Virus record (IMG/VR): IMGVR_UViG_3300049719_000225
Coordinates: 1-64,000 of that record
From: a virus
Length of the DNA: 64,000 nucleotides
Reading direction: 5' to 3' (one strand)
Shown here: positions 1 through 64,000 of the stretch, piece by piece
Layout: every line of letters begins with the position of its first letter
How positions within the stretch are numbered: position 1 is the stretch's first letter
The notes under the pieces: generated by a model
The model's database searches: none
The model's input: the letters and a program-made list of their open reading frames with translations, nothing else
What the model was told of the DNA's origin: nothing
Translations under genes and position numbers: made by a program

Positions 1-885
1 GGCCTCTGTAACGATGCAACAGGTAACAGGGGCATCAACTTAAAGACGGGCCTAACCAACTGTTGGAGGTGCGGAAACCCGGGTTCGCTCAAGAGCTACG
101 CCCAGAGGCTGGGCATAGAACTTGACCTCGGAGAGGAGGAGTCTGGGGCCACGTTGGATGACTTGGAAACGGCCCTGAATGAGTTCGAGAGCCCACAGAA
201 GGCAGGCACTGACATAGTCACGGAAGTGCACCTGCCGAGAGGGTTTACGCCCTTGACACTGGACGGACAGGACAGTTACCACCGACTGGCTGCGGCCATG
301 GCGAGACGGAAGAAACTCACACTGGACGACCTTGTGGACGCTGGAGCTGGCGTGGCTCCAGAGAACAGGAAGTGGGAGCCCTATGTTATATTTCCTGTAT
401 GGGAGTGGGGACGGGTGGTGTATTGGCAGGGCCGTACCATGATTGATCCCTTTGAGGGCGTGACCAAGGAGTTCCCAAGCAGGGCTGAGCTACCCCGAGG
501 CAGCCGCTACTGGGTCTACGGGATAGATGAACTGAGGGTTCGAGGAGGCATCGTCGTGCTGGTGGAGAGCATCCTGAACGTCCTCAGTCTGAGACGGGAA
601 TTGGCCCACAGGGGACTGAAAGAGTTCGTGCCCGTGTGCATCTTCAAGCACCACATCAGCCAGGAACAGCTGGCCAAGATTGGACGCTGTCGCAACATCC
701 AGGAACTCTCGTTCCTCTACGACTCGGACGCCACGGCAAATGCAGACGCCGAAGCCTCGAAATTGGTCAACCGCTTTCCGCGGGTGTCGGTGGTGGTGAT
801 GCCAGATGGTGACGCCAACGATGACGCCGCACTGGCCGTGGACCAGCTTCTCGTGCGTAGGCCGCCCGAGGTGGTGATGCTTTAG
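1..885 (+). CDS. DNA primase (zinc finger + TOPRIM), 5'-truncated by window edge
   Basis: Frame is open from base 1 (GLCNDATG...TNCWRCG zinc knuckle); YVIFPV...VVYWQGR, VLVESILN and LYDSDATA TOPRIM-like motifs. Confidence 0.85.
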   Translation, partial: GLCNDATGNRGINLKTGLTNCWRCGNPGSLKSYAQRLGIELDLGEEESGATLDDLETALNEFESPQKAGTDIVTEVHLPRGFTPLTLDGQDSYHRLAAAMARRKKLTLDDLVDAGAGVAPENRKWEPYVIFPVWEWGRVVYWQGRTMIDPFEGVTKEFPSRAELPRGSRYWVYGIDELRVRGGIVVLVESILNVLSLRRELAHRGLKEFVPVCIFKHHISQEQLAKIGRCRNIQELSFLYDSDATANADAEASKLVNRFPRVSVVVMPDGDANDDAALAVDQLLVRRPPEVVML

Positions 886-890
886 GCCGG

Positions 891-1136
891 TTACTTTCCG
901 GACGGACGTTCGTGTAGACCCTTTTCCTTGAGCAGGGCCGCTACGTCCTCCAGGTGGAGGCAATCGCACATGCACGCCATCGTGACACTGGGATTGAGAG
1001 GAGCTAGTGAGCCGTTGCAGTAATCGTTGCCGGGGGTGGCGTCATGGAGCACGCCAAGGGACATAATGCTTCCGTTGCTCCCGAGTTGAACTACCTTGTC
1101 GCCGTTGTGCGCTTCCCTGCCGTTTCTGTAGTGCAT
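891..1136 (-). CDS. Hypothetical phage protein (MHYRNGREAHNGD...; Cys-rich C-terminus)
   Basis: ORF track gives 891..1250; ATG at 1136 preferred because TATTCT lies 10 nt upstream. Confidence 0.5.
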   Translation of the reverse strand: MHYRNGREAHNGDKVVQLGSNGSIMSLGVLHDATPGNDYCNGSLAPLNPSVTMACMCDCLHLEDVAALLKEKGLHERPSGK

Positions 1137-1246
1137 ATTTGTGGTAAGAATAGATGTTCGCATCCGCGAAATTATCTGATCCTCAATCCTGGACATCGCC
1201 TCCATGTCCTCCACATGCTTGCGTATTGAGGCCCAGGTCTCTGGAG

Positions 1247-2044
1247 TCACGGAGTGCAGTAAAGCTCGCCGTCGTCTCCCACGTACAGGTCACATTCCCC
1301 GAAGGCCTCGGCGGCTGCAGTGAGAGCCCGGCCAGCCTCCTCTTCGTAGTCCCCATCCCAGAAGCCTGCACCGTGCCCGTTGCGAGTGAGCCAGAAATAG
1401 TGTCCTGCTTTCTCGTCAGGGGTGGACTGTGAGACAACCACGAGGTCCTCGAAGTACTGGTGATTCTGTTCCTGAAATTTCAGGCAGTCGGCCTCCATCT
1501 TGTCGAAACATTCGGAGGATATGTCACCCACGCAATAGGTCTTATCCAGGTGTTCTCCATCATCGCCCGTAGACGACCACAAGGCGCAGGTCATGTAGGC
1601 GTTCGTGAACGAGTCGATGCCGGGACTCTCCTGCCTGCGGGGAGACACCTCTTCCAAGAGGCTGGTGATGAAGCTGGACACACTTTCACCTGTCCAGCCC
1701 CAGGGGCGGCCATCCGGTCGTACATGACCTTGTAACTTCTTCTTCTTGAAGAGGCCGCTAAAGTCTATGTCAGCATACGATTTCTTGGGCTGCTGGTTTG
1801 CTCGATCCATGGCCCCGCGTTCCTTGGCCCGGATGCGCTGGCGTTCAGCGGGGATAGGCGCAGGACCAAGATCACCCACATGGCCCTCCTGTTTGGCTCC
1901 AAACTGCTGCTTCCAGATGCTGAGTTGCGTGCGTGCCATTTTCTCGTCCGTGAAAGTCTTGTACCTCTTGACAGTCTCGTCAGGCATCTCCAGAACTTGG
2001 GCGGCCCATTTTCCGCCCTCCTTAAAGACGGAGTAATGGTACAT
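1247..2044 (-). CDS. Hypothetical phage protein, possible head-packaged protein
   Basis: 265 aa; internal ESVSSFITSLLEE; C-terminal AGHYFWLTRNGHGAGFWDG block. Confidence 0.6.
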   Translation of the reverse strand: MYHYSVFKEGGKWAAQVLEMPDETVKRYKTFTDEKMARTQLSIWKQQFGAKQEGHVGDLGPAPIPAERQRIRAKERGAMDRANQQPKKSYADIDFSGLFKKKKLQGHVRPDGRPWGWTGESVSSFITSLLEEVSPRRQESPGIDSFTNAYMTCALWSSTGDDGEHLDKTYCVGDISSECFDKMEADCLKFQEQNHQYFEDLVVVSQSTPDEKAGHYFWLTRNGHGAGFWDGDYEEEAGRALTAAAEAFGECDLYVGDDGELYCTP

Positions 2045-2403
2045 CAGTAGCCTCCGAGCATCGGACAGTAACCGCCGGATGGGCGATTGAAATACCGCTG
2101 AATGCCGAAGCCGAGGGTGCTGCCGCCAGAGGCCGACCCGATGCAGCGCACCTGGGTGTAGGCGCTGACCACCTGCACATTCACCTGGTATCCAGGCTGC
2201 AGGGAATTGTTCAGGGGGTTTCCAACGGTCTGGATGTCGGTCCAGTTCACGCCGTCAGGCGACTGCTGGAAGTCGTAGTTGAGCGTGTTCGTTCCGTCGT
2301 TGGACAGGATGACGTTGGCGTTCACCGTTCCCTGCTGGGGCATCGTGAAGAGCACACCAGAAGTGCTGCCCACCACCTGTTCGTCTGTCACAAAGGTTTG
2401 CAT
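2044..2403 (-). CDS. Small beta-rich virion protein, probable paralogue of 15893..16408
   Basis: TAGTTAG 3 nt before ATG; G/S/T/N/Q-rich; NVILSNDG...GNP pattern shared with 15893..16408. Confidence 0.55.
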   Translation of the reverse strand: MQTFVTDEQVVGSTSGVLFTMPQQGTVNANVILSNDGTNTLNYDFQQSPDGVNWTDIQTVGNPLNNSLQPGYQVNVQVVSAYTQVRCIGSASGGSTLGFGIQRYFNRPSGGYCPMLGGY

Positions 2404-2410
2404 GAGCTAA

Positions 2411-2485
2411 CTACAGGGCGACTGCAGGTGAGGCCCACGTAAGCTGAGCTATGATCGCCCCATCAGATTCACGGTGCCACTTCAT
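2411..2485 (-). CDS. 24-aa small ORF MKWHRESDGAIIAQLTWASPAVAL
   Basis: TAGTTAG 3 nt before ATG; its TAG stop is the start of the next gene's motif. Confidence 0.35.
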   Translation of the reverse strand: MKWHRESDGAIIAQLTWASPAVAL

Positions 2486-2555
2486 CCACTAACTACACAA
2501 TCTATTCCAGACCTGTAGTGTTGGGTAAAATTCTACGTAAGTGATTGATAATCAA

Positions 2556-3098
2556 TCAGAAGGCAAGCCTATGTTGGAGAGTTGGCGTAAACGTGGAGTC
2601 CTTGGCGATGCCCGGTATCGTCCAGCGGATGAGGAGCGTCTGATCCCCGGAGTAGAGGCCGAACTCCGTCAACAAGTAGCCATTGGCATCGTTGACGCCC
2701 AACGTGAAGTAAATCTGGGCGTAGAAGGGAGATGGATAGGACACGTAGTCGATCAGCTTCGTGTTGTAATTGGCGCTGTCGGGAGCCACGAGGGGCACCT
2801 GCGTCAGCAACTGGGTGTTAGCAGTGGTCGGGGGCACCACGCCCGTGCCGCACCCGAAACGTTGAATGGCAAATTGAATGATTGGTGAGCGGGCGGTGGC
2901 CGCATAGCACAGATACTGCCTGAAATTGTCGAGCTGGAGGTTGGGGCCGAGCGGAACCTCGTCGCTGGTCAGGTCCCATCCGGGAAGTGCCTTGCCAGGC
3001 GTGATCCAGCCGTACCGTATGGCATCGGCCAATTTGACGGTGTTACCCTCGGCATCCTTGACGCCGACGACGGAACTGAACCCTCGAAAGTGCTTCAC
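2556..3098 (-). CDS. Baseplate/tail-collar fibre attachment-like protein
   Basis: FGCGTG...NTQL and ANGYLLTEFGLYS motifs; late motif 3 nt upstream of GTG. Confidence 0.65.
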   Translation of the reverse strand: MKHFRGFSSVVGVKDAEGNTVKLADAIRYGWITPGKALPGWDLTSDEVPLGPNLQLDNFRQYLCYAATARSPIIQFAIQRFGCGTGVVPPTTANTQLLTQVPLVAPDSANYNTKLIDYVSYPSPFYAQIYFTLGVNDANGYLLTEFGLYSGDQTLLIRWTIPGIAKDSTFTPTLQHRLAF

Positions 3099-3244
3099 GC
3101 ACTAACTAGCCCCGTCCGCACCACTGCAGTATCTTCCCGAAGATTATCAGCGCCGACGACGGAACTGAACCCTCGAAAGTGCTTCACGCACTAACTAGCC
3201 CCGTCCGCACCACTGCAGTATCTTCCCGAAGATTATCAGCGCCG
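3062..3244. repeat. Exact 89-bp tandem duplication bounded by CGCCG microhomology
   Basis: 3062-3150 equals 3151-3239, followed by a third CGCCG at 3240-3244. Confidence 0.95.
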
Positions 3245-3407
3245 CCAGGATGCTGACAATGGTCCAGACGATTGTTGCGGGCATAATTGCAAAAAGGGCG
3301 ATGAAGGCAATCCAGAGTGCAGCTATTGCTAGGGCCGTGGCCAACAGGATGACGAGGACACGGTAGAAGAAGATGAAGAGGACAGCTACTACTAGGAATA
3401 CGAGCAC
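3195..3407 (-). CDS. Small integral membrane protein
   Basis: Almost entirely hydrophobic 70 aa; GTG at 3407 lies 6 nt after a -10 box. Confidence 0.6.
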   Translation of the reverse strand: MLVFLVVAVLFIFFYRVLVILLATALAIAALWIAFIALFAIMPATIVWTIVSILAALIIFGKILQWCGRG

Positions 3408-3413
3408 AGGGTC

Positions 3414-3442
3414 ACCATACAGGATTTGCAAAGAAATGTAAA
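3414..3442 (-). promoter_or_regulatory. Sigma70-type promoter TTTACA-N17-TATGGT, leaderless geometry
   Basis: Minus strand TTTACA (3442-3437), TATGGT (3419-3414), start codon 6 nt downstream. Confidence 0.55.
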
Positions 3443-3448
3443 CAGAAA

Positions 3449-4117
3449 TCAGAGAGGACCCTTCTTGAAGTAGGCTTCGGCCATGATGGCAGCCTTGGCA
3501 GGACACGTACCTGCAGTCTGCAATATGCTAGTTGCCAGAGCCTTAGTAGCCTCTACCTCACCCACGAGACTGTTCAGTGTATCGATCACCTTGAAGACCG
3601 GACCCAGGTCCTTTTGCAGATCGGCAGCCACTGTGGAGGCTAGGGCGCTGACGGCCTGGTTGACTGCCTGAGCGGCCAGGGATTCAGCTCGATTCACCAC
3701 CTGTTGCTCCACCGCATTGACGATGTTTTTGACTACCGCTCCAATGATCTGGCTCACGATTGACTGAAACGGATCCACACCAGGAGTGCTGATAGAGAGC
3801 CCCATTGGCATCGGCACCTTCAGGGCACTCATCAGGCCTTCTACACCACTGATCAGCGACTTTACGGCAGGGATGTTGAGGGCGTTCAGAACCTTAGCCT
3901 CGGCGTTGGCGAGGCTAACGCCCGCGGCGTTCAGAACCTCGGCCCCGGCGTTGGCGAGGCTAACGCCCACTTCGGCCCCAATGCTGGTCACAGACAACCC
4001 CACGTTCAGTGTGGTGGCACACGGATCTGCAGCAACTGCAGCCGTCACAGAGGCCACGATGCCCGTGGCGCTCGTGGGTATGCCCAAGCCTGGAGTGAGT
4101 CTACCGAGTGCGCTCAT
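3449..4117 (-). CDS. Ala/Val-rich helical virion-associated protein with internal repeat
   Basis: Coupled to spike gene by ATGA overlap; GVSLANA(G/E)A(E/K)VLNA repeated. Confidence 0.55.
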   Translation of the reverse strand: MSALGRLTPGLGIPTSATGIVASVTAAVAADPCATTLNVGLSVTSIGAEVGVSLANAGAEVLNAAGVSLANAEAKVLNALNIPAVKSLISGVEGLMSALKVPMPMGLSISTPGVDPFQSIVSQIIGAVVKNIVNAVEQQVVNRAESLAAQAVNQAVSALASTVAADLQKDLGPVFKVIDTLNSLVGEVEATKALATSILQTAGTCPAKAAIMAEAYFKKGPL

Positions 4118-5040
4118 GCAGAGAAGGTGGTTGTGCTAGCGGTGATGGGGAGCGTCACGATGGGAATGATGGGTGGCGACGTAGGGAAACCCAGGTTGCC
4201 TGTGTGCGTGTGCGTATCATAGTACGCAATCAGGAGATTCAGCACGGTGGCGAGATCACCCGCTCGAATCACTGGGCCGTTGGCCTGGCTCTCTGGACCC
4301 AGCAGCACAAGAGGTGAGTTTATCTTGTTTACAACGGCTGAGAGATTGTTGATGAGGGCGTTCAGCTCCACATTGTTGCCACTTATTGTGGCATCCCCCG
4401 TGTTCACCTTGAATGTGTTGGCGGGGTTGAACTGGTAATCCTGTCCTGTGAATTTCAGAGCCCCAACGAGACCCATCATGTTGGGTGCGTAGATGTCGAG
4501 CTGCTGAGTCGAGTCCGTGAATCGAAGCAGATAGCCGTTCGCCGTTCGCAGGGTGAGGCTGTCCTCCTGGAAATCCATCAGATGCCCATAACGGCTGAGG
4601 AAGGCGCTGGCGGGGGCCTTTGTAGACGTGTTCAGGTCGCCGCTCGCATCTTCTGTGATTGTGGGGGCTGTCGAACTAGGAGAGGCGTCTGTATAACCGC
4701 CCGGATCCCTCGACCAGCCACCAATGCCTGACACCTGTGTGGTATCTTGCCCACCCCACGTCCATACGGGTTTCTCCGGTTCACCGTCAAGAAACTGAAC
4801 GTAGACGTGATCACCAACGGTGGGAAGCCAGCCTATCATTCCGCTTTTGTTCGTTGCTCCCGCAGGAAGCCCCATAGGAAGAGCCCAGGGCAAATCATTG
4901 GTGGTGATAGCGCTTCCATCCGCCTCGTTGCCGGTAACGGTGCCGTACACAACGGGCACGCGACAGCGAAGACGACCCATTTTCAGAGGATCTCCCGTGT
5001 CTTCCACAATCCCACCGTAGAGTCCAGTCAGCTCATTCAT
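4114..5040 (-). CDS. Baseplate central spike (gp5/VgrG OB-fold, gpV-like tip)
   Basis: GIVEDTGDPLKMGRLRCRVP, LPWA, PTVGDHVYVQFLDGEPEKPVW; C-terminal HTH (DTHTHTGN) metal-binding tip. Confidence 0.85.
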   Translation of the reverse strand: MNELTGLYGGIVEDTGDPLKMGRLRCRVPVVYGTVTGNEADGSAITTNDLPWALPMGLPAGATNKSGMIGWLPTVGDHVYVQFLDGEPEKPVWTWGGQDTTQVSGIGGWSRDPGGYTDASPSSTAPTITEDASGDLNTSTKAPASAFLSRYGHLMDFQEDSLTLRTANGYLLRFTDSTQQLDIYAPNMMGLVGALKFTGQDYQFNPANTFKVNTGDATISGNNVELNALINNLSAVVNKINSPLVLLGPESQANGPVIRAGDLATVLNLLIAYYDTHTHTGNLGFPTSPPIIPIVTLPITASTTTFSA

Positions 5041-5972
5041 TGTGCGTTATTTACCTGGGCCCAGAACTGCTTTAGACTCATCATGGGATTGTCATCGGCG
5101 AAGTCTTTCGTCTCACTGGCAGGCAGGTAGACCAGGTGAACCTGATGCCCACCGCTACTGAGTTGCAGATCCTTGGTGGGTATCAGGGCAGTGACGACGC
5201 CCCCGAACTTGCCTGCCGCATAGCTTCGAGCGTAGTCTCTGTCGGTGGTGCAGTAGTCTCCGGGTCTGATGACAGAATCTGCCCGGGGAGTGCCTCGATA
5301 CACCTTTACCTTGCCGTTCCAGTCTCCCTTTGGCTGGAGGTGGTGTTTGATCTCCTCCCTATCCCACGAGTATCTTCCCTGATCGTTGTTGCTCAATTCC
5401 CGGCCGAAATCGGCCACGGTGAACGGGTTTCCCTGGTTGATGTTTGTATATCGTCCACGAGTGGCGGCGTTGTACACCGTACGCCACAGTTGGGCCACCC
5501 TGTCATCGCCGAAACGGCTGACATCACGCCCCATGTTGAAGCTGTCGCTTGAGAAGTTTTTGATGAAGGCCCGCCGTGCCTGAGGCCATTCCTTGCCTCG
5601 CAGGATTTCCTTGATGTGGGCGAGAGGGTCATCGGGGTCTGGGGCCGCCTTCTTGAACCGTTTAATGGCCTTCTGGGCTCGTGCATCATCCTCGGCATAG
5701 ATGAGCTGCTCAAGGTCACTATCCACCTTCTGCAAGCCATCCTCCTCGTCCCCGCCCAATGACCTAGCCAGGGCAAGTCGCCTGTCACTCAGTTCCTCAC
5801 TATTGCTGAGCCAGAGGCTGATTTGGTACCAGCTGTACCAGTCCCGTTGAGCCTCCTTGCGAGTCTGGTTCCTGCTCAGCTCCCTGCGGGTGTCATCCAG
5901 CAGCCCTTTTATGGATTGCTGCCACGCATCGGCTTCCTCAAAGAGGAGGTCAATGGTCTGGCGAGTGCTCAT
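5037..5972 (-). CDS. Putative head-packaged protein with C-terminal ADP-ribosyltransferase-like motifs
   Basis: Start reassigned to MSTRQTIDLLFEE (CAGTTAT 3 nt upstream); VKVYRG...IRPGDYCTTDRDYARSYA. Confidence 0.5.
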   Translation of the reverse strand: MSTRQTIDLLFEEADAWQQSIKGLLDDTRRELSRNQTRKEAQRDWYSWYQISLWLSNSEELSDRRLALARSLGGDEEDGLQKVDSDLEQLIYAEDDARAQKAIKRFKKAAPDPDDPLAHIKEILRGKEWPQARRAFIKNFSSDSFNMGRDVSRFGDDRVAQLWRTVYNAATRGRYTNINQGNPFTVADFGRELSNNDQGRYSWDREEIKHHLQPKGDWNGKVKVYRGTPRADSVIRPGDYCTTDRDYARSYAAGKFGGVVTALIPTKDLQLSSGGHQVHLVYLPASETKDFADDNPMMSLKQFWAQVNNAQ

Positions 5973-5975
5973 GCA

Positions 5976-5998
5976 ATAACTGGTGTGGTGACAGTTAG
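5976..5998. promoter_or_regulatory. Back-to-back late-motif pair (CAGTTAT minus, CAGTTAG plus)
   Basis: Each copy lies 3 nt upstream of the divergent start codons at 5972 and 6002. Confidence 0.65.
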
Positions 5999-6001
5999 GA
6001 T

Positions 6002-6883
6002 GTGGGATTAGTCGTTTCACAATTCAAGAACCCCTGGGGGGCGACAGCCTCTAGCTCAACCATTGGCTCGTTCCAACCGGCTCGGCCGGATCTCTGGCAA
6101 CTCGATTTCTCGTCGCCTGCATCGACGCTGCCCGGATACTTGCAGGCTGCTTTCGGTGCTGAGCCCGGTGTGAACAACGTGCAGCTGTACCAGCAAGTGC
6201 TGGCAACCCTCACGAACAATCAAAACTATCCCACTTTTCTTGCTCGCACTGTGCAACTTCCGAAAAGACTCGTTGGTGTAGGTCCAACGGTGAGGAGGGA
6301 CAATGCACCCTTCGAGAGCCCCGGCTACCGTGCGAACGTGAGCCGGGTTGAGATCACGTTCATCCACGAACTTTCACAGACCTACGGAATGAGCTACATC
6401 TGGGCTCTCCTGACAGCTTGGCGGGCTTTTGCTCGTGCTGGAGAAGGCCCCGATTTCCCTGGCAGCCCCGATATTTTCTTCGGTCTCGTGGCAGCGGCTA
6501 ATGCGTCTGGAGGTGGCAGTGGCCTCATCAGTCCCTATCGGTATGATTTCGCAGCCACTTTGCTCATGCCCAACATGGGGCAGAGCGAGGACGCTGGAGA
6601 CGCTCACTCGATAGCCAACTCACTTACCCTGGGTCCCGGTTACATCGTGAAGAACGCATGGCCTGTCGAGTTTGGCACGGAGCCTCTGAGTTACGAGAAC
6701 GGCAAGGGCATCCTTGAAATCAAGGCGTGTTTCCAATGCGATGATGTCGTGCCAGAGACTGGCAACGGAATAGGACAGGGCTACTTCAGCAGCTTGAACA
6801 ATCTGACGCCCTACAATATAGGATTGCTCGGAGGTCGAGCAGCAGGCCAAGTACCAACCCCAGGAGGAGCCCTCTCTGGTTAG
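6002..6883 (+). CDS. Tail tube-like protein (gp19/gp54 family paralogue)
   Basis: NPWGA...PARPDLWQL mirrors NNWGA...PLRPDLFRV of 6880..7524; VKNAWPVEFG..LSYE motif. Confidence 0.7.
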   Translation: MGLVVSQFKNPWGATASSSTIGSFQPARPDLWQLDFSSPASTLPGYLQAAFGAEPGVNNVQLYQQVLATLTNNQNYPTFLARTVQLPKRLVGVGPTVRRDNAPFESPGYRANVSRVEITFIHELSQTYGMSYIWALLTAWRAFARAGEGPDFPGSPDIFFGLVAAANASGGGSGLISPYRYDFAATLLMPNMGQSEDAGDAHSIANSLTLGPGYIVKNAWPVEFGTEPLSYENGKGILEIKACFQCDDVVPETGNGIGQGYFSSLNNLTPYNIGLLGGRAAGQVPTPGGALSG

Positions 6884-7524
6884 GTGGACGGGACGAAGCT
6901 GTTGTTGGTAGCGCCGGGCAGGAACGACAGGTCGGACGGATCGAGCGGGTACATGCGATCCATCTGGATGCTGAAGTTCACGGTGACGATCTCGTTGCCC
7001 ACGCCCATGTCGAGGTTTTCAGCCACCTTCAGGCCCTTGATCAGGACGCCTTCCAGATACCACCTGGGGCCGTCCACGAACGCATCATTCGCTGTGTCCG
7101 TGGGATCAGCCACGGCATTCATGGAAGGGATGAGGAAGTAGAGGAACCCGTTGGTCTTGATCAGCGACGTGATTGCCACGCCGCCATTCTGAGCATTGGC
7201 CGTGAGCTGGTACCAGCGTTCGAGGATCTCCACCGTGCGCCTGTTGAAGGCCCACCGAACGTTCAACTCGACCGGCTGCAGGCCCACGTCTGCACCGATG
7301 ACATAGTTCGTCTGCTGCAGCCACTTGATCGGAATCATCTCACGCTCACGAGCTGGGAATGGGAACGACTTTATGGCGAAGCTCACCTCGCTGTCCCACA
7401 GGCCCGAGCCACCGCCAAGCACCTGCTGAGGTATCTGGAGCTGAACGCGGAACAGGTCGGGGCGCAGCGGGTCAAGCTGCGAGTTCTGAGCGCCCCAGTT
7501 GTTTGTGTATTGAAGGACGGGCAT
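6880..7524 (-). CDS. Tail tube protein (T4 gp19-like)
   Basis: Directly after sheath; RPDLFRV, LERWYQL, LEGVLIKGL...LDM...VNFSIQMDR. Confidence 0.8.
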   Translation of the reverse strand: MPVLQYTNNWGAQNSQLDPLRPDLFRVQLQIPQQVLGGGSGLWDSEVSFAIKSFPFPAREREMIPIKWLQQTNYVIGADVGLQPVELNVRWAFNRRTVEILERWYQLTANAQNGGVAITSLIKTNGFLYFLIPSMNAVADPTDTANDAFVDGPRWYLEGVLIKGLKVAENLDMGVGNEIVTVNFSIQMDRMYPLDPSDLSFLPGATNNSFVPST

Positions 7525-7550
7525 CGTAGAGGTGGTTTACCTAACTGTCA

Positions 7551-9710
7551 TCAACCCGTGGCTGAGACACCGTTCACTGCGTTCAGTATGGCACCCGCCT
7601 GGTTCACCGTGATGTTGAGCAGGATCTGCTCTGCCACCGTGGTGGGGATGATGGCCAGGTTGACGATCACCTGACGGGCGTTCTGAGTCTGCGGTGTGTT
7701 GTTGATCGTATCCACTTCCAGGAAGAATGCGTTCAAGCCCCTCTTGTTCTGGATGGATGTCAGCAGGTTAGTGAACTCAAGGTTCAGCTGCGAGTACAGC
7801 ACCGTGTCGTTCGGATCGAAGACGTGGGTGATGGCGATGGCCGTCATGCCCTGCACGATGTAGTTCACCAGGTGGACCGCCTGGATGTTCTGCAGGGCGC
7901 TGGAGAGACGCTGCGTCGTCCTGTTACCCCAGACGAGCACCGATCCGCTCTGGAGGATGATCGGATTCATCTGGTTCGTGCCCGAGAAGAAGGTCTGCTT
8001 CACGGACGGGCTGATGCGGGGGTAACGCACTCCGTTGATGTACTGGAGTTGACCACGGACTTGACCAGCGGCGGCGAACCACGGGGCATACTGTGCGAAC
8101 GTGGCTGAGGCAGCCGTCAGGTATCCGAGGGACGGAGGCTGGTACTCGAAGTTGCCCGTGTACGTGTTCTGGGCGTAGAGCCAGTTGAAGAAGAAGCCAC
8201 CGCGGAAGTTGTTGACGATAGGCTGGCCGGAATAGCTTCCGACTCCGTTCGTCCAGTCGAGGGCCTGCGGCGGGGGCAGGAGGTCAGGAACGTCGAGGGG
8301 AGCGAAGGCGTTGATGTCACCGCAGACACGCAGGAGTTCCTGTGCAATGGAGGGGTCTGTCTGGCCCGGGGCTGCGATGACTGCGAGCTGATAGAGCGAC
8401 GGATCATCGAACACCTTGATGCCCGTGCCCGTGCCGTCAGCATTGAACACGCCCACGTAGTCCGCGGGTTGTAGGTTGTTCGATCCATCGTTGCCCAGGG
8501 CAAACTGCCCGAGGTTCACCGAGGCGTAGGTGAGACCCCACGGCTGGATGGTGTTGGCGGGCGGCTCCGTGCCGGTGATAGACTGCAGGCCCTGCCATGT
8601 CGGGATCTGCACCAGCGTGTTGTTGCTGGGCTGTGTCGGGATGGCAAGGATGGTGCCCCAGTAGTTGGCATTGCTCGCCGTCATTGTCAGGTTGTCGTAG
8701 GTGGCAACGAGAGCACCGTTCAGGAAGACGTTAAGCTTCTTGGTGTCCTGCAGGGTGCCAGGGCTCACCTGGGCGGCCAGACCCACGGCGTTTCCGTAGG
8801 AGTTGGCTCCGTAGTTGGCCCAGCTTCCCGGGGTGCCTGCATTCAGAGTGATGGAATTTGTGTACGCACCCGTCTGCACGACCACGGTACCCGTTGTGTA
8901 GTTGTCCTGCAACAGGCAGCCCTGCTGACCCGTCAGCGTGTTCGTGGAGTTGATCAGGGTGATGATCTGGCCGCTGATCGAGGCGACCACCGCTTCACGA
9001 GTGGTCTGGAAGCCCGCCTGCGTGATCTTGATCGTGTTTCCTACGACCAGTGCCGCAGCGTTGCCCGTGGCTGTGAGGGTGAATCCGCTCTTGGTGCCAG
9101 AAACCGTGCCCAGGGTGGCGGTGAGAGGGTTGCCGTACACCGGGGAAAGGAGAATGACTTCGGCATAGTTCGCAGCGCCCGAGTAGGGGCTCACGTCGAT
9201 TTCGGCGGTGGTGTAAGTGGAGGCCAGAGGAATGCCGCCCGAGCTGACGAGGTTGATTGTGCCTGCCGACCCGAGCGTGCCTGCGCTGGTGCTCAACACC
9301 TGGGTGTTCGCCGTGGTTCCGAGCAGGCCCTGCTGAACGCGGATGTATGAGCCGGGTGCCACGGAGGTGGCTGCGCTTGTCAGAATTTGGTAGGAGCCCG
9401 CGTTTCCGCTCGCGGAACCCGTGATGATGCAGCCTGTTGGGCCGATGGTGGACGTGTACTGCCTGCCAACACGGGCGATCTGAACAGCGTTGGAATAGGG
9501 GGTCACCGCTGCCACGGTCTGGGCCACGTAGGCTCCCGTGATGGACGAACCGAACTGGCTGACGTAGCCACCCGCATCACTCACGGGGCTCGCCACGTTG
9601 AACAGGCCACGAGTCGCCGGTCCCACCAGTCCGAGTGAGAACAGGGACTCTGGCGTGTTGTTGAACGACTGGTCTGATACCGAGGTGTAGACTCCAGGAA
9701 AGGTAGGCAT
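7551..9710 (-). CDS. Contractile tail sheath protein (gp18-like) with beta-rich insertion
   Basis: MPTFPGVY N-terminal arm, IAAPG, PWFAAAGQVRG, NPI...VLVWGNRT, VFDPND. Confidence 0.93.
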   Translation of the reverse strand: MPTFPGVYTSVSDQSFNNTPESLFSLGLVGPATRGLFNVASPVSDAGGYVSQFGSSITGAYVAQTVAAVTPYSNAVQIARVGRQYTSTIGPTGCIITGSASGNAGSYQILTSAATSVAPGSYIRVQQGLLGTTANTQVLSTSAGTLGSAGTINLVSSGGIPLASTYTTAEIDVSPYSGAANYAEVILLSPVYGNPLTATLGTVSGTKSGFTLTATGNAAALVVGNTIKITQAGFQTTREAVVASISGQIITLINSTNTLTGQQGCLLQDNYTTGTVVVQTGAYTNSITLNAGTPGSWANYGANSYGNAVGLAAQVSPGTLQDTKKLNVFLNGALVATYDNLTMTASNANYWGTILAIPTQPSNNTLVQIPTWQGLQSITGTEPPANTIQPWGLTYASVNLGQFALGNDGSNNLQPADYVGVFNADGTGTGIKVFDDPSLYQLAVIAAPGQTDPSIAQELLRVCGDINAFAPLDVPDLLPPPQALDWTNGVGSYSGQPIVNNFRGGFFFNWLYAQNTYTGNFEYQPPSLGYLTAASATFAQYAPWFAAAGQVRGQLQYINGVRYPRISPSVKQTFFSGTNQMNPIILQSGSVLVWGNRTTQRLSSALQNIQAVHLVNYIVQGMTAIAITHVFDPNDTVLYSQLNLEFTNLLTSIQNKRGLNAFFLEVDTINNTPQTQNARQVIVNLAIIPTTVAEQILLNITVNQAGAILNAVNGVSATG

Positions 9711-9759
9711 GTTAGGATTGCTGCTCCTAACTACTGATCATAAATTTCGCTCCATCCCA

Positions 9760-10047
9760 TCAGTTAATCAGCGTGCCTGTTCCTGTGGCCCCGGCGTTGG
9801 CGATCATGTCCGCCGTGATCGTGATCGGGTTGTACGCCACCTGGATCTTCATCGGCCCTACTGTGAGCAGCTTGGCCGAGGCCTGGGTGTTGTACTTGAT
9901 GTTGCGCATCGTGGAGATCGGGATTGGCTTTCCGATGCCAATGGAGGGAGGGGTTACCTCAATCTCGTAGAAGAGCGGCGTTGCGTCGCTCGCAAAGGAT
10001 ACCAGGGTCTGATATCCGTCGGTTAGGAAGTGTCCAGTGCCTGACAT
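9760..10047 (-). pseudogene. Truncated fragment resembling a siphovirus-type tail tube protein
   Basis: DGYQTLVSF...EVTPPSIG...IPISTMRN...AYNP, ends abruptly at 95 aa; follows the foreign-looking fibre tip. Confidence 0.4.
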
Positions 10048-10087
10048 GGTAGTTTATTTGTTGATTGTTGCTGCTCGAGAAAAGCGG

Positions 10088-11959
10088 TTACTCGTTCCAA
10101 TAGGTGCCGTCCCACGTTAGCTCCTGCGTCGCGCCGTTCGCCAGCGTGAACGAACTAACAAGGGACCCGGACGTGTTGTAAATGATCGAGGAGCCTGCCT
10201 GCACGGTCACGGTCCCGGCGGCCTGGTTCTTAATCTTGCAATGGGCGAACAGGATCGGGGATGCCGGAAGGTTCTGCGTAGTGGGCCCGGACGCCGTGAT
10301 GATGTTGAGCGCGTTGATCGCCAGCGTCCCACCGCTCGTCGAAGTCTTGAGGGTAATCCCAACGCCTGGCGACGTGACTGTGAAAGTCGAAGGCGACGTG
10401 ACCACGAAGAAGGGAGACGAGGTCGTCCCGCCGAGGCCGTTCGGGAGCGAGGAGATGTCCGAGTAAACGTTGTAAGGCCCCGTCCACTCCTCGTCCGGGA
10501 TTCGGCAGTTTGCGAGGTAGACCGTCGCGGTGTCCAGCGCGGTTCCGGCGGTCCCCTTGATGCCGTACTCGTTCGTCACTTGGTTGTGCCACGCGCAGGA
10601 GTAGAATTGCGCGACTGGAGACCGTCCGTGATTCCCGGTCTCCAGGCTGAGGACGTTGAACTCGCAGCCTATGAAGACGTTGAGGTCCATCAGCTCCGTG
10701 ACCCCGAGGTCGTTCATCACGCAGTTTCGGAAGGTCATCTGGCCCCCGTTGCCGCCGCACTGGATCGTCCAATTGTCGAAGAAGGAGTTGTCCGCGAACA
10801 GAAATGGATTGATCACCCTGACGGGTTGGAAGGAGAACGAGTTCTGGATCGTAACGTTGACGAACCCGAAGAACGCGCCGTCGAAATAGAGACCCCCGAT
10901 CCCCTCCCAGATGGGATTGTTGTTCACGTTCGCGATAGATGTCAGGGAGTGGCCGTCCGATCCCTGCCCCATCAGCACCGTGTACGGGGTCATCGCGACC
11001 GTCTCGTTGTAGAATCCCGGCCCGACTTGGATCGCGTAGGAATGGGTCGACGATAGATTCGCCTTGTCCGCGACGATCACCGCGATCGCGGGAGCGATGG
11101 ACGCGAAGGGGTTGATCACGCTCCCGTTCCCCGTCGAGTCGCTCCCCATTCTCTGATCAACGTAGAGTGTGGAACCAATGAACTGCGAACTGCCAGCGGT
11201 CGATATAACGCCGGAGCCATTGACCGTAATCGTTGAGCCATCCGGACGAACGGAACCCAGCGTGCTGTTGGTTGCCACGGGCACTGAAATCACGCCTGAG
11301 CCATTGACCGTGATTGTTGCATTGTCCGGTTTAACAATGCCTTTGGTGGAGCTGGTCGCCGTGGGCACTGATATGGTGCCGGATGAAACCGTAACAGTGC
11401 TCCCATCCGGAATGACGGCTCCGGCAGCCCCCGTAGTGGCAAGCGGCAGGTCCGCCGCTACCAGCAGTCTATACGACGGCGTCCCAGAACCCCCCAAGGT
11501 GGGTCCCGCCCAGATGTAGTTGGCAGACGTGGTGCTCAAAGAGAACGTGAGTGCCGGGGACGTTGTAGGGCTGCCTCCAAGCGCCGTGGTGAACAGACCT
11601 GTGGCGTTGCCAGAAGTGAAGCTAGTCAATCCCCCACCCCCTCCTCCGCTGGGGGCTATCCAGGACCTGGTGCCGTTGGTAAGCGACGACAGCAAGAAGC
11701 CGTTCGTGCCGGGGTTCCCCAGGGCTGGCTCCGGCGTGAAGTCGGTCAGCGCGTTGAAGTCAGAGGCGATCACGTCGTACAGCACCGTACGGACCTGCAA
11801 GGCCGTGATGCCACCGGACTGACCACTGGCTAGTTGACTGGTTACCTCGGCTGCCAAGGCAGCGCGATTCTTAGGCGTCCCCTGCGCCAAGATCGGGGAG
11901 GCGATGAGTGCCGATAGGGCAACACCGACGAGTGCGTTATAGATTTTCTTAGTGTTCAT
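10088..11959 (-). CDS. Fibre/spike-like receptor-binding protein with beta-helix region and N-terminal signal-like peptide
   Basis: G/S/T-rich shaft with AT...G.V.PD..T.TV repeats, YVDQRMGSDSTGNGS..NPFASI entry motif, ends WDGTYWNE. Confidence 0.7.
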   Translation of the reverse strand: MNTKKIYNALVGVALSALIASPILAQGTPKNRAALAAEVTSQLASGQSGGITALQVRTVLYDVIASDFNALTDFTPEPALGNPGTNGFLLSSLTNGTRSWIAPSGGGGGGLTSFTSGNATGLFTTALGGSPTTSPALTFSLSTTSANYIWAGPTLGGSGTPSYRLLVAADLPLATTGAAGAVIPDGSTVTVSSGTISVPTATSSTKGIVKPDNATITVNGSGVISVPVATNSTLGSVRPDGSTITVNGSGVISTAGSSQFIGSTLYVDQRMGSDSTGNGSVINPFASIAPAIAVIVADKANLSSTHSYAIQVGPGFYNETVAMTPYTVLMGQGSDGHSLTSIANVNNNPIWEGIGGLYFDGAFFGFVNVTIQNSFSFQPVRVINPFLFADNSFFDNWTIQCGGNGGQMTFRNCVMNDLGVTELMDLNVFIGCEFNVLSLETGNHGRSPVAQFYSCAWHNQVTNEYGIKGTAGTALDTATVYLANCRIPDEEWTGPYNVYSDISSLPNGLGGTTSSPFFVVTSPSTFTVTSPGVGITLKTSTSGGTLAINALNIITASGPTTQNLPASPILFAHCKIKNQAAGTVTVQAGSSIIYNTSGSLVSSFTLANGATQELTWDGTYWNE

Positions 11960-12909
11960 GTTGCTTTATTGAAGTCGCTGCTGAAGTCGCTGCCAAAGTC
12001 CGGCCCTGACGGCGGGGCGGAGCTGCCTGTGGGCAAGTTTGAGCGCAGGGCCAGCACTGGATTCTGCTGCGCAAGGTTCCCACTGTTCAACAGATAGAGG
12101 GTGGTGAGTTCCAGGGGGCTTGGGTTGTTCTGCGTGATTGACAGACCCATGTACCATGCTGTTGGCACGATGAAGCTTGTCCGATCAGGGTAGTAACCCT
12201 CAATCGACACCGTGAAGCTGGTGTGGTACATCACGATGTTGCCCTCAGGGGCGGACTGACTCTCCGTCAAGTTGCTCGTATCGCTGGTCTGGATGAGACG
12301 CACGTTTTGGGTGCCATGCGTGACAGGGTAGGGGACAGTCACCCATGTCTGCCTCGTGCCTGCTGAGCTTACCCGAAATGCCTGCGCGAGTTGCTCGTAG
12401 AAAATGGCCTGAGTTTCGGGCTTCTGGCACCAGAAATCCACTTGGAAATTGAACTCGGCAGCCTGCGAATATCTCACCTGCTGCACATTGCCGAGTTGGT
12501 TGATGGATGTCTTGGCAGGATTGCCCGCAGTCACCCAGGCATACGTGCGATTCACCCTGGTGCTAGCCGTGAGATCGGGCCTGTACTTGTCCCCCGTGAA
12601 AACAAAGCTGATGAGAGGGGTGACGATGTTTTGAGGCCATACTCCCAGGGCTTGTGCGTTTGTGCTTTTCAGGTAATCGAGACTGTTCGTGTCCGTCCAC
12701 AGCCTCCTGAACTCGGCGAAGGCGTCCATCGGGACGGCATACACCACGGGGATAGGGAATCCCTCACGAAGCAGGAAATTCCTATAAAACCAGCGTCTGA
12801 GGGCGAATCCGTGAAGTCTAACGGCGGAAAGGCTTACCTCTTGGAGGTTGCCTGGTATCTCAACACCGTTGAGCGCCACATCAGCTTGCAGTATTTGGGT
12901 GTAGGCCAC
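11956..12909 (-). CDS. Tail completion/neck protein (gp15-like)
   Basis: IPVVYA, TPLISF, FNFQVDFW, YHTSFTVSIEGY; late motif 3 nt upstream. Confidence 0.6.
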   Translation of the reverse strand: MAYTQILQADVALNGVEIPGNLQEVSLSAVRLHGFALRRWFYRNFLLREGFPIPVVYAVPMDAFAEFRRLWTDTNSLDYLKSTNAQALGVWPQNIVTPLISFVFTGDKYRPDLTASTRVNRTYAWVTAGNPAKTSINQLGNVQQVRYSQAAEFNFQVDFWCQKPETQAIFYEQLAQAFRVSSAGTRQTWVTVPYPVTHGTQNVRLIQTSDTSNLTESQSAPEGNIVMYHTSFTVSIEGYYPDRTSFIVPTAWYMGLSITQNNPSPLELTTLYLLNSGNLAQQNPVLALRSNLPTGSSAPPSGPDFGSDFSSDFNKAT

Positions 12910-12922
12910 CCACTAACTAGAC

Positions 12923-13219
12923 TTACAGAGACGGGCCGCTGGCAGGAGCAAGTAGCGTTGAAAGAATGGGAACAACCATTCCACTGGACGTACGTACGTT
13001 CAGGTACTGTTCGCCCTTGTCGCTTGGGCCGACCACTTCCACTTGCAGGCCCTCCAATGCGTAGATGGTATCCGACAGCACCGCCACCTTGTCACCGCTC
13101 TTGTACCGGCGTACGGCTTTGTCTCCATCACCTTCCAACAGGATCTGGTGAGCGGCAAGCTCTGGAGTCGGTTGGGACGAAAGGGCCTTGGAGATTAGGG
13201 CTTCAGTGATGGTTTTCAT
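12923..13219 (-). CDS. Small protein with propeptide-like N-terminus and SH3/KOW-like C-terminus
   Basis: HQILLEG followed by YKSGDKVAV...GLQVEVV; late motif 14 nt upstream. Confidence 0.5.
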   Translation of the reverse strand: MKTITEALISKALSSQPTPELAAHQILLEGDGDKAVRRYKSGDKVAVLSDTIYALEGLQVEVVGPSDKGEQYLNVRTSSGMVVPILSTLLAPASGPSL

Positions 13220-13245
13220 GCGGTCGCTTCGTCCTAACTACTGCG

Positions 13246-13596
13246 CTACGTTTTCAGGACAAGGGCCTGGGCTACAGCCGCAATCATGTCCACAGCGCTG
13301 TACCAGCTCGTGCCCCTGCTACAGGACAGAAGGGTGGATTCCATCGAGGGGTCCCCAGGCGAAAGTGAGAGTGTGCCGTCATCCTTCCATTTTACGGTAA
13401 GGGTGGCACACAATTTTCTGATCATGGGAAGCTCATCCGTTTCCCACCTCTTCTCATCGCCGGAGCGCACTTTTACCTGCTGTCGGATGGCCTCCACGAT
13501 GCGTTCCCTTCCCTCAGGAGACACCATCATCAGGCCCTCAAAGTCGTGGATGAAACTGTAGGTGGTGTATCCGAAGACGCTTTGGCTGTCACTCAT
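13246..13596 (-). CDS. Hypothetical protein
   Basis: 116 aa; ATGA overlap with upstream gene. Confidence 0.55.
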   Translation of the reverse strand: MSDSQSVFGYTTYSFIHDFEGLMMVSPEGRERIVEAIRQQVKVRSGDEKRWETDELPMIRKLCATLTVKWKDDGTLSLSPGDPSMESTLLSCSRGTSWYSAVDMIAAVAQALVLKT

Positions 13597-14231
13597 GGTG
13601 CAGTGAAGGGTCCCTGATCGTTGAACGTCGAAGGCATCGGCTGGGGTAGAACGGGTGTGAATCCAGCCGTCAATGTGGGCTTGTGAGCGCCAGTATTTCT
13701 TCCACCGCCCTGCTCACCTGGATTGATTACCGCCAGGTTTGCAGGAGGTATCGCATCACCGTAGGGAGCGAGAACGCAGGTGACGGTGAGGCTCGTCCAG
13801 ACGCCCGTCTGACCCCAATAAGCCTCAGGAGGAACGCTCACCTCGATGATCGTCAAGCGATAGCCTGTCCAGTACACCTGGTCACCTTGAACGGGAAAGT
13901 AGTTGGCAGCCTGAAGGCCAAGATTGCTGATCCAAAATGTATCGCCACGGGTGGTCACCTTATTCCACCAGAGACGAAATTTCTGGCTGTTGAACGAGTT
14001 GATGGCTGGGATGTTCAACTGACGGCTGAACTGTGTCCTGGGCGATTTGGGCGTGCTCCACATGGGATCCAGTGTGACGCCCACGCTGCGATCTACCTCG
14101 AAGAAGATGGGGGTGGGCTTCGCACTAAACTGCCTGACGTACTCGTCTGCCATCTTCAGGGCCACGGTGGTATCGCCTAATGCACCCAGGTTGGGGTCGT
14201 AGGTGAAGTACGTTCGATCCGTGAAGAGCAT
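13593..14231 (-). CDS. Neck/head-closure protein (gp14-like)
   Basis: TLDPMW, FPVQGDQVYWTGYRLTIIEV, YWGQ; CAGTTAA 3 nt upstream. Confidence 0.6.
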   Translation of the reverse strand: MLFTDRTYFTYDPNLGALGDTTVALKMADEYVRQFSAKPTPIFFEVDRSVGVTLDPMWSTPKSPRTQFSRQLNIPAINSFNSQKFRLWWNKVTTRGDTFWISNLGLQAANYFPVQGDQVYWTGYRLTIIEVSVPPEAYWGQTGVWTSLTVTCVLAPYGDAIPPANLAVINPGEQGGGRNTGAHKPTLTAGFTPVLPQPMPSTFNDQGPFTAP

Positions 14232-14244
14232 GTCTTAACTGGCG

Positions 14245-14616
14245 CTAGAAGGGGTTACCTGCCTTGGCCGCGTTTTCTGCGTGGGTGAGTGCCTGGATGT
14301 TGTTGGCACTGTAGGGCAAATTGTTGTCGATTCGATCCACGGTGAGCGCCGTGCCAGAGGTGCCTTTCAGGAGATGGTACTGCGTGCGCAGGCAAAATTC
14401 TTCAAACTCAGCGAGCGTAAGTTCAAACCCCTTTTTTCTCACCCGTGCACTTGTACGAAGATTGTCGTACAGATAGTGGATTGGATGTCTTTCCCTCCAC
14501 AGGCGTTTTCTACATTTGTGGCACTGGTTCCTATGAGGGGGCTTGGATTTGCGGCAGAAGGGTGTGTCGCACAGATGCTGCGGTTTTCCCTTGGGTCTTT
14601 TGTGGGCGCTCGTCAC
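14245..14616 (-). CDS. HNH homing endonuclease
   Basis: SARVRKKGFELTL, LTVDRIDNNLPYSANNIQALTHAEN; start placed at GTG 10 nt after TATTCT. Confidence 0.75.
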   Translation of the reverse strand: MTSAHKRPKGKPQHLCDTPFCRKSKPPHRNQCHKCRKRLWRERHPIHYLYDNLRTSARVRKKGFELTLAEFEEFCLRTQYHLLKGTSGTALTVDRIDNNLPYSANNIQALTHAENAAKAGNPF

Positions 14617-14638
14617 GAACACAGTTAGAATATCACTA

Positions 14639-15892
14639 ATGATCACTCTTAATGGTATCAACGGTCGTGCGGTTGCTAGGCTGATCATTGGATCCGGCAG
14701 TAGCGCCACTGTTGCCACGACCACACCGGGACCTGTCACCTACATTACCGGAACCTATCTTAGGGATGCAGACGGGTGGAGTGTTTACAACCACGAGGTG
14801 AAATTCCTTAATGAGACGGACTACAATACGGCGATGGTTCAGCTGAGCACCCTCAGGCGCTTCAAATTTCAGACGGGGCTGGACAACGGTGGAACCATAA
14901 ATTGGTCGCCGTTGCAGACTCAGGTGCTCGTGAGCTACAAGGCCGACGCCTCAAGTGCAGGAAAATCTGGCCCTGGTTTCCTGGCGGTCATCACGGGATC
15001 TGATCTTCTGTACTCAGGAGCTATCTGGTACCGCACACGTTCCTGGCGAGGTACGGCCAACGACATTATAGGAGAAGTTGGTCAGTCATTCGGGCTCACC
15101 CCAAACATACAGCCCGCACTTACCTCGCCGCAAGTGACACTTTTGCAATGTTACGAGCCCTGCTTGGATTTCATGAGGAGGGTCATTAACAGCTATCTTC
15201 TGGGACAGAGCGCCAATGACGTGACACTTGCGGCTCATGCAGACACTCTGATGGTGGGGGCGGTAGGTTGGTCTGAGTGGCCAAGGTACTTGATCAATTA
15301 TCCAGGAGATGGTGTCTCTGGTTTGGAGCACGTTGACCATGAGAAAGACCTGAGGTACCCGGGATGCAGACAGGTCACGGGTGTGCATTACAATCCAACA
15401 ACAGGCAGCCTGAACAGTGTGACCGTTGACATATCCACCTCTGTCACAAGACTGGCCGCCTTCGATCCACCGGGAGACCCTGCGGCTATTTTCACACACG
15501 GGCGACATTCATTGCCAGTCAGTTCAGCAACTTTCTGGTCCAGGACATACGCAGAGGCCAACCTGAACCAGCTGGGGGCAGCACTGAATGTCGTGGGTCC
15601 TGACTATCTTCTAGCAGGAGCCCTCCTCACGATCAACATGGCGCTTCCCAATGACCCCTTTGCGGGCATATACCAGGTATCCCAGGTGTACACAGAGATA
15701 CGGGGTGGTGAAGCAAAGAGCCGTGTAACTCTGCGCAGAGGGTACTTCAATGCGGCACAGATAACGGCTCCGGGTTCTCCCCCTGAAGCTGAAGCTGCCT
15801 CCCCGGGCGCCACGTTCAGCACTAACACCAGCCTTGTTGGAAGCGGCGTTTCTGTTCCCATCCAATCCGCTGGCAATCCCTTCGGAACCTGA
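14639..15892 (+). CDS. Baseplate hub protein (gp27/GPD-like)
   Basis: RTRSWRGTANDII, LLQCYE..LDFM, VVGPDYLLAG..., FAGIYQVSQV; start after CAGTTAG at 14622. Confidence 0.65.
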   Translation: MITLNGINGRAVARLIIGSGSSATVATTTPGPVTYITGTYLRDADGWSVYNHEVKFLNETDYNTAMVQLSTLRRFKFQTGLDNGGTINWSPLQTQVLVSYKADASSAGKSGPGFLAVITGSDLLYSGAIWYRTRSWRGTANDIIGEVGQSFGLTPNIQPALTSPQVTLLQCYEPCLDFMRRVINSYLLGQSANDVTLAAHADTLMVGAVGWSEWPRYLINYPGDGVSGLEHVDHEKDLRYPGCRQVTGVHYNPTTGSLNSVTVDISTSVTRLAAFDPPGDPAAIFTHGRHSLPVSSATFWSRTYAEANLNQLGAALNVVGPDYLLAGALLTINMALPNDPFAGIYQVSQVYTEIRGGEAKSRVTLRRGYFNAAQITAPGSPPEAEAASPGATFSTNTSLVGSGVSVPIQSAGNPFGT

Positions 15893-16408
15893 TTAGGAAC
15901 CGGCCACGATCTGCGGAGACGTGATATTGCTGAGGGATCCGAACGCTGGAGGATAGTTGCCTGCGATGAGATACTGCGGGTAGAGTACTTCCACCTTTGA
16001 GAAGCCTTCGAGTGTCCAATCCATTTGGCTGCACATCTGAGCCCTGATCTCCGTTGGCCCGCCACCGACGCAGCTCATCTCCACCCAGTGGGCCTGGGGG
16101 ATCACTGTGGAATAGGCCATGCCGCCAGCCACGAGTGTGACAGGGTTGCCAAGCTGTACGCGAGGTCCACTGGCCAAATTGTCCGTCTGGACAAGCTGCA
16201 CCGTGGCAGACACAAGACCGTCGTTGGCGTACGTGATATTGACCGATTGGTAGCCGCTGACCACCGGATTGCTAGTCGGGTACCCTGAGGTCGCAAGTGC
16301 AAGGTTGGCTTGCATGCGGGCCGTGGAATACCCGCTGACCAGCGGGATACCGCGCCAGGTGGCAACCTTTTGGATGGGTGAACCGTAAACTCCAGGATAT
16401 ACAGGCAT
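15893..16408 (-). CDS. Virion protein with sheath-like N-terminal MPVYPGVY
   Basis: 171 aa, beta-rich, resembles 2044..2403. Confidence 0.55.
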   Translation of the reverse strand: MPVYPGVYGSPIQKVATWRGIPLVSGYSTARMQANLALATSGYPTSNPVVSGYQSVNITYANDGLVSATVQLVQTDNLASGPRVQLGNPVTLVAGGMAYSTVIPQAHWVEMSCVGGGPTEIRAQMCSQMDWTLEGFSKVEVLYPQYLIAGNYPPAFGSLSNITSPQIVAGS

Positions 16409-16417
16409 GGTGGTAGA

Positions 16418-17806
16418 TTATTCCGGGTCGTCCTCGTCGTCCTCTTCGCCTTCTACGCCCTCTTCGTCTTCGGCGGCGGCGTCAACCCGCCCATCGTTGT
16501 TTGTGAGGTCCTCACCCTCATCACCCTCTGAGGGAAGCGGAAGCTCATCAATGGCATCGGGCTCTCCCTCGGCCTCGCCGCTTGTCAGATCAACTGGGGT
16601 AGCATTGTCAGGGAGCTTGAAGCCGTCCTCATCGCCACCGGCAAGCTCACTGCCACCATTGACAGCCAGCAACTCCTTGAGAAGGTCACGAATGTCACCG
16701 AGGAGCGTGATCTGGTCCTCACCCCCACCGTCCTGCCCGTCCTCGACGGGGGTCTCGGCGGGGTTGTCCAAATCGAATCCGCGTGCCTCAGCCTCCCCAG
16801 CAAGTGCTTCGGCAGCCTCCTCATATAGTTTCTTCATGTTCCTAACTACCGCCTCGAAACTCTCGGGAGTGTTTGTGCCCCTGAGCTGTCTGATAGGGCC
16901 TGGGCGGACCATGTTTCCGCGGCCGCGGTGCGCTCCGATCATCTTCGGGTTAGGCTCATCGGGTTCGGGAAGTTCGGGGGGCATTGCGTTCGGGTTGAGC
17001 ACCTGACCGCGGCGGATACGTCCCGGCCGCACCTCGTTGCCCCGCCCCGAGTGGGCTCCAATAATGTCTGGATCAGGAAGCTCTGGAGGAAGCTCGCGGC
17101 CTCTCGGCCCCTCACGGCGCTCTCTTTCCACGGACTGTTCCCGCTCCCTCTCAGCCCTCTTGGCTGCACCGAGTGCTGAAATGGCAGGTTCCACACGGCC
17201 CCTTGAGGGAAGTTTTGGAGCCTGCAACTGAGCGGGGCTGCCACGGAATGGTGCGGGCTTGGTGATGACTGGCTCATCTTCACCACCTTCGGGTGGGTTG
17301 ATGACAGAGCGATTGGTGAGTGTGACGAGCCGTCCAAGACGCTCCGGTGCCTTGAGCGTGCGAGGCATCTTGTAAACCAGGTCCCCAAGATAGTCCTTGA
17401 CGGCAATCAGGTGCTTGCAGAGGCCGGGCTGGTTGGTCGGATTGGTGATCCTGGGAGCCCGGTTGAACGCCTTGTTGTAGCTGCTGGGTCCTACTCGTGA
17501 TGCTCCCCGCTGTTTGTTGCTCCATGCAAAGCGGTACTTGAAATCGGGACAGTCACAATCCACCTCGCAGTCGATGTCCTTGAGAGGGGTGTCTGCACTC
17601 TTCGGCTTCAGGAAACGAACGTAGCCCACATGTCGTTGTCCTGTGGTGGACGGATAGCTCCTGAAGTTGAAGTGGTAGTAGTTCGAGTCGTCGCCCGTCT
17701 CCAACTTCAGGGACGGACCACGTACGTTCCGCGCCCGCTGTTTACGCTTCGGCTCGGAATAGGCCAGGAGTTGGCGAAAACTCAGCTTCTCGCATAGATA
17801 GGCCAT
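16418..17806 (-). CDS. SWIM-type zinc-finger protein with Pro/Arg repeat linker and acidic C-terminal part
   Basis: CDCPDFKYRF...GLCKHL; two PPELP...IGAH.GRGN.VRPG repeats; internal late motif before MKKLYEE. Confidence 0.65.
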   Translation of the reverse strand: MAYLCEKLSFRQLLAYSEPKRKQRARNVRGPSLKLETGDDSNYYHFNFRSYPSTTGQRHVGYVRFLKPKSADTPLKDIDCEVDCDCPDFKYRFAWSNKQRGASRVGPSSYNKAFNRAPRITNPTNQPGLCKHLIAVKDYLGDLVYKMPRTLKAPERLGRLVTLTNRSVINPPEGGEDEPVITKPAPFRGSPAQLQAPKLPSRGRVEPAISALGAAKRAEREREQSVERERREGPRGRELPPELPDPDIIGAHSGRGNEVRPGRIRRGQVLNPNAMPPELPEPDEPNPKMIGAHRGRGNMVRPGPIRQLRGTNTPESFEAVVRNMKKLYEEAAEALAGEAEARGFDLDNPAETPVEDGQDGGGEDQITLLGDIRDLLKELLAVNGGSELAGGDEDGFKLPDNATPVDLTSGEAEGEPDAIDELPLPSEGDEGEDLTNNDGRVDAAAEDEEGVEGEEDDEDDPE

Positions 17807-18579
17807 CAGTGGTGGAGTCTCTTTTCCCTCTCTGCACGCCCCAGAAGCGCACAGAGATCCTCACCCGTGAAAGGTCCATCCTGGCTAGCGCTCCAGCCTA
17901 CGAAAACGTGGAGATTGTCAGGTATCTCGAAGAAGAGTTTCAGTTGTGCAACGAGACTATTCTCTGCGTCATCGAGGGTTCCCTTATCCCGGCAAATAAC
18001 CTGCTTCAGTTTGTAGTCTGAGTCACCAGCGAAAAGAATGCCGCCGTAGTCGAGATACTGGTCAAGGGCCGCGGTTCCCTTGCCCTTTCCCTTCTGGAGA
18101 CAGTGGTCCATGGCGTCATCGAAATTGCTGCCAGAGCCCACGACGTTGCGCCCATTTTCATCGGCAAGCATGACAATGGCAGGCCCTTTCAGGGAGTAGT
18201 CGTTGTCCAGGGTTCCGACCAGGTCCTGGTAGTCCTTGCGCCCGCTGACCCACTGAGTGTAGGAATCTTTGGTGCCCTTCTTGAGGCCTGGATCCGTGCG
18301 AGGAAGATTCGGCGTACCCTGCTGACGTTTTGACTGCTGTGCGTAGGGTGACGAGTACACCTTCACCTTCTGGCCCCCGACATCCAAGTCCCGCACGCCG
18401 CTTCTGGCACGGAGGTGGGAATACCTCTGACTCGGAGCCTCGAAGAGCCGGTCGATCAGACGACGGGTGACGCTCTCCTTCACGTTCTCGGGTTCTTTCC
18501 GGGCATCAATGCGCGGCCTGCGGCGGCGGATAAAACCACCCAACACGGGCATCACGTTCGCACAGGGATCAACGCTCAT
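17806..18579 (-). CDS. Putative head-packaged protein
   Basis: ESVTRRLIDRLFEA; TACTTAT motif variant 5 nt upstream. Confidence 0.5.
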   Translation of the reverse strand: MSVDPCANVMPVLGGFIRRRRPRIDARKEPENVKESVTRRLIDRLFEAPSQRYSHLRARSGVRDLDVGGQKVKVYSSPYAQQSKRQQGTPNLPRTDPGLKKGTKDSYTQWVSGRKDYQDLVGTLDNDYSLKGPAIVMLADENGRNVVGSGSNFDDAMDHCLQKGKGKGTAALDQYLDYGGILFAGDSDYKLKQVICRDKGTLDDAENSLVAQLKLFFEIPDNLHVFVGWSASQDGPFTGEDLCALLGRAEREKRLHH

Positions 18580-18598
18580 CTTCTATAAGTACCAACCC

Positions 18599-19042
18599 AT
18601 GACATCCCCAAGTCTCACCGATCTCTCTTTCAATGTCTGGTACGAACAGGGCACTCGGGAATGGTGTGCCAGGGTGAAGGAGCTGCCCATGAAGCTGGTA
18701 GCCAAGGCCGCCAGCCCTGCTGAGGCCCTGGTCGCCCTGAACCACCATGTAAACGAATTGCTGGCTCACTTAGACCCCAGGCAGCCTGAGTTTTCCACGA
18801 TCACGGGCCTCGACTGGGAGGTGGCGATGCAACGGGCGAAGGTGACTCCGAATGAGATTCATGAATCTATAAGGAACAGGAGTCTGTCTGCCTTGAAAGA
18901 TGATGGGGAATCTGTAGCCAAGAGGGTTCTCGAAAAGATGGAGGATACGGGTAATGTGTTTACATCCACACCGGGGGAGCGAGCATGGTTCGTTCTTGGT
19001 TTCCAGAAGGGTGTAGAAGTATCCCTGGGGACTGACCTTTGA
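18599..19042 (+). CDS. Protein with HicB-like N-terminal fold
   Basis: FNVWYEQGTREWCARVKELP...AKAASPAEAL. Confidence 0.45.
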   Translation: MTSPSLTDLSFNVWYEQGTREWCARVKELPMKLVAKAASPAEALVALNHHVNELLAHLDPRQPEFSTITGLDWEVAMQRAKVTPNEIHESIRNRSLSALKDDGESVAKRVLEKMEDTGNVFTSTPGERAWFVLGFQKGVEVSLGTDL

Positions 19043-20949
19043 TCCAAATCCAACAGGTTGAGCTGAGGAACTGGCGCAGGGTGAAAAGCGCCAGCGTGGT
19101 GTTCCCCAAAGTGGGCACGATAGCCATGATGGGCTCGAACGGCGTGAGTGGGAAGAGCGTGGGTGCTGGTAAGACCTCATTGGGTGAGGCCGTGTCCAAG
19201 GCCGTATTCGGCGTCCCCACGAAGGCGCTAGGAAAGATGAGCTTCAGGAGAAAGGGTGACACCTATGTGAAGGTGGAGGGTTCCCTCGATGGGAAACCGT
19301 TTACAATTGAGGCGGGTTACAAGTGCAAGGAACTCGGGGGCACCGGCGAAGGCCTTCGTTTCACGGTGAACGGTGTCACCGTGCAGAGGGCCGACTGCAA
19401 GGACACGAGAAATGAGCTGAACAGCGTGCTTGGGATCAGTTCGGAACTGGCTGCTTGGACTGTGTTCATGAACGGTGATAAGTTGGACTTCAGTGAACTC
19501 ACCCAGGTGGCTCAGGTGGAGTTGCTGATGCAGGCGCTGCAACAGCCGCCCTGGCCCAGCTATTCTCAGGGAGCTAGGAAGGCACTGGAGAAGAAGGTGT
19601 CCCTTGAAGTGTCTGCCCGGAGTGATTTGGACGCCGTGAACAGGTCGCTTATTTCCAGTGAAAATGCAGTGGCTCTATCCCAGGAAGAGGTGGCCACGGA
19701 AGAAAAGAGGTACGCAGCCATTTCTGAACAGTACACCAAGGTGCAGGCGGTCTTCGAGGCTAAGATGAAGGAGTTGGAGACCGCCTATCAGAAGGCTGCG
19801 GCAGTCCAGAAAATTGCAAGGCAGGAGCTTTCCAGTGTGATGGAATCGGCAGAGCAACAGGCCGAGGCAGAGTTCAAGACGGCGAAGGACAAGGCACAGA
19901 AGGACTACGGCGATAGCCAGGTGGTCGCTCGAAAGGCCGCCACGAAGAGGGCCACGGACAACGCTGAGTGGCAGCGCCTGAGGCGAGAATATGAGAAGTT
20001 CGCCAAGAGGCCCAAGACATGCCCCACCTGTGGACAGAAATGGCCAGATGATGAACATCTGGAGGCTGAAAAACAGAAGGCCCAGACGGCTTTGGCCAAG
20101 GCCGAGGATGCGTTCCAGGCCTCAGAGGCTGCCTTGGAAAAGGCTGAAAGTCGTGAAAGCGAACTGGACAATGCCCTGCATGCCATTCTCAACCGGATGG
20201 CAACCCGCCAGAAGGAACTCACGAGGGCCGCATCCGACAAGGTGGTGGCTGTTGACGCCCTCGCTGACCGAGCTGCGCGATCTGCCGATGCGTGGGAGAG
20301 CACCACCCCGCAGAAACCAAACGCAGACGCCTTGAATGCTGCCCGTGCCCAACTGGACGCTGAGAGACGAATGGTCACCAGGCTCAAGGAACAGGTGGTA
20401 GAGGCAGGAGCAGCACTGGCCCGTGCTGAGAGACAGGTGATGCTTCACAAGTACTGGGTGGAGGCCCTGGGTCCTACTGGCATCCCCAACCTCATCATCA
20501 ACCAGGCTCTGCCTCCATTGAACTCAGCAGCACAGGCGGCCAGTTTGTCACTGACAGGTGGCGAGATCGATGTCACTTTTGGCACCACGAGGGAGCTAGC
20601 AACGGGTGAGGAGCGCAACAAGCTCACCGTCTATGTGGACAATCCCAAAGGGGCTGACGAGTTGGGCGAGTTCAGCAAGGGCGAGGGGGGACTCACCAAC
20701 CTGATCATCTCGGAAAGCCTGTCTCTGATAGGCCAGATGCCCAGGCGTTGCTCATGGCGTTGGCTGGATGAGGTGATCAACAATCAGGATAGACGGCACG
20801 TTTACAGCTATTACAAGCGGCTGGCGCATGCCAACAATATGGCCATCTTCATCGTGGATCACCACCCTGATGCGCTATCCCTTGCCGATCACGTCCTTGT
20901 GGCCACGAAAGACGAGCAGGGGTTCACGTCTTATGCCTGGGAGAGATAG
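19039..20949 (+). CDS. SbcC/Rad50/gp46-like recombination ATPase
   Basis: VELRNW, GAGKTS Walker A, coiled coil with CPTCG zinc hook, FSKGE signature, WLDE Walker B, IVDH. Confidence 0.92.
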   Translation: MIQIQQVELRNWRRVKSASVVFPKVGTIAMMGSNGVSGKSVGAGKTSLGEAVSKAVFGVPTKALGKMSFRRKGDTYVKVEGSLDGKPFTIEAGYKCKELGGTGEGLRFTVNGVTVQRADCKDTRNELNSVLGISSELAAWTVFMNGDKLDFSELTQVAQVELLMQALQQPPWPSYSQGARKALEKKVSLEVSARSDLDAVNRSLISSENAVALSQEEVATEEKRYAAISEQYTKVQAVFEAKMKELETAYQKAAAVQKIARQELSSVMESAEQQAEAEFKTAKDKAQKDYGDSQVVARKAATKRATDNAEWQRLRREYEKFAKRPKTCPTCGQKWPDDEHLEAEKQKAQTALAKAEDAFQASEAALEKAESRESELDNALHAILNRMATRQKELTRAASDKVVAVDALADRAARSADAWESTTPQKPNADALNAARAQLDAERRMVTRLKEQVVEAGAALARAERQVMLHKYWVEALGPTGIPNLIINQALPPLNSAAQAASLSLTGGEIDVTFGTTRELATGEERNKLTVYVDNPKGADELGEFSKGEGGLTNLIISESLSLIGQMPRRCSWRWLDEVINNQDRRHVYSYYKRLAHANNMAIFIVDHHPDALSLADHVLVATKDEQGFTSYAWER

Positions 20950-21163
20950 AGAACTTTTCCCCGTAGTGCGTGAAACTCTTGGCTAGCCCGATGGTGGCGT
21001 GCCTTCGACCGGGGAACTGCACCGCCACATAGACTGATTGATCCTTCGGTTGCATGTCGGGGAACACGGCCAGCACGAGCGGGTCATCCCAGGCGAGCAC
21101 CGTCACCAGCGTACCTGCGGGGTAGAGCTTTCCGCAGATCACGATGTCATGCTTCGTGGTCAC
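20924..21163 (-). CDS. Hypothetical protein
   Basis: 79 aa; GTGA overlap with upstream gene. Confidence 0.4.
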   Translation of the reverse strand: MTTKHDIVICGKLYPAGTLVTVLAWDDPLVLAVFPDMQPKDQSVYVAVQFPGRRHATIGLAKSFTHYGEKFSISPRHKT

Positions 21164-21678
21164 GATTCGTACTGTCCAATCCGAGGATCTCGGGGGTCGT
21201 CGCTGTACTCGAACTCAGGAGCGGATGGAGTGAGCGCTGGAACTACCCGCAGGTGGTGGGGTTGCCATGCGCCGGGACCGCGATCGCGTTGACGGGAGGC
21301 CTGCGCCTTTTCCTCCGTTGGGTGCACCGTCGCTATGGGATTTCCGCTTTCGTCCTCATCATCGACCAGGTCCACCCAGCCGTATGCGCCAGGGTGCTGA
21401 AGTTTGAAGCCGCTCTCACCAAGCAGGGCCTCCACGGCTTCCTTGCAACTCGGCATGTCGGGATACCTGGAGCACACCTTCGAGCGTACGGCTTTCTTTT
21501 CCTCCGGTGAGCCGTTTCCAGACACGCGACTGAGAGCATTGGCGGCGTGTTCCCTGTCCTCTATGGGATATTTCTCCTTGTCAGGGATGGCGAAGTTCTG
21601 CCGGGACAGGTTATGCCGAGCAGTGGTGCTCAGCACTCTCTCACCCAGTAGCAGCCTCACCCGATAGGAAGACTTCAT
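21160..21678 (-). CDS. DUF6582-like domain protein with LLGE propeptide motifs
   Basis: LSTTARHNL...FAIPDKEKYPIEDREHAANALSRV; TAATTAG 3 nt upstream. Confidence 0.6.
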   Translation of the reverse strand: MKSSYRVRLLLGERVLSTTARHNLSRQNFAIPDKEKYPIEDREHAANALSRVSGNGSPEEKKAVRSKVCSRYPDMPSCKEAVEALLGESGFKLQHPGAYGWVDLVDDEDESGNPIATVHPTEEKAQASRQRDRGPGAWQPHHLRVVPALTPSAPEFEYSDDPRDPRIGQYES

Positions 21679-21752
21679 GATCTAATTACCACCTGCACGC
21701 TCGGTGTTCTATTCGGGGATAGTTAGTTCTCCTAAGACTTCCAAAACACATC

Positions 21753-22214
21753 ATGAAAACTCGTATCCTGTCAGCTCTCCTCGGCGTCGTGGCGCTTGCG
21801 TTCACCGCCTGCCAACTCAACCAGGCGGAAGCATCCGCCGTGTACATTGCCGCTGAGACGGGCACTGCGGCCCTCATCGCGAAGAATCCCCAGATAGTGC
21901 CCACGCTCAATCTCCTGGTCGCCGATTGGACGAAGTTCGAGAACGGCACCATCGTCCCGGGCGATGAGGTCGCATTGCTTCAGAGCATCGTCACAGTGAC
22001 CAAGGCCAAGCTGACCACCACGGAGGCTGCGGCCCTCGACGGCGCTGTTCAGCAGGTACTTGCAAACCAGAACTCCACAGCACCCACACCTCTCCAGGGT
22101 GCTGCAGGGGCGATCATCACCACCCTTATCAACGGCGTGGCACGGGCAATCGTCATCTCGACGCCTGTGACACCTGTCGGTCCCGCTCCCACTGCTGCGG
22201 CGGTGACGAAATAA
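21753..22214 (+). CDS. Lipoprotein
   Basis: MKTRILSALLGVVALAFTA-C lipobox-type signal. Confidence 0.75.
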   Translation: MKTRILSALLGVVALAFTACQLNQAEASAVYIAAETGTAALIAKNPQIVPTLNLLVADWTKFENGTIVPGDEVALLQSIVTVTKAKLTTTEAAALDGAVQQVLANQNSTAPTPLQGAAGAIITTLINGVARAIVISTPVTPVGPAPTAAAVTK

Positions 22215-22300
22215 CTCCTTACGGGGTAGCCTACCTACCAGGCGTAGGCACAGTTCACGAGGCCGTCACATCTTGTGACGGCCTTAGCTGTTGTTAGGGG

Positions 22301-23026
22301 ATGAACCTTGCTGATTTCTTCCCCGATGCAGAGTTGATGGCTGACACGTATGGCTTGATCGGTTTGGGCCTGACGCCCTCGCTGTCCTCCGACTTTTTCC
22401 GTCTCCCCGACTACGGGTTCGTGGACTACCTCAATGTGAAGGACGAGGTGCTGTGGTGGGACGACATCGCCTTCATGGGTATTGTGGCAGAAACTCCTGA
22501 GGAAGCCGTAATCGTTTACGTTGGAACACACACCAACCTTCAGTGGATAAAAGACATACAGGCCAGACCACGGTCTTGGACGACACTGGACGGGGTATCC
22601 GGCCAGGTGGAGCACGGATTTTCGGACGTATACGAGGCCACCACGCTCAACAAGTCCGCCATCACCCTGCGTCAGTACATCGGCCAACTGAATCAGAAAA
22701 AGAAGCCTCTGCATGTTATCGGCCACAGTCTGGGAGCTGCTGCGGGGGGCATTGCTGCTGCGGACTCGTTCTCGCCCCGTTTTTCCCTTTTTGCGATGCC
22801 CAAATGGGGCGACGTAGGCCTTTCCCGGCACCTCAACAGCAAGGCAAGACCCGGTTCCTCCGTCATCAGGAACGTGCAGGATGTTGTGCCCATGGCACCA
22901 CCCTTCCCAGTGTATCAGTCTGTCCTGCCCGAACTGTGGTTCAACAGTGATATGCTGGGGATCTCCGGTGGAGATGCAGCTCGTCATTCCATGCAGGACT
23001 GTTACCTCGCGGCTTGCCGTGGGTGA
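22301..23026 (+). CDS. Lipase class 3-like alpha/beta hydrolase
   Basis: VYVGT...WIKD, VEHGF..VY, IGHSLGAA nucleophile elbow, DVVPMAPP, HSMQDCY. Confidence 0.85.
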   Translation: MNLADFFPDAELMADTYGLIGLGLTPSLSSDFFRLPDYGFVDYLNVKDEVLWWDDIAFMGIVAETPEEAVIVYVGTHTNLQWIKDIQARPRSWTTLDGVSGQVEHGFSDVYEATTLNKSAITLRQYIGQLNQKKKPLHVIGHSLGAAAGGIAAADSFSPRFSLFAMPKWGDVGLSRHLNSKARPGSSVIRNVQDVVPMAPPFPVYQSVLPELWFNSDMLGISGGDAARHSMQDCYLAACRG

Positions 23027-23038
23027 CAGTTAAGCTGT

Positions 23039-25516
23039 ATGGACATCAGTAGCACCATCGACCTGATCAACGTCTGGCAGGGCGGCACCGGGGCTGTAAC
23101 GGCCCTGCAGGGCTTTAACAACCTGTCGCCGATGACAACACAGGGGGACCTGATTGTCGGGGGCGTCAGCGGCAGTGCTTTGAGGTTCCCGATAGGCCCG
23201 GCTGGCACGGTGCTCAGTTCAAATGGTAGCACTTTGTACTGGGGAACGGGCGGAACGGGCGAGGTAACGGTAACAGGCACACCCTCGGTGGGTCAGCTGG
23301 CCGGTTGGTCTGGGGTGTCTTCCATCCAGGGGATCACGGTGGGAACGGGGCTCACACTGACGGGTACCCTGCTCACAGCCACTGGAACTGGTGGGGTGAC
23401 AAACTTTTCGGCAGGCGCTTTGAGCCCACTGTTTACAACCAGTGTTGCGACGGCCACGAGCACCCCGGCGCTCTCGTTCGCGTTGGTGAGCCAGTCTCAG
23501 AATCTGGTATACGCCAGCCCAGCATCGGGTTCAGGAAACCCCGCATTCAGGTCCTTGGTGGTGGCAGATCTCCCTGGAGGGGCGTGGGCGGTAGCCTCAG
23601 TGACGGGCACGTCCAATCAGATCACAGCATCGCCTACCACGGGTGCGGTGGTCGTGAGCCTGCCGAGCGCAGTGACGATGCCCGGCAGCCTGGCGGTGAC
23701 AACCACGAGCATCTTGCAGGCGGTCACGATCAATGGCGCAGCCACCTTCAACTCGACCCTTACCGTCAGCGGCAGCGGAGCGGTGAACTTGGGCAGCGGG
23801 ACGACGACGGTAGGGGGTCAACTTGCCGTCACCGGAACAGGGTTTTCTTTGGTTACTATTGGAGGCCCGTTTGCAGGTAGAAATGAAACCACGTTCACAA
23901 ATACGAACGCCGTCGGGTATAGTGAAATGAATTGGACGACAGACCAAGGCGCGAGGGTAGCTTTTATTGATGTGAACGGAGGGGCGGCCAGCAACGGTAC
24001 TATACAATTAGGTGCTCTATTGGCTGGTGCCGGAATCCAGTATTACGCCTCCGGTTCGAGTATAGGGTATATGACCTCGACTGGCTTGAACGGCATGGCC
24101 ATCGGCCAAACGACCCCGGCGGCAGGCAGCTTCACGACGCTGAGTGCGACGACCAGCATCACGCTCTCAAACGCGAGCAACCCACTGCTGTCTGTATCGG
24201 ACACAACGGCCACCACGGGTCCGGCTGTGTTCCTGCAAGCCGCCCACACCATCGGATCGGGTGAAGGGCTTGTAGGAACCACGAGCAATCATCCGTTAGG
24301 AGTGTACGTGAGCGCTGTTAAGGTCGCTACGTTTTCCTCCACCGGTCTCTCCGTCATCGGCACCTCGACGCTGACGGGGAACGTGACGTTCGGCGGAAGC
24401 CTTCTTTCTGCTGGTTCTTTGGTGTTAGGCACCAACGGCTCTACAACCGCCCTCACGCTCGACACCTCGCAGAACGCGACGTTTGCGGGGAACGTGGGAA
24501 TCGCAGGCACCCTCTCCGTCACGGGCACCTCGACGCTCAACGGAACCACGACTATTGGAAACGGCACAGCAACAGGCTTGCTATATGTTAATGGCGGGGC
24601 AGTGGGTAGCTACGCCGCATACATCGGTTTTGAGGCTGCGGGTACAAACTATTGGGCAATAGGGCGCGGACCCGCAGACGCATCGGCCAATTTTCAAATC
24701 TACGATTTAGAGGGCACGCCGGGGGTGCGTCTCTCGCTGGCGAGCGGAACCGGAGCTTTCTATATTCAGGGCACCTCGACGCTGACGGGGAATGTGACGG
24801 TGGGATCGGGCAGTGGTAATGCCTTGACGTATATCAACGGTGGGGCGGCCTCCACAACGGCGTTAATTTTCGATCAAGCAGGCACTGAGGTCGGGCGCGT
24901 TTCATTTGGAGCCACGCAAAATATGACCCTCTGCACGGGGGCGAACGTCACTGCCCTCACGCTCGACACGAGCCAGAGCGCCACGTTCGCGGGGAACGTG
25001 GGAATCGCAGGCACCCTCGGAGTCACCGGCACCTCGACGCTCACGGGCAACGTCACGGTGCAATCAACAGCAGGAATTAAATTCACAGGAAATGTTTCCA
25101 TGACAGGGGCCATCAATGCAAACCTCTCAAGTAATGGGCGTGAACTGGCATTAAACTTTTCGAACTCAAGTTCTGGTGCCTCCGCAACGACAGAGTGTTT
25201 ATTTGGAAACAACACACAGGCTCTAATCTTTTTTGTTCTTGGAACAGGCAACTCGACAAACCCTCTCTCTGGGGGCCCGGCAACGGCGGGAGCTACGGGC
25301 ATCTATACTTACGGGAACTCCCCATTCACGCTAGGCACCAATTCAATAGCCGCCCTCACGCTCGACACGAGCCAGGGCGCCAAGTTCGCGGGGCACGTGG
25401 GAATCGGTGCAGTAACGAGCACGAGCCCGCTTCATATATCAGGACTTCCCACCTCCTCATCGGGCCTAGCCACGGGAGATATTTGGAATAACGGCGGCGT
25501 CCTGACGGTTAAATAA
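23039..25516 (+). CDS. Long tail fibre protein with modular repeats
   Basis: 825 aa G/T/S-rich; repeated TALTLDTSQ.ATFAGNVGI and GTSTLTGNVT; ends LPTSSSGLATGDIWNNGGVLTVK. Confidence 0.85.
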   Translation: MDISSTIDLINVWQGGTGAVTALQGFNNLSPMTTQGDLIVGGVSGSALRFPIGPAGTVLSSNGSTLYWGTGGTGEVTVTGTPSVGQLAGWSGVSSIQGITVGTGLTLTGTLLTATGTGGVTNFSAGALSPLFTTSVATATSTPALSFALVSQSQNLVYASPASGSGNPAFRSLVVADLPGGAWAVASVTGTSNQITASPTTGAVVVSLPSAVTMPGSLAVTTTSILQAVTINGAATFNSTLTVSGSGAVNLGSGTTTVGGQLAVTGTGFSLVTIGGPFAGRNETTFTNTNAVGYSEMNWTTDQGARVAFIDVNGGAASNGTIQLGALLAGAGIQYYASGSSIGYMTSTGLNGMAIGQTTPAAGSFTTLSATTSITLSNASNPLLSVSDTTATTGPAVFLQAAHTIGSGEGLVGTTSNHPLGVYVSAVKVATFSSTGLSVIGTSTLTGNVTFGGSLLSAGSLVLGTNGSTTALTLDTSQNATFAGNVGIAGTLSVTGTSTLNGTTTIGNGTATGLLYVNGGAVGSYAAYIGFEAAGTNYWAIGRGPADASANFQIYDLEGTPGVRLSLASGTGAFYIQGTSTLTGNVTVGSGSGNALTYINGGAASTTALIFDQAGTEVGRVSFGATQNMTLCTGANVTALTLDTSQSATFAGNVGIAGTLGVTGTSTLTGNVTVQSTAGIKFTGNVSMTGAINANLSSNGRELALNFSNSSSGASATTECLFGNNTQALIFFVLGTGNSTNPLSGGPATAGATGIYTYGNSPFTLGTNSIAALTLDTSQGAKFAGHVGIGAVTSTSPLHISGLPTSSSGLATGDIWNNGGVLTVK

Positions 25517-25517
25517 G

Positions 25518-25655
25518 ATGCACCCCGACCACACCACCCTCCACCGCCAGCGCGACTCCAAGCTCGTCCCCGTTCTCGTAGCCGAGCTAAAGCAGCTAAG
25601 GGCGAGGGTGGCCTCGCTCGAAAAGCTGGTGAAAAATTTTGTCGATAAAACATAA
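25518..25655 (+). pseudogene. Orphan C-terminal coiled coil of a tail-fibre intramolecular chaperone (S74-type)
   Basis: Manual translation MHPDHTTLHRQRDSKLVPVLVAELKQLRARVASLEKLVKNFVDKT. Confidence 0.55.
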
Positions 25656-25872
25656 TGCCCTCCCCCGTTTCATTTAGCCTCTCCGTTAGCCCGTTCCCGG
25701 TGAACTACGACGCCAGTCCGGCGCACGGGAAACCTGGTGACTCTTTACGGGATTGGTGGGAACACGATAAATGGAGCCGCCTCGTACAACCTCACCACAC
25801 AGTATCAGCGTGTCACCGTGGAGTGCGACAACCAGAATTGGATCATCAAAAGTACCTGAGTTCTATCTGTGC

Positions 25873-26394
25873 ATGAATCGACCGCCCCCTATTGACGCCA
25901 AGGCAGTTTTCAACGCTGTCAAGGAGGTCAAGAAAACCATCAATCGCAGGGGTGCTCGCCCAGGTAACCTGGTGCTCATCCTGGATCCTGTAAACGATGA
26001 TGTGGTAATCGGCACCACAGACGACATGACGCTTGATGACACTGTGGCGCTTCTTCGTGTCGGCCTGCGCGGGGGAGTTGAGGACAGTTCCGACGCCCTG
26101 CGTCACGAGATAATCTGCCAACTTACAGCGGCAAAACTGCCAGATCACTTTGCCGTACTCTCCCTGGACAAACACACGGGGAAGCACCTGTTCATCACCC
26201 GCGAGGTTAATTTGGCCCCCGTAGTGGGTGAAGCCATGTTCCAGGTGGGCAGGTTACTCGGCAGGATGGATGCCAAGGCGGCGGTTCAGCGTCTGGCAGC
26301 CGGGCAAACGAATCCTAACCCCGCGATCAAGCTTGAGGCGAAACCTGCTGTCTCCAAGTGGCAGCGTGTGCGCAATTGGGTTTTACTACGATGA
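25873..26394 (+). CDS. Hypothetical protein
   Basis: Start reassigned to MNRPPP (AGTTCT 8 nt upstream). Confidence 0.55.
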   Translation: MNRPPPIDAKAVFNAVKEVKKTINRRGARPGNLVLILDPVNDDVVIGTTDDMTLDDTVALLRVGLRGGVEDSSDALRHEIICQLTAAKLPDHFAVLSLDKHTGKHLFITREVNLAPVVGEAMFQVGRLLGRMDAKAAVQRLAAGQTNPNPAIKLEAKPAVSKWQRVRNWVLLR

Positions 26395-26704
26395 GCACCA
26401 CACGAAAGCAGCGCGCGCAGGTGAGTCGAAAATCTCCGAGCCACCGGAAGGGTGGCTTTGGCCTGAGTGCCGGTCAGAAACGCCACCGCTTCGACGCCAA
26501 CCGTGTTCATCAGCCCCTGTCTCCACTCAAGTTGACGCCTGTTGCTGTGTAGGGTGGGCGGCGAGGTAGGCCGAGAGATCGCAGTACTTGCAGAATGATA
26601 CTCTGGCTGGTGGCGGCAGTGGCAGCAGTAGGGTGGACGCATCGCATCGGCATTGAAGTACACGTCCTGTCGGCGTGTTCAGAACTTTGCGCCCAAAAGG
26701 AATG

Positions 26705-29182
26705 TCACGTTCTTCCATCTTGTTCACCCTCTATAAGCCGAATTGGAACCTTTTTGGCGCTCTTTTTTCCTCTGGTTTTTTCTGATGGTGTTGGCGGTGG
26801 TTTCAAGCCCAGAAGTTCGATGCGGTACTTCGAGGGATACACCTTGGCGTCGATGTGCTGAAAGGCGGGACCGTGGCGGTTCAGGAAGACAAATACGCGA
26901 AAGTCGTCGTTTTGTATCTCTTTGTCCGTGGCGCACAGCCCCAGGGCAACGTCCACGATGCCCGCCTTCTCAAATGCTCCCTGGAATGACCCCATATCGG
27001 GTACGTCCTTGTCCACGGTCTCCTTGTTGCAGCGGTCAGGCATCACAACCACGACCCCCAATTCCTGTGCCAGTGCCCGTGCGTCCGTGTAGATGTTGGC
27101 CTGTTGCCTGTAATCCTTTTCCCCATCTCCACGGGTGGTCGGTCTGATCGTCTCAGCATAGTCAATCACGATCATCTTTGGACGTATTCCCATTTGCCGT
27201 ATGGCCATCTTGGCGTGTGCCCGAAGATCATTTATCGTGGTGCTTTTGCTGGAGAAACTCTTGAACAGAAGCTTCCCGGCCACGCCCCTTTTTTCATCCT
27301 GCATAGCATTCCACACCGCATCCTTGTAGTCTCCCGGGCAGTCGTAGGCTATATCCGTATCGATATTGGAGAGGTTGGCCATCGCCCGCATCATCGCCAG
27401 CTCCTGTGAAATTTCACAGGCGTAATAGATGACATCGTACTTCAGGTTAGGTGCCACCATGTTGAGTGCCAAGTTGAGCGCGAAATTGGTGTTGTGAGTG
27501 ACAGTGAAGTCATCTAGGAGAAACCTCTCGTTTCCATCCAAGGTGAACCCGAACCACTCCCCATCCCTAATCGGGGTTAACTTCAATTTGCAGCGGAGGT
27601 CACATTTTTTAGAATCCTTTGCCTGCTTCCTAGGAAGCCTGGTGGGGATACGCGACAACTTTCCTGATATGAACACTTTATGAGTAAGTCCCGCATAACC
27701 GATGCTCTTGATGCTGGTTTTCTCTGTTCGAGCATAGGCCCGCATACCAACACTTCGAGCCAGCCAGAGAACATCCTGGATAAGTCTCGGGTCCGAGTTG
27801 CAGAAGATGAAACCCTTGTTGAAGGCTAGGTAGCCATCACTATCAAGGAGTCCAGCCAACAACTCTAGGCGAGACGCAGTGTCATTGAACTTGTAGAGGG
27901 CCGGTACATGCTTGTTATTGAAAACGTTGAGTTGGCGCAGGGACTCCGTGATGTGGTTTATGCGATTAGTTGCTTTGGGTTTTTTGGCGAACCGCAGGAT
28001 GTCACACCCTCTACCGTGCGTCACCCCAAGCCTGAGTCCTAGTCTATTGGCATAGGAATGAAGATAGTCAGCTATTTCACCATCTTTGAACCCAACTGTA
28101 ACACCGGGTACATCCTTGGTGCCATCTCCCAGCCAGATACCCAAGAAATAGGGTTCTAGGGGCACCTCTTGGTGAGGAAATTCCACGCCCACTTTGTACG
28201 CTTGCCACTCCTTGCCAAAGTTCTTGTGGGACAGTTTTTCGCACAACTCTCTGGCAGGAATCTCCTTAATACGTTTCTCATCCTCCGACATGACGCACAT
28301 TACATGGGCGTCGTTGCATACGAAGTTGTTCCCATTTCTCTGTTCGACGTGGTACAGAGGACCAAACCCATTTCCGCAGGTTAGTACCCGCCTAGGAGTC
28401 CCATCGTCGCCCATCAGCAGGTCTCCTTCTCGTATCGTCTCCGCGAGTTTAGAGGACCCATCATGCAGCATGACGGGAGTGCCCTTTCCGAGGCACTTGT
28501 GACGCTTGGGCGGTGCGAGTGGCACGATGAGCCAGCCCGGCTTCCACCCCATCTTCCAGATGTCATCAAGGACCTTGTAACCAGTGCTTATGCCGTATTG
28601 CTCATTGGTAACCTTGTCTATGACTTTCTCATAGTCCTCGTGCAGCACGAGGCCCAGATCATCCAGATTTGTGCCCACGGAACGGGCCTGGTCGAACATC
28701 GGTCCCCACCCTTCTGGAGGCTCTTTGTTTTCCTTCAGGAGATCGATGGACTTCCGAATGGCTGCGAGAAGCGCCTGCTCCCTTGCGAACTCAACGAGCG
28801 TCTCCGAGACGTGCTCCCAGTCTGAAGTGTCTAACTCCTCCAGTCGCTTGACGTAGGAGGACACGGAGTCGTCCCCCTTCCCCTCTACATCGAGGGATCG
28901 GTTAGCGTCAGAAACGAGCTGTGCCAGGACGGGAAATGTAGGGAACTTCCCCCACTTCTCGTAGTACGCAACGGCCTCCTTCGCAGTGAGGGTTGCCTCC
29001 ACCCCACCGAAGTAGCTTGGCTTCAGACAGGGGATCACCCACCCGAGGTGGTCCGCGTGACGAATCATGCTCGCCAGAGCCAAGTCCTGATAGTCAGTGT
29101 TGAATCTGAAGCCCGCCACGTTCAGATAGAAGCAGACGCCACGGCCCGCCAGAGCTTGCTCGGTTCCGTATACACCGGGCAC
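26705..29182 (-). CDS. dnaB: Replicative DnaB-like helicase, intein-containing
   Basis: GISTGY..LD, spliced P-loop APPKRHK|T, YYACEIS, IVIDYAE, LAQELGV, NRHGP. Confidence 0.88.
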   Translation of the reverse strand: MPGVYGTEQALAGRGVCFYLNVAGFRFNTDYQDLALASMIRHADHLGWVIPCLKPSYFGGVEATLTAKEAVAYYEKWGKFPTFPVLAQLVSDANRSLDVEGKGDDSVSSYVKRLEELDTSDWEHVSETLVEFAREQALLAAIRKSIDLLKENKEPPEGWGPMFDQARSVGTNLDDLGLVLHEDYEKVIDKVTNEQYGISTGYKVLDDIWKMGWKPGWLIVPLAPPKRHKCLGKGTPVMLHDGSSKLAETIREGDLLMGDDGTPRRVLTCGNGFGPLYHVEQRNGNNFVCNDAHVMCVMSEDEKRIKEIPARELCEKLSHKNFGKEWQAYKVGVEFPHQEVPLEPYFLGIWLGDGTKDVPGVTVGFKDGEIADYLHSYANRLGLRLGVTHGRGCDILRFAKKPKATNRINHITESLRQLNVFNNKHVPALYKFNDTASRLELLAGLLDSDGYLAFNKGFIFCNSDPRLIQDVLWLARSVGMRAYARTEKTSIKSIGYAGLTHKVFISGKLSRIPTRLPRKQAKDSKKCDLRCKLKLTPIRDGEWFGFTLDGNERFLLDDFTVTHNTNFALNLALNMVAPNLKYDVIYYACEISQELAMMRAMANLSNIDTDIAYDCPGDYKDAVWNAMQDEKRGVAGKLLFKSFSSKSTTINDLRAHAKMAIRQMGIRPKMIVIDYAETIRPTTRGDGEKDYRQQANIYTDARALAQELGVVVVMPDRCNKETVDKDVPDMGSFQGAFEKAGIVDVALGLCATDKEIQNDDFRVFVFLNRHGPAFQHIDAKVYPSKYRIELLGLKPPPTPSEKTRGKKSAKKVPIRLIEGEQDGRT
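27491..28495 (-). mobile_element. LAGLIDADG intein in helicase P-loop (335 aa)
   Basis: CLGKGTPV...FLGIWLGDG...LLAGLLDSDG...FTVTHN|T. Confidence 0.95.
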
Positions 29183-29997
29183 ACTTTGGTGTCTCTGAGA
29201 GACAGGCCTATCTTCATGGCCTGTCGGTGAGCAATTTCCATGGTGAGTGAATTGCGAATCTGAAGGACAACCTGGATGAGGGGACTCACTGAAGCTCGCT
29301 TTACGCGATCGCGGTGGGTTTTTATGGCCCGCAAGTTTTGCAGCATTGTTTTATAGGACGATTCACTGCTGGCGTTCGATAGATCCTCCTCGTCTTCTTC
29401 GGAGAGACGCTCAAAGAGCCCGTGATAGGTGGGCTCCGTGGCAAGCCACCAGGGGTCCAGTGAACTTTCCCTCTGCAGGTACAGGCTGTAGAGGCGCTCC
29501 TTGTCAGACCCCTTCTTGTCCACCTGAAACACGCTGACAGCCCATGCACAGGCCAGTTCCTCACTGTCCCACAGTCTCTTGTGGATGTTGTGCTGGCGGG
29601 GCAACGAAGCCGTATCCGACAGAAGACTCAAGTCGAACTGACCATAGCGGGTGACGCACTCCTCCCGGTACATTTCCAGGTAGCGCATGGCATTGTCTCC
29701 GAGTAACATTCTCGGGTAGAAGGGCCTGTCGATTCCGCCCTTCTGATGGGCGAGGAGGCAGGAGATGATGATTTGACTGGGTTCTACACTACACGCCTGA
29801 GCGTTGGCAGTGAGGGTGTTGGATTCCTCGATGCTGAGTGAGTTCCTGGCTCTCCTCCTGAGGATTGTGCGGTGATAAAGCTGGTACTCGTTATCCGCCA
29901 GGTTCACCCCCTTCACGCCTGGGAAGCAGAGGGGCTGCAGCTTCATCTTCGAGTCCTTGAGAGGTACGAGGCTGGGGTTGGAGACGGGTTCTAACAC
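29122..29997 (-). CDS. Hypothetical protein upstream of helicase
   Basis: 291 aa, divergent from polymerase, overlaps helicase start. Confidence 0.55.
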   Translation of the reverse strand: MLEPVSNPSLVPLKDSKMKLQPLCFPGVKGVNLADNEYQLYHRTILRRRARNSLSIEESNTLTANAQACSVEPSQIIISCLLAHQKGGIDRPFYPRMLLGDNAMRYLEMYREECVTRYGQFDLSLLSDTASLPRQHNIHKRLWDSEELACAWAVSVFQVDKKGSDKERLYSLYLQRESSLDPWWLATEPTYHGLFERLSEEDEEDLSNASSESSYKTMLQNLRAIKTHRDRVKRASVSPLIQVVLQIRNSLTMEIAHRQAMKIGLSLRDTKVCPVYTEPSKLWRAVASASI

Positions 29998-30008
29998 GGA
30001 GCAAAAGA

Positions 30009-33000
30009 ATGGCTAAAAAATCGAAACAACCACCCAAGCTTTGGCGAGACGTGGCTGCTCACAAGGAAGCCCACCAGGGGAAATTTGTGCCCGACGAGGA
30101 CAACCCCTATTGTCTGAAATGCGGGCTGTGTGCGCTGGGGTCGAAGCGCTTCCTTGGGCCGCAGGGGTCTGATGACCCCTGGGTGACAGTGGTGGTGGAC
30201 GGCGTGGGCTGGAGGGAGGACGACGCAGGGGAGGTGGCCGTAGAGGATAGCGCCAATGGAACGGTGAGGAAAAATCTGGAAGAGATGGCGGAAAGCATCA
30301 ACTTCCCGCTCGACCGTATTCGTTGGCTTCCGATGACTCGCTGTGCCAATCGAAGCAAGACCCAGGTGGATTACAAGGTGAAGGGTAATTGGTGCCGTGC
30401 GTTCGCTGTGGATGACCTGACACAGCACCCACCCAGGCTGGTCCTCGCCATTGGAAGCACGGCTCTGGGACTGCTCAGTCACAAGAGCAACGCCTTCGAC
30501 TGGGCGGGAAAGGTGCTAACCTGGAGAGGCTGGCCCGATGATTGGCTGACAAGCGCCCAATACGATGAGGGTCATCCGGCGCTGCCCCGGCCGCCCGTGA
30601 CTGAAATACCCCTCTATGCAACGCAGTCCTCTCGAATCATCTTTGCATTGCAGAACTCCCGTGAGACGGCCAGGTGGAAGGGTCAGTTGAAGGAGGCTCT
30701 GGAGTACGCCGCTGAGGGAGCTGAAATACCAGACTACGATAGGCCCTATTTCAGTTTTCTGGAGGATCCGGACGCAGTGATCGAGGCACTCAAGGCAATA
30801 CCGGACGACGCTCTTGTCACGTACGACTCGGAAACAAAGGGTCTGCTTCAGTGGGCGCAAAATGCCGCCATCGTTGCCATGATGTTTCGTTACGACGGGC
30901 CAGACGGGCCGGTCTGTTTCGGGTTTCCCTGGGACTTTGAGGAGAGCGCCCTGAAAAGTCACCTGCCCAGGATTATTCCTGTGCTGTTGGACACCTTCTA
31001 TCGTGTTCGATTGCAGGGCCACAATCTGACGTTCGACATCCTGTACGCTTACGCCACGCTGCCTGGGGCTGACCTGAGAAGGCTGACAGACGCCATGGGG
31101 TTCGACACCCGCCATCTCATTTACACGCTGCACCAGACCAAGGAAAGTCTAGGGTTGGAACTGGTAGCCTACCGTTGGTGCCCGGAAATGTCGGGGTACG
31201 AGGAGGAGTTCACACTCATCAAGGATCACACGGGTCTGAGTGACTACCTTGATCCTGGGATGGAAGCGGGCGGCCACTATTCGCGGGCACTTCTCCTGGG
31301 TGACGACGTGCGGAAGGCGTACATCACCTACATCATGGGAGACGTGGAGGTTTGCCACGTCTCGGGTGACGCAATACGGGAGAAGCTCGACAATGCACGC
31401 ATCTACCCGTTCCCGATAGCTGACCCCAACCGTCTCGGCGAGTTCAGGATGTTCTCCCCGCCTCCCCGTCGGTTCGTGTACGACAAGATCATGCTGCCGT
31501 CCAACCGCATGCTCACCCGTCTTATGGGCAGGGGCATGCACGTTGATGTGGCCGAGCTGGCGCACCAGGAAAACATCTTCCCCAAGATGATCAAGGCTGC
31601 TCGGGCTCAGTTGAGGAAAATGGACGACCGTGTGGCTCAGTGGTGTGAGGAACAGGAGGCCACTGTGGTGCTCAAGAATGGGCAACCATGGATCCTGGAT
31701 TTGGAAAGCCGAGAGCAGCTGAAGCACATCCTCTTCAATGTCATGGCGCTTCCTGTGAAGCGGCTCACAAAGACCGGCCTCAAGAAATACAAGGACACGG
31801 AACTGGCCGACATGACCGTGGAGGAACGTCTGGAGTACGCCGCCGTGGACAAGTACACCATCAACGCCCTGGCCGCTGAACACAAGGGACTGGTGGCACC
31901 CCTGCAGGAGTACAGGAAGCTCTACAAGGCCTACACGGCGTTCGTGCGCAGCATGCGCAACATTACCACGGAGGGTGTGGACAAACACGACCGGAAGCAG
32001 CCGCCCTACCTGCAGTCGGATGGGCGTGTGCACGCGAGCTTTAATCTTTGCGGAACTCGTTCTGGTAGATTGGGTTGCAGCCGACCAAACCTAGCCCAGC
32101 TTCCCTCATCTCAGAAGGTGATTGTTAAGCGAATCTACAATTCCCGGTACGGGGATGAAGGTTGCATCTATCAGGGTGACCTTTCTCAGATTGAGCTACG
32201 TCTGCTGGCCGCTGCCTCGGGAGACCCCCTCATGGTGGACGCCTACCGTAGAAACATCGACCTCCACTCACTCACTGCCAGCCATATTTTCGAGATCCCG
32301 TACGAGCATCTGCACAAGGATTACTTCGCGTGGCTTCAGAAAAATGGTCGGGAAAAGGAGGCCAAGGAACTGGAGCGGAAGCGTTCCATTGCGAAGTGCG
32401 TTGATCCATTAACGTTAGTGTCTGTTGATGGAAAAATTATACGGATAGGTTCCATTCACCCCGGCAGAGACATCGACAAGTACTACCCTATCACAGGTAA
32501 AGTCGTTCAAGTTGGTCCTCATGGTGGGAGCGGAGAAATACGACATTTCTACTCTGGAGGTGTTAAAAAGAAAGTGTTAATCTGTGCCAGAAAGGGGCTC
32601 CTTGCCTGCACCCCAAACCATAAATTTCTTCTTCATGACGGTACTCAAGTGGAGGCTGCTGATCTCAAGAAGGGTATGCAGTTGGCTGATGTTGTGCCCT
32701 TAAATCACGCTTGTGACGAGGGGAAAACGATAAGCTTACCAATAAATATATTCGGCAAGGGGATGAACAATGAAAACCTAAATTACTCCTGCCGTGTAGA
32801 CGGCGATATGAGTTACCTTCTAGGTGTCTTGTACGGGGATGGAAACGTGAACGAGAATTATTCAGCCATTTCAACAGGAGGTGATGAGAGATTTTTTAAG
32901 TGGCAGGATATAATAGCTGAGTGTGCAACTAAGTTAGGAATAGACGCTAAGATAATACGAACAGAGTTTAGCGGCACTAAAGTTTCGGAGAAGTTGGGGC

Positions 33001-34238
33001 CAATTACGGGTTCCTATGGGAAAGTGGTTTTGGGGAGCAGGCGGGTATTAGACCTTTTTGAACAACTTGGGGCAGTTGAACGCACTGAGAACAAACTGAG
33101 TAAAACACTCAAAATACCTGTTTGGCTGCTCAACGCCCCAAAGCACCTCAAATTGTCTTTTTTTGCGGGCCTGATAGATACGGACGGCTGCGTTAAGACT
33201 TCAGATGCTTCAATATCATTCTGCACAAAGTCTTGGAGATTGGCTCAGGATGTGATCGTTATGCTTAGATCAGTGGGCATTGAATCAACTCTGTACCCGT
33301 CCTGGAACTCTACTTACGAGAAGTATTACTTTGTAGTGAATGTGCCTGTAAGCTACGCTTGCCAGCTTCGAGGTTATTTACGTCACCCGGATAAAGCGTC
33401 GAAGCTGAGGGAACCAAAATGCACTTCAGGTCGAGTCAAAACAGAAAATTTAGTAACAGCCACCCTGGAAATTCCAGACGGAGAGGTAGTTGACATATCG
33501 CTAGACGACCCACATCTATATGTTCCAGAAGGACTTACCACCCACCAGACCACGAACTTCCTCACGGGATACGGTGGCGGGGCGTTCGGTCTGCAGACAA
33601 CGTTGGCCGAGGAACAGGTGTATCTCGACCAGGAGGAGTGTGAAAACATCATCGATGCGATGTTCGACACCTACCCCGTGTTGAGGAAGTACATCGGTAT
33701 CTACAAGCAGTTCATCCTGGAGCACGGGTGCGCTGTGAGTATCTTCGGACGTGTGCGTCCGTTGCCAGAGGTGGAATCCGAGGACCAGCAACTTGTGAAT
33801 AAGGCCCTGCGTGCGGGGTTCAACCACCTCATTCAGTCCACGGCCTCGGACATGATGTTACTAGCCATGGACGTGATCGACAGGACGCTTTTCGATGAGG
33901 GTCTCGAAAGCTGCCTCGTCAGCACCGTCCACGACAGCTTGGTCATCGACGCTCGCATCAGCGAACTGCCCAAGGTCCATGACATTGTGGACTGCGTGAT
34001 CAACAACCTCCCCGACATTCTGGACTCCCTGTTAGGCCCGGATTACAACAGCGACTGGTGCCGCGTGCTGCCCCTGACAGGTGACTGCGAGGTGGGACGC
34101 AACTACCACGACCAGTCGAAGATGGACAGCTTCAAGGACTCTTCGGGGGTTGTGGACTGGGAGAAGGCGCGCGAGTTCCTGCACGCCACTCCTGCTGCAT
34201 CCGACCAGTCCACTCCAGACGCCGATCTATCTCACTAG
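30009..34238 (+). CDS. polA: Family A DNA polymerase with N-terminal uracil-DNA-glycosylase-like domain and 3'-5' exonuclease, intein-containing
   Basis: CLKCGLC...RC...VLAIGSTA (UDG family 4-like); YDSET, GHNLTFD; TRSGRLGCSRPNLAQ; DLSQIELR; RSIAK|TTNF..GYG; VHDS. Confidence 0.93.
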   Translation: MAKKSKQPPKLWRDVAAHKEAHQGKFVPDEDNPYCLKCGLCALGSKRFLGPQGSDDPWVTVVVDGVGWREDDAGEVAVEDSANGTVRKNLEEMAESINFPLDRIRWLPMTRCANRSKTQVDYKVKGNWCRAFAVDDLTQHPPRLVLAIGSTALGLLSHKSNAFDWAGKVLTWRGWPDDWLTSAQYDEGHPALPRPPVTEIPLYATQSSRIIFALQNSRETARWKGQLKEALEYAAEGAEIPDYDRPYFSFLEDPDAVIEALKAIPDDALVTYDSETKGLLQWAQNAAIVAMMFRYDGPDGPVCFGFPWDFEESALKSHLPRIIPVLLDTFYRVRLQGHNLTFDILYAYATLPGADLRRLTDAMGFDTRHLIYTLHQTKESLGLELVAYRWCPEMSGYEEEFTLIKDHTGLSDYLDPGMEAGGHYSRALLLGDDVRKAYITYIMGDVEVCHVSGDAIREKLDNARIYPFPIADPNRLGEFRMFSPPPRRFVYDKIMLPSNRMLTRLMGRGMHVDVAELAHQENIFPKMIKAARAQLRKMDDRVAQWCEEQEATVVLKNGQPWILDLESREQLKHILFNVMALPVKRLTKTGLKKYKDTELADMTVEERLEYAAVDKYTINALAAEHKGLVAPLQEYRKLYKAYTAFVRSMRNITTEGVDKHDRKQPPYLQSDGRVHASFNLCGTRSGRLGCSRPNLAQLPSSQKVIVKRIYNSRYGDEGCIYQGDLSQIELRLLAAASGDPLMVDAYRRNIDLHSLTASHIFEIPYEHLHKDYFAWLQKNGREKEAKELERKRSIAKCVDPLTLVSVDGKIIRIGSIHPGRDIDKYYPITGKVVQVGPHGGSGEIRHFYSGGVKKKVLICARKGLLACTPNHKFLLHDGTQVEAADLKKGMQLADVVPLNHACDEGKTISLPINIFGKGMNNENLNYSCRVDGDMSYLLGVLYGDGNVNENYSAISTGGDERFFKWQDIIAECATKLGIDAKIIRTEFSGTKVSEKLGPITGSYGKVVLGSRRVLDLFEQLGAVERTENKLSKTLKIPVWLLNAPKHLKLSFFAGLIDTDGCVKTSDASISFCTKSWRLAQDVIVMLRSVGIESTLYPSWNSTYEKYYFVVNVPVSYACQLRGYLRHPDKASKLREPKCTSGRVKTENLVTATLEIPDGEVVDISLDDPHLYVPEGLTTHQTTNFLTGYGGGAFGLQTTLAEEQVYLDQEECENIIDAMFDTYPVLRKYIGIYKQFILEHGCAVSIFGRVRPLPEVESEDQQLVNKALRAGFNHLIQSTASDMMLLAMDVIDRTLFDEGLESCLVSTVHDSLVIDARISELPKVHDIVDCVINNLPDILDSLLGPDYNSDWCRVLPLTGDCEVGRNYHDQSKMDSFKDSSGVVDWEKAREFLHATPAASDQSTPDADLSH
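32397..33548 (+). mobile_element. LAGLIDADG intein in PolA motif B, C-terminal Gln (384 aa)
   Basis: CVDPLTLV...CTPNHKF...LLGVLYGDG...FFAGLIDTDG...GLTTHQ|T; AT-rich relative to flanks. Confidence 0.93.
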
Positions 34239-34348
34239 GCGTCTCCATGTGATCAATCACCCATCTGGGCCTCTGGATGTATGCCATGTACTCCTGCCAG
34301 TTCACGTACCCCGTACGCACTGTGAGTTCGATCTCGTGCAGAGACTCG

Positions 34349-34630
34349 CTACGGGACATACTCAGTGACGCCAGCGGCAATCTGACCGCCAGGCAGATAG
34401 GTTAGGAAGAGAGCGAGTGCCTCACCCTCGCCTGGTTTGGCGAGTTTCTTTCTGTCAACCACCTCAGTGCGAACAGGGACGCCTTTCAGGCCAATCTTTC
34501 CCTCAGCACTGGCTACAGCCACGAGGGCGTCCTTTTCGGCGACGAGACAGGTAGGGGCCACGCCGTTGTGGTACTGCTTGAATAGGTCCACGGCCTCTGC
34601 GACCATGGCAATGGTGGGTTTCTTCTTCAT
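34349..34630 (-). CDS. Hypothetical protein
   Basis: 93 aa with TATACT upstream. Confidence 0.55.
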   Translation of the reverse strand: MKKKPTIAMVAEAVDLFKQYHNGVAPTCLVAEKDALVAVASAEGKIGLKGVPVRTEVVDRKKLAKPGEGEALALFLTYLPGGQIAAGVTEYVP

Positions 34631-34755
34631 TTATCGTCTTAACAGTATAATCCGATGTTATTCTCTTTAATAGATAATTTCAGGGTGTTTTCGCGGTATT
34701 TTACTGCTAAGGCATACCTGGAAGGTGACCTCCATATCGTATGTGTAGTTAGAGC

Positions 34756-35487
34756 GTGACACTCGAAGAAGTTCAAGCCAAACGCAAACTTAGACACCTA
34801 GAGAATAGGGAACACAACCTTGCAGTGATGCGAGCCTATGGGAAAAGAAACAGGTCGGCTCTAACCAAAAAATCACGCGAAAGGTATAAAACTGATCCAT
34901 TGTTTAGGGCAGATATAAGGCGACGTTCCAAGAAATGGCTAGCTAAACCTGAGAGCAGAGAAAAACGTTTGGCATCTAGCAGACGGCAAACTGCCAAGAT
35001 AAAGAGCGATCCTATTAAATACCGTGAGGCTCTTGATAGGCATCTGGTTTACATGAAAGAACATGTAAGGACGCCTGAGTACAAAGAGAAGAGGAGAGCC
35101 TGGTACCAGAGGTACCATAAAAATCCCAAAAATGCGATGGTACGCAGACTAAGGTCCAGAGTAAGATTCGCTCTAAAAGCGCGTGGATTCAGTTATTCAG
35201 CGGTGACACTTCTCGGGTGTACAAAAGATGAATTTTTACGCTACATTGAATCCTTATTTGTATCTGGCATGACTTGGGAAAATAGGTGGGCTTGGCATCT
35301 CGATCATAGGAAGCCCATCGCCTCATTTGATTTCAACGATCCTGAGCAGGTGCGGGCCTGTTTTCACTGGTCAAATTATCAGCCCCTCTGGGCTCACGAT
35401 AACATCGTCAAGGGGTGTTCGGTGGTCCCAGATACTTCTTCACCGAGTCTGGCAGAGACACCCACTCCTCCATTGTCCAGTTTCTAA
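34756..35487 (+). CDS. HNH homing endonuclease
   Basis: LLGCT...GMTWEN...WHLDHRKP.ASFD...CFHWSNYQPLWAHDN; own late motif 3 nt upstream. Confidence 0.85.
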   Translation: MTLEEVQAKRKLRHLENREHNLAVMRAYGKRNRSALTKKSRERYKTDPLFRADIRRRSKKWLAKPESREKRLASSRRQTAKIKSDPIKYREALDRHLVYMKEHVRTPEYKEKRRAWYQRYHKNPKNAMVRRLRSRVRFALKARGFSYSAVTLLGCTKDEFLRYIESLFVSGMTWENRWAWHLDHRKPIASFDFNDPEQVRACFHWSNYQPLWAHDNIVKGCSVVPDTSSPSLAETPTPPLSSF

Positions 35488-37882
35488 TCAATGGCCATAC
35501 GTTAGGCCCTTGAACGTACATGTGTGCGTTACGGTAACCCGGAACCAATTTTCCTTTCATAAGAACCCCGTCCACCCACTCCTGCATCCTGTAATTTTTA
35601 TCATCGGCGTGGCCACTGCCGAGATGCTTGCCTGCAATCTCGTCCAGCGTCTTTCTAGTGGCGCTAAAGTGGTAGATGTCATACCCGAATAGCTCGTGGC
35701 GATAACCGTAGGTTCCTCGGCAGTGCTCGAAGGTGGCATCCGTGCGGGCATAGATGGTGGCCTTGTCGAGAGCGCCCTCTATCGGATAGCCAGGCAAGCC
35801 CGCCACGGGCACCATGCCTGTGAAGACGCTCATGGGCCAGCGCTCCCGCACCATCTCGTTCATTCGGGCCAGCATCCCAGGACGCCATAGTTCATCGCCG
35901 TCCATGATGATGGTGTGTTGGAACCCCCGTGCTCCGCAGAAGCGTTGGTACCAGTTGCGGCAGTCGGTCTCTACCTTGATGCGCTCCTGTCTCACGTTCG
36001 CCACCTTCGCCACCTCGAAAGGAATGAACTCGACACCGTATGGGTGGGGGTAGTCCGGGTGGTTCTCCCTCAGCCACTTATTCAACCAGATGTTCAACCG
36101 ATCTGCAATCTTGGAAACCTCTTGGCGTTCATCCTCGTTAGCAGGAGCACCATCCCATCGCATGCTCGGGGCGAACAGGAACACGTTTTCGATTCGGTCC
36201 TGAAGCTCAGTGGTTTTGGAGAGCTTGATGCCCTCTTCAAGGATCCGCTGGCACACCTCGAACAAACACAGGTCGTCTCGGATGGCTTGCACGACTACCG
36301 CATATCGCACGGGCACCGCAGCGTACTCGGCAGACCTAGGTCCGTCATCCAGCGGAAAGCCCAGGTTCTTGCGGAAATTGAACAGTGTCTCGCCGAAGTT
36401 CCAGCGCTCCATGCTGGCGTGTTTCAAGTCCACCTCATCGCGAGGCCTCTTGCCACAGTCTGGGTGCATGTGCTCGAAGAGGAGGTGGCGGGCATCCACA
36501 ATGACGCGATCCTGCGAGGCCACGTAAGTGAACTCGGTGTCACTGTTGTGACTCAAGTAACCGTCTGCCACGTAATTCTTGGTTTCTGTAGAGAGGCAAT
36601 AAACGTCGGTTGTATTGTCGTCGTCGTTGAGCCCCCAGTAAGTGGGCTCGATAGAAACAATCTCATCAGGCGAACCGTAGCGTGAGGTGAACATCCTCTT
36701 GGACACCTGTTTTTTGAAAGTACGTACAGGTCGAGTCCACGCTAAAAACTTTAGGTATTCTTCACGGCCACCCGTGAGCGTGAAAACCTGTTGAGTGACG
36801 GGGGCACCCCGGTATTTTCCGTATGAACGGTCTGTAGAGAATTGGAAACCCAGACGACGAAGAACGCGACCAATCTCGGCGCACACTTCTGGGTTCTTAT
36901 CCAGCGACTGGGAGATGCACGGGAAGCTGCCCTCGCCATCATACATTCCAGCTAACCAACCCAAATCTCGTACGGACTCTGGATCGGTAGGGGCAGGCGG
37001 GGGAGTTTCCAGCACCCTAAGAAGTTTGCGCCCTATTTTAGGCTCTCCCCACCTAATCTGTCCAAACCCCCTTTGCCTAGCGTACCCAGCCGTTGTACGC
37101 AGAATTTTTCCCTTCTCATTTCTCAGATATTGACGGGTATCGCCGTAGTAGGCCCACACATGGTCGGGGGTGCATAGGAGAGTTTTTCCCGATTTCAGAG
37201 TGAGTTTTACAACTCGATCTCGTTTCTTGTGCACCTCAAGAACCTTTGATGGCTGCAAGAAATCACGAGGCTGCACCCCTCGACCAGGCCGTCTTGATGA
37301 TCCGACAACCATATCACCTGGTACGATGTCCCTAATGGCTTTGAACGTCTGGTTCGCCATGTAAATGGGAGTATCAGGCGGAAGGCAGAAGAGACTCTGG
37401 TATCCTGGGTAGAAGACGTAGCCGAACCGCTCGTAGCGTCTGCGGGTAAGGATGGCCAAGGTCAGCAGGTCGGGGTTGTAGCCATCCTTCACCCACATCA
37501 CGATCTCGTTCTTCCACCAACCCCAGGGGATGGTTTCGATGATGCCCTTATCCCAATGGACGGGTACGTCAAAGTCATCGGCCACGCAGATGATGATGTC
37601 ACCCGCGGCGCGACTGGCAGCCGTGTTCCAGCCTGAGACGCAATTCTTGGGGCCGGTGTTGGGAACGCCGCGGATACTGCGGTGCTTCAGGGAGGCATCG
37701 GCCACTAGCTGGATGATGTTGTTGCACACCGCTGTGTCACCTTCATCGTAGCAGATGATGAACTCGACGTTCGACGGATCGTTGGCTCGTTCAAGCCAAC
37801 GTCGCACTGTCAATTCCACCGCTCCTGGTCGTACTGTTGTATAACAGAGGGAGAATATGGGAGCGGGTGCGGGTGTACTCAC
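35408..37882 (-). CDS. Two-domain GT-A (GT2-like) glycosyltransferase, intein-containing
   Basis: GWNTAASRAAGDIIICVADDF; second domain IIMDGDELW. Confidence 0.8.
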   Translation of the reverse strand: MSTPAPAPIFSLCYTTVRPGAVELTVRRWLERANDPSNVEFIICYDEGDTAVCNNIIQLVADASLKHRSIRGVPNTGPKNCVSGWNTAASRAAGDIIICVADDFDVPVHWDKGIIETIPWGWWKNEIVMWVKDGYNPDLLTLAILTRRRYERFGYVFYPGYQSLFCLPPDTPIYMANQTFKAIRDIVPGDMVVGSSRRPGRGVQPRDFLQPSKVLEVHKKRDRVVKLTLKSGKTLLCTPDHVWAYYGDTRQYLRNEKGKILRTTAGYARQRGFGQIRWGEPKIGRKLLRVLETPPPAPTDPESVRDLGWLAGMYDGEGSFPCISQSLDKNPEVCAEIGRVLRRLGFQFSTDRSYGKYRGAPVTQQVFTLTGGREEYLKFLAWTRPVRTFKKQVSKRMFTSRYGSPDEIVSIEPTYWGLNDDDNTTDVYCLSTETKNYVADGYLSHNSDTEFTYVASQDRVIVDARHLLFEHMHPDCGKRPRDEVDLKHASMERWNFGETLFNFRKNLGFPLDDGPRSAEYAAVPVRYAVVVQAIRDDLCLFEVCQRILEEGIKLSKTTELQDRIENVFLFAPSMRWDGAPANEDERQEVSKIADRLNIWLNKWLRENHPDYPHPYGVEFIPFEVAKVANVRQERIKVETDCRNWYQRFCGARGFQHTIIMDGDELWRPGMLARMNEMVRERWPMSVFTGMVPVAGLPGYPIEGALDKATIYARTDATFEHCRGTYGYRHELFGYDIYHFSATRKTLDEIAGKHLGSGHADDKNYRMQEWVDGVLMKGKLVPGYRNAHMYVQGPNVWPLIRNWTMEEWVSLPDSVKKYLGPPNTP
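36545..37387 (-). mobile_element. LAGLIDADG intein in glycosyltransferase (281 aa)
   Basis: SLF|CLPPDTPI...CTPDHVW...WLAGMYDGEG...YVADGYLSHN|SDTEF. Confidence 0.92.
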
Positions 37883-38162
37883 GAGGGTATAGAATCGTCC
37901 TCCTTAACTGCGCTCACCAAGCCCAACTCTATGAGTGCTGGAGCGAAGGCCTCCGCGATCATGTTGCGGATGGAAACACGGGCGGCTTCGTTCAGGTTCA
38001 GTTTCAAAGCAACGTTATCGCTGGCGACGGTAAGAGCGTCATTAAGTTTTCCAACGGCCAGTTTTCTTTCATTTTCTGGTATTTTCTCCATCTGAGAATG
38101 TCTCCTAAGTGGTTGATTGACAATTTTTAATGGTTCATAGAGAACCAAAAGTTGTTTTAGTG

Positions 38163-38190
38163 TTTACAAAATCATCACCCGCCCTATTAT
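38163..38190 (+). promoter_or_regulatory. Early sigma70-like promoter TTTACA-N16-TATTAT
   Basis: Context TTTTAGTGTTTACAAA is repeated at 42575-42590. Confidence 0.65.
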
Positions 38191-38232
38191 CAGTGGTAAG
38201 AGATCAACCCCAACACAACCACCACAAATACT

Positions 38233-38916
38233 ATGGGCCTCAAACCACTAAAGCTAGAAGTCGCCGCCGCTCCCTCTGCTAAGAAGAGCGACGTTCCCGC
38301 CCGCACCCTTGCGGGCGTTGCCATTGCCGAGTTCATTCGCCTGAAGGCCGAGGTCGAGGACCGCGCGGCCCGCATGAAGACCCTTGAAGAGGAGATCAAG
38401 CTGGCGGGCTGCACTGAGGTGATCAGCATCAACTGTGAGAACGCCACGAATCCCGTGTCCTCAGTCAGGCTGCAGGACGACGAGGGTGCCAAGGCCACCG
38501 TCTCCTTCACCTCCAAGTACAGCGACATCGACGCCGATGCGTTCAGCGCCGTCTTCGCCGAGATCAACGCCCGCAGGAAGGCCGCTCGCCTGCCTGCCGT
38601 CAGCGAGGCTGAGTACGCTCAGTTCGTCATCGCTGCCAAGCTGAACGATGTCGCCTTCTACGACAAGGACGGCAACTTTCAGGAGGCCGTCTACGCTGAG
38701 GTCCGCAAGGCCCTCGATGCCGTAGCCGCCAAGCTGGTGGCCGCAGGCAAGGTCGCCGCTGGCACCCCGCTCTACACCGAGGCTCAGAAGGCCCGTGTCA
38801 AGCCGACCTTCCACGCCAAGCGGTGGGAGTTGGGCGTCGAGGACAACACCTCCCTGCTCGGCACCGTCCGCAACACCGTCACGCTCAAGCCCGTTGCTGG
38901 CACCGTCGCCGCCTGA
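38233..38916 (+). CDS. Early hypothetical protein
   Basis: 227 aa, strong C-ending codon bias. Confidence 0.75.
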   Translation: MGLKPLKLEVAAAPSAKKSDVPARTLAGVAIAEFIRLKAEVEDRAARMKTLEEEIKLAGCTEVISINCENATNPVSSVRLQDDEGAKATVSFTSKYSDIDADAFSAVFAEINARRKAARLPAVSEAEYAQFVIAAKLNDVAFYDKDGNFQEAVYAEVRKALDAVAAKLVAAGKVAAGTPLYTEAQKARVKPTFHAKRWELGVEDNTSLLGTVRNTVTLKPVAGTVAA

Positions 38917-38920
38917 TCCC

Positions 38921-39220
38921 GTGAACGTCGCCTCTCAAACCCTCTACTACCTCCCCCTGACGGGGGCCGATCTCACCTACCTGCTGGATACCTTGCAGGG
39001 CCGTGCCTCCCTCCCGCTGCCCAATGAGCGCGACCTGGCCCGTTCCCTTCGCAGCATCGAGCAGGTGCTGCCCGAGTCCCAAGTCGAGCAGGTTCAAGAG
39101 ACCGTGAAGGCAGGGTTTGAGCAGGCCCGTTCGCAGGCAGCGGATCTCAAGGACCACGCCGTGGCCCTTTGCAAACTCATCAACGAAGCACAGAAACGCC
39201 CGTCAGAATTTTCACTCTAA
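38921..39220 (+). CDS. Early hypothetical helical protein
   Basis: GTG 38921 fills the gap between neighbours. Confidence 0.55.
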   Translation: MNVASQTLYYLPLTGADLTYLLDTLQGRASLPLPNERDLARSLRSIEQVLPESQVEQVQETVKAGFEQARSQAADLKDHAVALCKLINEAQKRPSEFSL

Positions 39221-39224
39221 TCCA

Positions 39225-40349
39225 ATGACCGCATCCCCCCAAGGAGTCGAAGTCCTCCGCAACGCCACCCTGTTCAGCTTGACCCGCTCCTCGTGGAGCA
39301 ACTACCGCAAGGCCGACCGCAGCAAGGTCAGCATTCAGGGTTACTCCACCGATCTGGATGGTGCCACCACCTCCGTCAGTGACGCCGCCACCAAGCGGGT
39401 GAACGTCACCAAGAAGCTGGTCGAGTCCGAGCAGTTGGACAACGTCCGCAAGTACATGAACGAGGTGTACGACTGGTGCCTCAAGCACTGCATGCCGTCC
39501 ACGGCCATCCGCAAGGGCATCTACTTCGTGAAGAACAACCAGGTGCCCGTCTTCGAGGAGAAGCTGACGCACGCTCTCGATGAACTGCGCAGCACGATCC
39601 TGCCCTCCTTCCTTGAGCCCAACCCCAATGCGGTCCTTGAGGACGGCTCGCCCGATGTGGCCCGCCGGACTTTCTCTCCGTACGAGCTGGCCAAGGAAGC
39701 GGCCAAGAAGCCCACGGTCGAGGGTGGCCTGGGCGAACTGTACGACGAGGACGACTACCCCACCGTGGAAGAGCTTCGGAAGGCTTTCAACCTGCGTTGG
39801 TCGTGGCTCCAGTTGAGCGTGCCCGACGAGTTGCCCGAGGAGGTTCGGGTGCGTGAGGTCAGCAAGCTCAAGGCCAGCTTCCTTGAGGCTCAGGAGGAGA
39901 TCAAACTGGCTCTCCGTGCGGGCTTCAAGGACCTTGTTTCACACGCCATCGAGCGCCTGACCCCCGGTCCTGACGGGAAGCGTAAGGTGTTCTGCGAGAG
40001 CACCTTCACCAAGTTCAACGAGTTCTTCGAGACCTTCAACGCTCGTAACCTCATGGAGGACGCTGAGTTAGAGGCCGTCGTGGAACAGGCAAAGGAGATC
40101 ATGAAGGGCCTCCCGAGCGTGGATGACCTCCGCAGCGCCGAGAGCCGTCGCCTCGCCTCACTCATCAAGCAGAACGAGAAGAAGGGTAACATGGTCAAGG
40201 TGGCTGAGTTACAGAAGCAGCTTGTCGAGCAGGAGAAGGCCGACGCTCAGGTTCTTGAGTCCACGGTGGCCCAGTTCGCCAAGGTGGACGAAGTGCTCGC
40301 CCCGCTCGTTCTCACCCCCACCCGCCGCTTCAACTTCGAGGAGGAGTAA
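39225..40349 (+). CDS. DUF3150-like helical protein
   Basis: TKKLV, KGIYFV, YDEDDYPTVEELRKAF...W; ends RRFNFEEE. Confidence 0.6.
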   Translation: MTASPQGVEVLRNATLFSLTRSSWSNYRKADRSKVSIQGYSTDLDGATTSVSDAATKRVNVTKKLVESEQLDNVRKYMNEVYDWCLKHCMPSTAIRKGIYFVKNNQVPVFEEKLTHALDELRSTILPSFLEPNPNAVLEDGSPDVARRTFSPYELAKEAAKKPTVEGGLGELYDEDDYPTVEELRKAFNLRWSWLQLSVPDELPEEVRVREVSKLKASFLEAQEEIKLALRAGFKDLVSHAIERLTPGPDGKRKVFCESTFTKFNEFFETFNARNLMEDAELEAVVEQAKEIMKGLPSVDDLRSAESRRLASLIKQNEKKGNMVKVAELQKQLVEQEKADAQVLESTVAQFAKVDEVLAPLVLTPTRRFNFEEE

Positions 40350-40366
40350 AAAACAGCACTTTGTGC

Positions 40367-40394
40367 TCGACATTCACGCTCCAAAACACATAAT
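40367..40394 (+). promoter_or_regulatory. Sigma70-like promoter TCGACA-N16-CATAAT
   Basis: 8 nt upstream of the AAA ATG, in an AT-rich gap. Confidence 0.5.
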
Positions 40395-40402
40395 AGACTT
40401 CA

Positions 40403-42058
40403 ATGAAAGCCCCCACCGCAAAGAAACACCCGATCATCGCCGTCAGGCGCGCAGGCGTTCCGCTCATCGCATTCGAGACGAGCGATCCCGCTCAGACCAT
40501 CGTGCAGGTCAACAAGGCCCTCAATGGTAGCTCCTCCAACGTTCCGCTCCTGCGGTGGGACATCGTGAGGGGACTCGTTGGCCTGAACCCTCTCGGTCAG
40601 CAGCGTGTCCAGTCCATCCTCAGCAAGTGGCTCAAACAGGAGGGGGCCGGTGAATCCAAGGAGGAGCAGGCCGAGCGCCAGGCGGCCACCTGTGACCCGT
40701 CCTTCACGCTGAACCTCCTGCGCAAGGTGGCCGAGGACTTCACGCCCGCCAAGCCGAGCCTCATCGACAGCGGCCTCATCTTCTTCATGAACGCCCACCT
40801 GTTCTTCAAGTCTGAGGTGGTGCTGCAGGCCATGTGGAACCTCCGTGACGCCCTGAAGCCCACGGCTGCCACGCTGGTCGTCCTCTGCCCCGCCATGAAG
40901 CTGCCCGAGGAACTGACGCACGATGTCGTGGTCATCACTGAGCCGCTGCCGAACGCCGAGGAAGTCGGCGTCATCGTGGACAGCATCGCCAAGGACGCCA
41001 AGTGCGACATCGATCCCGCCGACAAGCCGAAGGTGATCGACACCGTTCTTGGCGTCAGCGCCTTCGCCGCCGAGCAGGCCCTTGCTATGAGCATCGGCCC
41101 TGTGGACGGCAAGGTGGTCCTAGACCGTGACGAACTGTGGGAGCGCAAGCGCAAGATGGTCGAGAACACCGAGGGCCTGACGATCCACCGTGGCAAGGAG
41201 TCCTTCAACGACGTGGGCGGGCTCTCCAACGTGAAGGCCTTCCTCACGAAAATCCTCCAGAGCGGCAACAACCCCGTCCGCTGCATCGGCTTCATCGATG
41301 AGATCGAGAAGATGTTCAGCGCTGCCTCCACGGGCGGCGACATGAGCGGCGTGTCGCAGGACCAGCTCAAGGTGCTTCTCACCGAGATGCAGGACAACGA
41401 CATCCCCGGCATCATCTTCGTTGGGCCTCCTGGCACGGGCAAGAGCGCCGTCGCCAAGGGCGCGGGTTCGCTCGCCGAGGCCGAGGTGATCAGCATCGAC
41501 ACGGGTGCCATGACGGGCAGCCTCGTTGGCCAGTCGCAGGCCAAGATCAGGAGCGCCTTCGCCACGTTCAAGGCGGTGTCGCAGGGCAAGGGCCTGTTCA
41601 TCGCCACCTGCAACAAAATCGCTGCCCTGCCGCCCGAACTGCGCAGGCGCTTCACGCTCGGCACGTTCTACATCGACCTGCCGAACGCCGAGGAGCGTGC
41701 CGCCATCTGGCCGCTCTGGCTCAAGAAGTACGCCGCCATGGAGGGCAGCAAGCTGACGCTCAAGAGCGAGCAGCCCGACGACGAGGGTTGGACGGGTGCC
41801 GAGATCAAGGCCTGCTGCGATGTCGCCTATCGGGCGAACATCTCCCTCAAGGAGGCTGCGTCCTACATCGTCCCCGTCAGCAAGTCGTCCGCTGACCAGA
41901 TCAAGGCCCTGCGCCAGATGGCCTCTGGAAAGTTCATCTCGGCCAGCAAGGCGGGCATCTACCAGTACGTTGAGAACGAGGCCGACGCTGCGGCTGCGGC
42001 CTCCCTTGACGGCACGAAGCGCCAGACCCGCAGGTTCGGCAGCGAGGAGAAGGCTTAA
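40403..42058 (+). CDS. Ycf46-like AAA+ ATPase with internally permuted ATPase domain
   Basis: FNDVGGL, FIDEIEK (41291) before GPPGTGKS (41423), FIATCN, LPPELRRRF, IDLPNAEER, GWTGAEI. Confidence 0.9.
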   Translation: MKAPTAKKHPIIAVRRAGVPLIAFETSDPAQTIVQVNKALNGSSSNVPLLRWDIVRGLVGLNPLGQQRVQSILSKWLKQEGAGESKEEQAERQAATCDPSFTLNLLRKVAEDFTPAKPSLIDSGLIFFMNAHLFFKSEVVLQAMWNLRDALKPTAATLVVLCPAMKLPEELTHDVVVITEPLPNAEEVGVIVDSIAKDAKCDIDPADKPKVIDTVLGVSAFAAEQALAMSIGPVDGKVVLDRDELWERKRKMVENTEGLTIHRGKESFNDVGGLSNVKAFLTKILQSGNNPVRCIGFIDEIEKMFSAASTGGDMSGVSQDQLKVLLTEMQDNDIPGIIFVGPPGTGKSAVAKGAGSLAEAEVISIDTGAMTGSLVGQSQAKIRSAFATFKAVSQGKGLFIATCNKIAALPPELRRRFTLGTFYIDLPNAEERAAIWPLWLKKYAAMEGSKLTLKSEQPDDEGWTGAEIKACCDVAYRANISLKEAASYIVPVSKSSADQIKALRQMASGKFISASKAGIYQYVENEADAAAAASLDGTKRQTRRFGSEEKA

Positions 42059-42059
42059 C

Positions 42060-42563
42060 ATGAGCCACGTCGAAACCTGCAAAGTGGCCTTCAAGGACCT
42101 TGCGGCGGTGAAAGCCGCCTGCAAGGCCCTGGGGGTCACCTTCGTGGAGGGCAAGACCCACTTCAACTGGTACGGCCAGCATGTCGGCGACTACCCGATC
42201 ACGAAGGAAATGTCTGACGCTGGCATCACGAAGGAAAACATCGGCCAGTGCGCCCACGTCATCCAAGTCCCAGGCACCACCTGGGAGGTTGGCCTGTGGC
42301 CCATGAAGAACCAGCCCGGCTCCTTCCTGCCCGTCTACGACTTCTACGGCGGGCAGGGCGCTGTGCTCCAGAAGGCCCTTTGCAAGGGTCCTGGCTGGCC
42401 CCAGACGCCGAAGAACTACAGCGGGTACAGCGTTGGGCTGGAGAAGCTGGCTGACCACTACTCCCTCGAAGTGCTCAAGGCCAAGGCCCGTGCGAAGGGC
42501 TACCAGTTCAAGGAAACGCAGGTTAATGGCAAGATAAAGCTGGTCGTTTCCCTCGGAAACTGA
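42060..42563 (+). CDS. DUF1257 (Ycf35-like) protein, copy 1
   Basis: MSHV...FKDLAAVKAACKALG, WEVGL, YSLEVLKAKARAKGY. Confidence 0.75.
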   Translation: MSHVETCKVAFKDLAAVKAACKALGVTFVEGKTHFNWYGQHVGDYPITKEMSDAGITKENIGQCAHVIQVPGTTWEVGLWPMKNQPGSFLPVYDFYGGQGAVLQKALCKGPGWPQTPKNYSGYSVGLEKLADHYSLEVLKAKARAKGYQFKETQVNGKIKLVVSLGN

Positions 42564-42582
42564 AAAAACCCTGTTTTTAGTG

Positions 42583-42610
42583 TTTACAAAGTGCCCCCAA
42601 CCCTTAGTAT
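42583..42610 (+). promoter_or_regulatory. Early promoter TTTACA-N16-TAGTAT, leaderless geometry
   Basis: ATG 6 nt downstream; same upstream context as 38163. Confidence 0.65.
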
Positions 42611-42616
42611 GAAATC

Positions 42617-43078
42617 ATGAGCCATATTGAAAAATGCTCGGTGGTCATCACCGACCTAAAAGCGCTGAAGGCGGCGTGCGAGACCCTCGGTCTCACACTG
42701 TCAGAGGGACAGAAAAAGTTCGTTGGCTACTACGGTGCCAAGAACCCATGCCAGCACGCCATCAAGGTGCCTGGCGTGTCGTGGGAGGTTGGCCTGCTCT
42801 CGGCTGACACGGAGGGCAACAAGGTGAAGGGCTGGACAACGGCCTTCGATCCGTTTGGCACGCAGGGCCAGACCATCGCCTCCAAGCTGTGCAAGAAGCA
42901 CGGCGAGCAGTACGGCCAGCCCGTGTACAAGCACAAGGACGGCACGCACCACTGCGAGACGCTGATGAACCAGTACTCGCTGGAGGTTCTGAAGGCGAAG
43001 GCCCGTGCGAAGGGCTACCAGTTCAAGCAGACCACCGTGGACGGCAAGATCAAGCTGCAGGTGACCCTCGGCAACTAA
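42617..43078 (+). CDS. DUF1257 protein, copy 2
   Basis: MSHI...ITDLKALKAACETLG, WEVGL, identical YSLEVLKAKARAKGYQFK. Confidence 0.75.
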   Translation: MSHIEKCSVVITDLKALKAACETLGLTLSEGQKKFVGYYGAKNPCQHAIKVPGVSWEVGLLSADTEGNKVKGWTTAFDPFGTQGQTIASKLCKKHGEQYGQPVYKHKDGTHHCETLMNQYSLEVLKAKARAKGYQFKQTTVDGKIKLQVTLGN

Positions 43079-43106
43079 CCCCCAACCTCTCAAATCCAAA
43101 AAACAC

Positions 43107-43319
43107 ATGACAACCTTCGGCACACCCAAAAAGACCATCACCTTCACCATCGAAGACGGGGAGGTCACCTCTGAGGCCCACGGCTTCACGGGCAAGGCCT
43201 GCGAGGCCGCGACCAAGTTCTTCACCGATGCTCTCGGCGGCAAGACCACCAAGAAGACGTTCAAGCCCGAGTACTACAAGACCGAGAAGTCCTTCGCTTC
43301 TCAGACGGCGGGGAACTGA
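43107..43319 (+). CDS. DUF2997 protein
   Basis: ITFTIEDGEVTSEAHGFTGKACEAAT...ALG...KPEYY. Confidence 0.8.
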   Translation: MTTFGTPKKTITFTIEDGEVTSEAHGFTGKACEAATKFFTDALGGKTTKKTFKPEYYKTEKSFASQTAGN

Positions 43320-43322
43320 ACC

Positions 43323-43589
43323 ATGAGCCGCATCGCCGTATTCTCCATCGAAGACGGGGAGGTCACCGCACTGGCTGGTGGCCCCCTGTCACTGGCCGAC
43401 ATGGGCCAACGCTCCACCGAGCGGGCTTCCCACCTTGAGTTCAATGCCGACCTTGGCGTTGGAGGCGAGTGGGAGGTCACCGACCACAAGACGGGAGTCC
43501 TCCTGTTCACCCACGCCGACTACGACGTGGCCCTGCAGTGGGAGGCCGACCACTACAACCAGTTGCTTCTGGAAGGAGGTGCGTCATGA
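43323..43589 (+). CDS. Small acidic protein of the AAA module
   Basis: FSIEDGEVT, ERASHLEF, ALQWE. Confidence 0.65.
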   Translation: MSRIAVFSIEDGEVTALAGGPLSLADMGQRSTERASHLEFNADLGVGGEWEVTDHKTGVLLFTHADYDVALQWEADHYNQLLLEGGAS

Positions 43590-43939
43590 GTCTCGCTGGC
43601 CACCTTTCCTCCGACGAACTGGTCATCAAGCCCGGCGGCGTCTATCAGGGCAAGACGATTGCCTGGACGTGGCCGTTCAATTCGCAGACCAACCCCGACA
43701 GGAGCTACAGGTGCCTCCTCTTCGAGGACGGTTCCCTGACGTGCAACTGCCCAGGCTGGGCCAAGCGGGTGGTGAACGGCGTGCGTGAGTGCAAGCACAC
43801 GCAGTTCGTCGCCTCGTCGCTTGAGATGGTCCAGAACGGAGGCGCATTCGTTGAGAGCATGGCCCCCGCTCAGAAGGCGATGTTTGTAACCGCCAAGGAC
43901 AACTGGAGCCGCAGCCGTCGCAGGTTCAACTTCGACTAG
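43586..43939 (+). CDS. SWIM zinc-finger protein
   Basis: LTCNCPGW...RECKHT; ends RRRFNFD. Confidence 0.75.
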   Translation: MSLAGHLSSDELVIKPGGVYQGKTIAWTWPFNSQTNPDRSYRCLLFEDGSLTCNCPGWAKRVVNGVRECKHTQFVASSLEMVQNGGAFVESMAPAQKAMFVTAKDNWSRSRRRFNFD

Positions 43940-44021
43940 ACTTTGGGATGGTATGGTGCGCAGGGAGATCCTGCGACAGGGGGTTTGGACCAGTGTTTTC
44001 CCCCACATGAAATCCCTCCCG

Positions 44022-44057
44022 AGCGCCCCGCCGATAATCGGCGGGGCGCTTTCTTTT
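44022..44057 (+). terminator. Rho-independent terminator closing the early operon
   Basis: AGCGCCCCGCCGA-TAA-TCGGCGGGGCGCT then TTCTTTT. Confidence 0.85.
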
Positions 44058-46668
44058 ACTGGATCGACACTGAGAGCACGTTCACCATCGTGCCTGCAGC
44101 GGCAGTGACGACTGGCAGTATCTGGCTCATCGTGCTGGACGTGGCAAACACCTGAGTCTGCGTCAACGTGTAGGTGACGACGCCTCCCGGCACTGTGGTG
44201 GTCATCAGGTTCACAGTCACCGTGTAGGTGTTGTTCGCGAGCAGGTTGTTCATCCACACCGTGAGCGTGATGAACTGAATGTTGTAGCCGCCTCCAGGCC
44301 CCGTGTTCAGGAGGTTGTACGACGTGAAGGCCCCTGCCTGTTGAGGCAGGTTCACTATCGATCCAGTGCCCACTGAGGATCCAGTGCTGGTAAGATTCGT
44401 GATGCTGACGCCGCCTGTCGCAGGGTTCGTGACCGTGAACGTGAAGTTCGGCGAGATGAGCGCTGCCCCTGTCTGTTGCGCAGCCGCACGGGTGACTGTT
44501 GGCCAGAAATCTGGACCAGCTACGAGACAGCCGAAGTCAATCATCCATGGCTGACACACCCGCAACGCCGGTGTCAGGAGCGGCGTGGCATAGGTGGCAA
44601 GGATCGTGCCCGTGCCATCCGAGGTAGGTACGAGACCCGCAGGCACGAGTGCAGGACGACCGAGGTCTCCCGGTCCTGCGGCTTGGAAGGCTTGGAACAG
44701 GCGCACCTCGGCCAACGAAATGGCGTTTAGCCAGCGTTGATTGGCGTTGCTGTCCCACACATAGCCGTAGGTTGGGTCTGGGGTGCGAATCTCTGAAACG
44801 GCATTGTTCACCTGCGACCAGGAGTTTTTAACCGAGTCGAGTGCCAGTGAGAGAAGGGACCGCTTGTGCCGCTCGTAAAGGTAGGCGTTTTGGATCGGCG
44901 TGGTGCCCTGGTAGGCGCGGATGTCGAAGCCATAGATGTAAAGGCAGATCCCCTGGGAGCCGAACCAGTTCAGCGTGAGGGCGGGCACGATCTGTTGCGC
45001 TGTGTTGTAGACATCGAGCCAGACGCAATCCATCCGCTCAGGAATGCCTGCAAACTGCGAGGTGAAACTGTTCACGGGTCCGAGGGCTGCCCCGATGCTG
45101 TAGTTCACCGGCGTGTTGACCGGCAACACCGTCGTCACTTGCAGCTCCTCAATGGTAAGTTGAGCCCCAGCGTTGCCGTACCACGTCACCGTCACCGTGC
45201 CCGGCTGGCCTGAGGTGGACAGCTGAACAGGGGGCGTCATCACCGCCGTTCCCGGCACCTGTCCGAACGACCATGCACCGGAGTACACCACGTTGGCGTT
45301 GTAGCTCACCTGAACCTGAAACGACGTGGTCGGGTTCACGAGGTCCGTGATGCTGAAGGATAGGAGAATGCCTCCAGAAGGGGCGGCGAATGACCAGCTG
45401 ATGCTGCCTGCGGCGGTGAGGGTGGCCGACGTGGGGAAGAGCACCGAGGGACAGGTGATGCCTGCTGTATTCTGATAGCCGAAGATGTTCAGAATGCGGC
45501 TCGGCTTGACGAGGAAGCCTATCCGTATCGGGCCGGGTGGGATCACACAGGGCACGGAAAACTGGAGCGTTCCGGGCGTGGTGATGAGCGCTGAATTGGG
45601 CTGCCACAGGCCACCAGCCGTGATGTTGTTTTCAGGGGCGATGGTGTTGTAGATGAGGTTGTCCCTCCAGTTGCGCACGACAAGACGCGCGCTTTTCTGG
45701 CGGTAAAACGCAGAGTCCGACGCACTCGGCACCTGATACTGGAGCTGCACGATTCCCCCATCCGGCGTCACGAATGTGGGCGTAACAGGCACACCTGTCG
45801 TTGACGGCCCCACCATCTCATCCTGCCAAGTGATGCTGCCCTGAGGCGGGTTGTAAATGATCTGTCCTGCAGTGCCCTGAAGCAGGGGCCACGACGCCCA
45901 AACCCGTTGCGACGGCGTGGAACTTACGAGTTGGTACACCTCAGGTTCCGATACGTTTGTATCCGGGCTCACAGTGAGCACAAGCAGACGACTGGCGAAA
46001 CTCCAGACTCGGTCGATGTTGTAGCGGATGTTTGCCACGTATGCCGCGAGCGTGTTATCCCTATCCGCTAGCGCCTGGTCCGGCGTCTTGAAGAGCGCCA
46101 CGTTCAGGGGATAGCCCTGACTCACGGTCTGAGTGGAGAAGTTACCCGCGGCGAGAGACCACGCCTCATTTATCGAGGTGGGAAGAAGGGGAGGAGGGGA
46201 AAGGATGCCTGTGGCAAACTGTTTCGTGGCCAGATAGAGCCAAGTGTAGATCAGGAGATCCCGAGCGTAGAGCATCTCATCTGCCGTGACGGCATCCGAT
46301 CCAGGGGAGCCCGCGGGAACGCTCTGGTTGTCCACATGCGTGACGTTTCCAGGGCTTGAGTAGGCTGCCCCAAGTAGGTCAACGGAGAGGTCCTGCAACG
46401 TTCCCACAGGATCACCTGCAACACGCGGATAGGGCACGGAGATGCCCCAGATGTCGCCGCAGGCACTGGCCACCTCTGCAATGGTCACTGCGAGGATCAG
46501 GTCTCGATAGGATAGGTTTCCATCTCTCTGAGCAAAGGGTAGAGTTGAGAAATCGGCAGCCGGATTGACGTACGGCAGCGTCGAGCCTGGTTGCTGCGCA
46601 TTGAACCACCAGAGGTAGTTGTACTTCGGCAATGGGAACGCGGAATACATCAGAGATGGATGAGCCAC
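44056..46668 (-). CDS. Large virion structural protein (baseplate-associated)
   Basis: 870 aa, T/S/G/V-rich beta domains, downstream of gp53-like gene. Confidence 0.65.
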   Translation of the reverse strand: MAHPSLMYSAFPLPKYNYLWWFNAQQPGSTLPYVNPAADFSTLPFAQRDGNLSYRDLILAVTIAEVASACGDIWGISVPYPRVAGDPVGTLQDLSVDLLGAAYSSPGNVTHVDNQSVPAGSPGSDAVTADEMLYARDLLIYTWLYLATKQFATGILSPPPLLPTSINEAWSLAAGNFSTQTVSQGYPLNVALFKTPDQALADRDNTLAAYVANIRYNIDRVWSFASRLLVLTVSPDTNVSEPEVYQLVSSTPSQRVWASWPLLQGTAGQIIYNPPQGSITWQDEMVGPSTTGVPVTPTFVTPDGGIVQLQYQVPSASDSAFYRQKSARLVVRNWRDNLIYNTIAPENNITAGGLWQPNSALITTPGTLQFSVPCVIPPGPIRIGFLVKPSRILNIFGYQNTAGITCPSVLFPTSATLTAAGSISWSFAAPSGGILLSFSITDLVNPTTSFQVQVSYNANVVYSGAWSFGQVPGTAVMTPPVQLSTSGQPGTVTVTWYGNAGAQLTIEELQVTTVLPVNTPVNYSIGAALGPVNSFTSQFAGIPERMDCVWLDVYNTAQQIVPALTLNWFGSQGICLYIYGFDIRAYQGTTPIQNAYLYERHKRSLLSLALDSVKNSWSQVNNAVSEIRTPDPTYGYVWDSNANQRWLNAISLAEVRLFQAFQAAGPGDLGRPALVPAGLVPTSDGTGTILATYATPLLTPALRVCQPWMIDFGCLVAGPDFWPTVTRAAAQQTGAALISPNFTFTVTNPATGGVSITNLTSTGSSVGTGSIVNLPQQAGAFTSYNLLNTGPGGGYNIQFITLTVWMNNLLANNTYTVTVNLMTTTVPGGVVTYTLTQTQVFATSSTMSQILPVVTAAAGTMVNVLSVSIQ

Positions 46669-47093
46669 GCTCCTGATACGCTCACGTAAACAGGAGGATT
46701 GTTCAGGTTGTTGACCACGAATACGCCGTAGGTGTCGGGCTGATCAAGGGGCCACACCTGGGCTGGAGGGAACACGCCCACCGTACCTGGGATGTCCACG
46801 CCCACGTACGCCAGTGGCTCTCCCGGAGGTCCAGCTAGGAGATCAGCTCTGCTTCCGTACAAGCCCGCATACACCGAGTTGTAGGTCGGGTTGTTTTTCA
46901 TGGGTGGGGCCGATAGCACCAACATGCGGATGAGGTGCACACTGAGCCAGGAGAGCGTGGCCCTCTGACCCTGTGCCAGCTGAAGCATGGTCACAGTCTG
47001 CTCAACACCTGGTTCGAGCATTGTCTCTGGCAGATTGAAGGGCACCCACAGGTATCGCCCGAGATCGTCCTCGGTTATGAATTGGGAAGACAT
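46650..47093 (-). CDS. Virion protein, paralogue of 47596..48114
   Basis: VPFNLPETMLEP...TLSWLSVHL...VYAGLY...VVNN. Confidence 0.6.
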   Translation of the reverse strand: MSSQFITEDDLGRYLWVPFNLPETMLEPGVEQTVTMLQLAQGQRATLSWLSVHLIRMLVLSAPPMKNNPTYNSVYAGLYGSRADLLAGPPGEPLAYVGVDIPGTVGVFPPAQVWPLDQPDTYGVFVVNNLNNPPVYVSVSGAWLIHL

Positions 47094-47599
47094 GGTTGTT
47101 TCTGTTGCAACATGCGCCGATACGTCCTGATGCTGTGACAGTTTGCACATACTAAGTCACATTTCGCTATCTCCTCTTCTATCCTTTTGATACTATGGCT
47201 TTTTGCACGACTTTCTGATAGCTCAAAACTCTTGTCCCTCTTATGGTCAAAGTGCATCACGTAAAACGGATAGCGGGTGTTACAGTCTGTACAGGGTTTG
47301 TCTTTCTGAGATCGTATGAAATCTCGCTTCTTTTCCTGACATCGTTTGACGGCTAGTCGTTTTACCTGCGGGTTTCTGGCAGTGCTAAGTCTTCCACGAA
47401 CCCGACCAAATTCCTTGCAGGCTTCACAGCGACACCGATGTCTAAGATATTCATTTTCAGTCCCATGCTTTGGAGGAGAACGCCTGACGCCTTTCTCAGG
47501 GCCACTCTTCAAAAAAGGCACGGATTCTCCAGCGATACGACGCCTGTAACGCTTCATCGTCTCTCTCTGTGCTACGTGCAGGGAATCAGAAAAGATCAT
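47075..47599 (-). CDS. HNH homing endonuclease
   Basis: HGTENEY..HRCRCEAC, PCTDC...MHFDH, KCDLVCANCHSIRT. Confidence 0.85.
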   Translation of the reverse strand: MIFSDSLHVAQRETMKRYRRRIAGESVPFLKSGPEKGVRRSPPKHGTENEYLRHRCRCEACKEFGRVRGRLSTARNPQVKRLAVKRCQEKKRDFIRSQKDKPCTDCNTRYPFYVMHFDHKRDKSFELSESRAKSHSIKRIEEEIAKCDLVCANCHSIRTYRRMLQQKQPCLPNS

Positions 47600-48114
47600 G
47601 CGGGACCCAGGCTCATCACGATCTGTCCAGTCACCGTAAGGCGCAGCGACCAGGTGGTGGTGTTGTTGCAGATCACGAAGCTGTACGGGCCAGCAGCCGA
47701 GTAGGTGGCTGGTGTCGTAGACCTGGCGGCGTAGAGTGGCGGCGTATTGGTCGTGGCTGAGCCGATGATGAGCGGATTTTCCTGAGCCGCCTGGGTATTT
47801 GGGGACACCAGTGCGTTGAAATTGTAGTAGAGACCCACGTAGGCCAGCCCATAACCTGGAGTGACGAGTGTGGCATCGCTTGTAGGGAATACGCACACGC
47901 CGTCCACAGGAGAAATGCTGGCTGTATCAGCTGTGGTAGAGTTGTCGAGAAAGCTCAGCAGGTTCATTTGGAGCCACGTAAGTGTGAACGACTGGGCTGA
48001 CGAAAGGACGGTGGAACTTACCACAAGCCACTGTTCTGGCTCTATTTCCGTGAGAGGCAGGCTTACGGGAAGTGGGATCAGGCTCTCGTATTGAGTGCTG
48101 GTGACGTAGCTCAT
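47596..48114 (-). CDS. Virion protein, paralogue of 46650..47093
   Basis: LPVSLPLTEIEP...TLTWLQMNL...AYVGLY...ICNN. Confidence 0.6.
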   Translation of the reverse strand: MSYVTSTQYESLIPLPVSLPLTEIEPEQWLVVSSTVLSSAQSFTLTWLQMNLLSFLDNSTTADTASISPVDGVCVFPTSDATLVTPGYGLAYVGLYYNFNALVSPNTQAAQENPLIIGSATTNTPPLYAARSTTPATYSAAGPYSFVICNNTTTWSLRLTVTGQIVMSLGPA

Positions 48115-48118
48115 GAAA

Positions 48119-48481
48119 TTATCGGTTTAGGCCTGTGGGTGAGAAACGGACCTGTACGCCCGTCTGGAAATCCAACAGGGGATCCAGGAATTGGGAAAGG
48201 TCAGCGAGCAGCCACCAAAGAGCGGGATCACCCTGGTAGAAATTGCTGATCGTGTCGGGACGATTGGACGTGGCCATCGTGACATTGACCAGGCGGTCGC
48301 TGTTTTGGGCCACGGCCTGAATCCTGAGCCCGAAGACCAGGTTTCCGTCCGATGGGTTGGTGTAGATGGGCGTGAGCTGATAGGCCGAGTCGTTGGCCAG
48401 CGTCACCGTGCTCGTGGATGGCGTTGCTACGGCCTGCAGGGTGGTGCTGCTGTTGACGGTTGAACTGCTGCTAGTGGCCAT
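48119..48481 (-). CDS. Baseplate wedge LysM-like protein (gp53-like)
   Basis: NRPDTISNFYQGDPALWWLLAD...DPLLD. Confidence 0.75.
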   Translation of the reverse strand: MATSSSSTVNSSTTLQAVATPSTSTVTLANDSAYQLTPIYTNPSDGNLVFGLRIQAVAQNSDRLVNVTMATSNRPDTISNFYQGDPALWWLLADLSQFLDPLLDFQTGVQVRFSPTGLNR

Positions 48482-48620
48482 AACATAAGTACGGTCGAGG
48501 CCCTCCTGCGAAATTCTTCCATTTTTTGGTTTACAGAAGTTATCATCGTGTTCTCTTCAACGTTCAGAGAATCTGCCGGGGAGAGGCAGTGGTACGTTGC
48601 CCGGCCGCAGTGTCACCCCC

Positions 48621-49727
48621 ATGTCCATCTTCATTCCGCCTGCTCGTATTCGTCACGAAGACGAACTCTTCATCAACTCGCTCGCGCTCCAGTATCGCGA
48701 CTCCTTCTGGGATCACGAGACGCTTCGCAGCATCTCCGCCGACGCCCTCCGCATGATTCGGCACCTCGCTTCGAGGTACTCCGACCCTACCTGCATGGAG
48801 CTGAACGCCGAGGAGCTGGAGGCCGAGGGCAGGCGGAAATTCATCGAGCAGGTCACCGTCGTAAAAGTATTGACGGGTCTGCCCCAACGGTTACACATTG
48901 GTGATCTCGTGGTCTCCTTCAACGGTGCTCCCGTGTCGGATACGTCACAGTTGGCTAGAGAGATAGGCAGGTGCGCACCGAGGTCCGAGGCCGTAATCGA
49001 GTATTTGCGTTGGCCCAAAACCAGAAAAAACGAGGAAGAGGACAAGGAAGACAACAAGCCGAAAATGATGAAGGCTGGGGCCATAAAGTTCACGCTGGGC
49101 GACGAGGATGGGAAAGCTACCGTCTCCGGTGTCACGTTCAAGGAGATGGATGATGACACACGCTGGACAGGCCTGTCCGTCGAGAATTTCAACCCCTATG
49201 CCGCCGTTGTGGACGATGTGGATTCAGACGATTCACTGGTTTGTGGACGTGCTCCGAGGCCGCCCACGAGGGTCGAACTCTTCAGCTGGTTGAAGTGTTG
49301 CGCCAACAACCACATTCGGGGCATCGTCCATCGTTGTCGGTTCACTGTGAGGCGCACGGGACGCCGGGTGCCGTCCAAGGACAGCAATGTGGACTGGAAC
49401 AGATCGTTCAAGCCTGAGGTGAGTCTGGAGGCGGCCTCGGAGGACGAGTTCATGAACAGGGCCGTGGAACGGGCGGCCAGCGTGTGGGACTCCCATGCGG
49501 TGCAGGAGTTCGATGAGGATATGGGGGCGTCGAGGTACGCCTACCGCAGTTTCTCCCATCCTTCCAATTCCAATCTTACTATCAAACTCATCAGTTTACA
49601 TCTGCGTCTTCTACCAAATGATCTCGTCTCTATCGACAACTGCGCCTACCTCAACCTCCTCGCCGACCATTACCGTGAAAACGGATGCTCGGTCAGGTAC
49701 ACTTACACGCCACAGGCATCCGCATAG
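48621..49727 (+). CDS. Sigma-factor-like protein, N-terminal part (region 2 with inserted PDZ domain)
   Basis: RMIRHLASRY...AEELEAEGRRKFIE, [GDLVVSFNGAPVSDTSQL], LFSWLKCCANNHIRG, EVSLE. Confidence 0.6.
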   Translation: MSIFIPPARIRHEDELFINSLALQYRDSFWDHETLRSISADALRMIRHLASRYSDPTCMELNAEELEAEGRRKFIEQVTVVKVLTGLPQRLHIGDLVVSFNGAPVSDTSQLAREIGRCAPRSEAVIEYLRWPKTRKNEEEDKEDNKPKMMKAGAIKFTLGDEDGKATVSGVTFKEMDDDTRWTGLSVENFNPYAAVVDDVDSDDSLVCGRAPRPPTRVELFSWLKCCANNHIRGIVHRCRFTVRRTGRRVPSKDSNVDWNRSFKPEVSLEAASEDEFMNRAVERAASVWDSHAVQEFDEDMGASRYAYRSFSHPSNSNLTIKLISLHLRLLPNDLVSIDNCAYLNLLADHYRENGCSVRYTYTPQASA

Positions 49728-50958
49728 CGAGTCTCCGGAAGCAGTCCTGGCGGATTTGGAGTTCTTGGTCTACCATCAACTCACGAACCCAAACCCGCAG
49801 GCATGCACGCTTGCGGAGATCGACAGTTTTCGCGGGAGAAAATCCAAGGGTCCCATCAAGGTGGACATCACTGAGGACAATCTCGCGGATGGCCTGGGGA
49901 TGCCCCGTGAACTTTTTCACCAGGTGCGCTCAGGCATAAAGGAGAAAATCGCCCACCACATGACACTCCAACCACACGAACAGGCCCACCACACAGCAGT
50001 AATGGCCCTTGAAAGGCTCTTCGAGGTGCACGTACCCAGGCTCATCGAGCCCATTGTCGTCCGTCGCATCTTCACGATGAAGGCCCGTGCCGACTACAAG
50101 AAGATCATCAACGGATGGACGGACCCAGGTACTGGCGTTCATTTGTCGTTCGAGCAGATCTCGGACCTGTTGCGGACGGTGGGGGCCAAGCCCCCGGTCA
50201 TGGACGCCAATCAGACCACGCTCGCTTGTTTCGGTATTCTTTGGGAGGCGAACAACAATGCCTGCCGCAACTGTGACCTCTTTGCATCCTGCAACGCCGA
50301 GGCAGCCACACTCGGGCTGGCCATCCCCATGACATCGACCACTGCTAGCGTACTAGACAAGGGCGGATTCAACCTGTCACCGAAGCTGTTGCCCGCCGTA
50401 GCCAAGGTGCGCACCGCCCACAAGACAGACGAGAGCGCCCGGCCCCAGCTCTCAACCAAGACCGACAAGCCCGTAACCTCTTCCCTCGCCGAGGAGGAGA
50501 TGGTGAACTACCTGGAGAAGAATTTCTGGGGGTTCAACTGCTTCATCTACAAGTACTACACGCACAGAGGCGACACGAGCATGAACAAGGGTACCAGCTA
50601 CCTGTTCTGGCTTGGCCGCCTTCTGGACGGAAAACGCACGAAGCGCACCGAGGACGGTGGTCAGCTCAGGCTCGCATTCATTCCGCCCAACAAACCGGAG
50701 GTGAAGGAGCCGCAGGAGGGCGAGTCGCTGCCCCCACCCCCACCCTATCCGCCCGCCTGGTGGCTGGAAATGCGTTCCAAACTGGAGAAAATAGGCGGCA
50801 GCTACTATCTTCCCTTGAACTGCGAGTACAGCACACTGGTGGAGCTGTGCGAGAAACAGGCTCAATGCAGGCCTTCCCACGTTGAGTCCAGGCCTCCCCG
50901 GCCCAAGAAACCGAAGAAGGCCAAGTCCCTATGCCCGAAACCTCCGTCCTCGACCTGA
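49726..50958 (+). CDS. Sigma region-4-like HTH plus Cys4 domain; probable +1-frame continuation of 48621
   Basis: LADLEFLVY...TEDNLADGLGMPRELFHQVRSGIKEKI; CFG...CRNCDLFASC; no convincing independent start. Confidence 0.5.
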   Translation, partial: SESPEAVLADLEFLVYHQLTNPNPQACTLAEIDSFRGRKSKGPIKVDITEDNLADGLGMPRELFHQVRSGIKEKIAHHMTLQPHEQAHHTAVMALERLFEVHVPRLIEPIVVRRIFTMKARADYKKIINGWTDPGTGVHLSFEQISDLLRTVGAKPPVMDANQTTLACFGILWEANNNACRNCDLFASCNAEAATLGLAIPMTSTTASVLDKGGFNLSPKLLPAVAKVRTAHKTDESARPQLSTKTDKPVTSSLAEEEMVNYLEKNFWGFNCFIYKYYTHRGDTSMNKGTSYLFWLGRLLDGKRTKRTEDGGQLRLAFIPPNKPEVKEPQEGESLPPPPPYPPAWWLEMRSKLEKIGGSYYLPLNCEYSTLVELCEKQAQCRPSHVESRPPRPKKPKKAKSLCPKPPSST

Positions 50959-51278
50959 CCGACAGCGAACTCCTAGACAAGGACATCATTCGTCTGAGAG
51001 ACGTGGTGCCCAGCCAGTTTTGGGTGCTTGCCGTCCTGGGTACAATCATGCTGGTGGGAGCGGCCTACCAAATCACGCCTCGCGTTGGCTGGGAGGTGGC
51101 GGCCCTGGCAGCCGGATCCGCCTTCTGCTTTTTCTGCGCGGGCCTGGTGGCCACGGTGAAGGTGCTATTCATGCTGAGCAGGAGCCAGCTTGAGGTGCGC
51201 ATCCTTGCCACGCAGCTTCCCCGTGAGGCCGCCTCACTTGTTGTGTCCCACATGAGCCCGTCAGGTCTCGGAAGGTAG
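50931..51278 (+). CDS. Two-TM membrane protein
   Basis: FWVLAVLGTIMLVGAAY and VAALAAGSAFCFFCAGLVATV hydrophobic segments. Confidence 0.6.
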   Translation: MPETSVLDLTDSELLDKDIIRLRDVVPSQFWVLAVLGTIMLVGAAYQITPRVGWEVAALAAGSAFCFFCAGLVATVKVLFMLSRSQLEVRILATQLPREAASLVVSHMSPSGLGR

Positions 51279-51870
51279 GGAAAATGTTGTGGTAGACCTG
51301 GTATATCCAGGTCTCGAACTGTTTCACGGTCATGTTGTGTTTTGCGATATTGCAGACAGTGCAGCAGGGCACGCAGTTTTCTTTCGTGTAACCGAGAGTT
51401 GAGTCCAGTCTGTCCAATCCATTGCAGAGCGTTGTTTCGTTAAAGAGCCGCCTCAGATTTTTTCTTCCAGGATTGTATCCAAGCTTTGCGGGTTCCCCAC
51501 AGTAGTGACAACTCTGAGACGAGATTCTGTCAAACTCTTCATGGGTAAGTGCGAAAGGAAATCCTCTCTTCCTGGCGTTTCTCCTGTAAAATGAAACTCT
51601 GAAATGAAGATAGGCCTCGCCCGGTTTCTTGCGACCTATTGGACGGCTAGACATCTCCTTTCTTCTCAGACATCCACAGTTTGTGGTGCCACCGGATACT
51701 AAATCATGCCGTCTCGTGCCGGTGGTAAGTCTTCCACATGCACATTTGCAGAGATAGCGACGAGTGACGGCCATCTGTCCCACACTCTTTCCCGTTTTGA
51801 TCGGTCTACGATGCGGTTCTAACTCCTCGATCACTGTTAAGTTCCCGAAGGTTTTTCCAATTATGTCCAT
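51169..51870 (-). CDS. HNH homing endonuclease
   Basis: GKTFGNLTV, CKCACG, CHYCG, NGLDRLDSTLGYTKENCVPCCTVCNIAK. Confidence 0.88.
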   Translation of the reverse strand: MDIIGKTFGNLTVIEELEPHRRPIKTGKSVGQMAVTRRYLCKCACGRLTTGTRRHDLVSGGTTNCGCLRRKEMSSRPIGRKKPGEAYLHFRVSFYRRNARKRGFPFALTHEEFDRISSQSCHYCGEPAKLGYNPGRKNLRRLFNETTLCNGLDRLDSTLGYTKENCVPCCTVCNIAKHNMTVKQFETWIYQVYHNIFPTFRDLTGSCGTQQVRRPHGEAAWQGCAPQAGSCSA

Positions 51871-51882
51871 ACTCTACATACC

Positions 51883-53787
51883 ATGATAAGTTCTATTGCC
51901 GTGATCACTTACCGCCGTTTGGGTCCTCTGCGGGCTTTCCTGCAGTCCATTGAGTCGGTCTGTCCACAATATCCGCTAGCGGTGTTTGAGGACTGTGCCA
52001 CCTATGACGGCACGGCGGCCTTCCTGATGAAGGACGCCACCCCTCTGGGCTACGATAGTGAGTTTGACTCTGACGGCTACGAACACACCAGCCCTTCGGG
52101 AAGAAAATGGACGGCTTGGCTGTCCAAGAGGAACGAGGGTGTGGTCGGTGGTTCCAACAAGGCGTTGAGATGGATGGAACGCAACAAGTTTGACCACCTG
52201 TGCCTCTGCAATGATGACCTGTTGGCCAAGGGAGACTTCCCCAGCGTCTATCTGGCAGCACATCAGAAGCTAAGCGTGGGGCTGTTCACATTCTGTGACC
52301 TGAAAAACACGGCTCGGGCCACGTACGAAGGCCCCACTGTTCCTGTGAAAGGGCTCCGGGTGAAGATACTGCCCCGCATGGTTGGGATGATGATGAGCGT
52401 CACCTCCAAGCTTGTCTACGACTCTCCAGAAGCCATCGGTTATTTTGACGCCACCTTCGGACGGTTTGGAAACGAGCATTGCCTGTCATTTGATACTCCC
52501 TTAATAACTAGAAATGAGGGACTTATTAAATTAGGGGATGCGGATGGTAAGTGGGTTGAAGTGTGGAATGGTGATTCATGGACAGCTCTGAAACCCCGCA
52601 AAACGGGTTCGGGAAGAAAACTCTATCGCGTGACACTGAGTGACGGCTCCTATCTTGATTGCACGAGTGAACATCGCTGGTCGGTAACCCGCAGAAACAA
52701 GCCTAATCGATGGGCTCCGAGCCGCACTGATGAACTTACTAACGCATATCGTTGTGAACCCACGCAGCTCGATGGAAATTTTGGAAAGAAGAGGTACCCG
52801 CACGCTTACACACTCGGGTTTGCTGTTGGAGACGGATTTGTCGATAATACCACTGGAAAAGTGATCGTGCCGTTGAATGGAAACAAGGACATCCAATGCC
52901 CTGTGGCAGGAACCAGGTTCAAATACACCAGGAAGGGGATATGTAAGGGGGCTATGGTTGATAGTTCCAGATTTGTGAAAGCGAGGTTGGTGCAAACTTT
53001 GAAGTTGGATGCCGATGCGTTGCTGCCCCTGTTTTTTTGGAATCGTCATAGCATTTTGAGTTTCATCGCCGGTCTTGCAGACGCAGACGGCACACACGGA
53101 GGCTCGAAATACGGCATCCGGATTTCCATCAGTCGGGAGGACAGGGTGAGGCGACTGCAGCTCTTGCTCACTCGTGTTGGTATAAAATCGTCCATATTTT
53201 TATGCGGTAAAAAAGGTTCTTTGACCAATTTTGGACCTAGGGGAGAAGATCTCTGGGGGTTACAAATCACTGATTGTAGGAACATACCCTGTCATAGATT
53301 GGATACGACCAGGGGACGGCAGCCCATAAAAAAGGGCAAATACCAGGTAGTTAGATCAGTGACAGAACTCCCAGGTCTCCACGATACTTACTGTTTGACT
53401 GAGCCCAAAAATCACAAGGCTCTGTTTGGAAATGTGCTCACGCATCAATGCGACTACAACAACAGAGCCCGTCTCATGGGATTCATCAACCTGAGCAACC
53501 AGGCCCAGCTTGCCCTGGACGTGGAGACAGTCACACTTTCCAGCCAAATGAGTGAGTCAGGGCCTATTCCAAGTGCTATCTTGGCCTTTGAGCGGGGGCC
53601 TTTGGATGCGCGGGCTAATGCGGATGCTGCACGGGCCTCTCGCCTTTACACGTACGAGCACCTCTATCGACCCTATCGACTACCCTACCCCGTCTATGCC
53701 GATGCCTTTGGAATGCCCAACCAAGGCATACCCACCCATGAACTGGAACGACTGGGGTACGAGATGGTGATGGATCGCGTAACGTAG
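51883..53787 (+). CDS. GT2-like glycosyltransferase, intein-containing
   Basis: IAVITYRR, VFED, NEGV...NKAL, LCNDD, IGYFDATFGRFGNEH|CDYNNR. Confidence 0.82.
   Translation: MISSIAVITYRRLGPLRAFLQSIESVCPQYPLAVFEDCATYDGTAAFLMKDATPLGYDSEFDSDGYEHTSPSGRKWTAWLSKRNEGVVGGSNKALRWMERNKFDHLCLCNDDLLAKGDFPSVYLAAHQKLSVGLFTFCDLKNTARATYEGPTVPVKGLRVKILPRMVGMMMSVTSKLVYDSPEAIGYFDATFGRFGNEHCLSFDTPLITRNEGLIKLGDADGKWVEVWNGDSWTALKPRKTGSGRKLYRVTLSDGSYLDCTSEHRWSVTRRNKPNRWAPSRTDELTNAYRCEPTQLDGNFGKKRYPHAYTLGFAVGDGFVDNTTGKVIVPLNGNKDIQCPVAGTRFKYTRKGICKGAMVDSSRFVKARLVQTLKLDADALLPLFFWNRHSILSFIAGLADADGTHGGSKYGIRISISREDRVRRLQLLLTRVGIKSSIFLCGKKGSLTNFGPRGEDLWGLQITDCRNIPCHRLDTTRGRQPIKKGKYQVVRSVTELPGLHDTYCLTEPKNHKALFGNVLTHQCDYNNRARLMGFINLSNQAQLALDVETVTLSSQMSESGPIPSAILAFERGPLDARANADAARASRLYTYEHLYRPYRLPYPVYADAFGMPNQGIPTHELERLGYEMVMDRVT
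52480..53448 (+). mobile_element. LAGLIDADG intein in glycosyltransferase, C-terminal Gln (323 aa)
   Basis: CLSFDTPL...CTSEHRW...LGFAVGDG...FIAGLADADG...GNVLTHQ|C. Confidence 0.93.
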
Positions 53788-53794
53788 ATAGGGT

Positions 53795-53971
53795 ATGCCG
53801 ATCAGCATCAACGTACGCAGGCTCCTGGGGGAGACCACCACCACGGCAGGTGTGGGTAGCATGGGGGCTATGCCGCCCCTGGGCATCCCGATAAACTCTG
53901 CCCCCAAGGAAAGGCGCATCCGCAAACGGCGAGGAGCCATTCCGGAGCCCGCTCCGAAAGCAATCCCCTAA
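53795..53971 (+). CDS. 58-aa protein with LLGE propeptide motif (absent from ORF track)
   Basis: MPISINVRRLLGETTTTAGVGSMG...RRIRKRR; TAGATAG 3 nt upstream. Confidence 0.6.
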   Translation: MPISINVRRLLGETTTTAGVGSMGAMPPLGIPINSAPKERRIRKRRGAIPEPAPKAIP

Positions 53972-53974
53972 ACC

Positions 53975-54247
53975 ATGGCTTGGAGAGATTTCTATCAACC
54001 GGCACAGCAGGAAAACGCGCCACTGCCCCAACTCACAGAGTCACAGGTGAAGGAGTCGGTCGCTACTGTGGTTCCAGTCATTGTACCACCAGTGGAGGAG
54101 CTTCTCACACCCCAGGTCGAGACTCCCGCCACAGAGCTTCAAACAGAGAGTGGCGTAGCGTGTCGAATTGAGGGCAATTCGATGCCTCTGCCCAGGCGCT
54201 CTGATGGCTCTCGACTCTGTGCCAACGTGCACAGGTTCCTTGGATGA
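53975..54247 (+). CDS. Hypothetical protein
   Basis: 90 aa, packed between neighbours. Confidence 0.5.
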   Translation: MAWRDFYQPAQQENAPLPQLTESQVKESVATVVPVIVPPVEELLTPQVETPATELQTESGVACRIEGNSMPLPRRSDGSRLCANVHRFLG

Positions 54248-54621
54248 TACTGCCCATACCTGGTGGTCCTACTGAGAGGACCCAGTTCGAGGAAGACTTC
54301 GTCCTAGCAACGGGTAAGCAAGCTCCGGAGCCTCCTCGGCACCCACGCCCTGGATCTGCGCCTGCTGCGGAAAAGGTACTGCGCATAGACATCTCTCACG
54401 AGTATTTCTCAGGGGACTACCTGGTCATCTCCTGGGAGGGACAATCCGAAGAACACACACATGCAGAGACACTTGAATGGCTGAAGCAGCACGGTGCCAA
54501 GGATGAGGAGAAAATGAACGAGGCCATCAACTGCGCCCTGAATTTTGGTCGGTCGGTATTTACCATTCGGGACCCCAAGAGGCCAACGTACAAGACGGAC
54601 CCGATAGACCCCAAGATATAG
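54244..54621 (+). CDS. Hypothetical protein
   Basis: 125 aa, ATGA overlap. Confidence 0.55.
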   Translation: MILPIPGGPTERTQFEEDFVLATGKQAPEPPRHPRPGSAPAAEKVLRIDISHEYFSGDYLVISWEGQSEEHTHAETLEWLKQHGAKDEEKMNEAINCALNFGRSVFTIRDPKRPTYKTDPIDPKI

Positions 54622-54718
54622 GTTTATAGCCTGGCAAAATCTACGACTGGGTAAGCGTCTTACAACTAGGCAGGCCTGGATGTTAGGTGTTTCCAGTTTA
54701 CACCAGGCTGGTTAGTTC

Positions 54719-56512
54719 ATGTCCAAGATACTCCTCCTGGAGGACGTACATCAGTTTATCCCCAAGCCTGCTGCGGTCCAAGAGATCAAGGAAAGCATGG
54801 CTCGCGGTCAGCTGAAGTTCCCAGTGGAGATAACGGGACGCCTCTCCGTCATCGGTATCAGGAACGAGAACAACAGGCGCTACAAGAAATCGGTGTGGGA
54901 GAAGCAGCTGCAGGAAAACTCGCAGCTTCGCTCTTTGATCAAGGCCCGCAGGTCTGTGGGCCTTCTCGAACATCCCGAGGATGGTCAGGTTTCCCTGAGG
55001 TCTCCGATCACCCACATCCTAATGGATGTCTGGATGGAGGGCGACGAAGTTTTCGGGAAGCTTGGATTCATCAACACTCCCGAGGGCCACAAGATGCTGG
55101 CCCTGATCGAGGCGGGCTACAACCCCCTCGTTTCCAGTCGAGGCTATGGAAGCGTCGTACGGGGATCCGATGGCGTGGACGACGTTCAGGAAGACTACGT
55201 CTGCGAAGGCTGGGACTCCGTGTGGAATCCCTCCTTCAAGACCGCTGAACTCGACGGTTCCCAGCTTCGTACCAGGTCCGAAGCCAAGACCGAGTCCACC
55301 GAACCCGCCAAGCCTGCCCTCACGTCCGAAAGCCCCGAAGTCAACCTCTACGAGTCAAAAACAGAACAGAGCACCAACAACATGAACGACCAGCTAAAGT
55401 CCATCAGGGAGTCAATTGCTCCCCTTGCGACGGCTGATGTGGCCAGCATGCCGCCTCAGCAAGTCGCATCCACGCTCGCCCGCTGTGGCGAGTTGCACCG
55501 CCGGGCCGCTCAAGTGGCAGATCCCGCCTCTTCCTGGGACGTTCATGAGATTCACCAGGAAATCACCGCAGTGGAAAACCGCCTCACCGAGGCGATGTCC
55601 GCACCGGCGAAGAAGGTGGCTGCCCTGAACGAGCAGAGCACGAAGACGCTGAAGACCCTGAAGATCGTCGCCGAGACGGCGCTGAAGTTCAAGGGTGCAG
55701 CGACCAAGTACCTCAAGGAGGCGCAGTCCAAGTCGGCCAAGCTCAAGGAGACCATCGAGCGCGGACAGGGCTGGGTCAAGCGTGCCCGCATTGCCGAGGC
55801 CCGCCTCAAGAAGGTGGAGGCCAAGTACCAGTTCGCCTGCGAGTCGGTCGATGAGATCAAGGCTCGCTACGAGGCCGACACGACCGAGCTGGGACGCCGG
55901 ATGCTCCAGCTGGAGTTCAAGGAGAAGTTCACGGACGCCGATCTGCTGAAGCAGCTCAACGAAGCGTCTTCGCTCAAGGACCTCATCGCCATTCGCGAGA
56001 AGTTCAAGGAGCCGGATGGCGGCGTCGTCAAGGTATCGGGCGGCAAGGCCGGTCCCGGTGAGGTCGTGGGCAAGGAGGGTGCCACCAAGGATGCCGCGAA
56101 GGCCCCGGGTGTCAGCCAGACCCTGAAGACCACGCCCGTCAAGGACGAGGAACAGGTGGGCGTCGATAGCGAAGGCAAGAAGCTCGGCGGCTCCCTGAAG
56201 GGCAACGCTGGATCCAGGGGCGTTGCTGAGGATGTCTCATCCGAGGCCGGTCCCGGGGAAGTCGAAGGCAAGGAGAAGCCCACCAAGGACGCCGCCAAGG
56301 ATCCCGGCAAGTCCGAAACACTCGCCGACAAGAAGGACGACAAGGACGAAGAGGGCAAGAAGGGCGCAGACGACACTGGCAAGAAGGAGTCTGTCAGCCC
56401 CGGTGCTCGCACGACGACGCTCGTTGAGGCTGTCCTCATGAGCCCCGACCGTGAGTTCAACGTCTCGGAACTCTCAGGCAGCATTCGCCGCCTTTCGGAA
56501 TCTCGCAAGTAA
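54719..56512 (+). CDS. Prohead protease (gp21-like) fused to scaffold/core coiled coil
   Basis: NENNRRY, GLLEHP, INTPEG, VSSRGYGS, WDSVWNPS; then E/K-rich coiled coil and AGPGEV.GKE repeats. Confidence 0.9.
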   Translation: MSKILLLEDVHQFIPKPAAVQEIKESMARGQLKFPVEITGRLSVIGIRNENNRRYKKSVWEKQLQENSQLRSLIKARRSVGLLEHPEDGQVSLRSPITHILMDVWMEGDEVFGKLGFINTPEGHKMLALIEAGYNPLVSSRGYGSVVRGSDGVDDVQEDYVCEGWDSVWNPSFKTAELDGSQLRTRSEAKTESTEPAKPALTSESPEVNLYESKTEQSTNNMNDQLKSIRESIAPLATADVASMPPQQVASTLARCGELHRRAAQVADPASSWDVHEIHQEITAVENRLTEAMSAPAKKVAALNEQSTKTLKTLKIVAETALKFKGAATKYLKEAQSKSAKLKETIERGQGWVKRARIAEARLKKVEAKYQFACESVDEIKARYEADTTELGRRMLQLEFKEKFTDADLLKQLNEASSLKDLIAIREKFKEPDGGVVKVSGGKAGPGEVVGKEGATKDAAKAPGVSQTLKTTPVKDEEQVGVDSEGKKLGGSLKGNAGSRGVAEDVSSEAGPGEVEGKEKPTKDAAKDPGKSETLADKKDDKDEEGKKGADDTGKKESVSPGARTTTLVEAVLMSPDREFNVSELSGSIRRLSESRK

Positions 56513-56557
56513 CGGCCTAAAGCCAATTCAGAAACTAAACAACAAGGACAAACCACT

Positions 56558-58045
56558 ATGTCAGTCGTAGCACAAAATGGTAGGCCGATGCTCGTCACAG
56601 ACGGCGGCCAGCCCGCAAAGTTCGCGGAAATTTTGGAGTGGGGTTACCACCTCGCCAAGACGCCGCTCGGAATCCCCTCTGGGGGCAATCACAAGGCCAT
56701 CTGGGAGGCCAAGGGATGGAAGGAGTTTGTAGAGGGCATGCCCGAATACAAGCAGGCCACCACCGCCATCATGTTGGAGAACTGCCGCAAGACCTTCGGT
56801 CGCCTCGATGAGGTGACGCGCACACAGGCCCTCGGCTCCTTCGACAAGTGGATCTTCCCGGTCATCGCCAACATGGCGGAGAATGACGTGATCGACCAGA
56901 TCGTGGCGCTCCAGCCCATGTCCGGGCCGACCTCACAGGTCGTCTACATGGACATCGTGACGGAGACCTCGAAGGGCCAGATCCCGGGTGGCACGCCGTT
57001 CTGGCGCGCAATCCAGGGAGCGGCTGACCGCTTCGGTGACTCCGACGAGCTGGTCCAGAACGAGACGTACACGACGGACGGTTCGGGCAACCTGGGCAAC
57101 TCGCCCACGGTCAACCTCGCGTGGCTGCCCGTAAGGGCTGGCACCGTGCAGGTCACCCTCAACGGTGTGACGACCATGGACGACGGCAACGGCGTCATCT
57201 TGGCGCTTGGCGGCACGTTCCAGACAGCGGGTACGATCAACTACCTGACGGGTGCCATCGTGGTCAACGGCAGCGCTGGTGGAGCTAACAGCACCATCAC
57301 GATCACGTATGCGTTCAACTCGGAAGCCAACCAGACCATTCAGGGTTACGAAATGAGGCTCAGCGCCGTGCCTGTGACGGCGAAGGTCCTCAAGCTCCGC
57401 ACCCTGTGGTCAGAGGAAGCCGACCAGAACCTCCAGGCGATGTTCAACATCAAGATGGAGAGCACGATGATCAACGCTCTCACGGCGGGTCTGCAGTACC
57501 AGAAGCACCGCTCCGTGATCGCCGACATCCGCGCCAGGGCTCAGGCAGGCACAGTGTCATGGGATGCTACGCCCCCGACCTCGGTGAACTACCAGACGCA
57601 CAAGTTCAGCTTCATCGACGCCATCGTCACGGGGTCCAACCTGATCCTCGGAGCGACGAACATGGTGTCTGGCAACTGGATCATCCTCGGCCTTCAGGCG
57701 GCTACCGTCGTACAGACGCTGCCCCAGTTCCAGGCCAAGGGCAACCTCCAGGAGACGCAGGGCATCTCCTACATCGGCGATATGGCCGGGTTCAAGTGTT
57801 TCCGCGACCCGCACTACCCGCAGTCCGAGTTCCTGATTGGTTACAAGGGTGACCAGTTCGTGCGCACGGGCTACGTGTTGGCCGAGTGGCAGAAGCTCTA
57901 CACCACCCCGGACGTGGTGCTGACGGACTTCGTCCATCGTCGTGGCTTTGCGACCTCGTTCGCCAAGCACTGCATCAACGCCGGAATGTATTGCCGTGGT
58001 TCTGTGCTTAATGCCCCGGTAGCATTTGGTCAGGTGTTTGGTTAA
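56558..58045 (+). CDS. Major capsid protein (gp23-like) with beta-rich insertion domain
   Basis: TAIMLEN, LQPMSGPTSQV, VTAKVLKLRTLWSEEADQNLQA, FRDPHY, LIGYKG. Confidence 0.92.
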   Translation: MSVVAQNGRPMLVTDGGQPAKFAEILEWGYHLAKTPLGIPSGGNHKAIWEAKGWKEFVEGMPEYKQATTAIMLENCRKTFGRLDEVTRTQALGSFDKWIFPVIANMAENDVIDQIVALQPMSGPTSQVVYMDIVTETSKGQIPGGTPFWRAIQGAADRFGDSDELVQNETYTTDGSGNLGNSPTVNLAWLPVRAGTVQVTLNGVTTMDDGNGVILALGGTFQTAGTINYLTGAIVVNGSAGGANSTITITYAFNSEANQTIQGYEMRLSAVPVTAKVLKLRTLWSEEADQNLQAMFNIKMESTMINALTAGLQYQKHRSVIADIRARAQAGTVSWDATPPTSVNYQTHKFSFIDAIVTGSNLILGATNMVSGNWIILGLQAATVVQTLPQFQAKGNLQETQGISYIGDMAGFKCFRDPHYPQSEFLIGYKGDQFVRTGYVLAEWQKLYTTPDVVLTDFVHRRGFATSFAKHCINAGMYCRGSVLNAPVAFGQVFG

Positions 58046-58071
58046 TAGTAACTTACACCAGTTTTTCACTC

Positions 58072-58105
58072 GAAAAACCCTCTGGAAACAGGGGGTTTTT
58101 CTTTT
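58072..58105 (+). terminator. Rho-independent terminator after capsid gene
   Basis: GAAAAACCCTCTG-GAAA-CAGGGGGTTTTTC then TTTT. Confidence 0.88.
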
Positions 58106-58199
58106 GTCTGGATCAGTGTTAAACGCCCCTGTACCACTCTCATGTGAAGTAATTTAATACTTTACACCTTTGGCACGTTGTGCACTGTTCTATCAGAGC

Positions 58200-59180
58200 A
58201 TGAGTTCCAAATACACAGAGGAGTCTATCCTAGTCGATGCGTTACGGTTTATCATCAAACGCGACTGGAAACAGCAGTCCTACCGTTTCTACAAACAGGC
58301 CCGCGAGAGAGGCCCTGAGTTTTATGCCCGTTGCATGGCTCACATGCGCAAAGGACGCCCACCGGTCGGGCCTACCAAGGGTAAGTTCAAGTTCAGCGAT
58401 GCTGAGATAGAGGCTGGCGCAAAACTCTACACCGAGCGGGGAAGGTTCAAGAACGGACCCCATGGACGGCTCTACGAGGCTGGGCGCAGGCGTCACGGCA
58501 TCTACTCAGACTTCTGGAAGCGCATCACGGCCCACATGGAGGCTCCTAGGAATCCCTACGGCGGTGACATTTATGCCTACGTGGTGGCTTTCGAGGACAT
58601 GCACGCCTACGTGGGTATTTCCTGCCGTGCGGAGGGCGTGCGCATGGACGATCCCGCCGATGGTCACCTAGTGAAAGGGCCTGTGTTCCGACACCTGCAA
58701 AAGCATCCCGGCATCAAATATGAGTTCCATGTGATTGAGCCAAGTGTTGCCTATGCCGACAAGAGGGATCGGGAAGGTTACTGGCAGGCCCATTTCATTT
58801 CAGAGGGCTGGACACCCCTTTGGAACCCCAAGACGATACCTGGAAGTCTCGGGAGGATACCCACGGTTACGAAGGAGCAGTGCGCGGCCTGTGCGCGACT
58901 CTGCAAGGAGCGCACAGAGTTCCTGCGGCGGTATCAAAGCCGATACAAGATCGCCAAGAAACGAGGCTGGTATGATGAGATCACCACGCACATGCGTTCC
59001 AACGATGATGCCCGACGGGAACTGTGCAGGAAGCTGGCGGCTAGGCCAGTCTCTCAGGTCACGAGGGACAGGCAGTCTGCTGCCAAACTGGGCCGTAAAC
59101 TTTCACCTGAACATAGAGACAAGCTTGCTGCCCATAACAGGGCGCGGGCACAGAAAATTTATGAATACACTACCGTTTGA
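58200..59180 (+). CDS. GIY-YIG-like homing endonuclease with NUMOD3-like tail
   Basis: YAYVVAFEDMHAYVGIS, REGYW, LWN; SAAKLGRKLSPEHRDKL. Confidence 0.7.
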   Translation: MSSKYTEESILVDALRFIIKRDWKQQSYRFYKQARERGPEFYARCMAHMRKGRPPVGPTKGKFKFSDAEIEAGAKLYTERGRFKNGPHGRLYEAGRRRHGIYSDFWKRITAHMEAPRNPYGGDIYAYVVAFEDMHAYVGISCRAEGVRMDDPADGHLVKGPVFRHLQKHPGIKYEFHVIEPSVAYADKRDREGYWQAHFISEGWTPLWNPKTIPGSLGRIPTVTKEQCAACARLCKERTEFLRRYQSRYKIAKKRGWYDEITTHMRSNDDARRELCRKLAARPVSQVTRDRQSAAKLGRKLSPEHRDKLAAHNRARAQKIYEYTTV

Positions 59181-59586
59181 CGAGGGAATGGAGAAGTTAG
59201 AAGCGGAGGTCACTGGCCTCCTAATAAGCCGTGGGTTCGCAGAGCCCAAACTGAGCTATTGCATGTACGAATCAACTGGTTGGTCCGAGGAGAAGATGGA
59301 GATCGGCAAGTCGTACCCAGCAGACCACCCTATTTTTGATTCTTCCAAGGTCGTGATGACCTACCCAGACTTATCGGCCCGATTCGCTGAGGGACAGGTA
59401 CGTTTCGTGAGCCACGGATGGGCTGGAGAAACTGTGTACACTAACCCAACCTGCACTGATCTAATAGTGGAGGCTGAGAAGTGCATCCGCGATCTAGGTG
59501 AAATTGACCACATTTTCTTGGAGGAGTGCGTCAGGATACGCAGCCACAAAGGCGTCCAACGCTACTCAATGTTTTTCGGTAGCTAA
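59161..59586 (+). CDS. Hypothetical protein
   Basis: MNTLPFDEG...DHIFLE...MFFGS. Confidence 0.55.
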   Translation: MNTLPFDEGMEKLEAEVTGLLISRGFAEPKLSYCMYESTGWSEEKMEIGKSYPADHPIFDSSKVVMTYPDLSARFAEGQVRFVSHGWAGETVYTNPTCTDLIVEAEKCIRDLGEIDHIFLEECVRIRSHKGVQRYSMFFGS

Positions 59587-59859
59587 AGTTGTAGGCAGCT
59601 TGTGCATCTCGAACAGCCTGTTCCACACCTCAACCAACCGAGCCTCTGTGCGCTCACTAGGCGCTCCCAGAAGCCAGTGGAACTCCTCCTGGGAACAGGC
59701 CAGCCACTCGGCCGACCAAGAGCCTATTTTGTGCCCCTGCAGATGGCAGAGGTAGGGCCACTCGCCTGTTACATCGGGTCGTGTGATGAAAAGAAACGGC
59801 CTTTTCGCCGGTTCGATGAACAGTGTTGTGGTTATCCACTTGTCTGTAGTGAAGCTCAT
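59566..59859 (-). CDS. Hypothetical protein
   Basis: 97 aa, divergent from NADAR gene. Confidence 0.45.
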   Translation of the reverse strand: MSFTTDKWITTTLFIEPAKRPFLFITRPDVTGEWPYLCHLQGHKIGSWSAEWLACSQEEFHWLLGAPSERTEARLVEVWNRLFEMHKLPTTLATEKH

Positions 59860-59876
59860 GTTCTCATCATAGAACG

Positions 59877-60344
59877 ATGCCTCCCTCAGCCAAACTCCAA
59901 TGGTTCCAGTCGCAGGGTCTTCAGAAGCACAACGAGTCCGAAATTTGTGGCTTCTTCGAGGACTACAGGTGGCTGTCCAATTTCCACATCTGTACTGTCA
60001 GCTATGAAGGCCTGAGCTATCCGTCGTCCGAGAATGCCTACCAGGCTGCCAAATATCCACCTGAAGAGCGCCCCCAGTTTACGGTGTGCACGCCGTCAGT
60101 TTCCAAGAAATTGGGCAGATTGGCCGCCATCAATCCCGCTGCCTCAAAGGAGGAGGTGATGCTGGACTGCCTGAGGGACAAGTTCACCAACCCCGACCTG
60201 AGGCAGAAGCTGCTCGACACGGGCGAACGCCATCTGGAGGAGACCAACTGGTGGGGCGACACCTTCTGGGGTGTGTGCGACGGCGTGGGCAAGAACATGT
60301 TGGGCAAGCTCCTGATGCTGGTGAGGGACGAGTTGCGCCCCTAG
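59877..60344 (+). CDS. NADAR (YbiA-like) family protein
   Basis: WLSNF, SENAYQAAK, KFTNPDLRQKLLDTG, EETNWWGDTFWGV, GKNMLGKLLM. Confidence 0.92.
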   Translation: MPPSAKLQWFQSQGLQKHNESEICGFFEDYRWLSNFHICTVSYEGLSYPSSENAYQAAKYPPEERPQFTVCTPSVSKKLGRLAAINPAASKEEVMLDCLRDKFTNPDLRQKLLDTGERHLEETNWWGDTFWGVCDGVGKNMLGKLLMLVRDELRP

Positions 60345-60351
60345 TTAGGGG

Positions 60352-61794
60352 GTGACCGCCCGCACCCGCATAGACCGCCTGTTTGAAGAGGGCCTGAAGC
60401 TTTTCGTTCAGGTGGTATATGCCAGCGGCGATGAGGAGGTGTTCCCGGCGCTGGTTTCCCGTGAGACTCGCCCTGATTGCCGCAGAGGTCGAAGGGGAGG
60501 CAAGTGGAGATTGACGATGTTCAAGGAAGTCGAAGTCGAGGACGACAAAGGGTTTAACCAGGAATATAGCACCGAGGGTGTTGTTCACATCAACTTCAAT
60601 CTTAAGAACCTGTCGTTCAGGGATGTCTGCAATGTCCCCAACATTAGGGCAGAGTTGGCAGATGCGTATGATCAGTGGGCTGGCAGGGCGGATGATCCCG
60701 TGCGAGAGGTAAAGCTGGGAACGGGCGAGCTTGAAAAAAGCGCGTGGAGTCCCCGTAGGATGTTTGAGACGAACGGAGATGAATCCGGGTGGGGCGATAC
60801 CAGTGATCCAGATTGGTTGGGAGCCTTCTGGATGGCACCTGACGGAACTCTGTACGCTACAGAGGGCATGCCTCATGAGGCCTGGGCGGCAGATCATCTC
60901 GGCATGGAGTGGGACGAAAGGTTTGTCTCGGAAGGCCCTGCCGCATGGATCCTCTATGGAAAAGGTTGGAGGCGCATCATTGTATCTGCAGGGCTGCCCC
61001 GTACAATTTGGGTGTCAGGAGGAAACGTGAACGGGCCACAGAAAGACATCCTTCTCGCTCAGGCCATTGAGCGAGAGTGCATCGTGGGGGCCAGGAAGAA
61101 CCCGGCTGAAGAAAGCGGGTGGCGGGGGCCGGAGAAAATTATCTACACCCCACCTGTATCTGAGGGATCCGTTGAGGAGGGCCGACTCAAGAGCATAGCG
61201 GCAGCAGGCTTAATGGGTTTGGCTTCCATACGAGGTGCCCAAGCGCATCACGCAGGTGACCCAGAAACCAAGGTAAACCCAGCAGACCCCGTGTCGAGTG
61301 AGGTGATAAACAAGGCACCTGATGACGGCTACGGAGATTGGGATCAGTCGTTCGATGTCAAGGTGTCAACTAACAGTGACTCGATGGGCGAGCCTTGGAT
61401 GGGACGAACGTTCAAACTAAGGCGCGTGGGCAATGGTGCAGGGCAGGTTCCATTCCAGGACATCCTAGCGATGGTCAAGGCGGGCAAACACCCGGTAGTG
61501 CAGAGGAAAAATACGATATACGGGGAGGAACGAAACCACTGGGGACAGGGTGCCTATGACTACATCATACACCGTGTCGTCAGGATAGACCACTGGGGAA
61601 GGATGATCACCAAGGGTGACAACAACGACAAGGAGGACCCCGGATTCCTCACGCCTGCAAATACGCACGGGGTGGTGGTGTCAGTAGACAACCCCGAGAA
61701 GGGTGCCACCTACGACACTCCACACCCCACCAAGGCCCCTGCAGGCGGTGCAGCCCATGCTAGCGAGTCAGTTCGGCGGCTTCTGGCCCGCTAG
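60352..61794 (+). CDS. Multi-domain putative head-packaged protein with C-terminal S26-type (Ser-His) signal-peptidase-like domain
   Basis: RIDRLFEE N-terminus; SDSMGEP, YIIHRVV, ITKGDNNDKEDP. Confidence 0.65.
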   Translation: MTARTRIDRLFEEGLKLFVQVVYASGDEEVFPALVSRETRPDCRRGRRGGKWRLTMFKEVEVEDDKGFNQEYSTEGVVHINFNLKNLSFRDVCNVPNIRAELADAYDQWAGRADDPVREVKLGTGELEKSAWSPRRMFETNGDESGWGDTSDPDWLGAFWMAPDGTLYATEGMPHEAWAADHLGMEWDERFVSEGPAAWILYGKGWRRIIVSAGLPRTIWVSGGNVNGPQKDILLAQAIERECIVGARKNPAEESGWRGPEKIIYTPPVSEGSVEEGRLKSIAAAGLMGLASIRGAQAHHAGDPETKVNPADPVSSEVINKAPDDGYGDWDQSFDVKVSTNSDSMGEPWMGRTFKLRRVGNGAGQVPFQDILAMVKAGKHPVVQRKNTIYGEERNHWGQGAYDYIIHRVVRIDHWGRMITKGDNNDKEDPGFLTPANTHGVVVSVDNPEKGATYDTPHPTKAPAGGAAHASESVRRLLAR

Positions 61795-62163
61795 GACGCT
61801 TCTCTTGTCATTCTGGAGCCGCTGCAGAGCCTGCTCACAACGTTTAAGCTGTCTTTCTGCTCTCCTTAACAGTTCAGGAGTTGTTTTTCTCATCCGCACC
61901 TCCTTGTGCAGTTCGGCGAAGCGTTCGCGCTTATAGGCGAGGTCTCTCCTTATCTCTGCCAGTTCCTGGGCTCGTAGCCGCGGAAGCAGTTTCTGGCTGA
62001 TGGTGTAGTGTCCGTCAGGATCCCGTCCTGTGCGGAGCACGGTGCGCCACGCATCTGCGGGATGCCTCAGGGGCTTTTCGTCGCCCCGTGCGCTGATGCG
62101 CACGTAGCGGTCATTCGGGTCATCAAAGCGGCTGGGGTCCCAGCCAACGGGTGGTGTGATCAT
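61768..62163 (-). CDS. Basic hypothetical protein with coiled coil
   Basis: 131 aa. Confidence 0.5.
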   Translation of the reverse strand: MITPPVGWDPSRFDDPNDRYVRISARGDEKPLRHPADAWRTVLRTGRDPDGHYTISQKLLPRLRAQELAEIRRDLAYKRERFAELHKEVRMRKTTPELLRRAERQLKRCEQALQRLQNDKRSVLAGQKPPN

Positions 62164-62253
62164 GTGTGTTGACTAACGTGCTAACCCAAGGCCCGTCTCA
62201 ATAACGGGTTACTTGTGATAGCCAGTATTAGTCAACACCCCTACCCCGAAGCC

Positions 62254-62457
62254 TTATCCCTCCCAGTTGAGATTGTCCCACCCGGGCATGAAGCGGTTGA
62301 GAATTTCCACGACGCACGGGTTGTCTGCTGCAGTGCTGAGGAGTACTTCACGAACGAGTTCACGGTCGGGGAGCTTTGACACGCGCTCCTCCTCTGCAAG
62401 CACAAAAGCGAGCCTTTCGATGGCCATCATTTGCTGCTCGGGGAGTGCTCGTGACAT
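62254..62457 (-). CDS. Hypothetical protein
   Basis: MSRALPEQQ start, TATTCT 9 nt upstream. Confidence 0.45.
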   Translation of the reverse strand: MSRALPEQQMMAIERLAFVLAEEERVSKLPDRELVREVLLSTAADNPCVVEILNRFMPGWDNLNWEG

Positions 62458-62493
62458 CACCATGATAGAATAACTACAGTTCTTGGAAAGAAC

Positions 62494-63375
62494 ATGATCC
62501 CTGCGCTCATCATTGACGGCAGATGCCTCTTCGACCGAGCCTGGTGGGCAGCCAGAAACTCCGAGGAGTTGGGTGAGTATCCGAGTCACATTGTGTCCGC
62601 AGGGGCCGCTATTGCCAGTCTTGCCTGCCTCCTGGGACCTGGTGGAAGACTACCGTATGAGCCCACGCACCTGCTTGTGAGCTGGGATGGGCCAGAGGCG
62701 AAGACGATCAAGCCGCGTCCAGAGAAAGCCGCCGATCACGGTCCTGATCTGGCCTTCTTCAAGAGTCTCCTGCCACTGCTTGTGGGGGGAGCCCATTACG
62801 AGGTGCCCACAGGAGTGTTTGGCGAGAGTGACGATGTCGTGGCCACCGCAGTGGAGTTGTACAAGGACAGGTACAAGCTCACCATCCTCAGCTCGGACAA
62901 GGACCTGCAGCAACTCGTGCGTGAGGCCAGCTACTTCAATCTGCAGACGCAACAGGAGGTGACAGAGGAGGACGTTCAGGTGCGTTGGCATGTGGGTAGA
63001 CCCAGTCACCTGGCGCTGTACCTTGCACTAGAAGGCGACCCCAAGGATGGTGTGGATGGCACCGACAAGATCGGGGCAAAGGGGGCGAAGCGGCTGCTGG
63101 AAGGCATGGGCGACGTTCCTGTCACCGAAGCCCTCGCTCTTCTCCTGCCCCAATTGAACCCCCTGCAGCGGGATCAACTTTACAGCTCGTTGGAACTCAC
63201 CCTCCTGCGCAGGGACCTTCCAGGTGTGCCAGAGCCAGCTCCAATCAATTTGGCAGGCTTCGACATGCTTGATGAGGCAGGCATTCAGGGGTCCGCTAGA
63301 AACGTCTGGGGCCAGCTTCTTGGCAGGTCTAAGGCTCACACCGTGCTGCCTGATCTCACCGAGTACGAAAGGTGA
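62494..63375 (+). CDS. 5'-3' exonuclease / flap endonuclease (PolA N-domain, T4 RNase H-like)
   Basis: LIIDG, VSWDG, ESDDVVAT, ILSSDKDLQQL, GDPKDGVDG..KIGAKGA. Confidence 0.9.
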   Translation: MIPALIIDGRCLFDRAWWAARNSEELGEYPSHIVSAGAAIASLACLLGPGGRLPYEPTHLLVSWDGPEAKTIKPRPEKAADHGPDLAFFKSLLPLLVGGAHYEVPTGVFGESDDVVATAVELYKDRYKLTILSSDKDLQQLVREASYFNLQTQQEVTEEDVQVRWHVGRPSHLALYLALEGDPKDGVDGTDKIGAKGAKRLLEGMGDVPVTEALALLLPQLNPLQRDQLYSSLELTLLRRDLPGVPEPAPINLAGFDMLDEAGIQGSARNVWGQLLGRSKAHTVLPDLTEYER

Positions 63376-63402
63376 GTTCTTCTTCGGGAACAGTTACATA
63401 CA

Positions 63403-64000
63403 ATGGCTATCAACACCAACCTCAAGGATCTCACCCCCGCTTCCCAACGGTTCAAGCAGGAGATCATCCTCCCGTCCGGCGGCTTCAGCAACCCCACAGC
63501 CTTCCCACAGGGTAAGCTCACCGTGTACCCCTGGGACATGGGCACCAGTGAGTGGATGGTGTCTGCGCCAAGGACCAACGAACTCCTCTACATGACCCAG
63601 CTTGTGGGGCGTCTCACACATCTCCCCACAGACACGGTGAAGACGTTGGTGGCGAGCGAGCTTCCTCTCATCGTCATGGTGGCCCGGGCGCTGACATTCG
63701 AGGACAACCGTGTGGAGTACACAGCCGTCTGCCCGCACTGTCGCACGGCGCAGACAAAGGTATCGCTCCAGATTCCCAATTCTCTGGAGAAGGTGGCTGT
63801 GAAGGCCGCAGACTACACGCACGACACCATCGTTCTGCCAGTGAGCAAGGATGAGGTGTCCATCAAGCCCGCCACAGTGAACGAGCAGGAAGCGGCACGC
63901 AACCGTCCTGAGAGATACCAGAAGGTGCTGAGCAACGTCGAGGCCTCGGCCCTGGCCGCTGTTCGTGGCATCGGTGGTGGCACTCCTGACCATCAGGATC
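63403..64000 (+). CDS. Baseplate hub assembly protein (gp26-like), runs off window
   Basis: Manual translation MAINTNLKDL...ILPSGG...ARALTF...VCPHC...LPVSKDEVSIKPATV; CAGTTAC upstream. Confidence 0.7.
   Translation, partial: MAINTNLKDLTPASQRFKQEIILPSGGFSNPTAFPQGKLTVYPWDMGTSEWMVSAPRTNELLYMTQLVGRLTHLPTDTVKTLVASELPLIVMVARALTFEDNRVEYTAVCPHCRTAQTKVSLQIPNSLEKVAVKAADYTHDTIVLPVSKDEVSIKPATVNEQEAARNRPERYQKVLSNVEASALAAVRGIGGGTPDHQD

Follow-up and report, generated by a model that had tools for sequence, protein, structure and literature searches.

A conserved AAA+, DUF3150, DUF1257 and DUF2997 gene module in an uncultured soil phage and other mobile DNA

Near in fold to the ATPase reported here are Cdc48, p97 and VAT, with which it shares two stacked AAA-type domains, classical-clade motifs that include the sensor 1 Asn and a double Arg finger, a disordered C-terminal tail, and small dedicated partners. 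Another close set is that of cyanobacteria and plastids, made up of Ycf46 (AAA), Ycf35 (DUF1257) and DUF2997. Ycf46 is described as an orphan stress-induced AAA ATPase (PMC7496141), and genes for DUF2997 and Ycf35 proteins adjoin in cyanobacteria (PMC4284462), although in Synechocystis the reported companion of this pair is the ferredoxin Fed7 instead of Ycf46. Reports on the cyanobacterial and plastid Ycf46 set, which we compare with our locus by description, mention neither a DUF3150 nor a SWIM partner. On mobile DNA, a classical-clade AAA ATPase also occurs together with an S8 protease in IetAS and SgiAT (PMC10954446).

Here, we compare these systems with an operon of an uncultured soil phage, contained in a window of 64,000 nucleotides (positions 1 to 64,000 of IMG/VR record IMGVR_UViG_3300049719_000225). 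Our analysis supports the view that genes three to nine of the operon (g3 to g9) are components of a real and conserved module. As a sequence-only reading had proposed, the module is apparently undescribed, as no published account of it or of its role was found in the literature searched.

Layout and expression signals of the operon

The nine co-oriented genes anticipated from the sequence are compactly packed on the plus strand between 38233 and 43939, with gaps from g1 to g9 of 4, 4, 53, 1, 53, 28, 3 and -4 nt. PolA and DnaB genes lie 4-11 kb upstream in the window, and a terminator hairpin separates the operon from a convergent 870-aa gene. The features are as follows.

38155..38190, plus strand: promoter-like site P1, TTTACA-16-TATTAT, including the 16-mer TTTTAGTGTTTACAAA; 10/12 matches in the consensus scan
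38233..38916, plus strand: g1, 227 aa, lineage-specific protein outside the conserved module, absent from 163 related loci
38921..39220, plus strand: g2, 99 aa, GTG start, lineage-specific protein outside the conserved module, absent from related loci
39225..40349, plus strand: g3, 374 aa, divergent DUF3150 protein with an N-terminal alpha/beta domain, a C-terminal helical bundle and the tail ...TRRFNFEEE
40367..40394, plus strand: promoter-like site P2, TCGACA-16-CATAAT; 10/12 consensus matches; 9 nt 5' of the g4 ATG
40403..42058, plus strand: g4, 551 aa, AAA+ ATPase; PF00004 E 9e-17; AF2 pLDDT 88
42060..42563, plus strand: g5, 167 aa, pI 9.1, DUF1257/Ycf35-like paralog A by homolog alignment; N-terminal MSH
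42575..42610, plus strand: promoter-like site P3, TTTACA-16-TAGTAT, with the 16-mer of P1 at 42575; 6 nt 5' of the g6 ATG
42617..43078, plus strand: g6, 153 aa, DUF1257/Ycf35-like paralog B by homolog alignment; PF06868 at 15.9 bits, under the 22.2 cut-off
43107..43319, plus strand: g7, 70 aa, DUF2997 protein; PF11211 E 3.8e-12, 46.3 bits against a cut-off of 24.1; phrog_23133
43323..43589, plus strand: g8, 88 aa, pI 4.3, unnamed acidic family, accessory module partner by profile matches in related loci
43586..43939, plus strand: g9, 117 aa, SWIM-type zinc-finger protein with invariant C-x-C...C-x-H residues and the tail ...RRRFNFD
44021..44051, plus strand: intrinsic terminator hairpin, 14-bp stem with 11 GC pairs, then a U-run; -30.6 kcal/mol, z -5.9

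Both the strong terminator and the three sigma70-like promoters of the sequence-only reading are borne out. The promoter-like sites occupy plus-strand intergenic gaps 5' of g1 (38163-38190), g4 (40367-40394) and g6 (42583-42610), and in the consensus scan the region yielded 4 sites, compared with 1.1 +/- 1.1 in shuffles. P1 and P3 have the exact 16-mer in common, and no third copy exists in the window (0.12 expected).

Codon use was examined as the proportion of third positions occupied by C (C3), which is 0.41-0.56 across the operon genes and 0.29-0.40 in the majority of the remaining window genes; GC3 is 0.74 for g2 and 0.85-0.89 for the other eight. The strong C-ending bias claimed for the operon is therefore present but not unique to it, as the major capsid gene (C3 0.46) and the ORF at 7551-9710 (0.49) are likewise biased, and more weakly the ORF at 10088-11959 (0.43) and the head protease (0.42). 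Because the capsid gene and other window genes have the same bias, it looks, on codon use, like a high-expression type and not the signature of a foreign island. A match to the capsid gene would also suit a chaperone of virion assembly, and AAA+ assembly chaperones do occur in phages (PMC7824862). However, the same module is found on plasmids and non-phage integrated elements, and in none of the surveyed loci does it adjoin head or tail genes, making this role so improbable as to be almost negligible.

The first two genes stand apart. For g1, no match was found in Pfam, PHROG or NCBIfam, and only 3 relatives were recovered among 5.8 billion proteins. For g2, five matches at E <= 0.001 were found among 1.84 billion representatives, and its GTG start is supported because three of the five, 92-98 aa long, align from residues 4-6. 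Neither gene is present in any of the 163 related loci surveyed. Consequently, the earlier view of the nine-gene operon as one module stands for g3 to g9 but not for g1 and g2.

Architecture of the ATPase

The structure model predicts that g4 is a classical AAA+ ATPase built in two tiers, as in p97/Cdc48. It aligns with p97/Cdc48 D1-D2 over 405 residues (Z 19.1), spanning residues 6-521, and its D2-like half aligns with p97 D2 alone at Z 17.4, rmsd 2.5 A and 24% identity. This model match bears out a protein-remodelling ATPase, in line with the remodelling role proposed from the sequence. The N-terminal half (about residues 6-250) is a nucleotide-dead D1-like scaffold, in which the P-loop is missing and ETSDPAQT stands in its place. 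In the active D2-like half, Walker B (D299 E300) comes first, followed by Walker A (K347 S348), sensor 1 (N404) and the Arg fingers (R415 R416), and all seven residues are invariant across 29 homologs. The sequence thus reads as a C-terminal half with all catalytic residues kept and the Walker-B strand and helix 3 relocated ahead of Walker A. Pore loop 1 is L-V-G, resembling p97 D1, as opposed to aromatic-hydrophobic-Gly, and therefore processive threading is not assured. The protein ends in a disordered tail, ...TRRFGSEEKA.

Local alignments (z 6.6-20) give the block order a0, Walker B-a3, Walker A-a2, b4 in the window ATPase and in Tunturi_3, and the classic order a0, Walker A-a2, Walker B-a3, b4 in ATPases of Manganitrophus, Arthrobacter and Microcystis plasmids and of phage JP1. 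The swapped order occurs in 132 of 138 surveyed ATPases and the classic order in none, counts that represent non-independent events, as the surveyed loci share ancestry and were fetched by patterns specific to the window's ATPase subfamily. UniProt gives the name 'AAA domain-containing protein ycf46' to a cluster mate of the Manganitrophus ATPase, and on alignment evidence g4 is most simply read as a segment-swapped derivative of this classic-order, Ycf46-named ATPase from the same kind of module. The label "Ycf46-type" given earlier to g4, with its Walker B before Walker A, consequently fits only loosely, through the plasmid relative.

Unlike Cdc48, p97 and VAT, g4 has no N domain, a D1-like half without a P-loop, the Walker-B/helix-3 block ahead of Walker A, partners from DUF families that have no kinship with Ufd1-Npl4 or UBX proteins, and no linked ubiquitin-like system in its clade (49 related phage records). 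The last point bears on whether the motor handles proteins that a Ubl/E1/E2/JAB cascade of the phage has tagged. The p97-like fold might suggest this, as might a JAB gene located two genes ahead of the module on the Manganitrophus plasmid. However, ThiF/E1 and Prok-JAB were not found in the 98-kb contig, and ThiF exceeded the family cut-off in none of the 49 related phage records (22 of them at least 90% complete), leaving this reading very improbable. Obligatory coupling to such a cascade in the window's clade is contradicted by the same ThiF result.

A defence or superinfection-exclusion system resembling IetAS was also considered, given that g4 weakly matches IetA/IteA models, with E 4e-11 and 41 bits in PADLOC and, in NCBIfam, 39 bits where the cut-off is 510. 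Nevertheless, these scores, far under the family cut-offs, represent generic AAA similarity, the architecture differs, no further PADLOC match was found, and the module lacks an effector such as a protease, nuclease or TIR. Its neighbours are replication genes and not defence islands, and we regard such a function as distinctly improbable.

Partner proteins, distribution and neighbours of the module

The conserved components are the AAA+ ATPase (g4), the DUF3150-like protein (g3), the DUF1257 paralogs (g5 and g6), the DUF2997 protein (g7), g8 and the SWIM protein (g9). No direct Pfam match to DUF3150 was found for g3, but its AF2 model (pLDDT 88) has a DUF3150 protein as best BFVD fold match (E 9e-11, TMt 0.72), and the assignment is supported by tblastn, which matches g3 to a protein that PGAP names DUF3150 (E 1e-6), and by ESM-Atlas neighbours. 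The two DUF1257 paralogs are 50% identical; g5 has no direct PF06868 match in a Pfam search, and 13 of 16 aligned sequences (g5, g6 and 14 homologs) match that family. Both begin with MSH, as in cyanobacterial and plastid Ycf35 (PMC13060386). The doubling of DUF1257, taken earlier as a clue to stoichiometry, carries little weight, since only one other surveyed locus (L056) shows it. For g8 there is no Pfam match and its Atlas neighbours are unnamed, while its profile matches 26 of 52 viral loci, a Ca. Manganitrophus plasmid (E 4e-29) and Tunturi_3 gp99 (E 1e-25). For g9, 15 homologs show no variation at C53, C55, C69, H71 and the tail residue R112, and 4 of the 15 weakly match PF04434; the survey placed the SWIM gene at 21 of 52 viral loci and at none of 37 bacterial ones.

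The gene-neighbourhood survey suggested in the sequence-only reading found conserved linkage elsewhere. Of the 91 related loci whose flanks are complete, 85 hold the AAA, DUF3150, DUF1257 and DUF2997 genes together and 90 have the DUF3150 gene, and DUF2997 is immediately 3' of DUF1257 in 80 of 85. All 414 module ORFs are co-stranded, with a median span of 4.3 kb and variable gene order. In the soil phage operon, the ATPase has four or five small partners dedicated to it. Thus, g4 is tied by gene linkage to a DUF3150 protein and an adjacent DUF1257-DUF2997 pair, and the acidic 88-aa protein and the SWIM protein are optional phage extras.

Carriers are exclusively mobile DNA, namely phages, plasmids and integrated elements. 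Ca. Manganitrophus plasmids (CP114559/54/62) hold the same families in one co-oriented cluster, and on one of these plasmids the set has a classic-order ATPase and includes DUF3150 and a g8-like protein. From Arthrobacter pZXY22 and Agrobacterium phage JP1, profiles recover only DUF1257-like and DUF2997 proteins as partners; on the Arthrobacter conjugative plasmid the ATPase is found with weakly matching DUF1257-like and DUF2997 genes, after which a 254-aa gene shows no match to the DUF3150 profile. Whereas the ATPase of these classic-order modules has the ordinary Walker A to Walker B order, the window clade is a swapped derivative with a SWIM partner and a second DUF1257 in addition.

The module always lies amid replication and recombination genes: DnaG primase, DnaB, SNF2 helicase and a sigma factor at phage loci, and SSB, Rad52, AEP primase and a methyltransferase-helicase at bacterial loci. 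Bacterial copies adjoin SSB, methyltransferase-SNF2 helicase and PRTRC_E, which we take to be typical of conjugative-element establishment regions. Together with the restriction to mobile DNA and, only suggestively, the sigma70-like sites and strong codon bias in the window, this could indicate an early-made unfoldase that helps the incoming element to establish by unfolding or taking apart immune or housekeeping proteins of the host. However, the module has no known anti-defence domain, and its partners are kept across widely differing hosts (Acidobacteriota, Nitrospirota, Actinomycetota, Alphaproteobacteria phage JP1), fitting a universal target better than a variable immune protein. We consider an anti-defence or host-takeover role unlikely.

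Alternatively, the ATPase and its small Cys/His partners could act as a chaperone for a metal or Fe-S cofactor, maturing it or placing it in an enzyme such as one of the radical-SAM type. DUF2997, Ycf35 and Fed7 are kept together in cyanobacteria (PMC4284462). A radical-SAM/Fer4_12 gene lies within the module at 48 loci, mainly bacterial, and an NrdG-like gene comes after it on the Arthrobacter plasmid. In addition, the viral DUF1257 subgroup conserves H3, C22 and C-x-H, one divergent DUF2997 group has His-rich C-terminal tails, and zinc is bound by SWIM. Against this, the module of the window and of most phage loci contains no radical-SAM gene, bacterial-type DUF1257 is without the Cys/His set, and we know of no p97-type ATPase that acts as a cofactor-insertion chaperone. 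This function therefore seems improbable.

The shared C-terminal tail and a possible mechanism

The DUF3150 and SWIM proteins, and in the window phage also the ATPase, terminate in a disordered common peptide, and the tails of g3 and g4 have low pLDDT in the AF2 models. The motif R-x-hydrophobic-x-hydrophobic-acidic is found in about 70% of distinct DUF3150 tails (82/115) and SWIM tails (13/19), against a background of 0.7% (100/13,751), and in none of 69 DUF1257 or 94 DUF2997 tails. Only 20% of the ATPase family fits it strictly (26/130 tails).

The ClpX adaptor SspB docks through its C-terminal peptide. As a working analogy, the module proteins may likewise be adaptors whose short C-terminal peptide docks on a non-catalytic unfoldase domain, although the proteins are unrelated, the motif is another, and tail binding to g4 is putative. 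With SspB on ClpX and cofactors on p97 as precedents, the shared tail would tether alternative adaptors, DUF3150 and SWIM, to one common receptor, for which our guess would be either the DUF1257-DUF2997 pair or else the ring of D1-like halves. The ATPase would assemble as a hexamer and use ATP to unfold or disassemble a protein or nucleoprotein complex relevant when a phage, plasmid or integrated element begins replication. Because the module always lies amid replication and recombination genes, DNA-bound proteins of the element or host are our favoured guess for the target; that position argues only weakly for such a target, since phages keep early and middle genes in replication neighbourhoods anyway. 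The best reading, which we hold tentatively and at a little under even confidence, is that the module is a protein-remodelling machine of mobile elements with peptide-tethered adaptors, encoded beside replication genes.

The phage and its nine-gene operon

The window covers the opening 64 kb of an IMG/VR virus contig of 98,115 bp that is 43% complete by CheckV, and the source virus is a tailed phage whose genes include those of the major capsid protein and a head protease. A DNA-level search against phage records returned no match to the window. The closest cultured relative of g4, the AAA+ ATPase of the operon under study, is gp103 of Tunturiibacter phage Tunturi_3 (36% identity, 93% of length). 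Because the overwhelming majority of bacterial contigs with g4 relatives are Acidobacteriota MAGs, the host is probably an acidobacterium. The family-A DNA polymerase and DnaB genes of the phage each contain an intein, and a Hint domain is also found in one homolog of the ATPase, P0149 (846 aa). Features of the window outside the operon's own genes, including an exact repeat that is present in two copies, are as follows:

26705-29182, minus strand, DnaB with Hint and Hom_end domains
30009-34238, plus strand, family-A DNA polymerase with LAGLIDADG
35408-37882, minus strand, glycosyltransferase gene with intein splicing domain
38155-38170 and 42575-42590, exact 16-mer TTTTAGTGTTTACAAA, overlapping the -35 elements of the first and third promoter-like sites
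48597-49727, plus strand, 376-aa protein with PDZ domain (E 5e-7)
51883-53787, plus strand, 634-aa protein with LAGLIDADG

The nine genes (g1 to g9) occupy 38233-43939 on the plus strand and are spaced by -4 to 53 nt, bearing out the co-orientation described in the sequence-only reading. The strong bias toward C-ending codons also holds, with C3 at 0.41-0.56 in the nine genes against 0.29-0.40 in most others; GC3 reaches 0.85-0.89 in every gene except g2, where it is 0.74. The bias does not, however, distinguish the operon from the rest of the window as had been claimed, as the capsid gene (C3 0.46) and the ORF at 7551-9710 (0.49) are likewise biased. Because these two genes share it, we read the bias of the operon as probable high-expression codon usage and not as the mark of a foreign island.

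A consensus scan placed the three anticipated sigma70-like sites on the plus strand in the intergenic gaps 5' of g1, g4 and g6, with 4 promoter-like sites in the region compared with 1.1 +/- 1.1 in shuffles. The 16-mer TTTTAGTGTTTACAAA has only two copies within the window; it may function as a phage-specific operator or promoter, or else be a relic of the duplication of DUF1257. A further copy with 2 mismatches is found outside the window, on the minus strand at 79883-79898 of the record that holds it (G000). At the second site 9 nt, and at the third 6 nt, separate the end of the -10 element from the start codon that follows; therefore, transcripts from these sites would be nearly leaderless if the sites are real. 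The operon is closed by a 14-bp GC-rich hairpin with a U-run (-30.6 kcal/mol, z -5.9), consistent with the strong terminator seen earlier, and no Rfam family matched between 37500 and 44500.

Identities of the small proteins

The operon had been described as a complete AAA/DUF module of nine genes. The core families were recovered, namely g3 (DUF3150-like), g4 (AAA+ ATPase), the DUF1257 paralogs g5 and g6, and g7 (DUF2997), but g1 and g2 are not parts of the module, as they are missing from every related locus. Both are genuine genes, although rare: among billions of proteins they have 3-5 relatives. Each of the nine products is soluble; g5, g6 and the SWIM zinc-finger protein g9 are basic, and g3 and g8 are acidic.

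The assignment of g7 comes from PF11211 (46.3 bits, cut-off 24.1). The paralogs g5 and g6 are 50% identical, and PF06868 (DUF1257) scores g6 at 15.9 bits against a cut-off of 22.2 and does not match g5, whereas 13 of the 16 sequences in an alignment of these two proteins with 14 homologs do match (best E 1.7e-12). Both begin with MSH, of which S2 is invariant in the alignment, and an N-terminal Met-Ser-His is a signature reported for Ycf35 (PMC13060386). In the same alignment, phage-type DUF1257 proteins keep H3, a C-x-H ahead of the VPG motif and a Cys at about residue 22, a set that bacterial-type proteins lack and that is possibly a subgroup-specific metal site. The '-GN' C-termini common to g5, g6 and g7 were rejected as a shared feature; they are not conserved, and relatives end in ...FAVR or ...QSQR. 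In a divergent DUF2997-like group (cluster 5) the C-terminal tails are rich in His, for example HSHDHVHGHHHH, with members among viral loci at L105 11508-11975 and L125 5981-6205, and these tails suggest metal binding.

We identify g3 as a distant DUF3150 protein on the basis of a tblastn match to a PGAP-named DUF3150 protein (E 1e-6), a best BFVD fold match that is also a DUF3150 protein (E 9e-11, TMt 0.72), and the Atlas clusters nearest to it, in which 13-18% of members carry PF11348. The Pfam DUF3150 model itself (PF11348) does not match g3 at E <= 0.1, and none of 32 homologs has a precomputed Pfam domain. The model of g3 (pLDDT 88) combines an alpha/beta domain at the N terminus with a helical bundle at the C terminus, and no informative PDB match was obtained for either: Foldseek found none in the PDB at E <= 0.001, and a wide VIA-align search with residues 200-366 gave generic helical bundles only (Z <= 10.4). 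Likewise, a PDB sequence search with the DUF3150-like, DUF1257 and SWIM profiles gave nothing below E 0.06. In g9 the SWIM signature of C53, C55, C69 and H71 is invariant in 15 homologs; PF04434 does not match g9 and matches four of the 15 weakly (E >= 0.003). The 88-aa g8 belongs to an unnamed acidic family of roughly 80-110 aa. That it might be a diverged DUF2997 was rejected, as the first hairpin alone aligns and the hhalign probability of 8% is not significant.

A p97-like ATPase with a swapped active domain

PF00004 identifies g4 as an AAA ATPase (62.1 bits, cut-off 21.2, E 9.3e-17), with the match split into two stretches. In its AF2 model (pLDDT 88), residues 6-521 align with the D1-D2 region of p97/Cdc48 (p97 210-764) at Z 19.1 over 405 residues, and the C-terminal half alone aligns with D2 at Z 17.4 (rmsd 2.5 A, 24% identity). 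Similar to Cdc48/p97, g4 therefore has a tandem D1-D2 AAA fold; unlike Cdc48/p97, it has no domain before residue 6 that could correspond to the N domain and no nucleotide-binding D1, and it scores 33.9 bits with the CDC48 model TIGR01243, for which the cut-off is 802. The N-terminal half is a dead D1-like scaffold, because it lacks a P-loop. In the C-terminal half, K347/S348 (Walker A), D299/E300 (Walker B), N404 (sensor 1) and the arginine fingers R415/R416 are invariant in 29 homologs, and because of this invariance the enzyme is probably active. Pore loop 1 is L-V-G, as in p97 D1, and not aromatic-hydrophobic-Gly.

The canonical AAA order is Walker A, helix 1, strand 2, helix 2, Walker B, helix 3 and sensor 1. 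In g4, however, the block containing Walker B and helix 3 (290-333) precedes that of Walker A (334-393). PDB AAA alignments cover Walker A to helix 2 at 335-389 and resume at the sensor-1 strand at 398, and there is therefore no room for a Walker B between helix 2 and sensor 1. Block-wise local alignments (z 6.6-20) give the order a0, Walker A block, Walker B block, b4 for the ATPases of Manganitrophus, Arthrobacter and Microcystis plasmids and phage JP1, which we call classic, whereas the two middle blocks are exchanged in g4 and the Tunturi_3 ATPase. Of 138 full-length ATPases surveyed, 132 are swapped and none is classic. We infer the position of the moved Walker-B strand in the sheet from the confident model. 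The P-loop varies within the swapped clade, for example GPPGAAKS in many acidobacterial copies and GVPGVSKS in Tunturi_3, with Ala or Ser replacing the usual Gly before Lys (L015, L046, L058, L002). At three loci (L087, L088, L164) two or three tandem ATPase ORFs lie ahead of the partners, which could be due to duplication, a frameshift or an intein-like split.

The ATPase had been called Ycf46-type. Pfam, NCBIfam and PHROGs contain no Ycf46 model, and g4 is 27% identical to the classic-order ATPase of the Manganitrophus plasmid module, which has a 346-aa cluster mate named ycf46 in UniProt. The name fits g4, which is segment-swapped, only loosely. Because the ycf46-named protein clusters with the Manganitrophus module ATPase, the g4 clade would thus appear, from these sequence relationships, to be a segment-swapped offshoot of a Ycf46-like ATPase already working with the same partners.

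An ATPase of this kind might also point to a defence system such as IetAS. PADLOC returned generic AAA matches only (IetA 41 bits), and the IetA NCBIfam model scores g4 at 39 bits, far below its cut-off of 510. There is no protease in the operon, so the module also differs from IetAS in lacking an S8 protease partner. A defence system is unlikely because no effector is present and the similarity to IetA is generic.

Linkage, shared tails and possible function

We surveyed 80 bacterial-genome and 80 viral loci encoding g4 relatives, plus three annotated records, and searched their six-frame ORFs for partners, using profiles built iteratively from each window protein. Conserved linkage elsewhere, as the sequence-only reading had anticipated, is evident: among the 91 loci whose flanks reach 5 kb or more on each side, all four core genes are present in 85, although the loci were retrieved with subfamily-specific patterns and include related sequences, so that counts are not independent events. 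A DUF3150-like gene is found in 90 of the 91, a DUF1257-like gene in 87 and a DUF2997-like gene in 86, the latter two counts taking in two divergent clusters that the profiles first missed. All 414 module ORFs are on the strand of the ATPase (median span 4.3 kb), and DUF2997 is immediately 3' of DUF1257 in 80 of 85 loci. The commonest order is A-1257-2997-3150 (A, ATPase), with 1257-2997-A-3150, A-3150-1257-2997 and 3150-A also seen, and this variation argues for selection on the linkage itself as opposed to descent of one arrangement. Among surveyed loci, g8 (26 of 52) and SWIM (21 of 52) occur as accessories, exclusively in viral loci, and a second DUF1257 occurs at one other locus only.

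Tunturi_3 has the full set (gp103 to gp96), the Ca. Manganitrophus plasmid CP114559 carries AAA, DUF1257, DUF2997, DUF3150 and a g8-like gene together, and the Arthrobacter conjugative plasmid pZXY22 and Agrobacterium phage JP1 have the ATPase, a DUF1257-like gene and DUF2997, with no match to the DUF3150 profile on either. Because plasmids carry the module, a role in virion assembly is unlikely. Tunturi_3 gp96 (L002 9666-10625, PP885686) is annotated as 'HNH endonuclease', which is probably wrong, since it has no HNH Pfam match and matches the DUF3150-like profile at E 3e-92. On CP114559 (L014) the classic-order module lies between JAB-domain and Fic genes with ParB and an HNH gene nearby, surroundings that are typical plasmid accessory.

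Recurrent neighbors in phage loci are DnaG primase, DnaB, SNF2 helicase and a sigma factor, with Sigma70_r2 genes near the module in 12 viral loci; in the window, PolA and DnaB are 4-11 kb from the module and a sigma-like gene is about 5 kb away. Bacterial loci have SSB, Rad52, AEP primase, HD protein, PRTRC_E and DUF6908, as well as a DUF6094 methyltransferase with SNF2/ResIII helicase, which places the bacterial copies within conjugative or integrated elements. For this clade, an obligatory link to a ubiquitin-like cascade of the Bil/Bub type is contradicted: the 98-kb contig has neither ThiF nor Prok-JAB, and a survey of 49 related phage records, of which 22 have a completeness of at least 90%, found ThiF above cut-off in none; the module of this phage thus differs from those systems in having no linked E1 (ThiF) or JAB. 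In 48 loci, mostly bacterial, a radical-SAM/Fer4_12 (NrdG- or QueE-like) gene lies between DUF2997 and DUF3150, and on pZXY22 one comes after the module; genes of this type are located, for example, at L039 10585-11535 and L176 6977-7399. This neighbor, a cyanobacterial ferredoxin link (PMC4284462), the His-rich DUF2997 tails and the Cys/His sets of phage-type DUF1257 hint at a metal or cofactor role for the module, which we nonetheless consider very improbable.

Several partners end in a similar peptide, R-x-hydrophobic-x-hydrophobic with an acidic residue within two, which we scored in the last 12 residues.

Tail motif in distinct C-terminal tails of each family (tails with motif/tails scored)
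DUF3150: 82/115
SWIM: 13/19
ATPase: 26/130
DUF1257: 0/69
DUF2997: 0/94
g8: 1/30
All other ORFs of the loci: 100/13,751

In the window the tails are TRRFNFEEE (g3), RRRFNFD (g9) and TRRFGSEEKA (g4), and the tail arginine is invariant across the SWIM family. Those of g3 and g4 are of low confidence in the models and presumably disordered. Presence of the tail in DUF3150 shows no association with its presence in the ATPase (Fisher p 0.85), but the regular expression miscalls variants, which makes this comparison uninformative.

The module is therefore built around a p97-like ATPase with a swapped active domain, and a tail motif is present in two or three of its partner families. We classify it as an AAA+ unfoldase with dedicated adaptors, of which the partners are wholly uncharacterised and the motor is rewired. 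The ATPase would form a hexamer, and interchangeable adaptors would dock through the tail peptide on either the D1-like ring or a hub made of DUF1257 and DUF2997; the machine would have a protein or nucleoprotein complex as its target, acted on while the element establishes itself or replicates. We hold this reading tentatively, with doubt slightly outweighing belief. A bolder version, in which the module is a self-contained segregase of mobile DNA in many phyla, the shared tail peptide plugs DUF3150 and SWIM into the DUF1257-DUF2997 hub, and the p97-like ring strips proteins off DNA at establishment or replication, is unlikely, and we would place anti-defence or host takeover as the purpose of the machine no higher.

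A full-text literature search found no paper describing the module or the block swap, in keeping with its earlier designation as the best candidate for an undescribed system, and Ycf35, Ycf46 and the slr0373-0376 operon are treated as of unknown function (PMC13060386, PMC7496141). The module is a machine of five to six genes that is widespread among phages, plasmids and integrated elements and has no described function; each partner family is one of the 'domains of unknown function'. The shared C-terminal peptide offers a direct and cheap handle on how the machine assembles, and the existence of the cultured relative Tunturi_3 (gp96-gp103) makes genetics possible. The swapped clade represents a rare non-circular rewiring of the ASCE core in which all catalytic residues are kept, and is relevant to protein-fold evolution; if the segregase reading were true, the clade would supply the first known case of a working AAA+ ATPase whose Walker-B strand is encoded before Walker A, and the same principle would account for ycf35 and ycf46, orphan genes in plastids and cyanobacteria. 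Ycf35/DUF1257 and the Ycf46-like ATPase are long-standing orphans of plastids and cyanobacteria, and solving the mobile-element module would probably explain both.

Follow-up and report, generated by a model that had tools for sequence, protein, structure and literature searches.

Walker B before Walker A: an internal block exchange in a family of phage Ycf46-like AAA ATPases, inferred by sequence comparison

The AAA+ core is among the best-studied enzyme folds. In classical AAA domains the linear order is β1 (Walker A)-α1-β2-α2-β3 (Walker B)-α3-β4, and the strands form a sheet of order 5-1-4-3-2, in which β3, β4 and β1 are neighbours, each starting from one common edge of the sheet. To our knowledge, Walker A is taken always to precede Walker B, an order on which profile models and annotation pipelines rely. 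Solved structures are available for the type II classical AAA proteins p97/VCP, Cdc48 and Rix7/NVL. Among other P-loop NTPases, a natural and conserved re-ordering of motifs is found in the circularly permuted GTPases RsgA/YjeQ and RbgA/YlqF, which display the order G4-G5-G1-G2-G3 and retain function (PMC6912228). These GTPases belong to the TRAFAC class, and their domain termini have moved; in the protein family described here, the termini are fixed and internal segments are exchanged. Relatives of this family with the normal order, a Walker A block and then a Walker B block, include gp65 of Aeromonas phage HJ05 (WEV89366.1) and JP1_048 of an Agrobacterium phage (XLQ31056.1). For the swapped family itself, no published description was found in open-access papers and bioRxiv. 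One of its members, gp103 (XOB77284.1) of the Tunturiibacter phage Tunturi_3, an isolated podovirus of Acidobacteriota, is annotated only as 'ATPase' and is not discussed in the paper describing the phage (PMC11924767).

The window analysed here is a stretch of 64,000 nucleotides, positions 1 to 64,000 of the IMG/VR virus record IMGVR_UViG_3300049719_000225. Its ORF 40403-42058 (+ strand, stop codon included) encodes a protein of 551 residues (P0001), in which a degenerate AAA-like N-domain is followed by a classical AAA module. A preliminary description, made from the letters alone, had claimed that Walker B precedes Walker A in this ORF, and the swapped order is confirmed as real. Along the translation of 40403-42055, the motifs run FNDVGGL (aa 268-274), CIGFIDEIEK, LLTEMQD (aa 325-331), GIIFVGPPGTGKS, SIDTGAM..LVGQSQAKIR, LFIATCN, LPPELRRRF and IDLPNAEER. 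Herein, GIIFVGPPGTGKS is the Walker A region, contains GPPGTGKS and lies downstream of LLTEMQD, while SIDTGAM..LVGQSQAKIR comprises strand 2, pore loop 1 and helix 2. The protein meets the gathering threshold of the classical AAA model PF00004 (62.1 bits, cut-off 21.2) in two stretches; as had been predicted for a search with AAA models, these local matches are out of order, with model positions 45-95 at nt 41228-41398 and positions 1-55 downstream, at nt 41411-41575. By this order and by the HMM swap test given below, the protein departs from the classical linear order. The ATPase is also matched by phrog_8638 at 2.3e-44, in four stretches.

The rearrangement can be followed feature by feature on the + strand. 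The N-terminal degenerate, D1-like domain (aa 1-255, 40403-41167) is without Walker A or Walker B. The linker and helix α0 (FNDVGGLSNVKAFL..., aa 256-289, 41168-41269) keep their position, and the α0 of p97 aligns to aa 266-286. Next comes segment B (aa 290-333, 41270-41401), which corresponds to PF00004 positions 45-95 and holds β3 with Walker B, the pore-loop-2 region and α3 with LLTEMQD (AF2 E294-298, H303-309, H317-331); the Walker B motif CIGFIDEIEK, with D299 and E300, occupies aa 294-303 (41282-41311). It precedes segment A (aa 334-396, 41402-41590), to which β1 with Walker A, α1, β2, pore loop 1 and α2 are assigned by PF00004 positions 1-55, the HMM swap test and AF2. Within it, the P-loop GPPGTGKS (K347, S348) lies at aa 341-348 (41423-41446), and pore loop 1, TGSLVGQS (41513-41536), lacks an aromatic residue, as it does in the normal-order relatives. 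Strand β4 with sensor 1, GLFIATCN (N404; 41591-41614; AF2 E397-403), follows directly after α2 and is succeeded by the second region of homology, LPPELRRRF (41627-41653), with the candidate arginine fingers R415 and R416, and by β5 and the helical lid subdomain (aa 418-525, 41654-41977), which were delimited from the AF2 model and the structural match. The unit is larger than the extent first proposed, 41200-41720, the AAA module spanning about 41168-41977; the junctions placed near 41280, 41400 and 41590 agree with the segment borders at 41270, 41402 and 41591.

CheckV rates the record, a linear IMG/VR contig, as 43% complete, and a chimeric or mis-joined metagenome contig, or an annotation error, could in principle mimic such an order. 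This reading has virtually nothing left to recommend it, as the frame is open, the junction residues are conserved, and an identical order, down to the junction lengths, recurs in hundreds of assemblies made independently and in the isolated phage Tunturi_3, whose genome is complete. Since all close homologues examined, and the genome of an isolated phage, keep the swapped order, it is due neither to chance nor to misassembly. The proposed search for homologues of the same order was richly answered. The ATPase has 1447 matches among 90% clusters, and the top 150 among the 50% cluster representatives in a profile search, all at E <= 1e-146, all have the same swapped order; 141 of them match in one stretch and nine in two, most of the nine being over-long and intein-bearing. 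A strict regular expression for the swapped order is passed by 247 of 268 family proteins, the remainder being motif variants or intein carriers, and all 80 IMG/VR viral loci (80/80) are colinear with the swapped-family HMM. Profile matches at E <= 1e-30 number roughly 2,700 in all, and some 2,500 of them lie beyond the proteins examined. The cultured-phage member, Tunturi_3 gp103, shares 36% identity with the window protein, is colinear with the family HMM (446 bits) and differs in a divergent P-loop (GVPGVSKS vs GPPGTGKS).

In agreement with the earlier claim that all catalytic motifs are intact, these motifs are under strong conservation in the 268 family members. Walker A GPPGTGKS fits GxxxxGK[ST], and its K347 is kept in 265 of 268; the Walker B residues D299 and E300, in an IGFIDE (aa 295-300) that fits hhhhDE, are found in 264 and 268 of 268, respectively. 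Sensor 1 N404 is retained in 262 members, and the candidate Arg fingers R415 and R416, whose role is inferred, in 254 and 262. The junction linkers also have fixed lengths and conserved residues.

The nature of the rearrangement was resolved by comparison with the normal-order ATPases of HJ05 and JP1, relatives of which are labelled by JGI as 'SpoVK/Ycf46/Vps4 family AAA+-type ATPase'. The native HMM of the swapped family matches them in four out-of-order pieces (116 and 110 bits, respectively), which run along the targets as HMM 14-257, 307-364, 268-305 and 370-446. When the columns of segments B and A were exchanged in the HMM, each target gave one colinear match of 147 and 143 bits, a gain of about 30 bits, and the outcome was the opposite for P0001 and Tunturi_3, with which the native HMM is colinear. 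The Walker B block is therefore homologous to the normal-order Walker B block by this test, and the N-terminal degenerate domain to its normal-order counterpart, HMM 14-257 aligning to HJ05 residues 17-274. P0001 and the HJ05/JP1 proteins have the same two-domain build and share GDxSG.. after Walker B, an LVG pore loop, LPPEL..R..R and LP..EER. They differ in the order of the two blocks, in sensor 1 (ATCN in P0001, with Cys, vs TAN in HJ05/JP1) and in junction motifs that are the swapped family's own, namely NPVR before β3, IPG before β1 and SQGKG before β4. A whole-domain circular permutation, with relocated termini, does not apply, as α0 and β4-α4-β5-lid keep their places. By these alignments, the change is a clean exchange of internal blocks A and B with both termini in place, and the swap test together with the PF00004 matches bears out the original proposal that β3-α3 and β1-α1-β2-α2 had changed places. 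The term 'non-circular permutation' used there is apt as regards the fixed termini; formally, an exchange of adjacent segments amounts to circularly permuting the internal A-B block.

Evidence on the fold is indirect. The AF2 model of P0001 (pLDDT 92.6, pTM 0.86) contains exactly five D2 strands, and a normal-order relative is modelled with an identical set of elements, ordered the other way. As a whole, the P0001 model aligns to the D1-D2 unit of p97/Cdc48/Rix7 with a Z of 19.6 over 414 residues, and its overall fold is D1-D2-like as in those proteins, from which it differs in an N-domain without nucleotide-binding motifs and in the connectivity of D2. On the p97 D2 domain (6g2v), the D2 core and lid of the swapped model align over 200 residues at 2.6 Å (Z 17.4), and the normal-order relative aligns over 247 residues at 2.3 Å (Z 24.7). 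With this sequence-ordered aligner, the swapped model is thus about 47 residues short of its relative, which is near the size of segment B, and a comparable shortfall of 47-57 residues was obtained on 3cf0_A, 6g2x, 6g2w, 4d82_B and 6bmf_B.

Furthermore, coevolution in an alignment of 262 sequences (Neff 180) would position the strand of Walker B between β4 and β2. Couplings were found for β3-β4 (G296-F399, I301-A401), β3-β2 (G296-I365) and β1-β5 (F339-I424), across the old α2-β3 junction (C294-S393, the second strongest pair) and between Walker B and the adjoining P-loop (E302-P343), and no pair of non-adjacent strands stands out among the 262 sequences. The adjacency of β1 and β4 gave no signal in this alignment, because its columns are too conserved. 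For a five-stranded parallel sheet of order 5-1-4-3-2, the support is indirect only, resting on the five D2 strands of the model and on three couplings (β3-β4, β3-β2 and β1-β5), with coevolution silent on β1-β4. Because AF2 and the couplings draw on one type of alignment signal, they are not fully independent. From model and couplings, without atomic distances, it can be inferred indirectly that the three-dimensional AAA fold is kept despite the swap, which lends indirect support to the earlier suggestion that loop reconnections could preserve it.

A further reading of these data is that DEIEK is not the Walker B of its own subunit, the protein being a pseudo-ATPase or scaffold, or segment B being inserted into the neighbouring subunit by a 3D domain swap in an interlocked ring. 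No biochemical data exist that would settle this, and coevolution is blind to the distinction between intra- and inter-chain contacts in a homo-oligomer. We nevertheless consider it improbable. A scaffold would have no need of D299/E300, K347, N404 and R415/R416, which are near-invariant, and the α3-to-β1 connector is only about four residues long and of fixed length, so that segment B would be tied to its own β1. The AF2 monomer likewise puts all five strands in one domain, with pLDDT >=95 around aa 291-300 and 331-345. The explanation in which we place strong confidence is a phage Ycf46-like two-domain classical AAA ATPase whose D2 blocks were exchanged in a single swap with the fold kept; fold, ATPase activity, ring, substrate and route are inferred. 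A degenerate D1-like N-domain would be followed by a D2-like module presumed to be active, in which a normal α0-[β1/Walker A-α1-β2-pore loop 1-α2]-[β3/Walker B-α3]-β4 would have become α0-[β3/Walker B-α3]-[β1/Walker A-α1-β2-α2]-β4. The three new connections, α0-β3, α3-β1 and α2-β4, would each span one or two strand slots, and all β-α-β crossovers would keep their direction and face. Given such small moves and unchanged crossovers, the AAA fold, the ATP site (K347 with D299/E300 and N404, and R415/R416 from the neighbouring subunit) and the pore loops would be retained. That the protein is a functional ATPase is an inference from conservation and context, without an assay.

In the tree, the swapped proteins are separated from the rest by a branch with support 100, and the same holds when the swapped columns are removed. 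The tree is unrooted, and the normal-order sample was centred on one phage protein; 'one origin' therefore means 'one branch', with the direction not proven. As the normal order is found in all other classical AAA proteins, it can be taken by outgroup reasoning as the ancestral state, from which the swap probably occurred once, before it spread across a very large lineage of phages. The lack of a root, together with the position of JP1 on a long branch beside the swapped group, leaves a slim chance that the swapped order arose several times, or that it is ancestral for the phage module and the HJ05/JP1 order is a reversion; against this stand the normal order in the remaining classical AAA proteins, every PDB match among them, and the single, fully supported branch of swapped proteins with uniform junctions. 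As for the route of the single swap, an internal tandem duplication to A-B-A-B is proposed, after which the outermost A and B would have been lost. This is only the most economical guess, because no A-B-A-B or B-A-B intermediate was found among the 389 proteins examined. Relics in the junction linkers were also absent from these 389 proteins, extra regular-expression matches of the Walker type being scattered and inconsistent.

A large family whose internal blocks have been exchanged would demonstrate that the fold tolerates non-circular rewiring. The swapped and normal-order ATPases of the same gene module would form a natural matched pair with which to study folding pathways, allosteric coupling and how topology evolves. 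In addition, homology tools may miss or mis-score rearranged enzymes, as Pfam splits the present domain into out-of-order pieces. The family may be the first natural internal segment exchange, or non-circular permutation, in the ASCE/AAA+ core to be fixed in a large active enzyme family and, in a stronger form of the proposal, its rewiring may be non-neutral; taken jointly, these two claims are rather unlikely and are put forward tentatively. Non-neutral rewiring would tie the Walker B strand directly to α0 and the N-domain, and α3 and pore loop 2 to the P-loop strand. The coupling of ATP hydrolysis to the N-domain and the pore would then be altered, with a distinct mechanochemistry or even inter-subunit strand exchange.

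The gene neighbourhood is common to both orders. Downstream of the ATPase, the window carries two DUF1257-like paralogues (42060-42563 and 42617-43078, both +) and a DUF2997 gene (43107-43319, +; PF11211 E 3.8e-12), so that adjacent same-strand DUF1257 and DUF2997 genes are present. On the first paralogue Pfam is silent, and the second matches PF06868 only below the cut-off (E 0.015); both were recognised with an iterated HMM seeded with the Pfam-positive DUF1257 proteins of Tunturi_3 and HJ05. In the window and Tunturi_3, the swapped ATPase is followed by DUF1257 and DUF2997 genes, as is the normal-order ATPase in HJ05, and about 71 of 80 viral loci have a same-strand DUF1257-like ORF. Swapped and normal-order ATPases thus share an AAA-DUF1257-DUF2997 module, which, being widespread and targeted by inteins, is probably important. 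DUF1257 is equivalent to Ycf35 (PMC4284462). The name Ycf46-like rests on this equivalence and on the JGI labels of relatives, and does not imply orthology to cyanobacterial or plastid Ycf46. By analogy, the swapped ATPase most probably acts in the way assumed for its normal-order relatives, with activity, ring formation and substrate all inferred: an ATP-driven ring that, during infection, would remodel or unfold protein substrates together with the co-encoded DUF1257 (Ycf35-like) and DUF2997 proteins. Classical threading cannot be taken for granted, because the aromatic residue usual in pore loop 1 is missing.

The function of this module in phages is uncharacterised. A role as the anti-phage AAA ATPase IetA/IteA was considered and rejected (NCBIfam 39 bits vs a cut-off of 510; PADLOC E 3.9e-11, C-terminal part only), as was membership in a defence system, the similarity to IetA/IteA and TRIP13 in PADLOC and NCBIfam being merely partial and of a generic AAA kind. 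Pfam gave no match on the upstream 227-aa and 375-aa proteins, on the ORF 43323-43589 or on the SWIM-like ORF 43583-43939, and PHROGs gave none on the neighbour genes tried. The ATPase itself ends in a low-confidence C-terminal tail (41978-42055, +; AF2 pLDDT 41-55) that terminates in ..TRRFGSEEKA and carries a G/T-R-K/R-F motif, the Arg of which is near-invariant across the family (R543 at 90% or more). Just upstream of the gene lies a sigma-70-like promoter match, TCGACA-16-CATAAT (40367-40394, +), based on consensus only, and the co-oriented gene block is closed by a strong terminator-like hairpin of 14 pairs, 11 of them G-C (44021-44051, +).

The ATPase is encoded by a 551-aa ORF on the plus strand (40403-42058), whose C-terminal half reads, in order, FNDVGGL (helix a0), the Walker B motif CIGFIDEIEK (aa 294-303), a GDMSGVSQDQ loop, LLTEMQD (helix a3), the Walker A motif GIIFVGPPGTGKS (aa 336-348), SIDTGAM..SLVGQSQAKIR (strand 2, pore loop 1 and helix 2), LFIATCN (sensor 1), LPPELRRRF and IDLPNAEER. 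This is the order, with Walker B ahead of Walker A, that had been read in the preliminary description, and the junctions proposed there near 41280, 41400 and 41590 agree with block borders at 41270, 41402 and 41591. The out-of-order AAA matches it had expected were also found: the protein scored 62.1 bits against the Pfam AAA model (cut-off 21.2), above the cut-off but in two stretches, and a six-frame search of the record placed model positions 45-95 (nt 41228-41398) upstream of positions 1-55 (nt 41411-41575). In a phmmer search of PDB sequences, the C-terminal AAA module (D2) of p97 was aligned to aa 266-286 (a0), 335-389 and 398-478, and aa 290-333 were skipped. Pore loop 1 (41513-41536), with the sequence S-L-V-G, is without the aromatic residue usually present in AAA proteins that thread substrates, and this applies to swapped and normal-order proteins of the gene module alike.

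Aeromonas phage HJ05 gp65 (WEV89366.1) and Agrobacterium phage JP1_048 (XLQ31056.1) are homologous to the window protein over both domains, have the normal order, and each give a single, full-length Pfam AAA match (positions 1-129 of 131). A native HMM was built from an 88-sequence family alignment, together with a second HMM in which the columns of block B (aa 290-333; strand b3 with Walker B, and a3) and block A (aa 334-396; b1 with Walker A, a1, b2, pore loop 1 and a2) were exchanged. The native HMM matched HJ05 and JP1_048 in four pieces, in the target order HMM 14-257, 307-364, 268-305 and 370-446, with 116 and 110 bits, respectively, whereas the exchanged HMM gave one colinear alignment with 147 and 143 bits. 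Since the outcome was the mirror image for the window protein and Tunturi_3 gp103 (XOB77284.1), the rearrangement amounts to two adjacent blocks cleanly trading places, which bears out the earlier reading that both ends stayed unmoved: a0, b4 and all that follows b4 keep their positions. The block borders lie just before conserved prolines, at Walker B (normal ..MA|PCV..DE.DK vs swapped ..NN|PVRC..DEIEK) and at Walker A (normal ..Q|PKG..GPPGTGKS vs swapped ..ND|IPG..GPPGTGKS). Junction linkers are fixed in length, with a 10-residue window in 259 of 261 members and an 11-residue window in 253. Formally, the exchange is a circular permutation of an internal A-B unit. By inference, it could have arisen through an A-B-A-B tandem duplication that then lost its outer A and outer B; no such duplication-deletion intermediates were found among 389 proteins searched.

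On sequence evidence, the swapped order is neither an artefact nor rare. A word-indexed search returned 1447 relatives of the window ATPase, and every member of a 15-sequence and the 88-sequence alignment carries the same order. The family profile, searched against 1.84 billion cluster representatives, gave 16,323 matches at E <= 1e-3, of which 2,679 reached E <= 1e-30. Among representatives of 50%-identity clusters, the top 150 in this search each had E <= 1e-146; 141 of them matched in one stretch and nine in two, the latter mostly over-long proteins bearing inteins. Of 268 family proteins, 247 satisfied a strict regular expression for Walker B coming first, the remainder being motif variants or intein carriers, and 80 of 80 IMG/VR viral loci matched the family HMM colinearly. 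The IMG/VR virus record to which the window belongs is 98,115 bp long. The same swapped order is present in gp103, a 36%-identical protein of Tunturiibacter phage Tunturi_3, an isolated podovirus whose genome is complete; the paper describing this phage does not mention the protein.

For phylogenetic analysis, 53 swapped and 41 normal-order proteins were aligned after block order had been restored in script only. The swapped proteins formed one side of a single branch in the unrooted tree (FastTree local support 100), and the branch retained an SH-aLRT of 100 in IQ-TREE (LG+C20) with the swapped-region columns removed. The normal-order sample was centred on HJ05-like proteins. Because no other classical AAA protein is known to depart from the normal order, the swap would most simply be a single derived event.

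The catalytic motifs, described earlier as all intact, proved near-invariant over 268 family members: D299 (264, the other four being Glu), E300 (268), K303 (267), G344 (268), K347 (265), S/T348 (264), N404 (262), R415 (254) and R416 (262). The new junctions have conserved residues of their own (P291, R293, P335, G336 and S393-Q394-G395-K396). As family sequences are overall only ~36-60% identical, this conservation points to a working ATP site kept by selection; ATPase activity is inferred from it, without assay data. Inteins occur in some homologues at two sites, one in the sensor-1 ATCN, separating T402 from C403 (window nt 41606-41611; P0249, P0138 and P0216) and having the Cys conserved in the family at position +1, and one in or adjoining the Walker A P-loop (P0117, P0125, P0129 and P0262). 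In P0249 the inserted element is a mini-intein of 157 aa that terminates in HN; the window ATPase itself is intein-free.

The AlphaFold2 model from the family alignment (mean pLDDT 92.6, pTM 0.86) gave D2 exactly five strands (294-298, 336-340, 361-365, 397-403 and 421-423) plus helices, and the HJ05 model (pLDDT 89.2) has the same elements, of near-equal lengths, in the other order. Because the whole model resembles the type II AAA proteins p97, Cdc48 and Rix7 (Z 19.6, 414 residues aligned, 4.7 A), the N-terminal half is predicted to be a D1-like domain without either Walker motif. Against 6g2v (p97 D2), 200 residues of the swapped model were aligned (2.6 A, Z 17.4) vs 247 of the normal-order model (2.3 A, Z 24.7); the counts were 207 vs 264 for 3cf0_A, 200 vs 249 for 6g2x and 205 vs 253 for 4d82_B. 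The ~47-57 residues lost at unchanged rmsd are nearly as many as block B comprises (44 aa, plus linkers). Such a loss would follow from an aligner bound to chain order, which could bring only one of the exchanged blocks into register; this behaviour of VIA-align 2 is assumed, being undocumented.

Mean-field direct-coupling analysis of 262 family sequences (Neff 180) placed among the top pairs b3 with b4 (G296-F399, I301-A401), b3 with b2 (G296-I365), b1 with b5 (F339-I424, V340-Y423) and the Walker B turn with the P-loop (E302-P343). The second strongest pair, C294-S393, bridges what was the covalent a2|b3 junction in the ancestor, and D320 in the pore-loop-2 region is coupled with G368, Q379 and R383 of pore loop 1 and a2. 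In the strand-block statistics, b3-b4 (background fraction 0.011), b1-b5 (0.023) and b3-b2 (0.069) stood out, and of the six strand pairs that are not adjacent none did; b1-b4 gave no signal there, probably due to barely varying columns. The coupling analysis and AlphaFold2 draw on the same alignment signal. In the AAA sheet, ordered 5-1-4-3-2, the strands are all parallel and start at one edge. The new a3-to-b1 and a2-to-b4 connections would each shift by one slot and a0-to-b3 by two; because each crossover would keep its direction, helix faces and right-handedness would be preserved.

The window protein descends from classical AAA ATPases of the Ycf46 type and is inferred to work as they do, but it lacks the linear order that defines the family. 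Among P-loop NTPases, the circularly permuted GTPases, with the order G4-G5-G1-G2-G3 (PMC6912228), come closest as a precedent for re-ordered nucleotide-binding motifs; unlike the window ATPase, they have relocated domain termini, and they are of another class. No description of the swapped family was found in full-text searches of open-access papers and bioRxiv, and as far as can be told it is unpublished.

The ATPase lies in a co-oriented gene block (38233-43939) that has promoter-like matches at 38163, 40367 and 42583 and is followed by a strong, terminator-like hairpin (44021-44051). Downstream are tandem DUF1257-like paralogues, the first (42060-42563) undetected by Pfam and the second (42617-43078; promoter-like match 42583-42610) detected weakly (E 0.015), and a DUF2997 gene (PF11211, E 3.8e-12). 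In Tunturi_3, gp102 is DUF1257 and gp101 DUF2997, and the normal-order HJ05 ATPase is likewise followed by DUF1257 and DUF2997 genes. Of 80 viral loci, ~71 carry a same-strand DUF1257-like ORF and ~48 a DUF2997-like ORF. Because these neighbours accompany both orders, the swapped ATPase is in the same module as its normal-order relatives, presumably doing the same job. Cyanobacterial DUF1257 is Ycf35, clustered with DUF2997 (PMC4284462). Our best guess is that the ATPase, as an inferred ring with inferred activity, would remodel proteins using ATP together with the small DUF1257/DUF2997 partners. Membership of a defence system was considered, and defence-system libraries gave only generic AAA similarity.

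The flexible C-terminal tail of the ATPase (42023-42055) carries a conserved G/T-R-K/R-F motif with an Arg near-invariant across the family, and two more block proteins end in ..TRRFNFEEE and ..SRRRFNFD (40320-40349 and 43916-43939); these ends may form a shared docking tag. The upstream genes at 39222-40349 (375 aa) and 38233-38916 (227 aa) had no match in Pfam, PHROGs or PADLOC. A small ORF at 43323-43589 begins ..FSIEDGEVT.., like the neighbouring DUF2997 protein, and is followed by one at 43583-43939 with a CxC...CxH (SWIM-like) pattern; neither had a Pfam match at E <= 5. The phage is unusually intein-rich, with Hint and LAGLIDADG domains interrupting its DnaB-like helicase (26705-29182, minus strand), family A DNA polymerase (PolA; 30009-34238, plus strand) and GT2 glycosyltransferase (35408-37882, minus strand) as intein/homing-endonuclease insertions.

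Follow-up and report, generated by a model that had tools for sequence, protein, structure and literature searches.

Introduction

ECF (group 4) sigma factors, including those that are extended at the C-terminus, such as SigH of M. tuberculosis, RpoE of E. coli and the cysteine-rich CorE-type groups, combine sigma-2 with sigma-4 and have no sigma-3 domain (PMC6411747, PMC7826278). ECF and primary sigma factors have a specificity loop between regions 2.2 and 2.3 that makes up the pocket receiving the flipped "master" base of the -10 element; region 1.2 orders this loop in the primary sigma, and in the free SigH holoenzyme it is disordered (PMC6411747). A survey of ECF sigma factors, which did not capture those of phages, records extensions at either terminus and no domain insertions, and the words "PDZ" and "insertion" are absent from it (PMC7826278).

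Sigma function can also be shared by two polypeptides. In T4, gp55 comprises sigma-2 only and is partnered by gp33, which is not known to have a true sigma-4 helix-turn-helix fold. The non-phage SigO-RsoA pair is another natural sigma with functions shared between two proteins. According to a reference title in the ECF survey, RsoA carries a region 2.3-like segment (PMC7826278), which would place the SigO-RsoA division inside sigma-2. Outside the sigma factors proper, the double-wing fold of YjbR has been likened to the C-terminal domain of T4 MotA (PMC7641849).

Here, we describe a phage locus in which elements of these systems appear together. We consider it reasonably probable that a T4-like phage encodes, in two overlapping reading frames (ORF1 and ORF2), a very divergent sigma factor of ECF-like type with a PDZ domain in its specificity loop and a two-piece mechanism. 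We could not find a description of a sigma-2 domain with a PDZ in the specificity loop and a split gene; a full-text literature search for a sigma carrying a PDZ returned nothing relevant, in agreement with the initial annotation of this DNA, which knew of no described sigma of this architecture.

The phage locus

The window, as we call the whole stretch of DNA analysed, is 64,000 nucleotides long and represents positions 1-64,000 of the linear 98-kb virus record IMGVR_UViG_3300049719_000225. The source virus is a T4-like myovirus, and the window encodes a gp23-type major capsid protein (56558-58045), an S77 prohead protease (54719-56512), a tail sheath protein (7551-9710) and a gp53-like baseplate wedge protein (48119-48481). 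A spacer of 139 nt separates the wedge gene from the divergently placed ORF1 (48621-49727). Canonical gp55 is absent from the 98-kb record, in which the profiles phrog_234 and phrog_12791 found no match at E-values up to 1. Since the record is estimated to be 43% complete and thus covers only about that share of the genome, a conventional late sigma may be encoded elsewhere.

Mobile elements are visible at several places in the window. Intein or homing-endonuclease domains lie within a DnaB-like helicase, a family A DNA polymerase and two glycosyltransferase-like genes (genes at 26705-29182, 30009-34238, 35408-37882 and 51883-53787). Two small structural genes (46650-47150 and 47596-48114), which overlap in the related loci L003 and L005, are 445 nt apart in the window (47151-47595). 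An ORF on the minus strand in that gap, 47075-47896, contains an HNH-like histidine/cysteine motif and is probably a free-standing homing endonuclease insertion.

The 7-mer YAGTTAR, mostly in the form TAGTTAG, is enriched upstream of genes across the 98-kb record. It occurs 31 times, and 16 of these copies stand 2-4 nt ahead of an ATG or GTG with which an ORF of at least 60 aa begins; examples in the window begin at 2413(-), 3108(-), 5992(+), 12919(-), 14241(-), 34746(+) and 60342(+). Equal spacing between the element and the start codon is seen in the related loci L003, L004 and L005. With a spacing of 2-4 nt to the start codon, YAGTTAR occupies the Shine-Dalgarno position, and it may serve as a non-Shine-Dalgarno signal for translation or, in the case of leaderless mRNAs, as a -10-like element. 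YAGTTAR was not found ahead of ORF1 or ORF2, and a scan for sigma-70-type promoters around the gene gave a number of sites not above chance expectation.

ORF1 and its protein family

ORF1 (48621..49727, plus strand) runs from an ATG at 48621 to a TAG at 49725-49727 and encodes 368 aa; its product is identical to the public database protein P0001. Its structure was predicted by AlphaFold with a 110-sequence family alignment. The mean pLDDT is 80, and residues 11-250 are mostly above 90, with dips at about 131-150 and 201-210.

Four parts can be distinguished ahead of the C-terminal tail. The first (48648..48863, plus strand, residues 10-81) corresponds to sigma-2 N-terminal helices resembling regions 1.2, 2.1 and 2.2; the predicted helices span residues 12-24, 32-52 and 63-81 with pLDDT above 93, and this segment is 79-81% identical in amino acids among relatives. 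The second (48864..49256, plus strand, residues 82-212) is an insert of about 130 aa that holds a bacterial-type PDZ domain with a lysine/glutamate-rich loop at about 131-150. The third (49257..49343, plus strand, residues 213-241) comprises the C-terminal part of the specificity loop and a long helix resembling regions 2.3 and 2.4, placed at residues 217-240 in the AlphaFold model. The fourth (49344..49529, plus strand, residues 242-303) is a conserved linker with invariant family columns; taken together, the linker and the 2.3/2.4-like helix reach 88-91% identity among relatives. F221 and R245 are invariant in the family, and R217 and N230 nearly so.

A profile search of 1.84 billion representatives placed ORF1 in a family of 186 clusters at 50% identity. 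The family is without useful annotation, and no sequence profile tool that we used connects it with sigma factors. Typical members are single chains of 470-530 aa. One of these unsplit, PDZ-less relatives, P0010 (486 aa, model pLDDT 89), shows the domain order sigma-2, linker, sigma-4, four invariant cysteines and a YjbR/MotA-like double-wing domain. The PDZ is confined to the clade of the window, which comprises four sequences (P0001-P0004) and also has the gene split. The related loci L003, L004 and L005 came from a metagenome scan, and scans of viral contigs found no related loci.

Individual members depart from these patterns. In L005, the ORF1 homologue at 8800-9100 is frameshifted relative to the otherwise near-identical database protein P0002, probably because of an assembly error. 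P0007 (644 aa) carries its double-wing C-terminal domain in two tandem copies. P0016 (899 aa) has a LAGLIDADG intein at residues 113-508, inside sigma-2 and just ahead of the region 2.3/2.4 helix, near the PDZ site of the window's clade.

Structural evidence for sigma domains 2 and 4

The models were compared with 48,161 chains by an all-against-all structure aligner. The best match of the ORF1 model was the N-terminal domain of SigE (Z 7.4, rmsd 3.1, 80/80 residues), and the superposition covers model range 20..242, hence both sides of the insert. About 25 of the best 50 matches among the 48,161 chains are sigma-2 domains, including those of sigma70, sigma28, SigB, SigW, RpoS, SigH, BldN, pro-sigmaK and 7d7d_F, a chain of the T4 gp45-dependent transcription activation complex (Z 6.2-6.5 over the ORF1 and P0010 comparisons).

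P0010 gave a similar picture and extended it to the second domain. Its residues 11-117 match sigma-2 (Z 7.6), and its residues 163-249 match sigma-4, with SigR region 4 (Z 7.6, 63/65 residues) and CnrH (Z 7.5) among the targets. Over the two models, the superposition on the SigE N-terminal domain has Z 7.4-7.6, 78-80 of 80 residues and rmsd 3.1-3.2, and about half of the best 50 matches are sigma-2 chains. The Z-scores of the second domain are 7.2-7.6 at an rmsd of about 2, with whole targets covered; for CnrH, SigF and SigE region 4, the rmsd values are 1.9-2.5. In addition, whole ECF and sigma28 chains align over both sigma domains of P0010.

In Foldseek, the PDZ-bearing model returned PDZ proteins only, at weak E-values, and the discontinuous sigma-2 was seen just by the all-against-all aligner. 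In further Foldseek searches for the family, the top matches in the PDB and in the BFVD viral library were mostly sigma factors, again at weak E-values. One neighbour cluster in the Atlas consisted entirely (100%) of Sigma70_r2 proteins.

Sequence methods gave a different result. Pfam searches of ORF1 and ORF2 at E-values up to 1 yielded no sigma match, PHROGs likewise offered no route to sigma, and searches of PDB sequences with the family profiles found no sigma. Sigma70_r4 was matched in one of 17 short family members (E 0.002). Comparison of the family with T4 gp55 by hhalign gave a probability below 1%. Against RpoE, whether as a single sequence, with the 17-sequence alignment or with sub-profiles, the probability was at most 2%; the 17-sequence alignment, with at least 86% identity, is not deep enough for a fair test. 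The one hint from sequence came from the comparison with E. coli RpoE, in which regions 2.1/2.2 and 2.3/2.4 paired collinearly around the insert, at the positions given by the initial annotation, although the match was non-significant. Since no sequence method ties the flanks to sigma, the sigma assignment rests on predicted structure. The initial annotation had read both flanks as sigma region 2, and this reading is borne out by the predicted fold (SigE, Z 7.4) but by none of the sequence comparisons.

These results leave some room for the view that the family consists of helical DNA-binding regulators or scaffolds that merely resemble sigma-2 plus sigma-4, with the PDZ form as a variant. The failure of every sequence-profile test against sigma speaks for this view, as do the middling scores: Z-scores of 6-7.6 lie in the range that the aligner flags as possible for helical bundles, and unrelated helical proteins, such as cytomegalovirus IE1, reach similar values. 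However, two domains match the corresponding sigma domains in the correct order and over whole targets (80/80, 63/65 and 57/57), entire ECF chains align across both, and four independent match lists are dominated by sigma chains. Inteins favour conserved sites of essential proteins, and the intein within sigma-2 of one member also argues against a non-sigma role. We therefore judge a non-sigma family to be distinctly unlikely and hold it very probable, on the basis of the models, that the family is one of sigma factors.

The PDZ domain and its place in the specificity loop

The presence of a PDZ domain in ORF1 is confirmed by profile and by predicted fold. Residues 85-142 match Pfam PDZ_2 (PF13180) with an E-value of 5e-7 and 30.3 bits, above the curated cut-off of 27 bits, and P0001-P0004 all carry the precomputed PF13180 assignment. 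In the structure comparison, model residues 88-178 superpose on the PDZ domains of MucP/RseP with Z 6.5-7.2 and rmsd 2.0-2.8, the best being PDZ2 of MucP (Z 7.2, rmsd 2.0, 68 residues), and the PDZ domains of SpoIVB and of the HtrA family likewise match the model. The best matches in a sequence search of the PDB, both weak, were the PDZ domains of Deg1 (E 0.074) and HhoA, whereas the structure neighbours in the Atlas were 80-100% PDZ_2 and belonged to the Lon, site-2-protease and SpoIVB types. The domain had been labelled HtrA-type; Deg1, as the best PDB sequence match, is in line with that label, but the site-2-protease, Lon and SpoIVB domains appear to be at least as close.

The comparison of relatives shows that the PDZ is an insertion. 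In the 126 family members in which both flank profiles could be placed, the gap from flank to flank is mostly 4-13 residues (mode 6) and in a few cases 17-45, and a gap of 125-161 residues occurs only in P0001-P0004. An HMM of the insert matches only these four proteins. The domain stands in place of the short loop between the region 2.2 helix (63-81) and the 2.3/2.4 helix (217-240), which is the position of the specificity loop. The insertion of a PDZ into region 2, as initially proposed, was thus upheld. The segments on which that proposal drew were located as well: residues 44-76 form the 2.1/2.2-like stretch, residues 78-130 the PDZ stretch at 48852-49010, and residues 220-234 the 2.3/2.4-like stretch. 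The separation of the two flank stretches, put at about 140 aa, was counted as about 143 residues. The pocket-forming side of the 2.3/2.4 helix may be intact, because R217, F221 and N230 are kept on the C-terminal side of the loop.

Among the four lineages, the insert is 47-55% identical in amino acids, compared with 79-91% for the flanks, and its dN is 0.35-0.48, compared with 0.08-0.18. Judged from these alignments, the PDZ is maintained under looser constraint than the flanks, because it has stayed in frame at 47-55% identity despite saturated synonymous sites. The higher dN and the restriction of the PDZ to one small clade would also suit a functionless passenger, that is, a piece of host sequence taken up recently and tolerated by a permissive loop. 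Yet in four lineages whose proteins differ by 35-48% and whose synonymous sites are saturated, the domain has kept its frame and can still fold, and model confidence exceeds 90 throughout the PDZ except in one loop, so that we regard a passenger as very unlikely.

A maintained PDZ could nevertheless serve a structural purpose instead of binding a peptide. It might buttress or pre-organise the specificity loop in the manner of region 1.2, or contact DNA or polymerase, and its presence would then be unrelated to the gene split. The insertion site coincides with the loop that region 1.2 orders in primary sigma and that lacks order in free ECF sigma (PMC6411747), and the loop accepts smaller inserts of 17-45 residues in other members. 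Moreover, the extreme C-termini of ORF1 and ORF2, the candidate partners, are not conserved among relatives; therefore, they present no obvious PDZ ligand motif. Against a purely structural role stand two residues in the second half of the PDZ, L159 and G160, which are invariant in all four proteins. They may correspond to the PDZ carboxylate-binding loop, which would fit a retained groove. The co-occurrence of PDZ and split also counts against this role, though only as a single evolutionary event. All in all, a structural PDZ seems unlikely to us.

The split gene and ORF2

The sequence that follows the linker differs between the window's clade and its relatives. In unsplit relatives, the conserved linker runs straight into sequence homologous to ORF2. 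In ORF1, it is followed by a clade-specific tail of about 65 aa and the stop codon (49530..49727, plus strand), which are missing from unsplit relatives. The tail has 39-46% identity and low pLDDT. The idea, raised by a MAFFT alignment, that it partly duplicates the first double-wing helix was rejected on the basis of hmmsearch E-values of 0.06-0.8 and an hhalign probability of 0.4%.

ORF2 (49618..50958, plus strand) lies in the +1 frame relative to ORF1, overlaps it and encodes 446 aa from a conserved ATG. Unsplit relatives carry its homologue as their C-terminal two thirds. The first of its domains is a predicted sigma domain 4-like helix-turn-helix (49744..49965, plus strand, ORF2 residues ~43-116), aligned with residues 163-249 of P0010. 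The initial annotation had taken the protein of ORF1 for a phage sigma; this holds for the sigma-2 half, which is indeed contained in 48621-49727, but the predicted sigma-4 half lies in this next, overlapping ORF.

After a helical region, four family-invariant cysteines follow in the arrangement C-x11-C-x2-C-x5-C (50227..50292, plus strand; C204, C216, C219 and C225 of ORF2). Judged from the motif, they form a candidate metal or Fe-S site, and their spacing recalls the Fe-S sites of WhiB-like proteins and endonuclease III. At the C-terminus, approximately at 50482..50892 (plus strand), lies a domain resembling the double wing of YjbR and the MotA C-terminal domain. It is homologous to residues 391-486 of P0010, which superpose on YjbR (2fki) with Z 8.7 and rmsd 2.4 over 88 aligned residues; MotA C-terminal domains are present in both Foldseek lists.

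L003, L004 and L005, which are independent contigs, share the two-ORF arrangement and the +1 frame of the window. This arrangement invites the interpretation that ribosomes shift into the +1 frame in a programmed manner, at the ORF1 stop or close to it, and produce one full-length sigma, with the ORF1 product as a shorter by-product. Unsplit relatives are, after all, single chains, ORF2 is in the +1 frame at all four loci, its sigma-4 homology begins directly past the ORF1 stop, and there is no conserved start codon closely downstream of that stop. A C after the stop codon is a weak termination context, and a C follows the stop at each of the four loci. Comparison of the same four loci, however, revealed no slippery site common to them: ORF1 closes with GCA, GTC, TCG or ACC before a TAG or TGA stop. 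All four DNA sequences keep a +1-frame ATG at the equivalent aligned position, 104-110 nt ahead of the ORF1 stop, amid variable ORF1 codons, and of the two frames in the overlap, that of ORF1 is the better conserved. Because this ATG is conserved while the stops and the codons before them vary, we prefer the reading of two distinct genes that overlap and consider a programmed frameshift improbable.

Proposed mechanism and significance

Taken as two separate products, ORF1 would contribute sigma-2 and the inter-domain linker, and ORF2 would contribute sigma-4, the candidate four-cysteine metal site and the double-wing domain of DNA-binding type. We infer that both pieces would assemble on the core of the host RNA polymerase, where sigma-2 would bind the beta-prime clamp helices and sigma-4 the beta flap, and that the assembled factor would direct the host polymerase to phage promoters. 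A phage sigma that retargets the host polymerase is consistent with both the order of the domains and the phage context.

The PDZ, placed beside the -10 pocket, would dock a peptide, most likely a C-terminus contributed by the partner piece or by some other protein of phage or host. Such docking might keep the split factor together or switch promoter opening on and off. The initial annotation had likewise inferred gating by a peptide or tethering to a phage complex. Because PDZ and split occur in one clade, the data suggest that the PDZ helps to tether the pieces or a regulator; their co-occurrence represents a single evolutionary event. A more specific proposal is that a C-terminal peptide, belonging to the sigma-4 piece or to a signal protein of phage or host, is captured by the PDZ and that its capture reconstitutes the two-piece sigma or licenses promoter melting, in a new phage sigma family with a Cys4 motif (perhaps an Fe-S site) and a MotA-like double-wing domain; we offer this version tentatively and regard it as possible rather than probable.

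If true, this would be the first sigma regulated or assembled via a peptide-binding domain built into its -10 recognition loop, and an inserted-PDZ sigma would be a natural template for engineered ligand-gated sigma factors. The conserved split between linker and sigma-4 would add one more natural two-piece sigma to the very few known. More broadly, a family of 186 clusters, unlinked to sigma by profiles, bears on how divergent T4-like phages redirect host transcription.

Comparison with known systems

The predicted domain composition corresponds to that of ECF sigma factors, with sigma-2, sigma-4 and no sigma-3. As in that group, there is a specificity loop between regions 2.2 and 2.3 and a regulatory extension past sigma-4, which is cysteine-rich here. 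The present proteins differ from ECF sigma factors in that neither Pfam nor HMM searches match them to sigma regions 2 or 4, in that they are much longer, with an extension of 250 aa that has a double-wing domain at its end, and in that a PDZ lies inside the specificity loop and the gene is split.

With T4, the locus shares the T4-like context and a sigma function distributed over two polypeptides, one of them a minimal sigma-2. There is, however, no detectable sequence relation to gp55, and the second piece is predicted to have the true sigma-4 helix-turn-helix fold, unlike gp33; T4 also has no PDZ in this system. In the SigO-RsoA pair, which similarly divides the functions of a sigma between two proteins, there is no PDZ, and the division found here lies between linker and sigma-4.

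The PDZ itself belongs to the same PDZ_2 family and fold as those of the regulatory proteases RseP/MucP, HtrA/Deg, Lon-like and SpoIVB, with an rmsd of ~2.0 over 68 residues to PDZ2 of MucP. In contrast to these, it comes without a protease, is inserted into a cytoplasmic transcription factor, and has an extra charged loop and additional strands past residue 175. The C-terminal domain of the ORF2 type resembles the double-wing domains of MmcQ/YjbR (Z 8.7 to YjbR) and of the T4 MotA C-terminus (PMC7641849), but here it is fused behind sigma-4 instead of forming a separate activator as in MotA, and its DNA binding is putative.

Known sigma factors are controlled from outside, by anti-sigma factors, proteolysis or terminal extensions. 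With a folded interaction domain in the loop that receives the "master" base of the -10 element, the opening of promoters would be tied to a protein signal, which would be a new way of controlling a sigma factor.
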